Source of the DNA: Eledone cirrhosa | Lineage: Eukaryota | NCBI GenBank assembly: GCA_964016885.1 | Contig: OZ024742.1 | Location: 60,512,001-60,576,000, forward strand | Length of the DNA stretch: 64,000 nt | Direction of reading: 5' to 3' | Shown here: in pieces, positions 1 to 64,000 of the stretch | Layout: every line of letters begins with the position of its first letter | Position numbering within the stretch: the first letter of the stretch is position 1 | Notes under the pieces: generated by a model | What the model was told of the DNA's origin: nothing | Database searches by the model: none | Seen by the model: the letters and a program-made list of their open reading frames with translations, nothing else | Translations under genes and position numbers: made by a program

Positions 1-389
1 GGTAGTGGTGTTGGTGTTGGAGTCAGATCAAAGAAATGATAAAGTGGTAGAAGGAATAAGATGGTAAAGGAACAAAATACAATAATCAAATAAAATGTGT
101 GTGTGTTATATACCCAATCTCAATTGTTAGAACTATTTGTAAGGTCACTCTTCCCATTGGTCAGTTTTGAGAGCATTCCTCAGTCAAAATTCTATAGAAA
201 TTCTTTTTAGGGTGAGGATCCCTGTAGTGTTTGATTTTGCTATTGTTAAGTACATCTGACCTCTACCCTTATTTTGGTAGTGGTGTTGGTGGAGGTAGGG
301 GGGTCTGCCATGTATATGAAGAAATAGAAGGCAATGAAATGAAGAAGACAGAAAATAAATAATAAATATAAAATAAATGAAAAATTAAT

Positions 390-470
390 GAAAAATGAAA
401 AATGAAAAATGAAAAATGAAAAATGAAAAATGAAAAATGTAAAATGAAAAATGAAAAATGAAAAATAAAA
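390..470. repeat. (AAAATGA)n heptamer tandem repeat inside PLE 3' UTR
   Basis: Direct reading: about 11 copies of aaaaatg/aaaatga. Confidence 0.9.
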
Positions 471-1213
471 ATGAAGATTCAAATAAAATAAAATGTGTGT
501 GTGCTATAACCATCTCAAAGTCAGAACGATGTTGGATAAAGTGGTAGAAGGAACAAGATGGTAAAACGAAAAACGAAAGATAATCAAATAAAATGTGTGT
601 TATAACAAATCTCTACTTAAATATAAGGCAGTAAAGTGAAGAAAACAGAAAACAAATGAAATATCAAGTAAAATAAAATGTGTGTGTGTTATAAAGATGT
701 TGGCCAAATTAGAAAGGCTGTGTCAGAATCAATCTCTAGGCTATCATGGTGTCTGCTCATCCTGGGTGGGTCCCTATGGCTTGGGGAGAGTTCCCAACCT
801 TGGGGTTGTTTTTGCCCATATAGGTTGAGGGAGATCTGGCCGAGAGGTGTCTACATGTGCTGGGGAAGCCCCTATATCTTGAGGGGAGTTCACATCTCAG
901 TGTGTTGCTACTGTCCATATAGCTTGAGGAAGTCTGCATGTCCCGAGGTGTCTGCATGTCCCGAAGGTGTCTGCATGTCCCGAAGAAGTCGGTTCTGAGG
1001 TTTATCAGGCGGATTCCACCTTTTAGTACCACGAGGGTCTCGTTCAGACATAGTTTGCATATGCCAGCTCCCCCTTTATCGGGTGGTACTTTCCTGATTA
1101 TGGACCAGTTCCTCAGTGAAATAACAACCCAACCAGGAACTGGGCATATCAGAGTATTAACAAAGTTAAACACCTCAACAACATGTGTACTCGTCTCTAC
1201 CACACTAATTCGG

Positions 1214-1268
1214 ATTGCCTGAAGAGGTCACAGCCAAAGATGGCTGTCACCGAAATATATATAGCAGT
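1214..1268 (+). ncRNA. Type I hammerhead ribozyme in PLE pLTR
   Basis: ATTGC-CTGAAGA-ggt c acagcca aaga tggctgt c acc-GAAA TATATA TA-GCAGT. Stems I and II pair; stem III is palindromic. Confidence 0.85.
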
Positions 1269-1424
1269 AATAAACGAAGCCAAATTTAAAAAAAACTGTA
1301 AACATTTGACTTATTTATTTTATTTTACATTACTCTGGAGTAACCAAACCAACCTGCGCACTTCGTCGAGTGCTCCAATCTGCATACTGAGGTGTTGGTA
1401 TACAACCAGCATATACTCAAAATT

Positions 1425-1461
<37 letters not shown>

Positions 1462-1912
1462 GGGAGTATTTTACAAATGAAAACCGAAATAAATTCCTTT
1501 AGTATTTTCTACTGTTTTTTGTTTTTTTTAATATATATATATATATATATATATCATAGATTGAGTTAGAAACTCATAAATCTTTAAATCGAGACAGGCA
1601 AACCATATTGTTTTTTTTATATTAGTATTTTTTCAACCTAGCTAACTTGGTCATTTGCAATTCGAACACATGTATACTTGTATCGGCGTTCATCCCTCTC
1701 ATACATTCAATTGTATATATATTTGCGTGCGCGCGCGCGTGTGTGTGTATGTGTGAGTGTGCGTGTGCGTGTCCGTGTGTCAGAGTGTGTGTGTGTGATT
1801 GTAAACATCTGACCATTTTGTTAACTTTTATACACCATGTTAATACAGCCACTTAATGAAAATCCCTTGTTTGCATAGAATAAATGAACTTTGTATCATT
1901 CTGTATCACTAG

Positions 1913-2095
1913 GGGAATTGGCAGTATCGATAGAGGGTCTGACGCCATGCTTTCCTGCATAGTTACGTCCCTTTACGGTCTGAGTTCAAATCCCGTCGAG
2001 GTTAACTTTGCCTTTCATCCATACGGGGTCGATAAAATAAAGTACCCGTAATGTACCGGGTAATTGCTGGCCTTGTGCCAAAAGTAGAAACAACC
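1913..2095 (+). mobile_element. tRNA-derived SINE (Meta-domain type)
   Basis: A-box-like TGGCAGTATCGA, B box GAGTTCAAATCC, central GCCTTTCATCC..GGGGTCGATAAAATAAAGTACC. Several copies in the window. Confidence 0.85.
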
Positions 2096-2217
2096 ATGTA
2101 TTTTTCTCTAAGTATAATTTTTTTTAATCCATCAGCCAACGCCCTTCACCCATCTCAATCACTACCTTCCTCTACCATCAGAGAATGTATTAATACCACC
2201 ATATCACATTGACAGTC

Positions 2218-2269
2218 GGCTTTCCTGATGATTTCCTTCGAATGAAACAGTTCTAGTCCTGTAGAAGTC
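2218..2269 (+). ncRNA. Type I hammerhead ribozyme in a solo PLE tail fragment (about 2100-2345)
   Basis: ggctttc-CTGATGA-t ttc cttc gaa t-GAA ACAG ttctagtc CTGT A-gaagtc. The fragment ends at a CA/TA microsatellite. Confidence 0.75.
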
Positions 2270-2347
2270 ATTTCTATTTTAAATATTTATACTCTGCTTG
2301 TAGTGAGTCCCTTATTTACTGTGGTTACCCCCAATTGAACTCGGGAT

Positions 2348-2392
<45 letters not shown>

Positions 2393-2420
2393 CACACACA
2401 CACGCACATACACACACACC

Positions 2421-2494
<74 letters not shown>

Positions 2495-3259
2495 TGAGAG
2501 AGAGGGGGGAAGAGATAAATATATGAAAATGAATTACGTTTTCTTATGCGTCGGTAACAAATTTCATTGGGAAGTTAAACAATGTTTCCTTGATTTAATT
2601 TCAAATTACTGATCACTCTTATCGCCCAATTGCACACACGTTATTTATGCGAACGTGACAATCTACATTTTTATATAAAGCAGACATTTTTCTTTTATAT
2701 TTTAACATATTTCATTGATAAAAAAGAATATTTTATAGATATGCAATGTGATATTTGGATATCACATTTGTGTTAAATATTGTTCATAAAAGACATTTGA
2801 ACGTGATGTGTAAATATCTTGAAGGTTGAGTGATATTAAGAAGAGGAATCGAATGCTTTGAGCTATTTATAAACGTTATAATTAAACGATTAAGTATAGC
2901 CTGTTATAGAATTCAGAAGAATTTCAACTATGTTATATTTCACAATTAAATTATATTATTTAGCTAAATGGGCATTTACTTGAAACGTGCAAATATATTT
3001 AGGATAAAGAATCACATGCGAGGAGACGGAGGGACGAAGGTAAAAATGAAAGGCAGGTGTAGTAATAATTGCTAATTGGATTTCATGGAAAACTATGGAA
3101 AAATTAAGTTTGTAGTTTCCATTCGATGACTAGAATACAATTATATCGGTAACTGTGGCAATGGAGGTAGTTGTAAGGATGTCAGTGTGTATGGAGAGAG
3201 CGCAGGGTGGGATACAGATATGTTCTATGTCAATGGATAGGAATAAAAGAAGATAGGTT

Positions 3260-3975
3260 TATGATGCTGATGAATTTGATATCGATGATTGGTGATGATG
3301 AAAATGAATATGATGCTGTTAATGTCGATGACGATGGTAAATGATGATTATGCTTATAAAGTGGAAGGTGAAGTTGGGGATGATGATAATGATGATCATG
3401 GGGAGAATGAGGATCATGAAGATAATCATTGTGATAATACAGTTTTTATGGGGGTTGATGATAACGTTAATGGTGATCATGAGGATGAGGATTATGATAA
3501 AACCGACAACATTAAGGAGCAAAAATAATGATGGACCATAGGAAGAATAACAAATTTGGGGAAGGTCAGAAATGATAAAATGTGATGAGAAAGAGTAGGA
3601 GGAGAATAAGCATGATTATAATTTCAATAAGGATAATACTGATCCTAATGAGGATAACGTCGATGAATTGAGGAATAAAGGAGAATACTGAAGAGGATGC
3701 CGATGATATTGAAAAAATGAATGGCGAAGAAGATGACTATAAAGTTTGAATAATATAATAATGGTAAAGATGATAAATTATGATGAGCAGATATAAAAGA
3801 TAACAATAATGATGACATTTGAGATGAATAGGATGGGTAGGAGAAACATCTAGACAAAGAATATTGTTAATGATGATGAAGGTGAAGGTGATTATTATGA
3901 TGGTATTGATGATGGCCGTCAGTATGATGATAAAAAGGGTGATGGGGATTATGAATAGATTGATGATGATGGTAA
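3260..3975. repeat. Degenerate (GAT/ATG)n low-complexity tract
   Basis: Dense gatgat motifs. ORFs here are D/M/I-rich artefacts. Confidence 0.8.
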
Positions 3976-3991
3976 GAAGGAGCCAAAGAAG

Positions 3992-4160
3992 ATAATTGTT
4001 TTTACTTTTTGGCACAAGGCCAGCAATTATCCCAGTGCATTACTGGTGCTTTATTTTATCAACCCCTAAGGATAAAAGGCAAAATTTACCTTGGTGGGAT
4101 TTGAACTCAGGCTGTCAAGAGCCGTAACTCTGTGCTGCAAATCATGGTGGCCGACCATCT
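3992..4160 (-). mobile_element. tRNA-derived SINE
   Basis: Reverse complement of the 1913-2095 family (ggcacaaggccagcaattatcccagtgcattactgg..gggatttgaactcag). Confidence 0.8.
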
Positions 4161-5134
4161 ATCAAAAAAATGAATTGAGATTACTTTGAAGACGTTCACA
4201 TATTCTCGCCATTTCCATCTCCTCGCATGACCATGATGTCGTTTCTGATACTCTTCTTTAGTCAAGGAAAATCGTTCGTCGCGCTTACGTATCATGATAA
4301 GCATTTTAGTCGTAAATTTCTATATATGTGGGACCACTAGGATGATGCTATTGAATGTATCTTTTCTGAAGCTGCTGTGTTATTCGAAGAAGATTTAACT
4401 GTAACTCCTAACAGGACAAGCGTCCAAGTAAAATTTCCAAGACGCATAATCGGTAATTGCAGATTGAGTTGGATATTTAGCTGCTACATGTAGATGCACG
4501 TGTAAGTAAGCAGCGTCTCGTTAGTTGGCTCCAGCTACTTTGTGTTACATAGAAGCAAAAGAAATAGGTTGTTGAAAATTCGCCAGCACATTAGATCCTC
4601 ATTTAATTGAAAAGTTAAATTGTTATTAGTGATATTTATCCTCACAGCTCAGAGTTTATCTAGCAGATAAACTATGCTTAAAACATTCCAGATTTCAGGA
4701 TCATATCTTTTAAAGATATAATTTATATGAAAGTGAATCATCCAATATGCACTTATATCTTTTAAAGAAAATAAAGTATGTTTACAGGGGAATTTGCCTG
4801 CTAATTAAAGCTGGTCAAACAAATCTGTTGCGACACCTCTGAAAGCTCTTAGATGGATTCCATAGAAATCAACGAAAAGATGACATTTATTTAGGTATGT
4901 GGCAAGGCAATGCAGAGAACTTAAGCATTCAGTCAAAATAGAATTTAGAAAATTACATTGAAATTTACTGTGCCAGACACGATTTTACTTTATTAAATGT
5001 TTCTACATTTGGCACAAGACCAGCAATTAGACGGGAAGTGTAAAGTCAATTAAATGGATCATAGTGCGTTACTGTTACTTTGTATTATTGACCCCGACAT
5101 CATTTGAATTCAGAACATAAAAAACCGGAAATAT

Positions 5135-7330
5135 ATGTTGCCGCACCTACATTGATTGGTTTCCATTTAGCATAATTTATCCGAACACAAATACTCGCGC
5201 TTTAGTATAAAAAGTTCGGAGCAACAAGAACCTGTCCATACTCCTGCTTCCACAACAGAGCCCTGCACCGCGGCCATATGCATTTCCGAGGTCTACGAAA
5301 CAAGCATACACCTCTTGACCCAGGATTTCTCAAAGATGTTTCGAAGTGTGAGTATTTGGTCGGATGTTAACTAGTGTGGACTCGAAAATATCCCTAAATT
5401 TCCTTGCCAGAGACTTAACAGACATTTTAGTGAGGAGACTTAACAAGGAGATCTCTCTTGTTTACCTTTTTGAAATGGACATTATCACACCTTATTGCCA
5501 TTGCTTAAGAGGCCTTTCTCTAGATACAGGATACCAGTTACACACGAGTCAACCAGCAAATAACTTGTTTATTTAATGCTTTTAACATCTCGGGTTGAAT
5601 CTCCTTAGCGGCCTTGCAACATTTGAGGTCTTTAAATTTTCTTGTCGCCTCAGCATCACACAAGTTAATCATCACTTTCAGATTCACCTCATAAATGTCA
5701 GAAGATGCTGTTGTGAACGGGTTTAGGAGATAGTTTTCTCCTAAATGTCATCGAATGGTCTGCCAGAATACTTTATTTGCTGATCTAAAGTTGGTTTCCA
5801 GCTTAACGCGAAAATCTTTAATGTCTTAACTTTTGATGCGTTAGTGTCTTTCCTGCGACGTTACAGGACTGCTCGTACACTAAGTGCAAGAAGAAGGATT
5901 TATTTCCATGCCACTTTTTGTAAGCTTCCTTCTTTCCTCGGATGTCATCAATGATGACTTGATCGAACCAAGGTATCCAGCCGCCTTCCGGCGCCATTAT
6001 TATCCACTTTCGTCCATAGCATTTAGCAGCCGAAGCAGAAACTGCCAAATTGAATAGTCACCTCTCCGTTTCGACATCCTCAATTTGCTCAGGGAGTTTT
6101 CTGAATTAGGATGCCATAGTATCTGCATTCTTGGTCCTGACTTTACTATCCTCCAGCGTTTCCCACTTTGACCTGTACCTACCAGGTTTGAGAGATTTCT
6201 TTAGGCTTTAGTTAGTTTCAAGCAGCAGATAACTAGATGGTTATCAGTTAACTATTCAGCCCCTTTCTTAACACGAACATCCAGCATAGACTCGAAGAGA
6301 TCAGAGAAAATAACAAAATCAAGCATTGATCTCTGTACCCAATTTCCCTTATACCATGTGTATTTATGGATGTCTTTGTGCTGGAAGGTGTTCATAAAAG
6401 AGAGCCCATTACTAGAACAGATGGCTAATAATGCCACTATTCGGATTTAGATTGCGATCGCCCTACCTTCTTGTCACTCCATTCCGTGTCTGATTGTCAA
6501 TGCACTGATGTTTCCCAGTAGGATATATGACTTAGGCCTAATTGCATCTAACTCCGTAGTGATATCATCAAGAAAGGATCTGTATTCGGGCTCTCTGTTT
6601 GGCGCATAAACTTGCACCACAGACAGAGACCTATCTTTCACACTACGTTTCAAGAGGTAAATCATTCCTCCCAATGGGACCCAGTCTATAACACATTCGA
6701 ACAGATGGGTGCTCGTGATTATCCCCACTGCAGCCTTTGCTGTGTTTGATGCACCATATCTGAATAGTGTAGTTTCCATCCGCCCTCCATATCAACACTA
6801 GCACTGAACATAATTGAGGAAACCACCACCACACTTAGTCCGTAGCATCTGGCCGCCTCCACTAATTCCTGTTCCTTTCTGGTTATGGTTTAAACCATGG
6901 GTCAGCAACCTACCGCCCACGGGCCGGATGAGGCCCGCGAAGGGATTTTGACCGGCCCGCGAGAACTGATGCCCAATGAGTTGTTTATTTAAAATTTAAA
7001 TTTATTGTAATATGAGAGACGAGACTTTCGAATACAATAAAAGGCCTGCTGTTACATTCTTCCACAAATCTTCTGATTCAGTCTAGCTAATGTCCACCAC
7101 CAACCGGATTTGAACGCTTTGACGGCAAAAACACAATTAAAAATTCGTCGCATTACTACATTCATCTGTGGTTAATACAAATTATTTAACACTCGTGATT
7201 AAATTTTAGCTTGTGTAATATTCCATATTATTCTTTTATGGCCTTTGTCCGGCCCGCTATATCCGGCCCGTGGTGGCAAAGAAGTTGCGATTTCTGGTTT
7301 AAACGTTTCAATTTCCAATTCTCAAGGTTT
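5135..7330 (-). mobile_element. Decayed RTE-like LINE (APE endonuclease to RT N-terminus), interrupted by a hAT MITE
   Basis: Minus-strand fragments IGN*NV*TITRKEQELVE, LSVVQVYAPN, NTFQHKDIHKYTWY..SMLDFVI, IPWFDQVI. Frameshifts and stops throughout. Confidence 0.85.
6896..7296. mobile_element. Non-autonomous hAT (Charlie/SPIN-like) MITE with 8-bp TSD GTTTAAAC
   Basis: Starts catgggtcagcaacc..gggccggatgaggcccgc and ends ggcccg..aagttgcgatttctg. GTTTAAAC occurs at 6888-6895 and 7297-7304. Confidence 0.85.
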
Positions 7331-8850
7331 GCTCCCTTCCCGACACTATTTTGTGTCTCGGGATACGTAACCATTGTGCATCCGCGCAACGTCTTCCAAG
7401 ATAGGTAGCAAGCCCATCGCCAGTTCTTGCGGTATGAATATTTTTATTTCTTCTGACTGCCGATCCACCACCCTAATTTATATAATGCTTAGTGTACCGA
7501 AGAGAATTAATTCAAGTTGATAATCTACAATAGAAAACATCCAACGCCTCAATAAGTCTCGTCTATAAAAGAAATAATTAATGAAAATAATTAAATATCG
7601 CTTTTATAGCTCTGAACATAAATGACTGCTTTGCATTACGCCTAGAAGTTTAACCACTGGAAACACCGTGACAAGAACATGGTAAGAGGAGATTATGTAC
7701 GTTGCACCCGACCTCTTGAATATCTCAGCAAATCTTTCAATCAGTCCTTAGCGTGTTAATTAAAGAGAGGACCAATTATATAATATGTACTACATATGCC
7801 TAAAACGAAAGCAAAACAGCAAATGCAACAGCAGCTGCTGTGGCTGCTGCTGCTGCTACTACTACTACTACTACTACTACTACTATAAATGCCTTGTATT
7901 TGGACGCACTGAAACACTACATCCGTCACATATTACTCCAATTTGAGCTGAAACATTTCCACGGCTTAAAGGAATGAATATCATCAAACTATCTCACTCA
8001 CATCTTCTATTTTAGTGTCTTGCTAATTGGGGATGTCGCAATTATATAACAGAGTTAAACGTGTCAGTTGCGAAAGAAAATTTATTCTATTCCAACTTTG
8101 AAAACAATTAAGATATTTTTTTAACAAATAAAATATTCATGCTTTTCATTTGCGGACATATTTTTCTGTCTCTCAATTTTAATGTGAAACCCGTTTACTT
8201 TATCTCCCATGCCAATCTTAATTAAAATTCGTATAAAAATTATTATACACTTCAAAGTGATATCTTCGTTTTCAGAAATGAATGTGGAAAGAATGCAAAT
8301 ATTCCTGCTTTAATTTCCTTCAGGACATCTTCTCTATGACAGTTTGCGGGAATTTCTGTCAACAAACCTCCACCTCATTCCGCTAACACGAATTCTATTT
8401 TAAATTCTCAATAAAGCAACATAGTGTTTTAATTACGATGGACTGTCGAAAACGAGAAGAGTAAAATTCTTTTTTCTGTAGGACCTCACAAAAAATTGAA
8501 CAACTCTATAAAGGCTATAAAATGAACTTCCACCACGTCTAATGATGGGGCCATTCGCTCTTTGATCAACGGATTATCAGTGTAACCTTAACGTAATTCT
8601 CAGGGAGATTCAGCATGACGCAATATGACATGGCTGATGTTTTCAATTACAGATGAAGGCTATCGGAAAGGCTACCAAAAAATGTCTGTCTATGTAATTT
8701 CACGCGCAGGATTTGTGTTGATCCGTGGTGATGGTAAATAGTTTTACTATCAATTACAAATTCACATTTTTAAACCATTCTTGCCCAATAATTCTTGCCT
8801 TCTACCGAGTCTCCTACAACTCGTTTATTTCCACTGACTGATTGGCAGGG

Positions 8851-8920
<70 letters not shown>

Positions 8921-8922
<2 letters not shown>

Positions 8923-10622
8923 CGGAGGAAATGTGGTAAGGAACCAGGTGGACCATAACGTACCACAGTACTCAATACTTAGGGTAGTAGAGTGGGTAAT
9001 AGGAACGAGTAGAACCCCGACGGCTGAGCTCAAGCCGTTTCGACGGCTAATTCTGGACTAATTCTGTAAATGCTTGATTGTTCGTTCCAGTTTTAGTTTA
9101 GTCCGAAGTTTAGTGCATTAAGTAGAGGTTGGAATTTGTTAATGAAATACGTTTCCTTATTGGTACGATGGATGAAAGTAGCGTGTCTATGAATTTGTAA
9201 ATAGGGAAAATTTTAAAGTTTGGATGTTGGTTGGGTGCACAATTGGCGATATGTTCACTAAATGCAAACTTTCTGTATTCCTGTATTTTGATTTGTGATT
9301 TATGGACGCTCATACGTTGTCGGAGGCTGTTTTTGTCTATCCTTTGTTGTGTTCTTGACAACCTGAGCAGGTCAAAACATAGATTAGATTTTCAGATGGA
9401 CATGTAAAGTTGTGTTTAACTGTGAAATGTTGTCTTGTTTAAAATGGAATGTTGAACCTTCTATTAGATTTATGCATATGCCACAGTTGGGCCTTCCGCA
9501 TTTTGTTACTGTAGGGTTCATTGTGAGGGTTTGTTGGATTTTGGCTCGTGTGAGGATGTTTTTTATGGATTTAGTTTGTCTTTTGCTCTTTATGATGTTG
9601 TGTGTTTGAAGGATTTTGCTCATTCTTGGGTCTCTTTTTAGTAAAGGAATGTTCTGGAGGATGGTGTTAATGCCTCATTGTTGAGGGGGTTGTGTGTGGA
9701 GATGTATGGTAGAGTTTTCTGTTGCGGTTCATTCCTGGGTTTGGGGTGTCTGAGTTCCTGGATGTCGAGTTTTAGGGCACGTTGGAATCCATTGTTGATT
9801 AGGGATGGTGGGTAGTTTCTGCTGATAAGTGTGTTTTATAATTCTTCTAGTCGTGTGTAGCATGTGTATTTATCTGAAACTATTGTGCAGATCCTTCTGG
9901 CTGGGTTATAAGGAATTGCCATTTTGGTGTGTCTAGGGTGGCACGAGTTGAATGGAAGGTATTGTTTGGAGTCTGTGGGTTTGTAGTATATGTCTGTTTC
10001 TATTTTGTCGTTTGTTTTCTTGATGAGGATGTCGAGGAAAGGGAGTTGTTCATGGCTGTAATCCATTGTGAATTGTAAGTTAGTGTTGGGCCCATTCAGA
10101 AGGGTTTTGAACTCAAACAGTCTATCTATACTTTCATGCCAGAGGATGAAGCAGTCGTCTAGATATCTCTTCCAGTTCTTTTCTATGTGTTGGTAGAAGT
10201 GGTTGCCGTATTTGTCTAGAACTTTGCGGAAGAGAGTGGTTTCCAAATATCCCATCACAATTTGGCGTATGAGGGGTTACTTTCGTGCCCATGGCATTCC
10301 CAGATTTCTGTCTGTAGTATTTGGCATTGAATTCGAAGAAATTGTTTTCCAAGATGAATTTGAGTCCCTCCAACACAAATTCTTTAGGGATGCGCTGTGG
10401 GAGTTCACTAGGGAAATTTTCAAGCCAGAATTGTATTGCCTCTATACCTAGGTAGTGTGGGATATTGGAATATAAATTGATGACATCAAAGTAGGTTATG
10501 TTCATTATTGAGTGTTGTTGGGAGGTGGTTGAGCATGCCAAGGTCGTCCCTTATGAAGATTTTATGTGTTTTAGGAAAGGTTTAAGCAGAATATCTAGGA
10601 AGTTGCTTAGGCGGTGGGTTTC
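8921..10622 (-). mobile_element. 5'-truncated, frameshifted Penelope-like element (Neptune-like): RT, GIY-YIG and tail
   Basis: FDVINLYSNIPH, YRQKSGNAMGT, WKRYLDDCF, LPFLDILI, YYKPTDSKQYL..SCHPRH, KCGRPNCGIC, LRQRMSVH..FSEH. Flanked by TA/CA microsatellites. Confidence 0.9.
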
Positions 10623-11016
10623 ATATATATATAGATAGATGGAAAAAATGAAACGAAATTTCATTTCTCACTCTTAGTACGGCTGTTACTTAAATATAAG
10701 TATGTATACGTACATACATATATGTATACAGGCATACAGTAGTATGTAGTATGTATATATATATATACATGCACACATATATATATATGTACGTATGGAT
10801 TCACCGAACATTTATGCTCGGTTTGTTTGTAAACAAACATCCCGAATTAAGCCGTACAGTGTTTAGCAACCATCGTTGCCCTTTTGTTCAACACTGACAA
10901 AGGGACGCTGTACTAGTTTCAAGCTTATACCTTCCTGCCAGATGATTAAACGTCTGAAAGTATATACTTTCCTTATGCATATTAACGGCTGAGCAGCCTA
11001 ATTTGAATATCGAGTG

Positions 11017-11064
<48 letters not shown>

Positions 11065-11139
11065 ATGTATGTCCGTGTACATACATATATACACACACAC
11101 TCACACGCGCACACACGCATACACACACATACACACACA

Positions 11140-11234
<95 letters not shown>

Positions 11235-12559
11235 ACATACATACACCACCTTAAATGAGAGTTTCCAAATTTGAAAAAGTGTTTTAACACAAAATGACTT
11301 ACGTCGCCTTCACCCACCAAGACACGTTTTAAATTGTTTTTAGGTAAGTAATCACCACTTTCCACAACAGATATACGGTTTTTAAATTCGAGTTTCTGAA
11401 TTTGTTTATAATTACTCTTTGATACACCTGATTGTAAACGTTAATCGTTTAATATCTTTACCGACAACATTATCCATAAAACTATAAAATCCGATAAGGT
11501 ATTTGTTTTCAATCAGCATGAAGCAGACATAAAATCATGAAATAATTTTGTAGAAACTAAAGGAAATCTTTGCAGTATGATATTTATTGTTATGTCCCCA
11601 TCACAATTACATTTGATATTTACATTTAATATAAACAGTACTTTCTTAAATATAGCTGTAGTTATGCCGAATTTGAGATCAAACTTCCGGAACTAAGTTG
11701 ATTTCATTCAAACAAAGCAAATATTTCGTGAATATTAATACAATATTACGGCAAAGATGACAAAAACCGCGTCACAAAATAACATCAGAAATTCTAAAAT
11801 ATGATGTAAATCAGAGAAACAAATTGTTGAAGATATCGGATACAATTGAATAATGTTCTGTTTATAAACTCTGATGTCGTATTTAATCCATTTCCCTGTG
11901 AGAAGATTTCAATCCCACCGGGGTTTACTTTTCTTTTCAAAATTTCTTGGTAGTTATTTTTCACTCTCTTTGCGTTCTGATTTCAACTTTCAGCTATGGT
12001 CTGTTTGAGTAGTAGTCTCTGTCACCCTGTTTAACATCACCACACCACATAGCGCTCAAATTGCTTTAGCGGTGTTTAATTTGGATAAAGCATTCGTCAT
12101 GAGCCTAGGGTTTAATAATACTCTCGACAAACCCACCTCATCAATAAGCTTTGAAAGTGTCAAGGACAATGTAATACTTTCTAGGATTAAACTGTAAAAT
12201 AATTATTTCTAATTTCGAGTCGAAGCACAGGGATTTTGGAAGGAACGGAAACATGATTATATTGACACAAGTACATGAATAGTAGTTATATTATCGACCT
12301 CATAAGGCTTAATGTAAAAGTTGACTTTGGCGCGATTTGAACACAGAATATAAAGAGCCAACTGCAAAGTATTTTGAGCGATGATTTAACAATTCTTCCA
12401 GTGAATGCTGTTCAAATGATATGATTTCTTAGACATCTTGAAATCAATTAAGATTTTTATAAGATTTAAATATTGAAATATTGGTAAAATCTAACCAGTG
12501 AAGTGAAATATTGTTCTCGATATAAAAATGTATAATTTGAAATATAAAATAAGGATTTT

Positions 12560-14270
12560 TAAATGAATAAAATTCGAAATATTATTCATAATTATATTAG
12601 TTTTTATTAACTTTTTTTTTCTAAGTCAGATCATTTATACCATTCTAAGTTTGAATGTAGAATTATATTTATTGAAATAAAGTTAACTTTATTTATCTAT
12701 TTACCAAATTTCAGATAATCTTATGAAGCTATTTACCAAACTGAAGATAAAACTATTTAGATTACAACTGTATAAATACATTGACTTTTATATGACTTAC
12801 TTTATATATTTTCCTGTTGTTTACTAAACTTATTTCAGATTTTAAAAAGTATTATGACAACATTCATAATATGTTCCTAGTTCAATTTCTTTTTCCGCTT
12901 TCGGAATTAATACAAGGTTTTCTATTATAGTTGTTAAAATTGTTACCATAGTTAAAATTGTTACGATTATGGTTAGTTGTTATATTATTATTATTATCAA
13001 TGTATTTAATTTTATTTCTATACCCAGCTCTACCTAACGCTTCGTTGTGATAATGTGCTTTTTCATCAAATATATTCTTATTAGCTGAAATTCTCGAAAT
13101 TCGTTCCTGTACAGAGTTCACTATAGTATTTTTACGGATCTGGGGTGATTAGAGTTAAAATTGACGTAGTTTAAGTTCTCATTTAGTTTGTGAAATGGAT
13201 AATGAAGACATGTGTTAAGATTTAGTGTTACGTCTAGAAAGTTAACTATTTTATGGTTATTCTCTATTTCTACTTTTAGAATTAGGTAATTAAAAAATTG
13301 TATAATTTGTTTTCTTTTTCTATTTAGTTCACAGTTATTATTTTCTATAAGTAAAAGCATGTCGTCACGATATAAACCTCCGGTTATCTCAGGTATTTTC
13401 CTATGTAGAGAAGTATTTATAAAGAGGCCCACAAGATCCGTTACCTGAGCGGAATCGGAGGATCCCATAGTTATATCAAAGTTATTATTTCTATCTGCCC
13501 TAGTCCAGAGTTGGTTATTAAATTCTATTAATGTTTTCCGTGCCGATAATATAATGTGCATTTCATTGCTACTTAGGTCTGTATGTTTAAATGCGTAAGT
13601 TAGTGCTTTATTCAGTAGATTAGGAGTGATAGATGAGTAATAGTTAGCAATATCCAACTGGATAAACTTATTATTATAGTTATATCTAATTTCTTTAAAC
13701 CAATCGATAACTTCACTAGTTCCTTTCCATAATTTTAAATAAGATAAATTCTTAATTTGTGGTATTATTCTGTCTAGAATATTTTTGCTAAGTCTGCCAA
13801 GGTCCGATTTAGATGGTGCAATTAATCTGACTGGTAAATCAGTTTCGAAGTTCCTTTTATGATCCTTCATATTAATCTTAGGTTTCCTTGGCGTGAAGGG
13901 TTGTGTCCTATTTCCAATGCCTAGTTCGTGCATTATATAAGAGGCACGTGTATTCAATTTTTCATGGTCGTCTTTATTTGCTACTGTGTATTTCTTCCTT
14001 AATTCCTTTAATATAAGATCGTTATAAATGTCCTTTTGTATTCCGTAAAGATTATTGGTTTTGTAAGATTTGACTAGAATTTTCTCCGTTTTCTCCAAAT
14101 TTTCAATATTATTTTTAATATTTCTTAAGTAATCCTGGCCTTTGAAGTTGTTTTTGAATTTGATGCTTTGGATGATAGATATGATATCATTTTCAAAATC
14201 CATTAGTAGTTTGTAAGGGGGGATTTTTTTTAGATTTGAAGATTTTATCCAGGTTGGAGACATTTTCATT
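12560..14270 (-). mobile_element. Penelope-like element RT region (probably Hydra-like clade), decayed
   Basis: ORF 13121-14269 has RT motifs. The continuation at 12882-13121 (ISRISANKNIFD..YHNEALGRAGY) is the PLE thumb. Same family as 39780-40830. Confidence 0.85.
13121..14269 (-). pseudogene. PLE reverse transcriptase reading frame (382 aa fragment)
   Basis: PVRLIAPSKSDLGRLSK, QLDIANYYSSI, FDITMGSSDSAQVTDLVG, GLYRDDML, VNFLDVTLNL, YVNFNSNHP. Frameshift or stop at the end. Confidence 0.9.
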
Positions 14271-14926
14271 TAGATTAGATTTATCGAAGTGGAAATTAAA
14301 TTAAAGAATCCTTTATATTTTGTATGTATATATTATATACGTAGTTAGATATGTATATATATTTTCATAAGTGTGTGTATATATTTATATGTATGTATTT
14401 TTGCGTGTGTATACGTGTTATATAATATGTAGATCCTTAATAATATATGGATTTCTTAATATATTGATCCCAATTTTTTATATATTGATCTCAATATTTA
14501 ACTGATTAACTAAACATCTAATCATATTTAAACAATGGTTAAATTTCTCATATTATATATGTATATTCCATTCATGATTATTAACATTTCTAATTTTATT
14601 TATTCATTTCATCTCAATTGTTAAGTTAACTCAACAAGATATGACTTAGAGTTTTTCGTTCTCTCTCCTTTCTCTGTCTCCTCTCTCACTCTATGTCTGT
14701 CTCTGTCTCCTCTCTCTCTCTCTCTTTCTCTCTCTGTTGTTCTGCTCTTTCTCTCTCTTTCCTTCTCTATCTTCTCTTTCTCCGTAACCCCACGGCTTAT
14801 TTTAAAAATATCCAATGCTAATAATATAATTATATCTAAAACTCCACTATCCGGGAGCTTCCAACAGTAATGGTTGCATTCTGTAAGGGTATGTCAATAT
14901 TTATTTATAAAACTGATCTATATTAT

Positions 14927-14989
14927 ATTTTATCTGATGAAAGCACACCATAATTTAACTTGGTGTCCTTGAAATATGTATAATGAAAT
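14927..14989 (+). ncRNA. Type I hammerhead ribozyme, likely the inverted 5' pLTR of the 12.6-14.3 kb PLE
   Basis: ATTTTAT-CTGATGA-aag c acacca..tggtgt c ctt-GAAA TATGTA TA-ATGAAAT, followed by the family tail ending in (TA)n. Confidence 0.85.
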
Positions 14990-15033
14990 AAATATGGTTT
15001 TATAAATATAGTTTCCATTTGTTAATATCGTAT

Positions 15034-15190
<157 letters not shown>

Positions 15191-15191
15191 T

Positions 15192-15306
<115 letters not shown>

Positions 15307-15481
15307 TATATACATACCTACACACACATATACATACCCATACATAACACATACATATATATATATATAAGAAAAAACAAATATTATATATATAAAAAAA
15401 CATATATATTGTATATATAAAAATAAAAAGTTGGGAATACGACAAATAATAAATAAAAAAAATAATTAGAAAAGGGTATAA

Positions 15482-15525
<44 letters not shown>

Positions 15526-15857
15526 ATATATGTATATATATATTTATATATATATATATGTATATGCATGTGTGTGTGTGTGTATGCATGTTTGTGTATT
15601 TGTATGTATGTGTATGTATGGATATGTTGATATATATGTGTGTATGTATGTGTATATGTATGTGTATGTTTATATATACACATATATATGTGTGTGTGTG
15701 TGTATATGTGTATATATATGTATGTATATTGTTGTGTGTGTGTGTGTGCGTGTGCATGTGTGTTTATTTTTCCTTTCCTTCTTCCTCTTCCAGCCTCACT
15801 TTCATATAGATTATATTTTTGTGTTTAAAATCCAATGCCAATAAATACACCAGGATT

Positions 15858-15920
15858 TTTTAATTCTGATGATTGAAAGCAAAATGTGTTTGCTTTTAAG
15901 AAACCACTGGTAAATGAAAT
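15858..15920 (+). ncRNA. Type I hammerhead ribozyme in solo PLE tail (about 15760-16015)
   Basis: tttaatt-CTGATGA-ttgaaagcaaa atgtg tttgcttttaa-GAA ACC act GGT A-aatgaaa. The downstream tail resembles the reverse complement of 56480-56550. Confidence 0.8.
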
Positions 15921-16272
15921 AATTGCCTTATGTTGTTTATTACATAACTATTAAGCTCTGTTACCTACATAGAGCACTCTCTTTTCCTGGACCTTTCCGA
16001 CGGAATTACTTCATTTACACACATATATATATATAGAATGATTAGGTATCGAAAGAGAGAAGAGAATGGAAAGATGGTCGATACGTATATTTAGTTGCCA
16101 ATAGTTTATGCATGTGTGCTCAATACTCGTGCCTACAGGATTAAATATTAGAGGCGTCAATATTTAGTGGGCGAGAAAAAAATATTTAGTGAGCGAGAAA
16201 AAATAAGCAGAGCGATTATAAAGGAAATGAATACAAAGTGTTTAAAATCGTTAAAACATGTTTATATAATTG

Positions 16273-16315
16273 TGCACCTACGTACGTTTCGCCCTTAGGG
16301 GGCTTATCAAGGGCA
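16273..16315 (-). ncRNA. Degenerate hammerhead (core TTGATAA) in a decayed PLE tail
   Basis: Minus: tgccc-TTGATAA-gccc cctaa gggc-GAAAC GTAC GTA-ggtgca. Two core substitutions, probably inactive. Confidence 0.55.
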
Positions 16316-16759
16316 TGGAAAGCAAAATAATTTTCAATATAGGACCCAGGATGGAATATACGGTTAAATTAACATCATCATTCATTTTCCTCTCCGTGCA
16401 CGTGTTTTTATTATCACAGAGCAGGGGGAGTAACTCTGGCCGGTGTTCAAGCAATCAGTCCAATGTGGATTTTAATGCCTGTTCATATGCTGGTGTTTAG
16501 CATCTTTATGTTATGTGTGTTGTTTCACTAGTGCCAGTACAGGTCGGGTCTGGAGTGTCCATTTATTATTTAGTGGATGTTGCTTCACTAGTGTTTGTTC
16601 GAGTATGGTCTGCGGTGTACATTTGGTTCACAGATGTTTGTTCATACTGCGTGACCACCGGGGTGTTATGGTTCGGGCAGGAGGACCCAGTTCGTAGTTT
16701 TCATGTCACAGTCTCCTCCCAGGCAAAATACGACGCCTGTACCCGGTGTTTACAATTAA

Positions 16760-16795
<36 letters not shown>

Positions 16796-17186
16796 TGTGA
16801 ATCACCTGGTAGTATATATATATATACTTTTGTGTTTCATAATGTGTATATTATCCACGTTTGCAGGTTTATGTTTGTAGTATGTTCGTATCTCTGTGTA
16901 TACATATATATCTGCATATATAATCATATTTACATGCATATTGAAGCTGACAGTGTAATATATATATGCATATATACACATATATATATATATATATATA
17001 TAATCAATGTTTAGTAAATAAGATAAAGTTTCAAAATAAATTTTAAAAAATTAACTGTACTTATTATGGTTACCTTTACCGAGTCGGTTTCGATTCTCAA
17101 AAATAAACGGAGTCCATACGGCCTTCGTTGCAAAGAAAGAATCTCGTCAGAAGGATCTTTTCATATATAATATATGTGTGTGTGTG

Positions 17187-17331
<145 letters not shown>

Positions 17332-17904
17332 AAGTGTGTATTTCTATTAGTATTCTTACATATATTTAATGTCTGTACATACGATCGTGTTTATGATAGT
17401 ATAATTTTATATATGTAAAGCTATAAATATTTTCTCTTTTCATACGTGGTTTATAAATATACGTTTTCCTATAAAAGGAAGCTTGTTAATGTCACTATTT
17501 ATTTTATGCAAATATTTATATTATGAATGAAGCTTTTAGTCATATTAAAAGTGAATGGGTTTAGGCTTTTAAACTCAAACACGTATATACACATAGTCTG
17601 AATCAGCATGCAATTTAGTACACGTTTGATAGCAGTATCTTGTTGCTAGAAATAACAACTAAACCTACAGGTTATCATATTCTTTAGTCCTACAACTAAA
17701 TCCACAGGTAATAAGATTCTTTTGTCCTACAATAAAACGACTCATTAGAACAGACCAAATGTTACAAATATATCTGAGTATAGTCGGCCTTCATTCATCA
17801 AGCCAGAATTTAAGCTGGATTCGTGTATAGGTCAGAGGCTAAGTATACCATGCTTCTTCTTTTCTTCTTCGTCTTCTATTCTTCTGCTTCACGCACTTAT
17901 TACT

Positions 17905-18430
17905 GAGAGGGTCATTGTGGCAGAGCACTCAAACATGATTTCCTTAAGGTTGCCTTAGAAGTAGTCGTCTCCAATTGATCGGGCCGGATCCCAAAGCGAG
18001 ACCAGCTGAGTTCATAGATGTTATCCAACCATCTTGCTAGGGGCCTACCTCTGGGTCTCCTGCCCGCTGGGGTTATTCGTAAAATCTTTCCACCGACATT
18101 TTCCTTAGATAGTCTAACCACATGTCCGTAGTATCGGAGCTGTGATCCCTCAATTCGGTGAAGTAGCGACTCTTGGTGAGACGACTCTATGATTCCTAAG
18201 CTACGTACTCTATTGAGAAACGTTATGCCAAGGACTCTGGGAGGAACTCCGTTTTGCCCGCTTGTATTGGCGATCGTATTCTTTCAGTCATTACCCAATA
18301 TTCATCACTATATATAAGCTTTCGCACGAATACCGAATTGTAGATAGCGAGTTTACTTTTTACATGCATATCCCTGATCGCTGGAAAGTTAAATCCAGCT
18401 GCTGTTTCTACCATCGTTCAATTAATTGTA
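17905..18430 (-). mobile_element. RTE-like LINE 3' fragment
   Basis: KSKLAIYNSVFVRKLIYSDEYWVMTERIRS; GRRPRGRPLARWLDNI. Confidence 0.8.
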
Positions 18431-19152
18431 CTGAAGCAAAGTAAATGTTTTTTTTTCTTTTCAAACTCGCTGTTTGTGCTACAGTTAATAGTAATCCAGT
18501 ATGACCTGTTGCATGATCGGATGAATTCTGATTAACCCTGAAACAGACTAAGCGTGCTTGGATAAGGTGGTAACACTAAGAAAGCATTTACATATAATAG
18601 AGGTGTATATGAAGACATATATATTATACATATATAAAAACATATTGTAGCCTCATTGTAAAAAACAACATTATTTAACGAAACGAAAACGAAACCAAGC
18701 CTAAAAAAATATGTTTTTCTGTGTTCTTCTATCAATATATCATATTCAAACAACACTGTTTCCAGATTCGTAACTCACTCAGAACATACTGGCATATACA
18801 CATCTATTACGCATAAACGATGTCTTCGTGCTACCGCGAATTAAGTAGAAGAAACCAAGCTCGCGCTCTATGCAAATGATCAGTTGCAGTAGATGTCTTC
18901 TATTTGCTATATACAAAGGAGCATCCCCAGTAAATGATCCTCACCAAAATACTAACTACTATTCTATGCCAATATGTTCTGACTAAGTGTCACTGATGAA
19001 AGATTAATAAAGCACGAAACATCATTGTCTGATATTCTGACAACTTTATGATATATTCATAGAGCAAAATAGTGAAACATGTTTTTCGCTACGAATATGC
19101 TACCAATAGATTTTTTTGTATATAAACGTATTATATATGTCTTCATAAGTAA

Positions 19153-19234
<82 letters not shown>

Positions 19235-19485
19235 GTATATATATATATACACCAAAAGAGAGCAATATATAGTATATAAATATCATGAGAGTCTATGATC
19301 ACTCAATGAAAGAATTGTAGCTAAAACACGAAGACCAGGGATACGTTGTCCATAGCAAATATCGTACAAATATCTTTGCAAAATGTATGACAAAAGAGTG
19401 TAGACAAAATATCCAATAAATAATAATGATAAACCTGAAGTTTTTCTTTAATGAAATTGGCAAATGACCCTCCTCAAAATACAAC

Positions 19486-19560
<75 letters not shown>

Positions 19561-19565
<5 letters not shown>

Positions 19566-22500
19566 AATATAGACATAGAATATTCGAAAATATTCTGTAT
19601 ATTTATAATAAACATTTTGAAGACCTAATCGCTATAGAATAGAATACGTCACGTATTACAATTAGATTCTCGATAAAAGCAAGGGAAGTAATCTACGCGT
19701 TTCATTCTTATTAGAAATCTTCAGGACTACATATCCAGTGCTTTTATCGAGAATGACACAGCTAGAGACTTATAGAATACTTAGCTGTGTACAGGAACTG
19801 GTTTGAAAGAGCGGTTGCCGGTCCGGCAGAAATTAGAAATTGGAATAAATGCTCTGAAATAGCGATATATATGTGAATATAGACATAGAATATTCGAAAA
19901 TATTCTGTATATTTATAATAAACATTTTGAAGACCTAATCGCTATAGAATAGAATACGTCACGTATTACAATTAGATTCTCGATAAAAGCAAGGGAAGTA
20001 ATCTACGCGTTTCATTCTTATTAGAAATCTTCAGGACTACATATCCAGTGCTTTTATCGAGAATGACACAGCTAGAGACTTATAGAATACTTAGCTGTGT
20101 ACAGGAACTGGTTTGAAAGAGCGGTTGCCGGTCCGGCAGAAATTAGAAATTGGAATAAATGCTCTGAAATAGCGATATATATGTGAATATAGACATAGAA
20201 TATTCGAAAATATTCTGTATATTTATAATAAACATTTTGAAGACCTAATCGCTATAGAATAGAATACGTCACGTATTACAATTAGATTCTCGATAAAAGC
20301 AAGGGAAGTAATCTACGCGTTTCATTCTTATTAGAAATCTTCAGGACTACATATCCAGTGCTTTTATCGAGAATGACACAGCTAGAGACTTATAGAATAC
20401 TTAGCTGTGTACAGGAACTGGTTTGAAAGAGCGGTTGCCGGTCCGGCAGAAATTAGAAATTGGAATAAATGCTCTGAAATAGCGATATATATGTGAATAT
20501 AGACATAGAATATTCGAAAATATTCTGTATATTTATAATAAACATTTTGAAGACCTAATCGCTATAGAATAGAATACGTCACGTATTACAATTAGATTCT
20601 CGATAAAAGCAAGGGAAGTAATCTACGCGTTTCATTCTTATTAGAAATCTTCAGGACTACATATCCAGTGCTTTTATCGAGAATGACACAGCTAGAGACT
20701 TATAGAATACTTAGCTGTGTACAGGAACTGGTTTGAAAGAGCGGTTGCCGGTCCGGCAGAAATTAGAAATTGGAATAAATGCTCTGAAATAGCGATATAT
20801 ATGTGAATATAGATATAGAATATTCGAAAATATTCTGTATATTTATAATAAACATTTTGAAGACCTAATCGCTATAGAATAGAATACGTCACGTATTACA
20901 ATTAGATTCTCGATAAAAGCAAGGGAAGTAATCTACGCGTTTCATTCTTATTAGAAATCTTCAGGACTACATATCCAGTGCTTTTATCGAGAATGACACA
21001 GCTAGAGACTTATAGAATACTTAGCTGTGTACAGGAACTGGTTTGAAAGAGCGGTTGCCGGTCCGGCAGAAATTAGAAATTGGAATAAATGCTCTGAAAT
21101 AGCGATATATATGTGAATATAGACATAGAATATTCGAAAATATTCTGTATATTTATAATAAACATTTTGAAGACCTAATCGCTATAGAATAGAATACGTC
21201 ACGTATTACAATTAGATTCTCGATAAAAGCAAGGGAAGTAATCTACGCGTTTCATTCTTATTAGAAATCTTCAGGACTACATATCCAGTGCTTTTATCGA
21301 GAATGACACAGCTAGAGACTTATAGAATACTTAGCTGTGTACAGGAACTGGTTTGAAAGAGCGGTTGCCGGTCCGGCAGAAATTAGAAATTGGAATAAAT
21401 GCTCTGAAATAGCGATATATATGTGAATATAGACATAGAATATTCGAAAATATTCTGTATATTTATAATAAACATTTTGAAGACCTAATCGCTATAGAAT
21501 AGAATACGTCACGTATTACAATTAGATTCTCGATAAAAGCAAGGGAAGTAATCTACGCGTTTCATTCTTATTAGAAATCTTCAGGACTACATATCCAGTG
21601 CTTTTATCGAGAATGACACAGCTAGAGACTTATAGAATACTTAGCTGTGTACAGGAACTGGTTTGAAAGAGCGGTTGCCGGTCCGGCAGAAATTAGAAAT
21701 TGGAATAAATGCTCTGAAATAGCGATATATATGTGAATATAGACATAGAATATTCGAAAATATTCTGTATATTTATAATAAACATTTTGAAGACCTAATC
21801 GCTATAGAATAGAATACGTCACGTATTACAATTAGATTCTCGATAAAAGCAAGGGAAGTAATCTACGCGTTTCATTCTTATTAGAAATCTTCAGGACTAC
21901 ATATCCAGTGCTTTTATCGAGAATGACACAGCTAGAGACTTATAGAATACTTAGCTGTGTACAGGAACTGGTTTGAAAGAGCGGTTGCCGGTCCGGCAGA
22001 AATTAGAAATTGGAATAAATGCTCTGAAATAGCGATATATATGTGAATATAGACATAGAATATTCGAAAATATTCTGTATATTTATAATAAACATTTTGA
22101 AGACCTAATCGCTATAGAATAGAATACGTCACGTATTACAATTAGATTCTTGATAAAAGCAAGGGAAGTAATCTACGCGTTTCATTCTTATTAGAAATCT
22201 TCAGGACTACATATCCAGTGCTTTTATCGAGAATGACACAGCTAGAGACTTATAGAATACTTAGCTGTGTACAGGAACTGGTTTGAAAGAGCGGTTGCCG
22301 GTCCGGCAGAAATTAGAAATTGGAATAAATGCTCTGAAATAGCGATATATATGTGAATATAGACATAGAATATTCGAAAATATTCTGTATATTTATAATA
22401 AACATTTTGAAGACCTAATCGCTATAGAATAGAATACGTCACGTATTACAATTAGATTCTCGATAAAAGCAAGGGAAGTAATCTACGCGTTTCATTCTTA

Positions 22501-25500
22501 TTAGAAATCTTCAGGACTACATATCCAGTGCTTTTATCGAGAATGACACAGCTAGAGACTTATAGAATACTTAGCTGTGTACAGGAACTGGTTTGAAAGA
22601 GCGGTTGCCGGTCCGGCAGAAATTAGAAATTGGAATAAATGCTCTGAAATAGCGATATATATGTGAATATAGACATAGAATATTCGAAAATATTCTGTAT
22701 ATTTATAATAAACATTTTGAAGACCTAATCGCTATAGAATAGAATACGTCACGTATTACAATTAGATTCTCGATAAAAGCAAGGGAAGTAATCTACGCGT
22801 TTCATTCTTATTAGAAATCTTCAGGACTACATATCCAGTGCTTTTATCGAGAATGACACAGCTAGAGACTTATAGAATACTTAGCTGTGTACAGGAATTG
22901 TTTGAAAGAGCGGTTGCCGGTCCGGCAGAAATTAGAAATTGGAATAAATGCTCTGAAATAGCGATATATATGTGAATATAGACATAGAATATTCGAAAAT
23001 ATTCTGTATATTTATAATAAACATTTTGAAGACCTAATCGCTATAGAATAGAATACGTCACGTATTACAATTAGATTCTCGATAAAAGCAAGGGAAGTAA
23101 TCTACGCGTTTCATTCTTATTAGAAATCTTCAGGACTACATATCCAGTGCTTTTATCGAGAATGACACAGCTAGAGACTTATAGAATACTTAGCTGTGTA
23201 CAGGAACTGGTTTGAAAGAGCGGTTGCCGGTCCGGCAGAAATTAGAAATTGGAATAAATGCTCTGAAATAGCGATATATATGTGAATATAGACATAGAAT
23301 ATTCGAAAATATTCTGTATATTTATAATAAACATTTTGAAGACCTAATCGCTATAGAATAGAATACGTCACGTATTACAATTAGATTCTCGATAAAAGCA
23401 AGGGAAGTAATCTACGCGTTTCATTCTTATTAGAAATCTTCAGGACTACATATCCAGTGCTTTTATCGAGAATGACACAGCTAGAGACTTATAGAATACT
23501 TAGCTGTGTATAGGAGCTGGTTTGAAAGAGCGGTTGCCGGTCCGGCAGAAATTAGAAATTGGAATAAATGCTCTGAAATAGCGATATATATGTGAATATA
23601 GACATAGAATATTCGAAAATATTCTGTATATTTATAATAAACATTTTGAAGACATAATCGCTATAGAATAGAATACGTCACGTATTACAATTAGATTCTC
23701 GATAAAAGCAAGGGAAGTAATCTACGCGTTTCATTCTTATTAGAAATCTTCAGGACTACATATCCAGTGCTTTTATCGAGAATGACACAGCTAGAGACTT
23801 ATAGAATACTTAGCTGTGTACAGGAACTGGTTTGAAAGAGCGGTTGCCGGTCCGGCAGAAATTAGAAATTGGAATAAATGCTCTGAAATAGCGATATATA
23901 TGTGAATATAGACATAGAATATTCGAAAATATTCTGTATATTTATAATAAACATTTTGAAGACCTAATCGCTATAGAATAGAATACGTCACGTATTACAA
24001 TTAGATTCTCGATAAAAGCAAGGGAAGTAATCTACGCGTTTCATTCTTATTAGAAATCTTCAGGACTACATATCCAGTGCTTTTATCGAGAATGACACAG
24101 CTAGAGACTTATAGAATACTTAGCTGTGTACAGGAACTGGTTTGAAAGAGCGGTTGCCGGTCCGGCAGAAATTAGAAATTGGAATAAATGCTCTGAAATA
24201 GCGATATATATGTGAATATAGACATAGAATATTCGAAAATATTCTGTATATTTATAATAAACATTTTGAAGACCTAATCGCTATAGAATAGAATACGTCA
24301 CGTATTACAATTAGATTCTCGATAAAAGCAAGGGAAGTAATCTACGCGTTTCATTCTTATTAGAAATCTTCAGGACTACATATCCAGTGCTTTTATCGAG
24401 AATGACACAGCTAGAGACTTATAGAATACTTAGCTGTGTACAGGAACTGGTTTGAAAGAGCGGTTGCCGGTCCGGCAGAAATTAGAAATTGGAATAAATG
24501 CTCTGAAATAGCGATATATATGTGAATATAGACATAGAATATTCGAAAATATTCTGTATATTTATAATAAACATTTTGAAGACCTAATCGCTATAGAATA
24601 GAATACGTCACGTATTACAATTAGATTCTCGATAAAAGCAAGGGAAGTAATCTACGCGTTTCATTCTTATTAGAAATCTTCAGGACTACATATCCAGTGC
24701 TTTTATCGAGAATGACACAGCTAGAGACTTATAGAATACTTAGCTGTGTACAGGAACTGGTTTGAAAGAGCGGTTGCCGGTCCGGCAGAAATTAGAAATT
24801 GGAATAAATGCTCTGAAATAGCGATATATATGTGAATATAGACATAGAATATTCGAAAATATTCTGTATATTTATAATAAACATTTTGAAGACCTAATCG
24901 CTATAGAATAGAATACGTCACGTATTACAATTAGATTCTCGATAAAAGCAAGGGAAGTAATCTACGCGTTTCATTCTTATTAGAAATCTTCAGGACTACA
25001 TATCCAGTGCTTTTATCGAGAATGACACAGCTAGAGACTTATAGAATACTTAGCTGTGTACAGGAACTGGTTTGAAAGAGCGGTTGCCGGTCCGGCAGAA
25101 ATTAGAAATTGGAATAAATGCTCTGAAATAGCGATATATATGTGAATATAGACATAGAATATTCGAAAATATTCTGTATATTTATAATAAACATTTTGAA
25201 GACCTAATCGCTATAGAATAGAATACGTCACGTATTACAATTAGATTCTCGATAAAAGCAAGGGAAGTAATCTACGCGTTTCATTCTTATTAGAAATCTT
25301 CAGGACTACATATCCAGTGCTTTTATCGAGAATGACACAGCTAGAGACTTATAGAATACTTAGCTGTGTACAGGAACTGGTTTGAAAGAGCGGTTGCCGG
25401 TCCGGCAGAAATTAGAAATTGGAATAAATGCTCTGAAATAGCGATATATATGTGAATATAGACATAGAATATTCGAAAATATTCTGTATATTTATAATAA

Positions 25501-28500
25501 ACATTTTGAAGACCTAATCGCTATAGAATAGAATACGTCACGTATTACAATTAGATTCTCGATAAAAGCAAGGGAAGTAATCTACGCGTTTCATTCTTAT
25601 TAGAAATCTTCAGGACTACATATCCAGTGCTTTTATCGAGAATGACACAGCTAGAGACTTATAGAATACTTAGCTGTGTACAGGAGCTGGTTTGAAAGAG
25701 CGGTTGCCGGTCCGGCAGAAATTAGAAATTGGAATAAATGCTCTGAAATAGCGATATATATGTGAATATAGACATAGAATATTCGAAAATATTCTGTATA
25801 TTTATAATAAACATTTTGAAGACCTAATCGCTATAGAATAGAATACGTCACGTATTACAATTAGATTCTCGATAAAAGCAAGGGAAGTAATCTACGCGTT
25901 TCATTCTTATTAGAAATCTTCAGGACTACATATCCAGTGCTTTTATCGAGAATGACACAGCTAGAGACTTATAGAATACTTAGCTGTGTACAGGAACTGG
26001 TTTGAAAGAGCGGTTGCCGGTCCGGCAGAAATTAGAAATTGGAATAAATGCTCTGAAATAGCGATATATATGTGAATATAGACATAGAATATTCGAAAAT
26101 ATTCTGTATATTTATAATAAACATTTTGAAGACCTAATCGCTATAGAATAGAATACGTCACGTATTACAATTAGATTCTCGATAAAAGCAAGGGAAGTAA
26201 TCTACGCGTTTCATTCTTATTAGAAATCTTCAGGACTACATATCCAGTGCTTTTATCGAGAATGACACAGCTAGAGACTTATAGAATACTTAGCTGTGTA
26301 CAGGAACTGGTTTGAAAGAGCGGTTGCCGGTCCGGCAGAAATTAGAAATTGGAATAAATGCTCTGAAATAGCGATATATATGTGAATATAGACATAGAAT
26401 ATTCGAAAATATTCTGTATATTTATAATAAACATTTTGAAGACCTAATCGCTATAGAATAGAATACGTCACGTATTACAATTAGATTCTCGATAAAAGCA
26501 AGGGAAGTAATCTACGCGTTTCATTCTTATTAGAAATCTTCAGGACTACATATCCAGTGCTTTTATCGAGAATGACACAGCTAGAGACTTATAGAATACT
26601 TAGCTGTGTACAGGAACTGGTTTGAAAGAGCGGTTGCCGGTCCGGCAGAAATTAGAAATTGGAATAAATGCTCTGAAATAGCGATATATATGTGAATATA
26701 GACATAGAATATTCGAAAATATTCTGTATATTTATAATAAACATTTTGAAGACCTAATCGCTATAGAATAGAATACGTCACGTATTACAATTAGATTCTC
26801 GATAAAAGCAAGGGAAGTAATCTACGCGTTTCATTCTTATTAGAAATCTTCAGGACTACATATCCAGTGCTTTTATCGAGAATGACACAGCTAGAGACTT
26901 ATAGAATACTTAGCTGTGTACAGGAACTGGTTTGAAAGAGCGGTTGCCGGTCCGGCAGAAATTAGAAATTGGAATAAATGCTCTGAAATAGCGATATATA
27001 TGTGAATATAGACATAGAATATTCGAAAATATTCTGTATATTTATAATAAACATTTTGAAGACCTAATCGCTATAGAATAGAATACGTCACGTATTACAA
27101 TTAGATTCTCGATAAAAGCAAGGGAAGTAATCTACGCGTTTCATTCTTATTAGAAATCTTCAGGACTACATATCCAGTGCTTTTATCGAGAATGACACAG
27201 CTAGAGACTTATAGAATACTTAGCTGTGTACAGGAACTGGTTTGAAAGAGCGGTTGCCGGTCCGGCAGAAATTAGAAATTGGAATAAATGCTCTGAAATA
27301 GCGATATATATGTGAATATAGACATAGAATATTCGAAAATATTCTGTATATTTATAATAAACATTTTGAAGACCTAATCGCTATAGAATAGAATACGTCA
27401 CGTATTACAATTAGATTCTCGATAAAAGCAAGGGAAGTAATCTACGCGTTTCATTCTTATTAGAAATCTTCAGGACTACATATCCAGTGCTTTTATCGAG
27501 AATGACACAGCTAGAGACTTATAGAATACTTAGCTGTGTACAGGAACTGGTTTGAAAGAGCGGTTGCCGGTCCGGCAGAAATTAGAAATTGGAATAAATG
27601 CTCTGAAATAGCGATATATATGTGAATATAGACATAGAATATTCGAAAATATTCTGTATATTTATAATAAACATTTTGAAGACCTAATCGCTATAGAATA
27701 GAATACGTCACGTATTACAATTAGATTCTTGATAAAAGCAAGGGAAGTAATCTACGCGTTTCATTCTTATTAGAAATCTTCAGGACTACATATCCAGTGC
27801 TTTTATCGAGAATGACACAGCTAGAGACTTATAGAATACTTAGCTGTGTACAGGAACTGGTTTGAAAGAGCGGTTGCCGGTCCGGCAGAAATTAGAAATT
27901 GGAATAAATGCTCTGAAATAGCGATATATATGTGAATATAGACATAGAATATTCGAAAATATTCTGTATATTTATAATAAACATTTTGAAGACCTAATCG
28001 CTATAGAATAGAATACGTCACGTATTACAATTAGATTCTCGATAAAAGCAAGGGAAGTAATCTACGCGTTTCATTCTTATTAGAAATCTTCAGGACTACA
28101 TATCCAGTGCTTTTATCGAGAATGACACAGCTAGAGACTTATAGAATACTTAGCTGTGTACAGGAACTGGTTTGAAAGAGCGGTTGCCGGTCCGGCAGAA
28201 ATTAGAAATTGGAATAAATGCTCTGAAATAGCGATATATATGTGAATATAGACATAGAATATTCGAAAATATTCTGTATATTTATAATAAACATTTTGAA
28301 GACCTAATCGCTATAGAATAGAATACGTCACGTATTACAATTAGATTCTCGATAAAAGCAAGGGAAGTAATCTACGCGTTTCATTCTTATTAGAAATCTT
28401 CAGGACTACATATCCAGTGCTTTTATCGAGAATGACACAGCTAGAGACTTATAGAATACTTAGCTGTGTACAGGAACTGGTTTGAAAGAGCGGTTGCCGG

Positions 28501-31500
28501 TCCGGCAGAAATTAGAAATTGGAATAAATGCTCTGAAATAGCGATATATATGTGAATATAGACATAGAATATTCGAAAATATTCTGTATATTTATAATAA
28601 ACATTTTGAAGACCTAATCGCTATAGAATAGAATACGTCACGTATTACAATTAGATTCTCGATAAAAGCAAGGGAAGTAATCTACGCGTTTCATTCTTAT
28701 TAGAAATCTTCAGGACTACATATCCAGTGCTTTTATCGAGAATGACACAGCTAGAGACTTATAGAATACTTAGCTGTGTACAGGAACTGGTTTGAAAGAG
28801 CGGTTGCCGGTCCGGCAGAAATTAGAAATTGGAATAAATGCTCTGAAATAGCGATATATATGTGAATATAGACATAGAATATTCGAAAATATTCTGTATA
28901 TTTATAATAAACATTTTGAAGACCTAATCGCTATAGAATAGAATACGTCACGTATTACAATTAGATTCTCGATAAAAGCAAGGGAAGTAATCTACGCGTT
29001 TCATTCTTATTAGAAATCTTCAGGACTACATATCCAGTGCTTTTATCGAGAATGACACAGCTAGAGACTTATAGAATACTTAGCTGTGTATAGGAGCTGG
29101 TTTGAAAGAGCGGTTGCCGGTCCGGCAGAAATTAGAAATTGGAATAAATGCTCTGAAATAGCGATATATATGTGAATATAGACATAGAATATTCGAAAAT
29201 ATTCTGTATATTTATAATAAACATTTTGAAGACATAATCGCTATAGAATAGAATACGTCACGTATTACAATTAGATTCTCGATAAAAGCAAGGGAAGTAA
29301 TCTACGCGTTTCATTCTTATTAGAAATCTTCAGGACTACATATCCAGTGCTTTTATCGAGAATGACACAGCTAGAGACTTATAGAATACTTAGCTGTGTA
29401 CAGGAACTGGTTTGAAAGAGCGGTTGCCGGTCCGGCAGAAATTAGAAATTGGAATAAATGCTCTGAAATAGCGATATATATGTGAATATAGACATAGAAT
29501 ATTCGAAAATATTCTGTATATTTATAATAAACATTTTGAAGACCTAATCGCTATAGAATAGAATACGTCACGTATTACAATTAGATTCTCGATAAAAGCA
29601 AGGGAAGTAATCTACGCGTTTCATTCTTATTAGAAATCTTCAGGACTACATATCCAGTGCTTTTATCGAGAATGACACAGCTAGAGACTTATAGAATACT
29701 TAGCTGTGTACAGGAACTGGTTTGAAAGAGCGGTTGCCGGTCCGGCAGAAATTAGAAATTGGAATAAATGCTCTGAAATAGCGATATATATGTGAATATA
29801 GACATAGAATATTCGAAAATATTCTGTATATTTATAATAAACATTTTGAAGACCTAATCGCTATAGAATAGAATACGTCACGTATTACAATTAGATTCTC
29901 GATAAAAGCAAGGGAAGTAATCTACGCGTTTCATTCTTATTAGAAATCTTCAGGACTACATATCCAGTGCTTTTATCGAGAATGACACAGCTAGAGACTT
30001 ATAGAATACTTAGCTGTGTACAGGAACTGGTTTGAAAGAGCGGTTGCCGGTCCGGCAGAAATTAGAAATTGGAATAAATGCTCTGAAATAGCGATATATA
30101 TGTGAATATAGACATAGAATATTCGAAAATATTCTGTATATTTATAATAAACATTTTGAAGACCTAATCGCTATAGAATAGAATACGTCACGTATTACAA
30201 TTAGATTCTCGATAAAAGCAAGGGAAGTAATCTACGCGTTTCATTCTTATTAGAAATCTTCAGGACTACATATCCAGTGCTTTTATCGAGAATGACACAG
30301 CTAGAGACTTATAGAATACTTAGCTGTGTACAGGAACTGGTTTGAAAGAGCGGTTGCCGGTCCGGCAGAAATTAGAAATTGGAATAAATGCTCTGAAATA
30401 GCGATATATATGTGAATATAGACATAGAATATTCGAAAATATTCTGTATATTTATAATAAACATTTTGAAGACCTAATCGCTATAGAATAGAATACGTCA
30501 CGTATTACAATTAGATTCTCGATAAAAGCAAGGGAAGTAATCTACGCGTTTCATTCTTATTAGAAATCTTCAGGACTACATATCCAGTGCTTTTATCGAG
30601 AATGACACAGCTAGAGACTTATAGAATACTTAGCTGTGTACAGGAACTGGTTTGAAAGAGCGGTTGCCGGTCCGGCAGAAATTAGAAATTGGAATAAATG
30701 CTCTGAAATAGCGATATATATGTGAATATAGACATAGAATATTCGAAAATATTCTGTATATTTATAATAAACATTTTGAAGACCTAATCGCTATAGAATA
30801 GAATACGTCACGTATTACAATTAGATTCTCGATAAAAGCAAGGGAAGTAATCTACGCGTTTCATTCTTATTAGAAATCTTCAGGACTACATATCCAGTGC
30901 TTTTATCGAGAATGACACAGCTAGAGACTTATAGAATACTTAGCTGTGTACAGGAACTGGTTTGAAAGAGCGGTTGCCGGTCCGGCAGAAATTAGAAATT
31001 GGAATAAATGCTCTGAAATAGCGATATATATGTGAATATAGACATAGAATATTCGAAAATATTCTGTATATTTATAATAAACATTTTGAAGACCTAATCG
31101 CTATAGAATAGAATACGTCACGTATTACAATTAGATTCTCGATAAAAGCAAGGGAAGTAATCTACGCGTTTCATTCTTATTAGAAATCTTCAGGACTACA
31201 TATCCAGTGCTTTTATCGAGAATGACACAGCTAGAGACTTATAGAATACTTAGCTGTGTACAGGAGCTGGTTTGAAAGAGCGGTTGCCGGTCCGGCAGAA
31301 ATTAGAAATTGGAATAAATGCTCTGAAATAGCGATATATATGTGAATATAGACATAGAATATTCGAAAATATTCTGTATATTTATAATAAACATTTTGAA
31401 GACCTAATCGCTATAGAATAGAATACGTCACGTATTACAATTAGATTCTCGATAAAAGCAAGGGAAGTAATCTACGCGTTTCATTCTTATTAGAAATCTT

Positions 31501-34500
31501 CAGGACTACATATCCAGTGCTTTTATCGAGAATGACACAGCTAGAGACTTATAGAATACTTAGCTGTGTACAGGAACTGGTTTGAAAGAGCGGTTGCCGG
31601 TCCGGCAGAAATTAGAAATTGGAATAAATGCTCTGAAATAGCGATATATATGTGAATATAGACATAGAATATTCGAAAATATTCTGTATATTTATAATAA
31701 ACATTTTGAAGACCTAATCGCTATAGAATAGAATACGTCACGTATTACAATTAGATTCTCGATAAAAGCAAGGGAAGTAATCTACGCGTTTCATTCTTAT
31801 TAGAAATCTTCAGGACTACATATCCAGTGCTTTTATCGAGAATGACACAGCTAGAGACTTATAGAATACTTAGCTGTGTACAGGAACTGGTTTGAAAGAG
31901 CGGTTGCCGGTCCGGCAGAAATTAGAAATTGGAATAAATGCTCTGAAATAGCGATATATATGTGAATATAGACATAGAATATTCGAAAATATTCTGTATA
32001 TTTATAATAAACATTTTGAAGACCTAATCGCTATAGAATAGAATACGTCACGTATTACAATTAGATTCTCGATAAAAGCAAGGGAAGTAATCTACGCGTT
32101 TCATTCTTATTAGAAATCTTCAGGACTACATATCCAGTGCTTTTATCGAGAATGACACAGCTAGAGACTTATAGAATACTTAGCTGTGTACAGGAACTGG
32201 TTTGAAAGAGCGGTTGCCGGTCCGGCAGAAATTAGAAATTGGAATAAATGCTCTGAAATAGCGATATATATGTGAATATAGACATAGAATATTCGAAAAT
32301 ATTCTGTATATTTATAATAAACATTTTGAAGACCTAATCGCTATAGAATAGAATACGTCACGTATTACAATTAGATTCTCGATAAAAGCAAGGGAAGTAA
32401 TCTACGCGTTTCATTCTTATTAGAAATCTTCAGGACTACATATCCAGTGCTTTTATCGAGAATGACACAGCTAGAGACTTATAGAATACTTAGCTGTGTA
32501 CAGGAACTGGTTTGAAAGAGCGGTTGCCGGTCCGGCAGAAATTAGAAATTGGAATAAATGCTCTGAAATAGCGATATATATGTGAATATAGACATAGAAT
32601 ATTCGAAAATATTCTGTATATTTATAATAAACATTTTGAAGACCTAATCGCTATAGAATAGAATACGTCACGTATTACAATTAGATTCTCGATAAAAGCA
32701 AGGGAAGTAATCTACGCGTTTCATTCTTATTAGAAATCTTCAGGACTACATATCCAGTGCTTTTATCGAGAATGACACAGCTAGAGACTTATAGAATACT
32801 TAGCTGTGTACAGGAACTGGTTTGAAAGAGCGGTTGCCGGTCCGGCAGAAATTAGAAATTGGAATAAATGCTCTGAAATAGCGATATATATGTGAATATA
32901 GACATAGAATATTCGAAAATATTCTGTATATTTATAATAAACATTTTGAAGACCTAATCGCTATAGAATAGAATACGTCACGTATTACAATTAGATTCTC
33001 GATAAAAGCAAGGGAAGTAATCTACGCGTTTCATTCTTATTAGAAATCTTCAGGACTACATATCCAGTGCTTTTATCGAGAATGACACAGCTAGAGACTT
33101 ATAGAATACTTAGCTGTGTACAGGAACTGGTTTGAAAGAGCGGTTGCCGGTCCGGCAGAAATTAGAAATTGGAATAAATGCTCTGAAATAGCGATATATA
33201 TGTGAATATAGACATAGAATATTCGAAAATATTCTGTATATTTATAATAAACATTTTGAAGACCTAATCGCTATAGAATAGAATACGTCACGTATTACAA
33301 TTAGATTCTCGATAAAAGCAAGGGAAGTAATCTACGCGTTTCATTCTTATTAGAAATCTTCAGGACTACATATCCAGTGCTTTTATCGAGAATGACACAG
33401 CTAGAGACTTATAGAATACTTAGCTGTGTACAGGAACTGGTTTGAAAGAGCGGTTGCCGGTCCGGCAGAAATTAGAAATTGGAATAAATGCTCTGAAATA
33501 GCGATATATATGTGAATATAGACATAGAATATTCGAAAATATTCTGTATATTTATAATAAACATTTTGAAGACCTAATCGCTATAGAATAGAATACGTCA
33601 CGTATTACAATTAGATTCTCGATAAAAGCAAGGGAAGTAATCTACGCGTTTCATTCTTATTAGAAATCTTCAGGACTACATATCCAGTGCTTTTATCGAG
33701 AATGACACAGCTAGAGACTTATAGAATACTTAGCTGTGTACAGGAGCTGGTTTGAAAGAGCGGTTGCCGGTCCGGCAGAAATTAGAAATTGGAATAAATG
33801 CTCTGAAATAGCGATATATATGTGAATATAGACATAGAATATTCGAAAATATTCTGTATATTTATAATAAACATTTTGAAGACCTAATCGCTATAGAATA
33901 GAATACGTCACGTATTACAATTAGATTCTCGATAAAAGCAAGGGAAGTAATCTACGCGTTTCATTCTTATTAGAAATCTTCAGGACTACATATCCAGTGC
34001 TTTTATCGAGAATGACACAGCTAGAGACTTATAGAATACTTAGCTGTGTACAGGAACTGGTTTGAAAGAGCGGTTGCCGGTCCGGCAGAAATTAGAAATT
34101 GGAATAAATGCTCTGAAATAGCGATATATATGTGAATATAGACATAGAATATTCGAAAATATTCTGTATATTTATAATAAACATTTTGAAGACCTAATCG
34201 CTATAGAATAGAATACGTCACGTATTACAATTAGATTCTCGATAAAAGCAAGGGAAGTAATCTACGCGTTTCATTCTTATTAGAAATCTTCAGGACTACA
34301 TATCCAGTGCTTTTATCGAGAATGACACAGCTAGAGACTTATAGAATACTTAGCTGTGTACAGGAACTGGTTTGAAAGAGCGGTTGCCGGTCCGGCAGAA
34401 ATTAGAAATTGGAATAAATGCTCTGAAATAGCGATATATATGTGAATATAGACATAGAATATTCGAAAATATTCTGTATATTTATAATAAACATTTTGAA

Positions 34501-36483
34501 GACCTAATCGCTATAGAATAGAATACGTCACGTATTACAATTAGATTCTCGATAAAAGCAAGGGAAGTAATCTACGCGTTTCATTCTTATTAGAAATCTT
34601 CAGGACTACATATCCAGTGCTTTTATCGAGAATGACACAGCTAGAGACTTATAGAATACTTAGCTGTGTACAGGAACTGGTTTGAAAGAGCGGTTGCCGG
34701 TCCGGCAGAAATTAGAAATTGGAATAAATGCTCTGAAATAGCGATATATATGTGAATATAGACATAGAATATTCGAAAATATTCTGTATATTTATAATAA
34801 ACATTTTGAAGACCTAATCGCTATAGAATAGAATACGTCACGTATTACAATTAGATTCTCGATAAAAGCAAGGGAAGTAATCTACGCGTTTCATTCTTAT
34901 TAGAAATCTTCAGGACTACATATCCAGTGCTTTTATCGAGAATGACACAGCTAGAGACTTATAGAATACTTAGCTGTGTACAGGAACTGGTTTGAAAGAG
35001 CGGTTGCCGGTCCGGCAGAAATTAGAAATTGGAATAAATGCTCTGAAATAGCGATATATATGTGAATATAGACATAGAATATTCGAAAATATTCTGTATA
35101 TTTATAATAAACATTTTGAAGACCTAATCGCTATAGAATAGAATACGTCACGTATTACAATTAGATTCTCGATAAAAGCAAGGGAAGTAATCTACGCGTT
35201 TCATTCTTATTAGAAATCTTCAGGACTACATATCCAGTGCTTTTATCGAGAATGACACAGCTAGAGACTTATAGAATACTTAGCTGTGTACAGGAACTGG
35301 TTTGAAAGAGCGGTTGCCGGTCCGGCAGAAATTAGAAATTGGAATAAATGCTCTGAAATAGCGATATATATGTGAATATAGACATAGAATATTCGAAAAT
35401 ATTCTGTATATTTATAATAAACATTTTGAAGACCTAATCGCTATAGAATAGAATACGTCACGTATTACAATTAGATTCTCGATAAAAGCAAGGGAAGTAA
35501 TCTACGCGTTTCATTCTTATTAGAAATCTTCAGGACTACATATCCAGTGCTTTTATCGAGAATGACACAGCTAGAGACTTATAGAATACTTAGCTGTGTA
35601 CAGGAACTGGTTTGAAAGAGCGGTTGCCGGTCCGGCAGAAATTAGAAATTGGAATAAATGCTCTGAAATAGCGATATATATGTGAATATAGACATAGAAT
35701 ATTCGAAAATATTCTGTATATTTATAATAAACATTTTGAAGACCTAATCGCTATAGAATAGAATACGTCACGTATTACAATTAGATTCTCGATAAAAGCA
35801 AGGGAAGTAATCTACGCGTTTCATTCTTATTAGAAATCTTCAGGACTACATATCCAGTGCTTTTATCGAGAATGACACAGCTAGAGACTTATAGAATACT
35901 TAGCTGTGTACAGGAACTGGTTTGAAAGAGCGGTTGCCGGTCCGGCAGAAATTAGAAATTGGAATAAATGCTCTGAAATAGCGATATATATGTGAATATA
36001 GACATAGAATATTCGAAAATATTCTGTATATTTATAATAAACATTTTGAAGACCTAATCGCTATAGAATAGAATACGTCACGTATTACAATTAGATTCTC
36101 GATAAAAGCAAGGGAAGTAATCTACGCGTTTCATTCTTATTAGAAATCTTCAGGACTACATATCCAGTGCTTTTATCGAGAATGACACAGCTAGAGACTT
36201 ATAGAATACTTAGCTGTGTACAGGAACTGGTTTGAAAGAGCGGTTGCCGGTCCGGCAGAAATTAGAAATTGGAATAAATGCTCTGAAATAGCGATATATA
36301 TGTGAATATAGACATAGAATATTCGAAAATATTCTGTATATTTATAATAAACATTTTGAAGACCTAATCGCTATAGAATAGAATACGTCACGTATTACAA
36401 TTAGATTCTCGATAAAAGCAAGGGAAGTAATCTACGCGTTTCATTCTTATTAGAAATCTTCAGGACTACATATCCAGTGCTTT
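19561..36483 (-). repeat. Tandem array of a 310-bp unit (54 full plus 1 partial), hammerhead-bearing satellite / non-LTR retrozyme
   Basis: Unit starts at 19561, 19871, 20181 and so on. One 309-bp unit (1-bp deletion near 22898); last start at 36300. Units differ at only a handful of positions. Each has an HHR on minus. Both ends abut (TA)n. Confidence 0.95.
19688..19730 (-). ncRNA. Type I minimal hammerhead ribozyme, first of 55 copies (last at 36427-36469)
   Basis: Minus: GUAGUC-CUGAAGA-U UUCU AAUA AGAA U-GAA ACGCGU A^GAUUAC. 6-bp stem I, 4-bp stem II, palindromic stem III. Predicted cleavage between 19694 and 19693. Stem I is extended by GGA/UCC and a perfect 16-bp IR (19666-19681/19739-19754). 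Confidence 0.9.
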
Positions 36484-36536
36484 ATATATATAAACAATTG
36501 TTCTCGGTATGGTGAACTAACTGTTGTGATACTAAT

Positions 36537-36605
<69 letters not shown>

Positions 36606-36632
36606 GGAAGTAGTATCACAACAGTTAGTTCA

Positions 36633-36688
36633 CCATACCGAGAACAATTGTTTCACCTTAGCGGATCTTCAGCTCGGACTGGTCATGG
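36633..36688 (-). ncRNA. Type I hammerhead ribozyme in inverted pLTR (GUU triplet)
   Basis: Minus: ccatg accagt CCGAG-CTGAAGA-t cc gctaa gg t-GAA ACAATTGT T-CTCGG tatgg. Confidence 0.8.
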
Positions 36689-38104
36689 ATAAACGGAACA
36701 GGAAGAACAACCGTACGTACGCGCATGCGCATATCCAGGCACTTCACCCAAGCGATACAAAGCCACGGGCGAAAGGTGTAAGGGAGATAACTGCGAAAGT
36801 TCTGAAAAGATGTTCGAGTTGAATAGAAAATTAGAATGTTGTTGTTATTCAATCCAGAGCTTTGTAGTTATGCAAGAGGTGTTTCTAGACATGTGGACAA
36901 CGGGAGAAGATTTCATATCTTGAATTTAGGCAATCGGTATTGCGTATTCTCCTTAGAATATTTATTATTATATTATTATATTATTATATTTCTTCAATAA
37001 ACAGTCCGCAAGACGGATTGCCCGCCCCTTGCGTATGGCTTGGACTTGGTGATGACTTTCCATTGAATGGAATAGTCTATACCTGAGTCCTTGGGGGACC
37101 ATACGAGTCTCACGAGTTTCGTGGATGATCGTTTTTCCGGATACCTAAAGGTCGACTGATGGTTCAGGAAGCGTTCCTTAAATCGGCCCTCCGCTATACT
37201 CACATAGCATTTGACCTCCGGCGTCAGCTAACAGCGGCTTCTCACAACCAAATACTTACTCCCCCACTAACAACAACAGCAATAAAAAAAGAAATCGTAA
37301 CATTAGACAAACTATCTTGTTCTCTCCTTCCTTCTCAACCAACGTTAAAACTAATGTAGGAAAAAGATTTTTAGCCCTCTTAGATACACACTTTCCCATA
37401 CGTCATAAATACCGCTCCATCTTTAACAGACACAGAGTAAAACAAGGGTATCCCTGTGATATGAAGGCCCACATAACCAACAATCCTAAGAGAGGCACCC
37501 CACCAGGATGCTCTTGCCGAAAGCCAGAAGATTGTCCCCTTCAACAGCAATGCAACGTACCCGCTGTAGTTTATGAAGCTGTGGTTTCCAACCGACCAAA
37601 CCGACCACAGGAGGTCAAATACTCTGTGGGTATGGCAGAGGGCCGATTTAAGGAACACTTCCTGAACCATCAGTCGACCTTTAGGTACCCGGACAAACGA
37701 TCATCCACGAAACTCGCGAGCCATGTATGGTCCCTCAAGGACTCAGGTGTAGATTACTCCATTCAATAGAAAGCCATCACTAAGTCCAAGCCATACGCAA
37801 GGGGCAATCGGTCTTGTGGACTGTGTATTGAAGAAAGGATAAATATTCTAAGGAGATTACGCAATAGCGATTGCTTAAATTCAAGATTTGAAATCTTCTC
37901 ACGTTGTCCACATGTCTGGAAACACCTCTTGCATAACTACAAAGCTCCGGATTGAATAACAACATTCTAATCAACTCGAACATCTTTTCCGGACTTTCGC
38001 AATTACCTCCTTTATGCATTTCGCCCGTGGCTTTGTATCGCTTGGGTGAAATGACCGTTTCTGTGTATGCGCGATCGTACGGTTGTTCTTCTTGTTCCGT
38101 TTAA

Positions 38105-38160
38105 CCATGACCAGTCCGAGCTGAAGATCCGCTAAGATGAAACAATTATTTTGGGTATGG
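38105..38160 (+). ncRNA. Mutated copy of the same PLE hammerhead in the 3' pLTR
   Basis: ccgag-CTGAAGA-tccgctaagat-GAAACAATTATT-ttggg. Stems II, III and I carry substitutions. Confidence 0.65.
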
Positions 38161-38247
38161 AAAACTAACTGTTGTGTTACTACTTCTACTAAAACTCGTC
38201 CCATGGACTGAGTTCTCTACCACTACGGATATTACCTTCCAGTGTTC

Positions 38248-38345
<98 letters not shown>

Positions 38346-38392
38346 CAATATTAATAAATGGAGAATATCTTTACAAAGCCATATTTATTTTT

Positions 38393-38451
38393 ATTTTATT
38401 ATACGTATTTCACGGGTACTAATATTTAAGTACGCTTTCATCAGATAAAAT
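38393..38451 (-). ncRNA. Type I hammerhead ribozyme, 3' pLTR
   Basis: Minus: ATTTTAT-CTGATGA-aagcgtact..agtacccgt-GAAA TACGTA TA-ATAAAAT. Base of stem II is imperfect. Confidence 0.75.
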
Positions 38452-38617
38452 ATAATATTTGGTGTTAAGATAGTGACATTTCTTCATGTGAACCTATTGG
38501 TATAAGCAAAATGAAGATAGTGATTGAAAAATTCAAAACTCAGGTATATATGTTAATAAGGATACGTTAAAAACAGAAAAAAGCCGTTGGTTATGTGATG
38601 GTATATACATCCTATTT

Positions 38618-38677
<60 letters not shown>

Positions 38678-38892
38678 GAGTGTATTTATATTTAGCATAT
38701 ATTTTAATACTATGAATGTAATTATAATATTTACATGAGAAATATAATGTATTGTAGTATATAATGTAGTGTAGTATATTATAAGCCATTACTGTATATC
38801 GTTAATTAAAATAATATATAATTATTCAGTACATCAGTGATTATGCGTGAATATACATCGTATTTAAGTGTGTATATATATCTATATATCTA

Positions 38893-38976
<84 letters not shown>

Positions 38977-39549
38977 GATCTATAAATGAACGTAAGTGAG
39001 ATCAAGTATCTAAATATATGTATTTTTTACATATATTTAAAAAAGTGAAACTAATTATATTTCTTATGAAACATGTACAGTATTATGATGCAATCTGTTT
39101 TTATATATGGTTAGTAATATAATATTTAAACAGTTATGTAAGTTGAAATATATCGTATATATGAATTTTGACTGTGTAAACAAGAAAAAATTTGGGAGAT
39201 AAATCTAAGATTAAGTATTTTAAGGAATGTATTGCCTGTTTGCTTACGATAAACATTTAATAATATATTGTTTCATCTAATGTTTACCATAATTATTAAT
39301 AATAATTTATATTATAATTTATATAAGATTCTAGAGCACCATATAGTAAATATGGTTTTGATAATAGTATTTTAGAATTGTATAAGAAATGTTTTAATGT
39401 ATTAAATTTAAATGTAATTGTATTTATATTGTAAATAGGCAACTTATATAGATCATAATATAGTAGGTACTATAAATTATAAACATCGTGAAATGTCTTG
39501 GAGAAACGATGCAAACAAGAATTAAATATTTCCTTTTTTTTGTTGTTAA

Positions 39550-39730
39550 TAATTGTTTCTACTTTTTGGCACAAGGCCAGCAATTATCCCAGTACATTAC
39601 TGGTACTTTATTTTATCGACCCCGTAAGGATGAAAGGCAAAGTTAGCCTCGGCGGGAATTGAACTCAGATCGTAAAGGGACATAACTATGATGGAAAGCA
39701 TAATCCAACCCTCTACCGATACTGCCAATC
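39550..39730 (-). mobile_element. tRNA-derived SINE
   Basis: Full-length reverse-complement copy of the SINE family. Confidence 0.85.
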
Positions 39731-40832
39731 ATGATATGAAATATTTCTTCAGTACAAAGATGACAAATTCGTGAAAATGCTGAATTTTGGTAAACCGGAG
39801 CGTTTGTAATTTTTCTCCAAGAGATTGAATAGTCAGTGTTATTGTCCTTTAAAGACCGAACTAGTTGTGATACTGAGGTTGAGAATTTTTTAAACGATCG
39901 TTTAAAAGTATATTTGTAATTATTTCAACGCTCCTTAAATTTTGAAGAAGTTGCTCCTATATAGTTATACAGCCTATCCCTAGTTTTAATGGTGCATTTA
40001 TATACTAAATTTCTATCTAGGCAATTATTCTGTAGTGGGCAAAAGATGTTATTCCTGCAATTACATTTTCTTATATTGTTATTTGAAGATACCATATTAT
40101 TATTCATGTACACGCTATTATTATTATACCTAATGCTATTAATTATATTGTTATTATTATTTGGGTTTACTTCAGTTTGGTTTAATTTTAAATTTCTATT
40201 ATTAATTCTAGTAATATTATGGGCTACATTCATAGTTGTAGAGTAAGAGAGCTTGAGTGTAAGTCTGTTAGAAATGGAGTGGTAATTGTGGGACTTCGGA
40301 AAATATTTATCTAGAGCTTTAAAGAATTGGTATGCTAAAGGTGTCTTAATTCCTAAGGATATTGGAGGTGAACACCAAATTATACTTTTAGTTCTGACTT
40401 ATTTATTTAATTTATTATTTTGGTTAAGTGGTTTATTATTATAATATGTTTTAGGAGGTTGGTTTTTACTATTCCTATCTATGTAATTAATTTTATTAGT
40501 GTATCCAGCTCTGTGTAGACCGTCATTACAATATTCTACTTTGTTATCAAATATATTTTTTATTAGCTGAGAGTCTAGAGATTCTTTGCTGGACACTATT
40601 GACTATAGCTTTTTTAACGTTTCTAGGGTCGTTTGAGTAGAAGCTGACATAATTTAGGTTTTCATTAATCTTATAGAATAGGCCGGACTTAAGGTTTAAA
40701 GTAACATCTAAGAAATTAACAATTTTATTATCATTTTCTATTTCTAACTTAAGGTCGTAATTATTAAAGTAGTCTATAATAATTTTCTTTTTTCTGTTAA
40801 GTTCACTATCGTTATGTTCATCAAGTACGATA

Positions 40833-40914
<82 letters not shown>

Positions 40915-41869
40915 TAAAATAACAGATTAAAGTTTAAGCAAAGAATCGCTGCTTTCACCTTTAACGGGATCTTCTGAAACTCAATTAAATACAATACAGA
41001 AGTAATAGAAATAAATAAATACATACCCACTAACAAATATGTACATACACAAGCAAACGCAAAACACTTACCATAGGTATACAAAACCACGCACATATAA
41101 ATATGTGTGTGTGTGTATGCGTGTGTACAAATAAATAAATAATTAAAAAACGTATATAAATACGTATATAACAAGCGCACACACATACCTTCATGTAAAT
41201 ACACGAATGTTCGGAGACGTAAGTCAACCAAAACATGAAATACACATATACATACACCCTACATACGTACGAACCAGCATACTCACACAGACGCAAAACT
41301 CCCGTATACACATAGCCAAACCATATGTACCAGAATAAAAAAAATAAAAACATTTATACGCCATGACATAAACAATCTAATATACGTACGGGAAGGTATA
41401 CGTAACTCCACGAAACATACGGGTAAAATATACTTACCTATGCAAATAAGTAATTGTAGAAACAAAACATATACTTAGCTCCCACATCAAGACGTAAAAT
41501 ATCCACGTATAGATCGTACTATCCGTTAGGGTATAACGTGGGGCTGTAATACAGGAAGGTTTTGTGCAATTTATGTTTACAAGCCGAAATTGCCTCCGAC
41601 TTTTTGTTTAAGATGTGATGACGTATTATCTTCGTTTTTTTTCAGTTCATTGCCAGGGAACGTCTCCACGAACCACCTAAATAGAATATTAGTCCACGAC
41701 TTCATTTATACCATAAACGTGATTTTGTCTTTGCGTGTAATTGTTCTCCCGCTAAAATAATGACGTATTATCTTCGTTTTTTCCGTTCATCTCCACGAAC
41801 CAAAGTATCGTCTTCCTGTCTTCCTTCGGTTGCAACGTTTTTCGAAATATTTACTTCTGCGTTCACAGA

Positions 41870-43602
<1,733 letters not shown>

Positions 43603-43614
43603 CATACATACATA

Positions 43615-44224
43615 TATGGTGGCTGCCAACTCGTTTTCGAGTACGGCCACTACTTTATAACCATGTAGGAGAACCCCTACCGATGCGCTGAACAAGTTTG
43701 ACTTTTTAGTCCAGCCAGTGACTTGAAAACTCTGGTACAAACACTACACTTGTGACAATTATTGACACATAGTGCTGGGCCCATGGTACCATGTGATGAC
43801 AAGTGCAGAGAGATCTCCTGATATAAAGCAATGCCTGTGCCGTGAAGCTTTTATAGTGAGAAAAGGCACTGCACAAAGCCAGTCCCACTCTCTTAACCAA
43901 GATGATATTTACCAAAAAGAAGAACAAGTCAACATCATTGGATACCATCAGGGTTGCAGGTGTTATATCAGAGTTTTCCTTCTCCTAGAATTCTGCCTTG
44001 ACAAAGGCTAAGGGGTCATCTCTCCCGGTGATTTTGGATGGCAATGACTCTTAAGAGCTCCTTTGCCCTTTGACAGGTTTTGTTTTTAGTCCTGCAGGAT
44101 GTCCAAAGTCACCCTTCTCGCCAAGAAACCTTCGTGGGGTTGCCAGTTTAGTCGCCAACGACCCGACCATGGGACAGGTTGTACTGGGATGCATGTTACC
44201 AGTAGCGCCAACTGGTGACCTGAC
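43615..44224 (-). mobile_element. 5' fragment of a non-LTR retrotransposon: structured leader plus N-terminal C2H2 finger
   Basis: Second copy at 52795-53256 in opposite orientation. Minus reads [22 protein letters not shown]. Flanked by TA tracts. Confidence 0.55.
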
Positions 44225-44378
44225 ATATATATATATACATACATATATCGATATTTCTTAATGAAGATATAATCGAAATCATTGATATTATATTTCTAGT
44301 CGGTCAAGTTGCGTAGCAATGTAGCCACACAATATCAGAAATTAATTAAAAAATTAGTCATATAGAAGTGATACACAT

Positions 44379-44452
<74 letters not shown>

Positions 44453-45189
44453 GAACACACACACACACACACACACACATACGCATATATATATTTACAC
44501 TCAGAAACATCATATTCATACACTAATCCACGCTCACACACATATAAAACACATTCTGAGTCACGATTTTTGTAAACACTTGGACATTTATATATATTTT
44601 AATTCAATATTTCACGTCAGAAGATAACATATACTTTCTACAAATAAACAAAACATAACGTTAAACAAAGCACGTACAGCATTGTGGATTATTGTCAAGA
44701 ACCTACTTGAATGTTAATGAAAATTACTATAGCTCAAACATTTAAAAATTATAACAGACAACACATTTTATATAAATGTTTTCGATTGTAAATAGTTGGT
44801 ACATAGAGTCATGTGTCATAACATCATTTTCAGCAATTTTTATCCTGTCATCAAATATTTTAGAAGCGGCCTTTACTCGCCTCATCGTAGCTACATCACT
44901 GGGTTGTGAGACTTTTCTTGGGCGATACAGATGTCACACATTGCTCCACCTCCCCTCATCTCTTCTCGCTTTGTTCATAGATTTGTTTTTTTTTTCTATT
45001 TTCTTGCTTCCTTCTCTTTTTCCCATCCTTTTTATCCCCCTCTTTCTATTAACAAATATTCTAACACATAGTTTTATCGCTCTGCATGGCTGAATACAAG
45101 AACAAGAATGACGAGGTCATTCTCCTCACATGGCTTAAGAGGATGTTTGCATAATTGCAAATCAATCGAATATTATTATATTCGAGGGC

Positions 45190-45375
45190 GGAGGATTAGC
45201 AGTATCAGTAGAGGACTGAACGCCATATTGTTTAGCATAGGGTTACATCCATTTACCGTCTGAGTTCAAATCCTACCGGGGTTAACTTTGCCTTTCATCC
45301 TTACGGGGTCGATAAAATAAAATACCAGTAATGCACTGGGTTAATTGCTGTCCCTGTGCCAAATATAGAAATAAT
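45190..45375 (+). mobile_element. tRNA-derived SINE
   Basis: B box gagttcaaatcc and Meta-like core present. Confidence 0.85.
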
Positions 45376-46404
45376 TAAAACCTATTTGTTAGTTATTTGA
45401 CTATGGCAAAACCGACCATTAATTCCTCGTATACATAAATCTAACTGTCCTATCTTCTGATATGCAAATCTGGCTGATCAGTGGGTTTCCTAATACAGAT
45501 CTGACTGATCAGGCATTCTTGTAACATGCAAATCAGGCAGATCAGTCACTGTATATTCCAGAAAATATCATATATTTTCACAAGCTCTGACAGTTGGCAG
45601 GTAAACAGTATTCGGTACAGATGAAGGGTAACAACCCAGAAACATTAGTGTCTACCGTTCTGTTTATATGCCAACACGAGAATAAGAATGATGAGGTCAT
45701 TCTACTTTACATGGCTTAAGAGGCTGTTTGCATAATTACAATATATTTTAATAGATAAGTATTACATAAAAGATGACAGCTTTATAGACATCATTGACAC
45801 AGTCTCGGATTCTCATTATCTGAAGTAGATTAAGTGGCATGTCAGAGCTAATCATGAGATTTATTTTAATCAACTACTGAGCCATGTATCTATAACTTTA
45901 ATAACTTCCATAAGCCTGGCAGATCTTGTTGGGGTTCCAGCCGGATCAATTTCGGCACCTTTCAATTAGTTTTGTATTTTTATTTAATTTATTGACTGAA
46001 CTATTTAATAATTAATTGATAGATTATTACCGTTATGCTTTAAATTTATCTGCTATAATTTTTTATTGGTTCTCAGGATTTCCATATTTGGGTTTATTAA
46101 GTAACCCGGTTGGTAAGTTTCTCTACGTATATTTCGAACATTATATAGGTCGTGTAATTCAATTTAATATGACATACTTCATGTTTTAACTCGTATCATT
46201 CGGTGCTATCGCTTTGACAAACTGTCTCCGAATGGCTCAAACTCGACAATGTGGGTCGGTAGGCGCGAAAAAGGAGGGTGGAGTTTGCTTAGTTTGCCAC
46301 GTCATTAATCAGAACCAACAATCTTCCGCTTAGACAAGCCAGGGGTACTAAGCATGTCGGTAATGAATTTAAAGGAGATAGCTGCTATGAAATTATGATG
46401 GATA

Positions 46405-46590
46405 ATAATTGTTTCTACTTTAGGCACAAGGCCAGCAATTACCCAGCACATTACTGGTACTTTATTTTATCGACCCCGTAAGGATGAAAGGGAAAGTTAA
46501 CCTCGGTGGGATTTGAACTCAGATCATAAAGGGACGTAACTCTATGCTAGAATGCATGACGTCCAACCTTCTACCGATACTGCCAATCAA
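46405..46590 (-). mobile_element. tRNA-derived SINE
   Basis: Full-length reverse-complement copy. tgatggataataat occurs on both flanks (possible TSD). Confidence 0.85.
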
Positions 46591-47142
46591 CTACCCTTGA
46601 TGGATAATAATAATCAGAAATTAGCAGTAAATGGTACAGTAAATGAATTACGAAAAATGAATTAAGAAATATAAATTAAAAATAATTTATAAACATAGAC
46701 ATGTGAAAGGTCAACTTTATTTAACCTTTCATCAATTAATGATTTACTTTTAATTAATCACTTTCATTACAATTATAATTACCCACTTATATATTTCACA
46801 ACTCTTTATAATCTTTATAATTAAAAAAAAACATATGTTTCTTAATTCATTTTTCTTAATTTATTTACTGCAACATTCACCTCTAGTTTCACATTTTTAT
46901 AATAATTGATACTTTTATAGCACTAAACTTCTTGAAATTTTTCACCGTCACGCTACGCAGATTTTCGGTATGAGTCAGTTGCCACAATGTTTAGAAAACA
47001 TGACCTGACTCCTCTCAGTAGCAGATTTGTGCTTCTGATTAATGGCACGACATTATCTGAAAACATCAGAATCTCTGTCGCCACGAAGCAGCCTCCAATC
47101 TCCTTGGTCAGTTTACCCACTCACAATGTCTAGCGTCACTAA

Positions 47143-47190
<48 letters not shown>

Positions 47191-47461
47191 ATAATATTCG
47201 AAAAACTCAGATTTACATTTCTTTTAATCAGCCATATAGAACGATAAACCTACTTAACAGTTATTTGACTATGGCAAATCCGGCCATTAATCGCTCGTAT
47301 ACATAAATCTAACTGTCCTATCTTCTGATATACAAATCTGGCTGATCAGTGGGTTTCCTAATATGCAGATCTGACTGATCAGACAGTCTCGTAACATGCA
47401 AATCAGGCAGATCAGTCACTGTAATTCCAAAAAATATGATATATGTTAATATATATATATA

Positions 47462-47529
<68 letters not shown>

Positions 47530-47531
<2 letters not shown>

Positions 47532-49140
47532 CACAAACTCATCACAACATCACAACCACAAGCGCATACAAACGCGCAGCAGCAAAACCCCATTGGGCAT
47601 ATATCACAACCCACTTATAACAGGGTACTAAATAGGGATGTAAAAGCTGCACAAAATAGCGCCTCAAACTGCAACTGTCACCTCCCAGATAGGTGCCCAT
47701 TGGCGAACAGATGTCTCGATTCGAGCCTGGTGTACATGTGCACTATCATCTCGGGCAACTCCACCTGGAATTACATAGGATCCACCGCGGGTTCTTTTAA
47801 GAAAAGATGGTATGTGCACAGGCACTCAATGAAAGACCGAGCACTTATGGGTTCCACCACCCTCGCCAGAAAAATATGGGAATTGAAGGACAGCAACACT
47901 AGCTACACTATCAACTGGTCGAAGTTGTCGGCTGCTAAAACCTATAGTACAGGGATGTCCTATTGCGGGCTGTGTGATCTTGAGCTATTGTATATCCTTA
48001 GAAATGTTAAAAGGCTACTTAATAAAAAGTTAGAAAGATCTATCTTCTGCAGACATAGAATAGCCACTAAATTCATAAGATTCAAACCTCCGTGAATCGA
48101 ACCAACATAACATAGCTTTAAATTAGGATACCTACTACCCACAGAAATATATTCATTAAGTATACTATTTCCTTCACAAGTCTATACCACACAATTGTCT
48201 GTAAATACCTCATCTACCAACAATCTTACTCCTTCTCAGCTGCTGCAATCATTTGATCCTAGATCCTAGTTTTTCTCATTTCACTACTACAATGTTACTT
48301 TACCTTCTTTTTGCCATAATTACAATTAGCACGCTTTTCTCTTTGCATGTATGTATATTTTTGTACGAGTGTATATTGATGTGTATGTATGTGTCTATGT
48401 ACACATATATGTGTATATATATTTATATATATATGTGTGTGTGTGTGTGCGTAGATATATGCGTATATTGATTCGTTAACCTCTGTATTAACTCTACAAC
48501 TATTGAGCTTTGACAGTGGTCCCACTCATGTATACTGTTGAAGATGAAGAGAAAGACTGTAAAAACTAGCTTAACTTTATAATTTAAAATTGATACACAC
48601 TACGATACTTTTTGCCTTATGACAGCTGGTTTTCACGCCGTAACATTAGATACATTATATACCCCCCACCTAAGTAATGTCAGGGTCTCCTTAAATAGTT
48701 TATTGATAGCATTGTTGTAATAATTGTTGTTGTTATTGTTCTAATTGAATGCCATAACTACTCCATATTTTCTTTTCTTTTCTTGCCTGTGTATTTTCTT
48801 CATTCTCGCATGCTCCGAAGATCTGACTGGTTATAATTCTGTATTGGCGATCGAGTGACGCAAAATTAGGCGGATAGCGATCTCTAGACATACCAGTTCA
48901 GTGAAACAAATGTAAGCTATGTGATTAAAAACTTTTTTGTATAGCAAACCATGTAAACCTTCTTTCCTGATTTATTATTACTCCAAGTGTTTACAACATA
49001 GGAATTACAGCATACCCGCAGCATCACAATGAAAACGCCTTGTTGAGTCAAACCAAGCCAAGCGTTAATATCATCCACTACCTGGAATACCATAACTGGA
49101 CTTCACCTAAGTGGACTGCATTTAACTATTATTTGTTAAT
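47530..49140 (+). mobile_element. PLE 3' fragment (Hydra-like GIY-YIG plus tail) inserted in (TA)n
   Basis: NCNCHLPDRCPLANRCLDSSLVYMCTI..NYIGSTAGSFKKRWYVH..LARKIWELKD..YCGLCDLE..CRH; stop at 48095. Confidence 0.9.
48812..48917 (+). ncRNA. Variant hammerhead (CCGAAGA core, long stem II)
   Basis: gct-CCGAAGA-t ctg actggt..accagt t cag t-GAAAC AAAT GTA-agc. Confidence 0.6.
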
Positions 49141-49151
49141 CCGTATATTTG

Positions 49152-49182
<31 letters not shown>

Positions 49183-49197
49183 ATTTATATATATATA

Positions 49198-49258
<61 letters not shown>

Positions 49259-49352
49259 ATTTGTATATATATATATATTTGTATATATATATATATTTGT
49301 ATATATATATATATATATTTGTAATATATACAAATATATATATATATATATT

Positions 49353-49387
<35 letters not shown>

Positions 49388-49410
49388 ATATATATATATA
49401 TATATATATT

Positions 49411-49501
<91 letters not shown>

Positions 49502-49532
49502 CATATATATATATGTATATATCTATCTATCT

Positions 49533-50122
49533 AAGGCGGGTAAAATTCCCGAGATCCATGGACGAGTTCTCTCCAGCGGTCTCTGTCCCTCATTATCGCT
49601 GCCATATCCTGCATCTCCAACAGACCAGTGTCTGTCCTTAGGGCATCAACATATGTTAACCTTGGTCTTCCTCTTCTAGTGTGTCCATGTAGGGGCTCCC
49701 AAAGGAGCACTGAGTGCAATGTCAACTCTGGATGTCGGTGAGCATGTCCAGCCAACCTCAGTCTCCTCTGTGTCGATGAGTGTGGGGCTGAGAATGAATG
49801 AGACTAAAACAAAATATCTGGTAGAGAATGTTGAGAAGCCAGAGGGGATCACTAATGTAGGCGGGAAGCCGCTGGAATTGGTTGAGGACTTCCTGTATTT
49901 GGGAGCAAAGATTGGGAATACGGAGGATGATGTGGTTGAGAGGAAGAGCAAGGCCTGGGCGGCGTGTCACAGCTTGAGATCGGTGTGGAAGTCGGACCTT
50001 CGTAGAGACCTGAAAATCCGCCTCTTCATTGCTGTAGTGGAGTCTGTGCTGCTGTATGGGTCTGAGACTTGGACACTGACCAAGAGACTCACTCAGATGG
50101 TGGATGGGTGCTACACGAGAAT
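49533..50122. mobile_element. RTE-like LINE 3' fragment with internal inversion
   Basis: 49533 to about 49755 minus: [27 protein letters not shown] (3' end). About 49760-50120 plus: [37 protein letters not shown] (upstream part). Confidence 0.85.
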
Positions 50123-50275
50123 ATGTATATATGCATATATATATATGTACATATATATATATATATTTATATATATATATATTTGTATATATATACATTT
50201 ATATATGTATATATATTTGTATATATATATATATATTTGTATATATATATATATATTTGTATATATATATATATA

Positions 50276-50412
50276 TAGAAGTGGTTACACAACAGTTAGT
50301 TCACTATAGCGAGAACAATTGTTTCACCTTAGCGGATCCTCGAGCTGAGGTTCCGCTAAGGTGAAACAATTGTTCTCGGTATGGTTAACTCACTGTTGTG
50401 TAACTACTTCTA
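50276..50412. repeat. Near-perfect palindrome made of two PLE tail halves joined at the hammerhead core
   Basis: tagaagtggttacacaacag..ccttagcggatcctc gagct gaggttccgctaagg..ctgttgtgtaactacttcta. Same family as 36603-36688. Confidence 0.9.
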
Positions 50413-50492
50413 CCTAACTCGTCCCATGGACTGAGTGCTCTACCACTACGTATATTACCTTCCAGTGTTCTACCACTATATATATATACACA

Positions 50493-50815
50493 CAATGATG
50501 TTAAATAAATGGAAACTATATTTATAAAACCATATTTATTTTATTAGATATATTTCAAGGGCAACCAAAACGACATTGGTACGCTTTCATCAGATAAAAT
50601 ACAAAGTTTTTTTATAAATAGAGGCGAAATTTCCACTATTCAGTGAATTTCCAACCGATAATGTATGATTGTCATGGGAACGTCTCTTTTTATAAAACAA
50701 ACTTTGTATTTCATCTGATGAAAGCGTACCAATGTCGTCTTGGTTGCCCTTGAAATACATATAATAAAATAAATATGGTTTTATAAATATAGTTTCCATT
50801 TATTTAACATCATTG
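50493..50815. repeat. Inverted repeat (about 135-bp arms) of a PLE tail carrying two divergent hammerheads (50538-50600 minus; 50708-50770 plus)
   Basis: Both arms read ATTT(T/C)AT-CTGATGA-aagcgtaccaa..ttggttgccctt-GAAA..TA-ATAAAAT. Confidence 0.9.
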
Positions 50816-50909
50816 AATATTTACTCCAGTAATTTGTTGAGTGTTCTAAATCAGTTATAAACATTTATGTTTGTCGGACTTCCAACAAATTAAATACAAC
50901 TCCTACTTA

Positions 50910-50940
<31 letters not shown>

Positions 50941-50943
<3 letters not shown>

Positions 50944-51272
50944 TAAAAGCTATGAAATAAAAAATCAAGTCATTAGAGATATACTTCACTGCCTTACGAT
51001 CGTTTCTAGATGATGATAATACATTGTAGCTATACTCCGTTATTTATCTATGTAAGGTTAGTTACAAAATATCAGATAAAGAGAATATTTACTTACATGC
51101 ATATCAACAGCTGTTTTCAAAAGCAATTGCTCTTTATCTGATATTTTGTAACTAACCTTACATAGATAAATAACGGAGTATAGCTACAATGTATTATCAT
51201 CATCTAGAAACGATCGTAAAGCAGTGAAGTATATCTCTAATGACTTGATTTTTTATTTTATTGTTTTAACTT
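50941..51272. repeat. Inverted repeat, about 143-bp arms, 46-bp spacer
   Basis: 50941-51083 is the reverse complement of 51130-51272. Contains a GAAAC GATC GTA half-hammerhead motif. Confidence 0.9.
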
Positions 51273-51400
51273 ATATCTTGACTGTTTTCCTTTTAATGTG
51301 TTATTGTTTTCCGACATTTATCTTAACCTACAACATTTTCAACATATGGATTACATCGAGTTCTTCATGCAGAATAGACCCCACAATTTACTGTGGATAC

Positions 51401-51448
<48 letters not shown>

Positions 51449-51452
51449 TTGT

Positions 51453-51513
<61 letters not shown>

Positions 51514-51699
51514 TTTGACGGGGTGGTATTAGTACTCTATAAGCCTACGCCCCTTTACCAGATGGACACAAGTAGGCTTAATACTCACCACTTGAGGGCG
51601 GCCGACCGGGGTAGAACCTGCTAAATGTTCGGTCGCCCTCATGTCTCTGATGTTCAGTCCCATGGATTTTCTCTATTATATTCCTTTGTTATATTTCGA

Positions 51700-51757
51700 A
51701 TACCTGATGATGTCACCGGATTCATACTGAACCCATTCATTGAAATGATCATAGTAT
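51700..51757 (+). ncRNA. Hammerhead with degenerate stem II in solo PLE tail (about 51515-51810)
   Basis: atac-CTGATGA-..gg a ttca tac tgaa c cc..-GAA ATGATCAT A-gtat. Confidence 0.65.
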
Positions 51758-51807
51758 AATAAACCTTTTAAGGAATTACACCAGTCCAACCTCCTGTTAT
51801 TTTATTT

Positions 51808-51841
<34 letters not shown>

Positions 51842-52145
51842 ACTCTATATATATGTGTATATATAGTGACGAAGCTTTGCGAATAGAATGGGCACAGCCT
51901 CGGTCACTTACTCAATAATCAATTAAGTTTGTATTATTAAAAGTCTAACCCAACTGCTTAGAGTGAACACATACGTAAATTAGTGAGATAGACGGCTTCG
52001 TGTGGGTAAGATAATTGAGATACCCGGACCGACGCATCTGTTTCTACGGTTCTGATCTAGTAGCAGCGTTCCAAGTGGAACAACCTTGTAGAGAATCTTA
52101 GGTAATATTAGTACACATTACGTAATTTGGCGTGGTTCAGTGTTG

Positions 52146-52800
52146 TCAGCGAAAATCGCCACCCTATGATGGACAGATCCATACAGCGTGTTGTTTAAAT
52201 GCGAATGTGGAAGATTTCAACTTGTATTGACACATGACGTCACATCAAAGAGAAGATAAGCCAGGCCCAAACATTTACAGGGAACACACGCTGGCAATTG
52301 ATTCAAATTGAAAATATATGACCATGCCAAAAGCATTCTACCAGAGTGCTTTTAAATAGAAAACAAAGACAGTGTAGCAAAAAAATAAATAGATTGCACA
52401 ACAAAGTTCAACTTGCAATTTAAATGCAGTAAAGTCCCCTGAGAGTTAAAATAATTAAAAGACGAAGTTTATCAAATAGTAAGGACACAGTCTAAGTCGT
52501 TTCCTCCCTCACTCAAGAATCAACTAAGTTCGAATTATTAAGATTCGAACCCAACTGGTTAGAGTAAGTATTATGTATTATTACATATATATATATATAT
52601 ATATATATATAAATGTAATACATAATACTTACTCAATTTGAATCAATTGCCAACGTGTGTTCCCTGTAAATGTTTGGGCCTGGCTTATCTTCTCTTTGAT
52701 GTGACGTCATGTGTCAATAGAAGTTGAATGCTTCCACATTCGCATGCAAACAACACGCTGTATGGATATTTCCATAACAGGGTGGCGACTTCTGCTGTCA
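52146..52800. repeat. Inverted repeat, about 165-bp arms (52146-52310 / 52634-52800)
   Basis: catacagcgtgttgttt..ggcaattgattcaaattga versus tcaatttgaatcaattgcc..aacaacacgctgtatgg. Confidence 0.85.
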
Positions 52801-53256
52801 AAGGGCAAAGGAGCTCTTAGGAGTCAATGGCCATCCAAAATCACCGGGAGAGATGACACCTTAGCCTTTGTCAAGGCAGAATTCTAGGAGAAGGAAAACT
52901 CTGATATAACAGCTGCAACCCTGATGGTATCCAATGATGTTGACTTGTTCTTCTTTTTGGTAAATATCATCTTGGTTAAGAGAGTGGGACTGGCTTTGTA
53001 GAGTGCCTTGGCTCACTATAAAAACTTCACGGCACAGACATTGCTTTATATCTGGAGATCTCTCTGCACTTGTCATCACATGGTACCATGGGCCCAGCAC
53101 TATGTGTCAATAAGTTTCACAAGTGTAGTGTTTGTACTAGAGTTTTCAAGTCGCTGGCTGGAGTAAAAAGTCACACTCGTTCAGCGCATCGGTAGGGGTT
53201 CTCCTACATGGATATAAAGTAGGGGCCGTACTCGAAAACGAGTTGGCAGCGACCAT
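52795..53256 (+). mobile_element. Second copy of the non-LTR 5' fragment, with intact C2H2 finger codons (53124-53189)
   Basis: [22 protein letters not shown] fits C-x2-C-x12-H-x4-H. Homologous to 43615-44075. Confidence 0.6.
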
Positions 53257-53291
53257 GTATATATATATTATATTATATTATATTATATTAT

Positions 53292-53472
53292 AGGGCGGTA
53301 TTGGTAGAGGATCGAACGCCATGCTTTGCAGCAAAGAGTTACGTCCCTTTATGGTCTGAGTTCAAATCCCGCCGAGGTGAACTTTGCCTTTCATCTTTAC
53401 GGGGTCGGTAAAATAAAGCACCAGTAATACACTGGGATAATTGGTGGCCTTGTGCCAAGTATAGAAACAATT
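53292..53472 (+). mobile_element. tRNA-derived SINE
   Basis: gagttcaaatcccgccgaggtgaactttgcctttcatc..; TTATA repeats at the flanks. Confidence 0.85.
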
Positions 53473-53524
53473 ATATTATATTATATTATATATATATAGA
53501 TATATATATAGATATATATATATA

Positions 53525-53656
<132 letters not shown>

Positions 53657-53659
53657 CGA

Positions 53660-54278
53660 GATCTATCCGGCCTCACACTTCATTGATGAGCTTCAGGGGC
53701 TTGGAATAATCTGCAAAGATTATTATGCTGCTGTACCTGATGACTTCTGTTACGTCATTGGTATAGATAATGAGAAGTCGGCCCAACACTGTCTTGTGGG
53801 ACGCCCCTACTGAGTTTGGCTGGGCTTCATTGTATTTCTTCGACTAAATCATTTTGGGCTCTGTTTGCCAGTAATCACTTGATCCATTGCAGTAATTACC
53901 TAGAAACACCAGTGTTCGACAGATTTTCAGTAGGATGTTGTCATCAGCCCTGTGCCATTCTTTGCTGATATCAAGATATATGATATCAGTTTTGAGGCCT
54001 TCTCCCAAAGCTCTTAAAATGTCGTCAAAATAATGAAGGAGCTGCGTGAGGTTCCATTTCGGAACCTATGTTGTTTGGAGTTCAGCAGATTGCTGCTTTC
54101 AAGAAAACGAGTCATTCGTAATTTCACTACTCTCTATTTCATTACCATGTAATGATATGAAAGGTGAGTGAGATGGGACAGTAATTCAGTGCAAGGGACA
54201 TGTTTTCCTCTTTGAAAACCGGGAAAACAGACTGGGACAGAAAGTTTCCAGACATAAAGCCAGCAACTCATGAGTTCC

Positions 54279-54280
<2 letters not shown>
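53660..54280 (-). mobile_element. Decayed CR1/L2/Jockey-group LINE RT fragment
   Basis: Minus remnants LKTDIIYLDISK, VPQDSV-GP, IIFADYS. Confidence 0.65.
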
Positions 54281-54361
<81 letters not shown>

Positions 54362-54423
54362 ATGTATATATGTATGTATATATGTATGTCGTATCTATTT
54401 ATTTATAAGACTGTTTATATTGT

Positions 54424-54487
54424 ATTTTGTCTGAAGAAGGCATAACATATTGTTAATATGATATCCCTGAAATATATATAATGAAAT
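54424..54487 (+). ncRNA. Type I hammerhead ribozyme in solo PLE tail
   Basis: ATTTTGT-CTGAAGA-agg c ata a catatt gtt aatatg a tat c cct-GAAA TATATA TA-ATGAAAT. Tail as at 14990 and 50770. Confidence 0.85.
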
Positions 54488-54549
54488 AAATATGGTGTTA
54501 TAAATATAGTTTCCATTTATTTAATATCATATATATAAATATATATATA

Positions 54550-54700
<151 letters not shown>

Positions 54701-54749
54701 TTGTGTATGTATATATGTATGTATATTATTTGAAAAAGCTATTACAATA

Positions 54750-55145
54750 TGTCTAGATGGCATGACCATCTTCCCGTTCCGCGGTGGCAAACCCCTCGTC
54801 TGGGATGCCACTTGTACCGACACTTTCTGCAGCCGCAACCTGGTGCAGTCTGCGCCTGACCCAGGCTCTGCTACACGTCGGGCTGAGGGGCCAATCTCCT
54901 CAAATACCGGTCGCTCTCCGACTGGTTTTTCGGTCGTACCCCTGGTAATGGAGATTTCTGGTGCCCTCGGCCCCAGGGCTACCTCCTTATTCACCACAAT
55001 TGGCGCTGAGCTGGCCAGTCGCAGGTGCGAGCCCCGCGAGTTGGAGTGGCTTTTCCAGCGCCTCTCCCTTGCCGTCCTCCGGGGAAATGCCTTCTCCATT
55101 CTGTCCGCCGGGTCTGTGGGTGGGCTCCATCGTGTACCATTGTAG
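54750..55145 (+). mobile_element. CRE-clade non-LTR retrotransposon 3' fragment (restriction-like endonuclease)
   Basis: [57 protein letters not shown]-rich island. Confidence 0.85.
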
Positions 55146-55894
55146 TTGTTGTAGAAGAAACAAGAAGACAACAACTGGAATGCTATATATTATTGCTAAG
55201 TATATTCATGTGTATATATAATTTACACACACACAAACTTCAGAACATTTATCGTTGTATATCCGTTGTAGTTTTCATCTCATGAAATTGAACACTAGCA
55301 ATTTTAGCCGAAATTCTAGTGCTTCAATAATTAGATAATAAAAAGTGAGATTGTGGGCTCTTTCATTATTTCTCATTTCAGATTAAATCACTGATAAAAA
55401 GAAACATAATAGTTTTAAGTAAACAAGATAAACCATTAAGTAGAATGTGCTTGGGGCATTTTTGTTTTGGGCTATATTAGATTTCCCTTTATTTTTATGC
55501 ATCATTGAAACATCGAGTGAGAACGGATCTTTCATTGATTTAACACACAGTTTTCCTGTATGTCATACTATTTCATTTTACTTAGAAATATAATCCGTGT
55601 TTAATCAGCAAAAGGCACAGCATGGGAATTCGTGGGAGGAAAGTGAAGATGTATGATTATACCCCGTCTTCTACATGCTGGTAATTTTAAGATCCCGTGA
55701 ATGCATATATATCAGCTTGAGCAAATCTTTTCATATATATTTGTATAAGTCCTCAATTAGCTGGTTCAATAGCCACTCATTATTTGTCATGCAAATCATA
55801 TCATATAGCCATCTATTTTAGAATGTTAGAATGCAATTGCTAATGGTTTTGTTTTAATTCACGTCCAATAATTATTCAAAAGTCATATATATAT

Positions 55895-55957
55895 ATCTCG
55901 GAAGTTGTTTTTCGCTAATTTCCAATAGCCGAAATGCGATTCTCGCTAATCTATATT

Positions 55958-56001
<44 letters not shown>

Positions 56002-56064
56002 AATATAAATTTGCGAGAATCGCATTTCGGCTATTGGAAATTAGCGAAAAACAACTTCCGAGAT
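55895..56064. repeat. Inverted duplication (about 65-bp arms) around a (TA)n loop
   Basis: atctcggaagttg..ctatatttg (TA)n caaatataaa..caacttccgagat. Confidence 0.9.
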
Positions 56065-56441
56065 GTGTGGCAAGCGCTCCATAGAAACGAGTGAACTAGA
56101 GCAACTACATACATTAAAAGGCCAAACACACTGAGACGATAGTTAAACCATTAACCGCAGAGCCATAGAAGCGACCAAGCTATTCGGTTCAAACAAATAA
56201 TAAAATATGATTTTAAATTATACCCGGACCACTGGAAACGGTGGTAAAATCCAATATGGGGTTTCTGCAACTCCTAAATCAGGTACTGTCTGCTTAAACA
56301 AATAATGTTAAGCTTCTGGTATGTTGATCGAACAAGGAAGTCACTTTTTCAACAGGCATTTAGTTCTATGCAAAGCTAAGGAACTGACCGTTATCTGAAC
56401 CCACGTGGGGCGGGGGGGGGGTCAGTATATACATACATATA

Positions 56442-56479
<38 letters not shown>

Positions 56480-56582
56480 AGTATTGAAAATTCCGTTGGA
56501 AACAGAAAAGGTCATAGAAATGAAGAGTGCTCTATGTAAGTATCAGAGCAAAATTTAATGTATAAAAATCAATACAATATAA

Positions 56583-56658
56583 TTACCTCATTACCAGAGG
56601 TTTCCCGAATGAGGCGAATACGAAATAAACGACTTCATTCGTTCGTCAGACGAGGCAA
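56583..56658 (-). ncRNA. Type I hammerhead ribozyme in PLE tail (about 56480-57350, minus)
   Basis: Minus: TTGCCTCGT-CTGACGA-a cgaatga..tcattcg g-GAA ACC tct GGT A-ATGAGGTAA; 9-bp stem I. Confidence 0.85.
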
Positions 56659-57399
56659 TATAAAACATGGGCAAATACTTAGAAAAACACATCAAGAAAA
56701 TCAAAAAAAGATATAGATAAATGAAATAGAGATTGAAATATATAAAAATCTATCAAGAAATATAGTTAGGTGTGTGTATATGTATGTATATACGCTCACA
56801 GATGTGCATATATGTATATGCGCACATGTATGTGTATAGTGAGAAAGTGTGCGTAATTCTAAAATTTAGGGCAAATGTATCTATATGTCTGTATTATACA
56901 GACAGAAATGGTTACATCGTAAATATATGAATATGAAAGCGCGCGCATAAAACGCTTACACACTCGTACACTTAGATGCGGAAAGAAGGGAGGTAAGGGA
57001 GTGTAATAATTAAAAGAAAAGTATCAGTCTCGATATATTTATAAAAATATAATAACGATAAATTAGAAAGAAAAGATATTAGAAAGAAAAAATTAAAGAA
57101 AACAAAAAAGGGGGGTACATACATACACAGACACGCGTGTCTCACAAAAGAAATGTAAAAATATTATGCTTATATACACACGCGCACTTACACATCCATA
57201 CGTTCGATACGTACATACACACACACACACACACATACCTATACTCACGCATGTAAACCTGTATACATGCCCACGTATGAAACTGAGTAAGTAAAAAAAG
57301 GGAAGGGGGGGGGGGAAGAAAAAAGGAACAAAACATAAACATCTCGGTTTTATGTTTTGTTCCTTTTTTCTTCTCCCCCCTTCCCTTACTCCAAGTAGC

Positions 57400-58850
57400 A
57401 AACTAAGAATCAACCCTAGAATAGGAATGAGAAATGGGATGACAAATAACAAATCCCCAAGTAATAGTAACCCTAGGAAGGCCCCTACCAACTCCACTAG
57501 AACCCCTAGACGGAATAGACCTAGAAATATCACCTGGCTCAACCCACCATTCTCATCTAATCTAGCCACTAATATACCCAAACACTTCTTCTCTATCCTA
57601 TCCAAACACTTCCCCCCTAACCATAGATATTACAAACTCTTTAATAAAAATAACATTAAAATCTCATTCTCCACAACACATAACCTAGCTAGCCACATCG
57701 CGTTCAGTAACCATCATAAGATAAGACAGTATAACTCCCACACCGCGGTACCACCACCCCTGTCAAATACACCACGCCACTACACCAATAATTACTCTAG
57801 TAGCACATCTCCCCCATCTAATCCTTCTAGCACGGACCAACCGCTTAGGTTAAACAACCCTACTCTCACTAACCGCAGAAGCAACTGCAACTGCCGTTAC
57901 CCCAACGCATGCCCGTTAAATGGACACTGCCTGACACCTAACACAGTCTATAGGTGCACGGTTGAGACTGCGTCGAATACCAGCTCTTATATCGGGTCAA
58001 CCTCTAACCCTTTTAAGGTACGCTATAACGCGCACTCTTTTTCGTTCCGAGACCCTAGCAACAGATTGTTCGACATCGCTAGCTAGGCTCATTAAAAACC
58101 TTAAATTAAACAACGTTCAACACTCACTGAAATGGGATATCGTAGCTAGGGCCCAACCGTTCAATGGACGAAGAAAATCTTGTGATCTCTGTGTTACGGA
58201 AGCATATTACATAACTCTACCGATTCACGATAGAACGGAGGTAACCATTAGCTGTCAACATCGAAGGGCTAATTCCTTCGCCAATAGAGTTTTTGACCCA
58301 ACTTAGTCATGTAGCCCCATTCCTACTTGTAGCTAATAAGTTAAATTGCTATGAACAACTCAATAATTATAAGTTACCTCCCCTACATTGCCTCTCAATT
58401 AAAAAATTTAAATACTAGCTCTTAACTATAAATACTCACAATCTCTAATCTCTCGAGAAGTTACTTCCCCTGAAACCACCCTCTAATTAGTAAGGTAAAT
58501 ATGCCCTTTGGCAGCCATCTTGTTACCCATAGGCAGATCTCACACAATGCAGTCTCGTCAGATGAATACTGCTTGATTATGGCTGACAGCTGATGCAAAC
58601 AAGACACCATAGTAAAAACCAATATATGGAACAGTATATTATGTAACATTACTTTAATTTATATTCCTTTGAGTTCCGATGAGCCACTCTGTTTTTTTTA
58701 AATATGTTAATTATTTTCAACTGAACCAGATCAATTATGATATATAGTCATCTGATCCAGAAATAATATATGGAGTAGCGAAACAATTGTAAACGGACAT
58801 TATTATTATTAATATAATTATTATTATTCTCTATATTCCTTACATCAAAC
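57400..58850 (+). mobile_element. PLE 3' fragment (thumb/linker, Hydra-like GIY-YIG, tail), frameshifted near 58075
   Basis: RNITWLNPPFSSNLATNI..HFPPNHRYYKLFNKNNIKISFS..CNCRYPNACPLNGHCL..VYRCTV..YIGSTSNPFKVRYNAH; then TSLARLI..WDIV..CDLCVTE..CQH. Confidence 0.9.
58673..58794 (+). ncRNA. Variant hammerhead (CCGATGA core, about 95-nt stem II)
   Basis: gtt-CCGATGA-gc c actct..ggagt a gc-GAA ACAATTGT A-aac, with possible tcc/gga stem I extension. Confidence 0.6.
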
Positions 58851-59112
58851 TAAAATATGTTGACAATCTTTTAATAATGTCTTCCTTGTGAAGTGTGTGG
58901 TCTTGTTTTGCTTAACTAATGAATATTTCCAGCTCTGCGTTCCTAACTTCTGCATGAACCCAGCCACCTAGCTGCTTTCTACTGCATATTGCACATTGAG
59001 CACACGCCTTTACGCTTTGCCTTCTAACTAACTCACCAATCTCTCCTCTCATATCTCCTCCACTATCTCCATCTCTCACTTTAAGATTGGTTACTCCTGA
59101 ACTGTGTATATA

Positions 59113-59194
<82 letters not shown>

Positions 59195-59701
59195 GAGAAG
59201 AAAGAGGAATACTGCGTGGTTGCACATGGGTTACATATTTTAAAATTAGTCCCTCGTCAGTGATTTGCCAACCATCATTGGTATTTCATCGCATTAAAAA
59301 TCATATACCTCAGGTTGGGTCGAGCAATAACTAAAAAAAGCTATTGGGACAAGTGAATCGCGTAAAGCGAGTGAGACAGGTAAACAACATAGAAGGATAA
59401 AAGCAAACCGAAGATAGGAAAAAAAACAAGTAACATGGTTATTCGGTCAGCATAAGCTGGGTGAATTTCATGAGCGACAGAATACAGACCGTCCGACGTG
59501 AGTGAGATGTGAGCAAGAAAGGACTCAACTACTAACGAAGCGGGAGGAAGTGAGAAGGGGAGAAACAGAGAGTGAGTGAGTGGAAGTGCGAGGAAGAGGT
59601 CAGTCGAAAGAAAGTGTAACTGACAGAGGGGGCGATAGAAGGTGAGAGAAACATAGAGAACGGGGGAGCAGTAAGAGAGAAACAGAGAAACAGACAATAT
59701 A

Positions 59702-59740
<39 letters not shown>

Positions 59741-60479
59741 CTCTTCACAAAGGTATATCTTGATTATACGCGCAGAGAATGTTTCATCATCAAAAAGAAT
59801 TTATTCACATACATATGAATATGTACAATCATACTTTTATATATGTATAAATGTATATATTTATTTATATGAATTTGTTATTTTAACATCGATTTGCATA
59901 TGATACGCATATTCACAAATACACCTCAAATTAATATACATACATATGTATGTTTTTCTATGTGTGAGTATGTGGATAGAAGCGTATAGGTCAACGTTAT
60001 ATATTGTAGCCATAATTGTGAGTTTGTGATACATTATGCATTTTTCAAACAAATCCCATGCGGAAAAGTTCCTTACGTTTGTTCTCCCTAAGAGTTAAAA
60101 GTGTTTCAAAGTAAATAAGTCCCGAAGTAAATATATTTTTATATAGAAGTTGACATTCTGTTAATGCATTTCAACGAATATACATCTCGGTCTTCTGGCA
60201 AAACACTCCATTACGTAGATGAATCCCCGTTAAAATTCTTCGTCCATTAAGTTAAAATCGTGCATTAGATGTTACTGTCTAACCAAACGATTTATGATTT
60301 GAAATGATAAATCGCTGGCTAATTTCACCTACCAAAAGACAATCTGATCATGATGTCATTAGATTTTTCTCTGTATGAAATATGGAATTCATTTGAATGC
60401 AGAAGTTGGAATTTAAGTTAAGAAAAATCTGAATTGGATTGTAGTGATAGGTAGGAATCGGCGAATTAAAACGTAAAGC

Positions 60480-60745
60480 AAAATGCCTTGTGATATTTAT
60501 CTCAGCTCTCATTTAGCACTGAGGTCAAATCCCTCTGAGAAATGACAAGTTTGTATTTTATCCTTGCCGTGGTGACAAAGTAATATTCAAGAACAGTGAC
60601 GTGGTGCAACGGAATTCTACATGCGCCAGTCATACGGTATTTGATCAGGCTCTCACTGTGCTCTGCGTTCAAATCCCACCAAACAGACGAACTATATCGT
60701 TCATCTTTTTGGGGTCGATAATAAAAAATACCGCTCCAGGTAGTG
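60480..60745 (+). mobile_element. Two old, degenerate SINE remnants
   Basis: gttcaaatccc..ttcatctttttggggtcgataataaaaaatacc. Confidence 0.55.
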
Positions 60746-61284
60746 AAATAGTAGAATTGATATAGCACCAAACGAATTGTCAAATGGTATATTTTCTGGT
60801 TCTAGTAGTGCTATGAGAGCAAATCCTGTCAAGGCCCACTTTGCCATTCAATTAATAAGTGTCAATAGAATAAATTGCAACGTTTTTCCTTCCAGCTGTC
60901 GGATCCTAAATATAGAGTGGGTATACAATTTGGCTCGAAACTCATTGGCAACCTAAATCGTGGTACATAATACTAAACCTATTGAATAGTTAATAAGCTT
61001 GCCTTTGACGACCTAGAGAAATTAGATTATTAAGGGTGTTTACTAGGAATTATAGGCGTACAGTTTATACAACACATTCAGAGAAGGATAGAGAGTATTA
61101 TTTTAATATAATGTTATCCAAAGCCTAAACAAGATATGAGAGATCAGCAATGAAATTCATTAATCAATAATCCGTTTGCTATCAAATCTTATCTTCCATC
61201 AACAAAGGTCCTTTGTTAAAAAATTCCGCAACAGCAACAATAACAACAAAAATAATAATGATAATAATAATGATGATAATAATA

Positions 61285-61460
61285 ATAATTGTTTCTACTT
61301 TTGGCACAAGGCCAGCAAATAGTCAGTGTATTACTGGTACTTTATTTTATCGACTCCGTAAAGTGGAAAGGCAAAGTTAACCTCGGCGGGATTCGAACTC
61401 AGAATGGCAAGGACCGGAACTCTATACGTCAAAGCATGGCGTCCGTCCTTCTACCGATAT
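61285..61460 (-). mobile_element. tRNA-derived SINE with (AAT)n flanks
   Basis: Reverse-complement copy of the SINE family. Confidence 0.85.
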
Positions 61461-61794
61461 AATAATAATAATAAACATAAAAATCATCATCATTTTTGTA
61501 TCAAAGAAATTGACCAATTTAAGAAATACTTTACTAAGAATGAAAAAAATGTAATTATATTTCAGTAACGTTTATATTTTATCGAATCAACATTTTAATT
61601 AGACATCAATTAAGATAATTCCAGAACGTAATATATATTTTCCTCGATAAATACAGTTTACGCTTATAGAAAAAATAAGTTTTTTCAATTTATTTTTCTC
61701 TGCTATGTAGGATTGGTACTCATTTAGCTAACTTATTTATTCATTATATATATTTTATTTCAATATGTATATATATATTACCACAATTCCTTTG

Positions 61795-61861
<67 letters not shown>

Positions 61862-61864
<3 letters not shown>

Positions 61865-62050
61865 CAAAGGAATTGTGGTAAGGAGCCAGAAGGACCATAA
61901 CGTACCAGAGTACTCAATATTTAGGGTAGTAGAGTGGGAATTAGGAAGAAGTATGACCCCGACGGCAGAGCTCAAGCCGTTTCGACGGCTATTCCAGAAA
62001 TAGCCGTCGAAACGGCTTGAACTCTGCCGTCGGAGTCATACTTTTTCCTA
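61862..62050. mobile_element. Solo tail of the 8921-10622 PLE family, ending in a fold-back palindrome (61942-62050)
   Basis: 61862-61995 matches 8921-9055. gacggcagagctcaagccgtttcgacggctatt ccaga aatagccgtcgaaacggcttgaactctgccgtc. Confidence 0.85.
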
Positions 62051-62059
62051 TATATATAT

Positions 62060-64000
62060 ATTGTTATACTTTGGGAGGGTCATATTTGTGTAATAATATT
62101 GCCAGAATTAATAAAGAGAACACACTCACTGTTTGGTTGGTTTTCGCTTCTGTGTCTTTTATATTAGTTAATTTAATTTATTCGGTCCCCAATGTTACCA
62201 TTGACTGACCAACGGTCAAAAATACAAATATAATATAGACACAAACACATATATATAGTCTAACAAAGTTCTTTCGTTGCACATCTGCAACATCGTCAGT
62301 GGTGCTATTATGTTTCCTCCCGTTGTATTGTATGCCTACGCCTTCTTTATTTAGTCTGTTCATTTATTTATTTATTTATTTATTTTTGCCTGTGTGTATT
62401 GTGTTTGAGTGACTGTGTATTGGTTATTGTATTCTATCTTAGTTTACTAGTGTGTGTTTATATATGTTTGTTGTTATTGTGCTTTTGTATGTATTTATTT
62501 ATTTTATTTATTTATTTAAACTTATCTTAGGTCAGTATTGTTTGTTTGGGTGTTGTTGTTATTCCATTCATTTTTTCTGTTTAGCCTTGGCCTTCTAAGA
62601 TCTATTTCGCTGGCCTCTCTGATTTGCATATTTGCTGGGTCATTTCTATGTTTAGATATTATTTTAATTTCTATGTTGTCTATGTTACCGTCGTGTTATT
62701 GTCTGACATGTTCGTATAGTACTGAACCGTTTTTTCTTCCTTTTAGTTCCCCCCAGTGTTGGTCTATCCTTTCACCTATACTACGAGCTGTCTCGCCTAT
62801 GTACGTTGTTGTCATGTTTCTGCAAGTAACCTCTGTATATCTTATGCTGTAGACTACGTTTCTAGTCTTACAGTTTATCTGGGGGTTTACTTTACATATA
62901 ATACATTTCCTATTAGTACAGTGGGTTTTCTTAAAAGGGTAGGTTTTGCTGATCAGGGATTTTATGGTGGTACCTGGCTTTTCTACCACCTTAATCTTTA
63001 AGTGGGTCTTTCTCAGGAGGGCATTTCTACACTGGTTAGCTAATTTCCCTCCAGGGGTAGCGTCCACAAACATGACACTCTGGTATCTCTGGTTGTCGTA
63101 CCATGAAGTGGCTTTCCCTATCATATGTCTAGTCCTATCTAAGCTATTTCATGATTTGCTCCTGTATAATGGGCAAATTCCTTTCATGTCCAGTTCTATG
63201 AGAGTCTTATACTTCTCCGTGGCTCCTTCGTATACTCTTATTCTGTGTCTTTGGTTGTAGCCAGAGAACTGCATGTGGTTGATGAAGTGTTGGATGTGTC
63301 TTTCTATTTCTGTTGGGTGGCACATGCAGGACACGCTCTTTATCACTCGTACCAAGTCTGCGATCAGAATATTAAACTTAGCACTACTGGACATTGCTGA
63401 GTTTTAGAGTATCAGGTATTTGGAGGCCATGGGTTTAGCGTAGTGTGAGTGGAGAATTTGGGCTCTCTCGTCTATAGTGTTAATCCAGAGTTCCGTGTCT
63501 AATACAGGTAGTCTATTGTTAGGGTGTTTGGAATAGTAGTCGATAGTTACAGTTATACTCTGGTGTATGGAATTAGTTATCTGCTGCATGTTTTCCATTG
63601 TGCTACGTTCTAAATCAAACTTGTTAGTACTCTCTTGTCGGGATGTTCTTATTACTATATTGATGTCGTCTACGTAACGAGAGTACATGATGAGGTCTAT
63701 GGAGCTCTCATCAAGTAGGTATTTGAGTCTCCTTTCCCACCATTCCATAAAAAGGTTGGCAACGTCACCAGCTTTGCTGACGCCAATGGTTGCTACCTCA
63801 TTTTGGGTGTAGATCTTCTCGTTGAATTTGAATATGTGGCCCTTTAAGGTAGTTTTGATACTATCCCATATTGCATGTGCGACCATTTTTCTTACCTTAT
63901 CATTGTTTTGGGGGGTCCGTATAGCTTTGATCCACCCAATCCACCTTCCCATGGGAGTCTTTTTGCCATTGAGGTTATGGTGGGGGTCTACCTCTTATAG
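62060..64000 (-). mobile_element. Penelope-like element (RT, GIY-YIG), frameshifted, running off the window end; clade uncertain (Nematis/Neptune-like)
   Basis: IYTQNEVATIG..ANLFME, YSRYVDDI, RLPVLDTELW, HYAKPMAS, FVDATPGGKLA, CTNRKCIIC..CKTRNVVYSI..YIGETARSIGERIDQH. Confidence 0.9.

Follow-up and report, generated by a model that had tools for sequence, protein, structure and literature searches.

A hammerhead-repeat array in a TA microsatellite of Eledone cirrhosa as a probable product of PLE reverse transcription on an RNA circle

For the non-LTR retrozymes of animals, circular RNA templates, target-primed synthesis of tandem cDNA and a PLE as mobiliser have already been proposed, and their circles and cleavage were demonstrated (Cervera and de la Pena 2020, PMC7229834; Li, Clavereau and Pollet 2026, 10.64898/2026.07.22.740005). 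The sections of these papers considered here hold no junction evidence; target duplications are given just as 'larger than 4 bp', and the word 'inverted' occurs 0 times in the covered text of PMC7229834. According to the covered parts of Craig et al. (2021, PMC8557442), endonuclease-bearing PLEs show an inverted 5'-truncated copy, a 30-40-bp tail at one end, tandem copies and a bias to (TA)n, which the clades Hydra, Naiad and Neptune prefer. The same sections call the formation of tandem and inverted PLE insertions undefined and describe their target duplications as often indiscernible within microsatellites. The purified Poseidon PLE of Anolis, a predicted dimer with AT-rich targets, cuts and extends both strands, and two adjacent internal starts define its tail; in the portion of that study considered here, the start sites are non-homologous to the cut DNA, the hammerhead is dispensable and unprocessed RNA is used (Frangieh et al. 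2024, PMC11167929). Two questions meet in the locus described below, namely how one-tailed tandem and inverted PLE insertions are built and how animal retrozymes move. The ingredients of our answer have each been published separately, and their combination was not found in the full text searched, which took in few subscription journals and excluded supplements.

We analysed a window of 64,000 nucleotides of Eledone cirrhosa (contig OZ024742.1, positions 60,512,001 to 60,576,000), in which a retrozyme-like array lies in a TA microsatellite. The features are, in window positions:

19486..19562, no strand: (TA)38.5 target run, its final 8 nt being the unit's AU run
19555..36483, minus: one-armed, retrozyme-like hammerhead repeat array, 54.6 units of 310 bp
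19555..19562, minus: AU-run start site, tail-less, used at this locus (unit 303-310)
19688..19730, minus: minimal type I hammerhead motif, first copy, from motif and pairing (predicted fold z -4.1)
19832..19844, minus: second (tail) start site, unit 270-282, in the first full unit, placed by family end comparison
22043..31341, no strand: region with variant units 9/27, 13/31, 14/32 and 20/38 at an 18-unit offset, from variant recurrence
36483..36492, no strand: TA remnant of 10 bp including a shared T, at the 5'-truncated array end
36492..36542, plus: older PLE 3'-end piece of 51 bp, 49/51 identical to its inverted neighbour 36603-36653
36539..36602, no strand: (TA)32 run between two PLE ends
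36603..38250, no strand: older two-armed PLE remnant, with a tail-less minus arm (36603-37219) and a plus arm

The RNA of the array corresponds to the minus strand, and its 3' end to the left side. With 54.6 tandem, non-coding copies of 310 bp, the array falls within the size range of retrozymes (~150-450 bp), and no reading frame of at least 120 aa was found inside it, so that it has no RT or GIY-YIG frame of its own as an autonomous PLE would. Its full units are identical to each other in 43 of 54 cases, and a private variant at unit position 39 is present in 55 of 55 copies. A preliminary description had the left end merging into (TA)n about 130 nt from the ribozyme cut. Indeed, (TA)38.5 and the array, which begins at 19555, have 8 nt in common, namely the ATATATAT of the unit itself, and in the first copy, where the predicted cut lies between 19694 and 19693, the AU run is 131 nt (near edge) to 139 nt (far edge) away. 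The right end stops mid-unit as described, 5'-truncated at unit position 182 (window 36483), whereas the TA behind it measures 10 bp only. This stretch is a remnant of the target, and it is followed rightward by 51 bp of an older PLE end, which we read as flank outside the insertion, and then by (TA)32. The tail site at unit 270-282 is not an end in this array; it is the other end in two-armed members of the family, of which the array is a one-armed outlier.

Each unit contains one hammerhead motif, a putative self-cutting RNA, with a 6-bp stem I, a CUGAAGA core, stem II, GAAA and a palindromic 4-nt stem III. The type I assignment is made from this motif, since Rfam at the gathering score gave no hammerhead match in the array. 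Variants of the core among haplotypes number 0 against ~2 expected by our own estimate; some related older copies are devoid of the core, which counts against the explanation that we favour. The length of the array may have a second origin. Four variant units reappear exactly, 18 units further along, and from this we infer that ~18 of the 54 units come from a later DNA-level duplication (or an assembly artefact), so that, of the many rounds of reverse transcription supposed earlier, not all 54 are needed. A circle of 18 units as template was rejected, given that the variants recur twice where three times would be expected.

Its family has well over a thousand recent insertions in TA microsatellites, the number of loci being estimated at 1,500-2,000, and the array is one of them. 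A 22-mer of the unit has 16,631 exact matches genome-wide, with 18 loci in the first 36 Mb of C1, which makes this a dispersed, multi-locus family. We compared 98 insertions (76 complete two-armed, 16 one-armed and 6 incomplete at a sequence edge), 57 of which had been selected by junction patterns. Left out were L045, the diverged L046-L048 and a locus on contig C14 (L013-L024, L049, L050), where pieces of the unit and TA runs form a higher-order repeat. The unit was also found in sequencing runs coded as 17 organisms; none of the listed runs holding it is an RNA dataset. Two runs of other organisms with cover gave a lone, flankless, unit-length contig of the commonest haplotype, and we read this as likely cross-contamination instead of horizontal spread.

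The ends of these insertions are far from random. The RNA-3' ends fall at two fixed sites in 173 of 174 cases, 87 at the AU run and 86 at 21-33 nt further 3', and likewise in 31 of 31 cases among the 17 complete loci that were picked by position. All 76 complete two-armed insertions are head-to-head, with one AU end and one tail end (AU/AU 0, tail/tail 0). A TA-alternating 12-nt flank adjoins 166 of 174 family 3' ends, compared with 5.5% of window positions, in keeping with the (TA)n association noted earlier. Random ends, non-TA flanks or a single locus, named beforehand as the outcome that would speak against (TA)n-primed reverse transcription, were not the pattern seen across the 98 insertions, and the fixed 3' ends support priming from a fixed internal site away from the ribozyme cut. 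The single AU start that had been envisaged is the one used at the window locus, but insertions are typically primed at both ends, each from a different fixed site.

What determines these sites? At junctions, (TA)n overwrites the unit's G1 in 684 cases and stops short of it in 427 (controls 90 and 13, respectively), and pairing with the target explains this choice between registers 2 nt apart at the AU site. However, an older family with GTATACAT in place of the pure AU run starts at the identical base. Pairing therefore only tunes the AU start, and the AU run does not determine it, contrary to the first view; both start sites are likely set by the protein or by the fold of the RNA. Another candidate for the primer site, an (AU)n tail that a linear RNA would bring along from its source, found no support, as four interrupted targets that had not been picked by junction pattern have no added TA at the tail end, and the tail position differs within one haplotype.

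Pure alternating runs of at least 12 flank 63 of the 76 two-armed loci on both sides. The other 13 are interrupted targets, nine of them selected by one tail-side base, and they repeat the same 12-mer on each side, in ten cases exactly 12 bp and in three 12 plus up to 3 ambiguous nt. The right TA remnant of the window, with 10 bp and not 12, counts against the favoured explanation. The empty (TA)n allele whose search had been suggested is present at a sister locus, L097, where flank-to-flank contigs from three runs of one sample contain a single copy of the duplicated stretch.

Taken together, we consider it probable that the window array is a recent insertion of hammerhead repeats into (TA)n, likely made by a PLE in trans on what is likely a 310-nt circle. 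As for the mechanism, we lean, with some reserve, towards twin-primed rolling-circle integration by a PLE, with a 12-bp staggered cut, two fixed sites ~26-33 nt apart and each used by one strand, one ribozyme-made circle and two RTs chasing each other. In this sense, arrays would be transcribed, hammerheads would release monomers and these would be ligated to circles. The PLE protein would nick the strands of (TA)n 12 bp apart, a stagger deduced from the 12-bp target duplications, leaving two 3' overhangs. One overhang would prime cDNA at the AU run, where up to 8-10 nt pair in one or the other of two registers, and the second overhang would do so at 21-33 nt further 3', where just 1-2 nt pair; here the positions are observed and the priming is our interpretation. 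Both polymerases would then circle the same molecule for 0.2-27 turns, each displacing the cDNA of the other, and the cDNA 3' ends would join, often via 2-4 nt of microhomology, into a head-to-head palindrome with the tail at one end. Inner joints have at least 2 nt of microhomology in 23 of 49 cases, against 19% expected, as scored at 49 of the 50 loci with both arms longer than 380 bp. At the window locus, the AU site alone would have been extended, the cDNA end would have joined the second overhang, and a later tandem duplication of ~18 units would likely have brought the array to 54.6.

The nature of the template bears on this mechanism. Opposite arms of a locus carry identical majority variants in 57 of 63 pairs, versus 1053 of 11871 pairs between loci, and the best reading is that both arms were copied from one RNA molecule. 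The 76 well-covered loci comprise 36 haplotypes, 30 of them singletons. Private variants occur at 19 of the 76, and almost all of these variants are fixed, being present in each unit of the two arms (24/24, 20/20, 18/18, 17/17). If the same PLE twin priming had used a long, linear, uncleaved read-through transcript and no circle, such fixation would be difficult to account for, because linear copying cannot spread a one-unit variant to all units, although some of the apparently private variants could stem from homogeneous source arrays outside the sample. Arrays contain ~0.25 minority variants per unit (188 in 235,865 calls); despite this, in-phase non-fixed variants amount to 2 in 59 loci (183.5 overlapping units), a third apparent case, E_L137, being read as gap placement. 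The two loci in question, where a non-fixed variant recurs in matching units of the two arms, in identical order, need a multi-unit template; they favour the linear transcript and count against the explanation that we prefer. A cut site free of scars fits uncleaved RNA equally well, and minimal hammerheads may cleave poorly. Also, a PLE takes unprocessed RNA in vitro and does not need hammerhead cleavage, in the portion of PMC11167929 considered. On balance we regard a linear read-through template as unlikely, though more probable than the remaining alternatives.

An RT-made seed of one or two units, later expanded and homogenised at the DNA level, would agree with the 18-unit-offset duplication in the window, with the higher-order repeat on C14 and with the local amplification proposed in the covered part of the 2026 preprint (10.64898/2026.07.22.740005). 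It is highly improbable for the family, where 58 of 76 loci have more than one unit in each of the two inverted arms, together with a single haplotype, inner ends at random positions and 12-bp duplications that are intact, and where an insertion of 9 units is polymorphic, its empty allele being clean; such expansion accounts for part of the length of the window array, not for the family. Homogeneous tandem copies would likewise arise if the RT jumped repeatedly from the 5' end of a ribozyme-cut linear monomer to a 3' end, but ends should then gather at the predicted cut (unit 131/132), whereas none of 146 inner arm ends lies within unit 126-137 and none of 16 free 5' ends lies at the cut. Moreover, 763 of 768 cut-site copies match their own locus in an alignment-free count, four of the five exceptions being substitutions, and we give jumping very little credence. 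Fixed private variants and this absence of ends and scars support the earlier view of a template read round many times. Another class of enzyme (a LINE RT, L1-like or not, that uses twin priming) or the repair of a break at a TA cruciform gains from the lack of a mobilising protein in our searches and is scarcely credible, as the combination of two fixed internal starts and a tail on one side is the PLE signature in the covered parts of PMC8557442 and PMC11167929, common to the adjacent coding PLE family and to many TA-flanked elements in the DNA examined.

Regarding the mobiliser, the plus arm of the PLE remnant next to the array contains a broken endonuclease-like frame, which we take to be a GIY-YIG endonuclease and for which Pfam gave no match, a hammerhead motif at about 38115-38150 and a tail of 62 nt that ends at 38250. 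This remnant shares the architecture of the family insertions and is probably not the mobiliser; its family is old (best other copy 86% aa). Nearly all PLE fragments of the window had been placed in (TA)n; this holds for the mapped ends (36542, 36603, 38250 and a two-armed piece at ~50275-50473) in that they abut TA or (CT)n(TA)n. Among 29 other copies of the neighbouring family, (TA)4 occurs within 45 nt at 26 of 28 mapped 3' ends, counted by hand per locus, against a background of 10-13%. No autonomous PLE sharing sequence with the unit appeared in 30 of 2,640 motif matches of a related family or in a genome search with the unit, and Pfam recognised one of 9 window frames, as RVT_1 below cut-off. 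A chimera of array and PLE RNA inserted in a single event was rejected, as both ends would be tail-less, breaking the 76/76 rule, and the 51-bp piece is closest to the old neighbour.

If twin-primed rolling-circle integration is right, an RT of a eukaryotic retroelement copies an RNA circle by strand-displacing rolling-circle synthesis where a chromosome has been cut. One mechanism would then account for three traits of PLE insertions, their tail, their inversion and their tandem (pseudo-LTR) structure, and retrozymes would be circle-templated retrotransposons with a genomic record of every step. A young, polymorphic family supplies numbers that can be assayed (a 12-nt stagger, two sites, one per strand, one RNA molecule, a monomer template), and in this way a long-proposed route of transposition becomes testable.

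In comparison with known systems, the family resembles metazoan non-LTR retrozymes in its many dispersed tandem arrays, whose non-coding units measure 150-450 bp, contain a type I hammerhead each, are low in GC and have a self-paired fold. It differs from them, as described, in its head-to-head arrays, two fixed starts, 12-bp duplication and minimal (PLE-type) hammerhead; circles and cleavage of retrozymes were seen experimentally, whereas the present family is known from DNA. With endonuclease-bearing PLEs it has in common the (TA)n targets and, at 76 of 76 two-armed loci, a 5'-truncated copy in inverted orientation and a tail confined to one end, but it encodes no protein, and its interrupted targets reveal the 12-bp duplication. 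The rule of one site per strand and the origin of both arms from the same molecule are new relative to the covered parts of PMC8557442. As in the Poseidon PLE, two internal starts define the tail and targets are AT-rich; unlike in Poseidon, the target pairs with one of the start sites, and a monomer read repeatedly appears to be the template. Finally, in L1 twin priming both target strands prime on one RNA, giving an inversion joined by microhomology, and the two products span adjacent, non-overlapping stretches of a linear RNA, whereas here each arm starts from its own fixed site and both run over one and the same unit many times.

The array in the window comprises 54.6 copies of the 310-bp unit, whose numbering starts at window position 19563, in the following setting.

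19555-36483, RNA on the minus strand: array of the retrozyme-like unit
Left flank: (TA)38.5, with 8 nt in common with the AU run of the unit (303-310), a run 131-139 nt downstream of the predicted hammerhead cut
Right end: stop at unit 182, then 10 bp of TA, a 51-bp piece of a Penelope-like element (PLE) and (TA)32
36603-38250: older coding PLE with a 62-nt tail; its ends, like those of its family, are tail-plus or tail-less as in unit insertions

As the preliminary description proposed, the left (TA)n merges into the AU run about 130 nt from the ribozyme cut; the right end is indeed mid-unit, but the TA that it was said to enter directly is just 10 bp long and gives way to the PLE piece. Each unit carries on its minus strand a minimal type I hammerhead motif, predicted to cut between unit positions 132 and 131. 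Rfam at gathering score did not call this hammerhead, and the unit folded better than each of 100 shuffled sequences (z -4.1). Among the 54 full units, 43 share one and the same sequence. Four variant units reappear at an offset of exactly 18 units (9/27, 13/31, 14/32, 20/38) without a further recurrence, which makes a later duplication or an artefact of assembly the probable source of about 18 units. At 36492-36653, (TA)32 separates the 51-bp PLE end from its neighbour in inverted orientation; the two have derived bases in common and may have arisen by fold-back duplication at this run.

In the 3.0-Gb genome, a 22-mer taken from the unit matches exactly at 16,631 places. Junction patterns gave about 875 tail ends (RNA 3' ends at unit 270-282; one strand) and 427 + 684 AU ends with long TA (controls 13 and 90), from which we estimate roughly 1,500-2,000 insertions. 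We tabulated 98: 20 from similarity search, 18 sequential on contig C1, the window array, and the remainder picked by junction (17 by a C or G next to the tail end and 42 by a TA-flanked AU end). They comprise 76 two-armed insertions (head-to-head inverted arms), 16 one-armed and 6 incomplete at a fetched-sequence edge or gap; among complete position-picked loci, 14 of 17 were two-armed.

Neither random end points with non-TA flanks nor confinement to a single locus was found over these insertions: 173 of 174 RNA 3' ends fall at two sites (87 at the AU run, 86 at unit 270-282, 57 of them at 277; 1 elsewhere), and 166 have TA-alternating flanks. All 76 two-armed insertions point their 3' ends outward, with one AU end and one tail end each. 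In this sense, the (TA)n-primed, rolling-circle-like reverse transcription first proposed survives its own test while covering half of the usual event, which normally has two primed arms. Twin-primed copying by a putative PLE is the probable origin of these insertions, in which one mostly monomeric RNA circle would be copied from two primed ends.

Targets alternate purely for at least 12 nt on both sides in 63 of the 76 two-armed loci. The other 13 are interrupted and all carry an identical 12-mer on both sides (10 at exactly 12 nt, 3 extended by at most 3 ambiguous bases); 9 of them were chosen by one tail-side base, whereas the matching AU-side base played no part in the choice. The empty (TA)n allele that was to be looked for was seen at a sister locus, L097: one sample yielded, in three sequencing runs, contigs that join the two flanks directly, with the duplicated stretch present once and the 9-unit insertion absent. 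We infer that the two target strands are nicked 12 bp apart, which would leave 3' overhangs.

Annealing of (TA)n to the AU run would account for the choice of register, since TA either halts before G1 (427, window array included) or overwrites G1 and resumes at G3 (684). The role of the run was nevertheless overstated: in an older related family with an interrupted run (GTATACAT), all six ends listed fall on the counterpart of G3, four of them TA-flanked, and the tail site offers pairing of 1-2 nt only. Therefore, protein or RNA fold probably determines where copying starts, with pairing selecting the register. That older family (L156-L185, L046-L048, L091:4380-4720; 2,640 motif matches) is 70-80% alike across the 3' region; its hammerhead has a longer stem, its ends fall at the same two sites, and its tail is about 35 nt long. 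Some copies lack the hammerhead core.

Regarding the template, majority variants agree between opposite arms in 57 of 63 pairs; pairs drawn from different loci agree in 1053 of 11871. The 76 well-covered loci hold 36 haplotypes, 30 of them singletons. Private variants occur at 19 loci, almost all of them present throughout the units of the two arms (up to 24/24), and the window array has its own in 55 of 55 copies; some could have been inherited from unsampled source arrays. The cut-site region matches its own locus in 763 of 768 copies. No inner arm end (0/146) lies at unit 126-137, around the predicted cut; inner ends are scattered along the unit, with microhomology of at least 2 nt at 23 of 49 scored joints (19% expected of random joins). 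With one unit re-read and no end at the cut, a ligated monomer circle would be the simplest template. At two loci the two arms carry a non-fixed variant in matching unit order, which shows that both arms there derive from one molecule and that multimers occasionally act as template. Many rounds of copying are supported across the family; their number in the window array was overstated in the preliminary description, given the probable later duplication or assembly artefact of about 18 units.

Hammerhead haplotype variants (unit 130, 147-148, 155, 158, 165-166) appear on reading to hit a variable core base or the stem II loop, or to preserve stem pairing, one creating an A-U pair at the stem II base; they are too few to prove selection. 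Further hammerhead-like cores lie at window 14928, 38450 (-), 50599 (-), 50709, 1213 and 43374, from at least two other families and several near TA runs. On contig C14, at about 25.20-25.27 Mb (L013-L024, L049, L050), unit pieces and TA runs are interleaved in a higher-order tandem repeat tens of kb long, a retrozyme insertion becoming satellite DNA. Additionally, a lone unit contig, 99% identical and flankless, occurs in sequencing runs X8 and X18, filed under other organisms; cross-contamination is likely, and horizontal transfer may be an alternative.

The coding PLE family of 36603-38250 is too old to have moved the unit, and no PLE sharing sequence with it was found among 30 loci of the older related family, so the PLE role is read from the insertion footprint. 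For this one family, 26 of 28 mapped loci lie at TA, in partial agreement with the remark that nearly all PLE fragments in the window sit in (TA)n. The fetched DNA also contains numerous other inverted, tailed elements flanked by TA. A 381-aa RT-like frame lies at 13121-14269 (-), with close genome relatives, 85-95% identical in amino acids, whose open frames reach 816 aa; short frames at 17912-18283, 49680-50309 and 54525-55189 may be fragments of other retroelement RTs.

Animal non-LTR retrozymes have been defined and their circles shown (PMC7229834), with the proposal that primed circles are PLE-copied into tandem cDNA; a 2026 preprint (10.64898/2026.07.22.740005) tied retrozymes to PLE ends and proposed local amplification. 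The literature searched held no match for the one-site-per-strand rule, the 12-bp duplication, or the same-molecule and monomer evidence. PLE insertions with inversion, a tail and (TA)n bias (PMC8557442) share with unit insertions the inversion, the single tail and that bias. In vitro, a PLE made two internal starts and extended both strands, the hammerhead being dispensable (PMC11167929).

Follow-up and report, generated by a model that had tools for sequence, protein, structure and literature searches.

The 64,000-nt window (i.e., the whole stretch of Eledone cirrhosa DNA analysed here) holds a tandem array at 19555-36483, in which a 310-bp unit recurs 54.6 times (TRF, period 310, 99% matches). 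As 45 of the 54 core-to-core units are identical and the distinct units number six, the near-identical repetition claimed in the preliminary description of this DNA stands. The unit has a GC content of about 0.33 and is, as had also been claimed, non-coding: no reading frame of the array stays free of stops over 100 aa. The predicted RNA corresponds to the minus strand. The array consists of one arm, which begins at site A (unit position 306; one of two fixed outer-end sites discussed below) and ends at unit position 185. To its left lies a (TA)n target (19486-19562), which blends, at the putative cDNA-start junction, into the unit's own ATATATAT at site A. The plus-strand stretch at 19839-19874, bounded by site B (unit 280) and by site A (unit 306 to 5), is the equivalent of the Penelope ‘tail’. 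At the inner end the array is followed by filler (36484-36542, plus strand), made of a 9-nt AT repeat and 51 bp copied in inverted orientation from the end of the neighbouring pLTR, and by a further (TA)n run detected by TRF (36539-36602). The 51-bp piece (36492-36542) was considered as a second arm derived from a Penelope-like element (PLE) and rejected, since besides matching the end of the neighbouring pLTR at 96% it carries the private variant of that very copy. The neighbour itself is an older 5′-truncated PLE on the plus strand (36603-38250), with an inverted pLTR bearing its own hammerhead as the short end (36603-36950, minus strand), the right pLTR as the long end, and the remnant of an ORF (37215-37955) that has no Pfam hit and that we take to be endonuclease-like. 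The family represented at 9839-10276 of the window showed a single end type and no inverted pair.

A complete hammerhead core is found on the minus strand in each unit (55 cores), just as previously described, whilst none was found on the plus strand. The minus strand reads GUAGUC (stem I), CUGAAGA, stem II, GAAA, CGCG, UA and, beyond the predicted cut, GAUUAC, with N17 at 19694, in agreement with the cut formerly placed at 19694/19693. In the first hammerhead, CUGAAGA lies at 19724-19718, GAAA at 19703-19700 and the ACGCGU of stem III, a palindrome as described before, at 19695-19700; together with its outer helix this hammerhead occupies 19666-19754 (minus strand) and recurs every 310 bp. 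The pairing claimed for stems I and II holds for stem I and for a 4-bp helix II, but a U-U mismatch takes the place of G-C at the base of stem II (10.1-11.1). The assignment to minimal type I hammerheads fails. Helix I has 6 bp and, beyond an internal loop, is prolonged by a perfect 15-bp helix (19666-19680 with 19740-19754), and helix III has 2 bp; given this long outer helix on stem I, the motif as modelled is a canonical-type type I hammerhead and not one of the minimal, PLE-type forms, in which helix III is missing or shrunk to the core and helix I is not extended. The predicted fold of hammerhead plus outer helix has a z of -5.75 (0/200 shuffles as good), the 310-nt monomer folds better than 100/100 shuffles (z -4.1), and a duplex of the ACGCGU palindromes of neighbouring units is predicted at -7.5 kcal/mol. 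With Rfam, proposed earlier as a check, none of the families reached its gathering score in the window; Hammerhead_1 is not listed for 18500-20300, where the only entry is Hammerhead_HH9 (17 bits, E 0.79). Matches to Pol III boxes have one mismatch at best and show no usable A-B spacing.

Evidence for the fold also comes from an older sister family, uncovered via a 68%-identical match, with copies about 85% identical to each other and 2,489 first-look candidates. In an alignment of 34 rows (11 from the young family of the array and 23 from the old one), 93.8% of cells are paired, as opposed to 37-53% in slid controls, and 15 of the 31 pairs changed on both sides, a contrast that for the most part reflects a single divergence of two related subfamilies. 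At core pair 3-8, the 11 young rows all have C-G and the 23 old rows all have U-A, and helix III of the old family is again a palindrome, differing from ACGCGU. These compensatory changes support the predicted hammerhead fold. Selection on the core within the young family did not reach significance (0/35 locus-fixed variants in the core, 1.8 expected, p = 0.16).

The array represents a single insertion belonging to a young repeat family that is dispersed around the genome. The genome-wide search suggested in the preliminary description returned 13,025 copies of the exact 32-nt core in 3.0 Gb, with none for the control sequence, which, along with the covariation of the fold, agrees with its proposal of a young non-LTR retrozyme family; taken as a whole, the earlier interpretation is partly supported, and the dispersed insertions with two arms, on which the mechanism discussed below depends, had escaped it. 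The core, junction and locus counts lead to an estimate of some 1,500-2,000 very young insertions. They target (TA)n, and target-site duplications are unreadable within (TA)n. Their outer ends fall at two fixed sites only, A (unit 5 or 306; 676 exact junctions) and B (unit 280; 948 exact junctions), about 30-35 nt apart. Among 16 consecutive loci on one contig (C1), 12 are two-armed, with the arms head to head in (TA)n, and three are single-armed, the inner end of the remaining one being unreadable; all 12 two-armed loci combine one A end with one B end. The same holds for 42/42 facing junction pairs over 0-284 Mb of that contig, with no A-A and no B-B pair (a chance of about 7e-14 if pairs are independent), where three non-facing neighbours resolve into four further A+B insertions, for 17/17 two-armed loci picked by BLAST, and for 6/6 clear pairs of the old family, one ambiguous locus (L048) being left out. 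Site B shares just 2-3 bases with (TA)n, so homology to the target does not set its position. Of 44 inner joints, 22 show an overlap of 1-6 bases between the two arms.

Within this family the locus of the window is atypical: it is single-armed, lacking the second arm of typical insertions, and all 55 of its units bear a private allele at unit position 42, which elsewhere is seen in 12 lone units only. No other locus has two or more units with this allele; the array has no daughter loci by this measure, and its role as a master locus is rejected. Its 54.6 units lie in the far tail of arm lengths (102 arms: median 3.4, mean 4.7, longest 27.3). We see in it a long outlier and no new class, its length alone being unsurprising since longer arrays have been published. 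The seven variant sites of the array all fall outside the hammerhead core, as was noted before, but this carries little weight, because seven sites would miss the 16-nt core by chance about 7 times in 10. Four minority variants recur exactly 18 units (about 5,580 bp) apart, defining an internal higher-order duplication (21863-31471); one allele is present at three units, more widely spaced. The recurrence implies that the array either turned over as DNA or was over-assembled, and the array length is thus partly due to DNA-level expansion or mis-assembly. In consequence, the 54.6 copies described before are present, but not as one clean 55-fold copy, and the original synthesis can be credited with at most about 37 units, possibly far fewer. 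That the number 55 is partly an assembly error, with the 18-unit block entered twice, would account for the exact offset of the four variants and for the gap to the longest other arm, and no record in the public runs spans the array; we nevertheless think it unlikely, given that the variant of the first block at unit 11 is missing from the second, that a comparable 7-unit duplication exists in a 6-kb arm (locus L158), and that 36.6 units would be left even without the block. The unit and its variants were recovered in an independent public read set (X1), and none of the public runs listed as containing the unit is an RNA data set. A closed 340-nt contig of the unit, one in each of three runs from other organisms (X4, X5, X6), was considered as an RNA circle or a sign of horizontal spread and rejected, since these runs also contain other repeats of the genome, at proportions close to those in X1, and trace genomic DNA plus a collapsed tandem explains the contig.

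The pairing of ends is also what connects the retrozyme to PLEs. Inverted pairs in five PLE-type families of the same genome have one short and one long end in 15/15 cases (a count from which L133 and L193, without an inverted pair of outer ends, are omitted), and because the retrozyme follows the same short-plus-long rule with its A and B ends, the rule ties it to PLE machinery, as the preliminary description had proposed for its mobilisation. Searches with PLE reverse transcriptases (RTs) confirm that the genome holds PLEs, including long open frames, none of them linked to the unit. Pfam gave one weak RT match among eight PLE-like fragments, hence the PLE labels used here rest on hammerheads, structure and known sequence motifs, and they are not extended to named clades. 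Termini of the PLE families fetched (a subset of families) include none resembling the unit, and no pLTR homology of the unit was found among the PLE families sampled. The tails of the PLE families seen measure about 40-75 nt vs 30-35 nt in the retrozyme, and given this mismatch and the lack of a unit-like terminus in that subset we assign no PLE family as partner. Two candidate partners were discarded: a 3.3-kb repeat with a 47-nt match proved to be not a PLE but a LINE, apparently containing short remnants of the retrozyme, and a PLE RT near another array (C3c) is separated from it by a helicase-like fragment, which we take to be Helitron-like. The genome searched also contains mollusc-type hemocyanin genes with seven well-scoring units each, presumably the octopod count.

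The nature of the copied template may be read from the variants. The 73 loci compared have 25 haplotypes, the commonest present at 20, 13 and 9 loci, and both arms of a locus share its haplotype, private ones included (133 arm-fixed variants are common to both arms and 6 are discordant, each by one unit). Minority variants occur at about 0.14 per unit, and none of 44 is mirrored between arms over the 167 units copied by both, in a comparison omitting two loci with three segments. This points to a separate synthesis of each arm, on a template free of internal variation, and speaks both against fold-back copying and against a long transcript of an ordinary array. The second of these, in which the same PLE enzyme and start sites operate on a long linear transcript that a source array produces and that stays uncleaved, the hammerhead being dispensable for mobility, would suit the great homogeneity of the arrays and the recurrence of the common haplotypes, and insertion by the anole PLE in vitro needed no hammerhead cleavage in the experiments described in PMC11167929. 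It predicts, however, about 20 shared minority variants over those 167 units, where none is seen, and private alleles fixed in all units of a locus need a monomer bottleneck; we regard it as improbable.

Such a bottleneck could also be provided by a cleaved linear monomer, with the RT jumping to a 3′ end each time it reached the 5′ end. Template jumping is known for retroelement RTs, and jumping of this kind would account for the single haplotype per locus and for an RNA stage with no ligase required. The arms should then end at the cut site and carry added or missing bases there; yet only 2 of 102 inner ends lie at unit 134-137, with no clustering (peaks at unit 41 and 149-151 being reference-allele artefacts), and no indel recurs at unit 134/135 in the arms listed, which makes jumping on linear monomers quite improbable. 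A trace of the RNA stage may be present in the base changes themselves. A>G (RNA sense) makes up 7 of 22 locus-fixed changes, 6 of these 7 in predicted helices, as opposed to 8 of 95 singletons (p = 0.008), an excess that depends on hand-chosen polarity, the strand asymmetry alone (7 vs 2) being weak. It fits editing of an RNA template, and is suggestive only.

An ordinary satellite that spreads as DNA, by excised circles, rolling-circle amplification and break repair, with the hammerhead as an inherited relic, would find some backing in the real turnover seen at DNA level: the 18-unit duplication of this array, the 7-unit one of L158 and, on contig C14, a composite array at least 55 kb long. 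But it predicts neither strand-specific fixed starts nor strict A+B pairing, neither an end rule identical to that of PLEs nor a compensated core or an A>G excess, and we consider it very improbable. The haplotypes, the lack of mirroring, the inner ends and the A>G data would all fit a closed monomer circle, which we infer as the template.

We therefore think it likely, judging from the DNA record, that a PLE-type RT ran repeatedly round one 310-nt RNA circle into (TA)n, and that DNA duplication subsequently lengthened the array. Read-through transcripts of an array would undergo self-cleavage, with the ACGCGU palindrome probably mediating the active dimer, and the cleaved monomers would be ligated to circles. 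A dimer of the PLE protein would cut both (TA)n strands and use the same circle twice as template, starting at site A from one strand and at site B from the other; a short stretch of shared bases would then link the two cDNAs in head-to-head orientation. At the locus of the window the A arm alone would have survived, and a copy taken from the flanking pLTR would have closed its inner end. The more detailed proposal, that the PLE dimer primes both ends of the break on one covalently closed and occasionally A-to-I-edited circle, giving two independent rolling-circle cDNAs, is the one we lean towards, with less assurance. If true, it would explain the birth of animal retrozyme arrays as well as the inverted Penelope copy with a tail on one end, and the present locus would hold one run of as many as about 37 turns (11 kb).

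The retrozyme class and its long arrays are already published; it is the two-armed architecture that makes an open mechanism testable. Non-LTR retrozymes give RNA circles in coral, mussel and axolotl, and their mobilisation by PLEs has been proposed (PMC7229834), with arrays reported to reach 62 (coral) to 300 units (PMC7229834; 10.64898/2026.07.22.740005). The account in PMC7761336 gives no motif in the repeats pointing to the mobilising partner, and hammerhead matches have been noted in giant squid (PMC6962438). In Xenopus only 1/9 predicted retrozyme dimers is reported as cleaved in vitro (10.64898/2026.07.22.740005), which, like the U-U base of stem II and the 2-bp stem III of the present unit, weighs against the mechanism proposed above. 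Our literature search, which covered main texts in an incomplete collection, found no cephalopod retrozyme and no two-armed retrozyme insertion. Reverse transcription of circles by PLEs is put forward as a proposal, without demonstration, in the accounts of PMC7229834 and 10.64898/2026.07.22.740005, and the in vivo origin of Penelope's inverted-repeat-and-tail structure is still unexplained. With a 310-nt template, two predicted start sites and many young insertions, the family described here makes both questions testable, and an RT capable of turning a circular RNA into tandem DNA copies might also be of interest as a tool.

In its unit the family resembles the metazoan non-LTR retrozymes as these are described (PMC7229834; 10.64898/2026.07.22.740005), i.e., a non-coding 170-400-nt unit of less than 50% GC with one type I hammerhead, a weak palindromic helix III, a structured monomer and PLEs in the same genome, and it shares the U-U at the base of helix II with HHR_Amex2 of axolotl. 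It departs from them in architecture, since those are presented as direct tandem arrays, some with target duplications, whereas about three quarters of the insertions here are head-to-head and two-armed in (TA)n, with two fixed starts; RNA has been shown there, whilst this family is known from DNA alone. It also differs from the model of Li et al. 2026 (10.64898/2026.07.22.740005), which invokes local pLTR amplification for retrozymes, there being no detected pLTR homology among the PLE families sampled. The sister family, with its U3-A8 pair and palindromic helix III, recalls the PLE hammerheads of Schistosoma, for which U3-A8 covariation is described (PMC4209133), but the unit that carries its motif is non-coding, measures about 310 nt and has a long outer helix, and is not the pLTR of a coding element.

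The insertions, on the other hand, resemble those of endonuclease-bearing PLEs, for which (TA)n, AT-rich and microsatellite targets, head-to-head inverted 5′-truncated copies and a 30-40-bp tail at one end are described (PMC8557442, PMC3846280; see also PMC11167929). The anole PLE protein cuts and extends both strands in vitro from two adjacent internal starts that delimit the tail (PMC11167929), and the two adjacent starts and both-strand extension of the retrozyme, here read from insertion ends, would be their counterpart. PLE inversion is attributed in PMC3846280 to self-priming on an antisense template; the unmirrored variants of the retrozyme point instead to two separate syntheses. Unlike PLEs, finally, the retrozyme has no ORF, and both of its arms are multi-copy runs of one monomer.

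The young 310-nt retrozyme family has an older sister, with a unit of about 310 nt, that occurs genome-wide in Eledone cirrhosa (e.g., loci L051-L070) and yielded 2,489 first-look candidates. Its hammerhead core is of the U3-A8 type, its arms are in most cases 1.1-1.7 units long, and the start sites A and B, from which the two head-to-head arms set off, are common to both families. A lone B arm was also observed at L083:1255-1964, where its inner end enters the tail of an older Penelope-like element (PLE) terminal repeat (pLTR) of the same sense, a joint probably produced by either a target deletion or a template switch.

On contig C14 (25200000-25265000; L013-L026, L207 and L208), the 310-bp unit and microsatellite spacers compose a satellite of at least 55 kb, with at least 23 units in one unbroken run; this is a secondary amplification at the DNA level.

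Hammerhead-like motifs are also carried by PLE families. The pLTR of the family at window 9839-10276 (L200, L202 and L049) has a UUGAUAA...GAAA motif of the U3-A8 type, whose helix III is palindromic but whose helix I is poor among the copies inspected. The PLE-like family at window 63407-63994 (L192-L198) carries a CUGACGA hammerhead-like motif, and its open frames of 1,000-1,300 codons encode RT followed by an endonuclease-like end. Beyond the 310-bp array, at least nine more hammerhead-like motifs of PLE type, belonging to several families and the majority with palindromic helix III, are scattered across the 64-kb window (1219, 14934, 18993, 36672, 38444, 43380, 51704, 54431 and 56649). Another recurring hammerhead motif, CUGAUGA...GAAA CUAG UA, was seen at L076, L135, L139 and L031, with copies either paired at about 420-480 bp spacing or inverted, and probably represents other retrozyme families.

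Separately, hemocyanin is encoded by five genes (C1:173.74-173.91 Mb and C26:21.93-22.02 Mb), each with seven units; three of these genes lie in tandem and two are inverted, and two additional units are on C27.

Within the young family, a haplotype at unit position 158, present at 5 of 73 loci, converts the basal U-U mismatch of helix II into A-U, a naturally occurring comparison for hammerhead cleavage assays.

What the first reader, a model, noticed from the sequence alone, without database searches (positions are those of the whole stretch)
19561..19870. Almost the whole 310-nt unit is built from hairpins (viroid-like fold)
Seen in one unit: AGAATATT-cgaa-AATATTCT; AATACGT-c-ACGTATT; a 16-bp ATTCTCGATAAAAGCA/TGCTTTTATCGAGAAT helix clamping the ribozyme; ACACAGCTA..TAGCTGTGT; TGCCGG-t-CCGGCA; and a long-range ATCGCTAT/ATAGCGAT pair. 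Stem I has a UAU/U internal loop that could contact the AAUA loop of stem II, as in extended hammerheads. Inference: selection for a compact branched RNA, as expected of a stable circular RNA and not of a neutral satellite.
Basis: partly seen in the sequence, partly recalled or inferred. Interest (0 to 1): 0.7.

Follow-up and report, generated by a model that had tools for sequence, protein, structure and literature searches.

The report
Covarying fold of a hammerhead retrozyme
This 310-base tandem repeat carries a hammerhead-ribozyme motif, and several of its predicted helices are kept by matched mutations in older sister families, so it is likely a small self-cutting circular-RNA jumping element that Penelope-type enzymes probably copy into the genome, though under half of it is confidently predicted to pair.

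Summary
Partly confirmed. The listed inverted repeats are real, but they were read on the wrong strand. The type I hammerhead lies on the minus strand of a 54.6-copy, 310-bp array. The circle folds better than shuffles (z -4.4, 0 of 200). Its paired fraction (58%) does not exceed shuffles (55%), and one 16-bp helix supplies nearly all the excess stability, so 'almost all hairpins, viroid-like' is overstated. Selection on RNA structure is supported, though. Sister families at 58-66% identity keep the clamp (8 of 16 pairs compensatory in one), stem II, the UUCG hairpin, the core 3-8 pair (C-G to U-A) and a palindromic stem III. Two hairpins keep only their position. This is a new metazoan non-LTR retrozyme. 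Of 22 sites, 17 are head-to-head arms in (TA)n with one short and one long 3' end, a Penelope-like footprint. The stretch around those two ends is more conserved than the ribozyme and is probably the reverse-transcriptase loading site. Expression, cleavage and circularity are untested. This scan noted the two-armed layout before, on other DNA of this genome.

The parts
19555..36483 (-). Retrozyme array, 310 bp x 54.6, a single arm. The RNA 3' end is at the left (monomer 132-139, in (TA)n). The 5' end is at the right (monomer 257-260), with TAT shared with the flank.
19694..20003 (-). One cleavage-to-cleavage monomer (predicted circle). Monomer position 1 = 20003, equivalent to 19693 in the unit to its left.
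19684..19736 (-). Type I hammerhead: stem I (6 bp, UAU/U loop, 3 bp), core CUGAAGA 19724-19718, U.U-closed 4-bp stem II with AAUA loop, GAAA, palindromic stem III ACGCGU 19700-19695, predicted cut after GUA between 19694 and 19693
   Evidence: core covariation
19666..19754 (-). 16-bp clamp helix (19754-19739 with 19681-19666) extending stem I; main source of stability; 8 compensatory pairs against family C, 3 against family B
19577..19596 (-). 8-bp hairpin with UUCG loop; 1 compensatory pair in family B and 2 in family C, whose loop reads GCAA
19643..19657 (-). 6-bp hairpin; families B and C have a hairpin of other sequence and register at the same place
19756..19790 (-). 9-bp stem; not conserved in this register (48% of cells paired), but its apical sequence (monomer 226-235) is invariant in A, B, C
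19804..19883 (-). Conserved module (monomer 121-200; 60 of 80 positions invariant in A, B, C): helices 59-66/138-145, 149-153/192-196 and hairpin 176-188. It holds both insertion 3' ends (monomer 132-139 = 19872-19865; 161-172 = 19843-19832). Inferred reverse-transcriptase start region.
19486..19562 (.). (TA)n target, left flank
36492..36540 (+). 49-nt 3'-end fragment of a Penelope-like element, followed by (TA)32; probably an older, separate insertion into the same microsatellite
36607..38260 (.). Truncated head-to-head Penelope-like element (minus arm 36607-37219, plus arm 37215-38260) with endonuclease-like C-terminus, own hammerhead motif and Hydra-type cysteine motifs; a comparison, not shown to be the helper

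Best explanation
The unit is a new metazoan non-LTR retrozyme: a non-coding repeat with a hammerhead motif on the minus strand, whose multimeric transcript is predicted to cut itself into 310-nt monomers that likely circularise and are probably copied back into (TA)n microsatellites by a Penelope-like reverse transcriptase-endonuclease. The fold is modular, not a uniform viroid rod. (1) A ribozyme arm: hammerhead plus 16-bp clamp. The clamp holds the two cut ends together (inferred aid to ligation). The weak palindromic stem III would favour cutting as a dimer in multimers and spare the monomer circle (inferred from known dimeric hammerheads). (2) A sequence-conserved module with two mostly unpaired U/A-rich stretches, where the two insertion ends fall (shown); inferred to be the internal start sites of reverse transcription. 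(3) Replaceable hairpins. At most insertions both strands of the cut target were likely primed on one template, one at each start site, and each enzyme ran round it several times, which gives head-to-head multimer arms. The array in this window is a single arm later enlarged at DNA level.
For: Hammerhead descriptor met in 10 of 10 A, 22 of 29 B and 15 of 20 C copies. Core positions 3/8 are C-G in 10 of 10 A and U-A in 29 of 29 B and 20 of 20 C, a variant known from PLE hammerheads. Stem III is a different palindrome in each family. Clamp: 8 compensatory and 0 broken of 16 against C; random best-of-9 registers reach 14 or more pairs in 12 of 5000. Structure on 30 copies: 75% of cells paired vs 35-46% when slid; covariation score 0.21 vs 0.06-0.10. 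The ribozyme strand has the lower z in 6 of 6 B/C copies. 17 of 22 family-A sites are head-to-head, and 17 of 17 have one end at 139 and one at 161-172, in (TA)n. The two arms are identical in 14 of 17 loci vs 23 of 272 between-locus pairs. The neighbouring PLE family has two ends of the same kind (18 at 970-974, 19 at 1038-1046). A PLE enzyme starts internally at two sites and extends both target strands in vitro (PMC11167929).
Against: No RNA run is on record: transcription, cleavage and circularity are unshown, and only 1 of 9 frog retrozyme dimers cleaved in vitro. Rfam finds no hammerhead here at gathering or at E<=10. The MFE prefers an alternative UUUC/GAAA pairing (P 0.79) over stem II (P about 0.16). 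Covariation rests on three lineages; the count of doubly changed pairs does not beat the column shuffle (135 of 500); the raw A-B column tally keeps only 14 of 28 changed pairs vs 31% null. The strand advantage is absent in both A copies tested and in 2 of 5 D copies. The helper is not identified: the adjacent PLE family is old (median 90% between copies, 0 of 435 pairs >=97%), and no BLAST hit of it fell on retrozyme sequence. No A-to-G excess (2 of 41 sporadic changes).
Confidence: 0.8

Rival explanations
1. Same element and helper, but the template is a linear multimeric transcript of a source array (cut slowly or not at all), not a circle; the fold serves the ribozyme and enzyme binding, not circle stability.
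For: In vitro the PLE enzyme used unprocessed linear RNA and did not need hammerhead cleavage. Source arrays are nearly homogeneous. No RNA circle was seen.
Against: Locus-private variants are fixed in every unit of a locus (17 of 17 units in L045, 55 of 55 here, both arms of L042 and L009), some of them pair-breaking, which fits one monomer copied repeatedly. The ribozyme covaries across families. Junctions of the two arms do not fall at the second start site, as twin priming on one linear RNA would give (expectation recalled from the L1 model).
Confidence: 0.12
2. The conserved module is a DNA-level element (internal promoter or endonuclease site) and its helices are incidental; only the ribozyme arm is selected as RNA.
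For: Helices 59-66/138-145 and 149-153/192-196 are sequence-invariant, so they show no covariation.
Against: Both insertion 3' ends lie inside it in families A, B and C. The neighbouring 98-117 hairpin covaries, and 179 C>U gives a U.G pair on the ribozyme strand.
Confidence: 0.25
3. A neutral satellite whose inverted repeats arose by DNA-level processes.
For: 6 of 50 other tiles fold as well. Paired fraction is ordinary. The array shows an 18-unit duplication.
Against: Compensatory changes include a tertiary core pair that is no palindrome in DNA. G.U-type changes favour one strand. Copies are dispersed on 15 contigs with fixed ends.
Confidence: 0.02
4. Endogenised copy of an infectious viroid-like RNA that replicates RNA-to-RNA.
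For: Size, a hammerhead, and one 310-nt circular contig in each of three runs under three other organism codes.
Against: The only CUGANGA core is on one strand. Four families of different ages sit in this genome with PLE footprints. Collapsed tandem DNA gives the same circular contig, and the run types are unknown.
Confidence: 0.04

Closest known systems
Metazoan non-LTR retrozymes (Cervera and de la Pena 2020, PMC7229834; Li, Clavereau, Pollet 2026, 10.64898/2026.07.22.740005)
   Same: Type I hammerhead in each tandem unit, 310 nt, about 33% GC, no LTRs, predicted self-paired circle, coexistence with PLEs. The U.U base of stem II and the weak palindromic stem III match the two axolotl motifs.
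   Different: The parts of these papers that I read describe no head-to-head arms, fixed paired 3' ends, (TA)n targeting or conserved start module. No sequence likeness to the adjacent PLE's terminal repeat was found, unlike 24 of 57 frog families. Expression and cleavage are untested here.
Penelope-like elements, Hydra clade (Craig et al. 2021, PMC8557442) and Poseidon PAc mechanism (Frangieh et al. 2024, PMC11167929)
   Same: Inverted 5'-truncated arms, a roughly 30-nt 'tail' at one end only, (TA)n targets, two internal start sites, hammerhead motif.
   Different: The unit encodes no protein, is multimeric in both arms, and shows a strict pairing of one short with one long end; the in vitro study saw no start-site difference between strands.
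Hammerhead viroids (Avsunviroidae; properties recalled, not tested)
   Same: Size and a branched predicted fold with a hammerhead.
   Different: Genomic DNA form; ribozyme on one strand only; paired fraction no higher than shuffles.

Membership tests
Metazoan non-LTR retrozyme | Type I hammerhead with intact core in consecutive tandem units | tested here: met
   Core and stems by inspection and descriptor; none of the unit variants falls in the core. Rfam models give no hit.
Metazoan non-LTR retrozyme | Unit 150-450 bp, GC below 50%, tandem, no LTR structure | tested here: met
   310 bp, about 33% GC, 54.6 copies
Metazoan non-LTR retrozyme | Non-coding | tested here: met
   No frame of 150 aa or more in the array; shorter frames not examined
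Metazoan non-LTR retrozyme | Dispersed copies showing mobility | tested here: met
   22 sites on 15 contigs, a lower bound
Metazoan non-LTR retrozyme | Predicted stable self-paired circle | tested here: met
   z -4.4, 0 of 200, but driven by one helix
Metazoan non-LTR retrozyme | Expressed as linear and circular RNA; self-cleaves | not testable with these tools
   No RNA holder listed; contigs cannot show it
Metazoan non-LTR retrozyme | Target-site duplication longer than 4 bp when present | tested here: inconclusive
   Flanks are (TA)n
PLE-mobilised element | Inverted truncated arms with tail at one end | tested here: met
   17 of 17 two-armed loci
PLE-mobilised element | Sequence shared with a PLE terminal repeat | tested here: inconclusive
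   No BLAST match to the one PLE family compared; other PLE families of the genome not compared
Hydra-clade PLE (neighbouring element) | C-terminal endonuclease with CxCx5C linker, CxxC and CxH; (TA)n target; hammerhead | tested here: met
   Motifs read in a 585-aa relative against the paper's description. Pfam gave no hit; no tree built.
Hammerhead viroid | No DNA form; ribozymes in both polarities | tested here: not met
   Genomic arrays; core on one strand only

The most novel reading that the evidence does not exclude
The circle carries a dedicated 80-nt structured loading site, more conserved than its ribozyme across sister families, on which a dimeric Hydra-type Penelope enzyme starts at two fixed points about 30 nt apart, one for each strand of the cut (TA)n target, and runs round one RNA circle twice over: a natural rolling-circle, double-primed insertion system with a definable minimal cis element.
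Probability: 0.4. Interest if true: 0.75.

Novelty: new member of a known kind. Interest (0 to 1): 0.5.

Why it matters
Self-paired retrozyme circles are known, so the fold alone is not news. What this adds is an evolutionary test, from sister families of different ages in one genome, of which helices matter, and a map of the two insertion ends onto that structure. How animal retrozymes are reverse-transcribed and by which helper is proposed but left open in the papers read. The module and the one-short-one-long end rule give specific in vitro predictions, and would define a small RNA handle for templated multimer insertion.

Tried and rejected
Rfam: 0 hits at gathering over the window; at E<=10 over 35900-38400, 14 hits, all below gathering, none a hammerhead, all on or across AT-rich simple repeats. 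A striking 'exactly one unit per locus has U at monomer 93' was rejected: the unit lies anywhere in the arm, and my query carried this rare variant, so it is an ascertainment effect; the apparent junction hot spot at 92-93 goes with it. Co-insertion of the array with the adjacent PLE fragment was rejected: ages differ, a (TA) remnant separates them, and two family-D cases (L136, L142) are also separated by microsatellite. A-to-I editing scars: none (2 of 41). Expression: no RNA holder listed. Runs X4, X5, X6 each give one 340-nt wrap-around contig, X1 looks genomic; DNA versus RNA stays open. RNAalifold on the sequence alignment recovered only 33 pairs and missed the clamp, because family C is out of register by 2. 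The pattern-based end count for B and C is noisy (15 of 18 short+long) and is used only as a rough guide. The 467-nt family does not share the module. Search for a young helper: longest open frame 722 aa among 150 scored hits of the old family; not followed. Pfam did not recognise the PLE proteins. Searches for print precedent: retrozyme + inverted + target-primed + rolling circle gave 0 papers; searches listed nothing further on this point. Supplements of the papers were not seen and may hold such cases.

Full report
What is there. The interval is the first unit of a 310-bp array of 54.6 copies, 19555-36483. Of 55 units, 43 are identical. Four variant patterns recur 18 units apart (units 9/27, 13/31, 14/32, 20/38), which points to a later duplication at DNA level. 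The window lies in a 3.0-Gb assembly; earlier scan notes call it a cephalopod, which I did not check. The only CUGANGA core is on the minus strand. I number the monomer from the predicted cut after GUA (position 1 = 19693).

The fold. All quoted inverted repeats exist. As a circle the ribozyme strand gives -65.9 kcal/mol against -47.4+-4.2 for 200 dinucleotide shuffles (z -4.39, none as low); the plus strand gives z -4.96. But the paired fraction is 58% against 55+-3.6% (56 of 200 shuffles reach it) and the centroid pairs 45%. Scrambling one arm of the 16-bp clamp takes z to -1.0; no other arm takes it above -2.9. Six of 50 control tiles of the window fold as well, five with microsatellite. 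So the energy signal is real but narrow, and 'almost the whole unit is hairpins' fails. Stem I (P 0.96) and the clamp (P 0.95) form freely. Canonical stem II (P about 0.16) competes with a UUUC/GAAA pairing (P 0.79); the program cannot score the hammerhead core, so this says little about activity.

Covariation. Searches of the genome gave sister families B (29 copies used, 90% alike), C (20 copies, 96.5% alike) and D (20 loci, older). A-B identity is 66%, A-C 58%. Core positions 3 and 8 are C-G in 10 of 10 A and U-A in 29 of 29 B and 20 of 20 C, the covariation reported for schistosome PLE hammerheads (PMC4209133, passages). Stem II has 3 compensatory pairs of 4 in B. Stem III is a different palindrome in A, B (two forms), C, D and the neighbouring PLE; intact palindromes were found in 10 of 10, 14 of 22, 9 of 15, 4 of 9 and 19 of 22 motifs (two of the nine D-locus motifs belong to adjacent PLE pieces). 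That is the known sign of dimeric hammerheads. The clamp, taken without gaps, has 8 compensatory and 8 unchanged pairs in C, and 3 compensatory, 3 G.U and 1 broken end pair in B; a best-of-9-registers control reaches 14 or more pairs in 12 of 5000. The 98-117 hairpin has 1 and 2 compensatory pairs, its loop going UUCG to AUCA to GCAA.

Against this: hairpins 37-51 and 214-248 do not survive in A's register (32% and 48% of cells paired), though B and C fold hairpins at about the same places. Helices 59-66/138-145 and 149-153/192-196 are nearly invariant and so uninformative. For A versus B, changed pairs are kept in 14 of 28 on raw columns (null 31%), in 15 of 26 with the gapless clamp and without the weak 92-95 helix (P 0.005), and in 15 of 17 after also dropping the two hairpins post hoc (P 2e-6). 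On 30 of the 59 copies, 75% of cells pair against 35-46% for slid partners, but the number of doubly changed pairs does not beat the shuffle (135 of 500), and only three lineages contribute. The ribozyme strand has the lower z in 6 of 6 B/C copies, 3 of 5 D copies and 0 of 2 A copies. Within family A, 14 of 20 lineage-fixed variants are unpaired; the six seen in three or more loci are unpaired (5) or keep the pair (1); three pair-breaking ones are private.

How it spreads. I resolved 22 family-A sites on 15 contigs, a lower bound from a 40-candidate search biased to my query. Seventeen are head-to-head multimer arms with RNA 3' ends outward in (TA)n; in all 17 one end is at 139 (132-139 by microhomology) and the other at 161-172. 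Four, including this window, are single arms; one is an amplified cluster. Arms of one locus are identical in 14 of 17 cases against 23 of 272 between loci (11 junction or ascertained positions left out). Private variants run through all units of a locus. B and C show the same two ends. The adjacent PLE family behaves alike: 18 short and 19 long ends; 7 of 8 inverted loci with both outer ends visible have one of each, and L059 ends internally. A 585-aa relative carries the cysteine motifs described for the Hydra clade, which targets (TA)n. Inverted arms and a 30-40-bp tail at one end are PLE hallmarks (PMC8557442, passages and section 11). A purified PLE enzyme nicks and extends both strands, starts internally at two sites that bound the tail, and is predicted to be a dimer (PMC11167929, parts 1-2 of 4). 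That adjacent family is too old to be the proven helper of family A.

The link between fold and mechanism. Invariant positions across A, B and C number 60 of 80 in monomer 121-200 but 27 of 70 around the ribozyme (261-20). Both ends fall in this module: the long end in a stretch predicted mostly unpaired, the short end at the weakly paired junction before helix 138-145. Family D shares the module; an unrelated 467-nt family does not. I infer that it is the enzyme's loading and start site; a promoter role is the main rival.

Comparison. The element meets every testable feature of metazoan non-LTR retrozymes (PMC7229834, parts 2-4 of 6; preprint 10.64898/2026.07.22.740005, parts 1-3 of 5; PMC7761336, passages), for which a self-paired circle is already described and PLE help is proposed but not shown. 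The two-armed, two-ended layout was not in what I read or in searches; supplements were not seen. Eight earlier notes of this scan were listed for this genome, seven of which report two-armed or back-to-back retrozyme arrays; they are not independent support. Shown: sequence, covariation, insertion anatomy. Inferred: transcription, cleavage, circularisation, helper identity, function of the module. Verdict: a real, selected RNA structure in a new member of a known class; interest 0.5.

Noticed in passing
window 19561-36483: Variants recur 18 units apart (units 9/27, 13/31, 14/32, 20/38): a 5.6-kb block duplication after insertion, or an assembly effect.
   Followed up: partly
window 36492-36655: Two PLE 3'-end copies face each other across (TA)32, forming a long inverted repeat that draws spurious microRNA-family hits.
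   Followed up: partly
window 757-1227, 13121-14269, 39925-40398, 47379-48095, 57295-58086, 62696-63994: Many further open frames that look like Penelope-like reverse transcriptase or endonuclease pieces (by eye); a protein search with the adjacent element gave 44,650 first-look candidates genome-wide.
   Followed up: no
L013-L026 (G000:C14, 25.20-25.26 Mb): Family-A copies amplified as a higher-order cluster with an internal rearranged piece and (TA)n spacers.
   Followed up: partly
L081-L108 vs window 36492-36540: The long end of family B (TGATACTAATT..CTA) resembles the short end of the adjacent PLE fragment over about 14 nt; possibly a shared start motif, possibly chance in AT-rich DNA.
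   Followed up: no
L165:51-9901: Head-to-head 467-bp arrays and a 468-bp array with hammerhead motifs whose stem III is again a palindrome (ACUAGU); no module shared with family A.
   Followed up: partly
runs X4, X5, X6: Each holds one wrap-around 340-nt contig of the unit under a different organism code; circle or collapsed tandem DNA unknown.
   Followed up: partly
L031, L034, L035, L036: Several other hammerhead-like motifs of unrelated families lie within a few kb of these loci.
   Followed up: no
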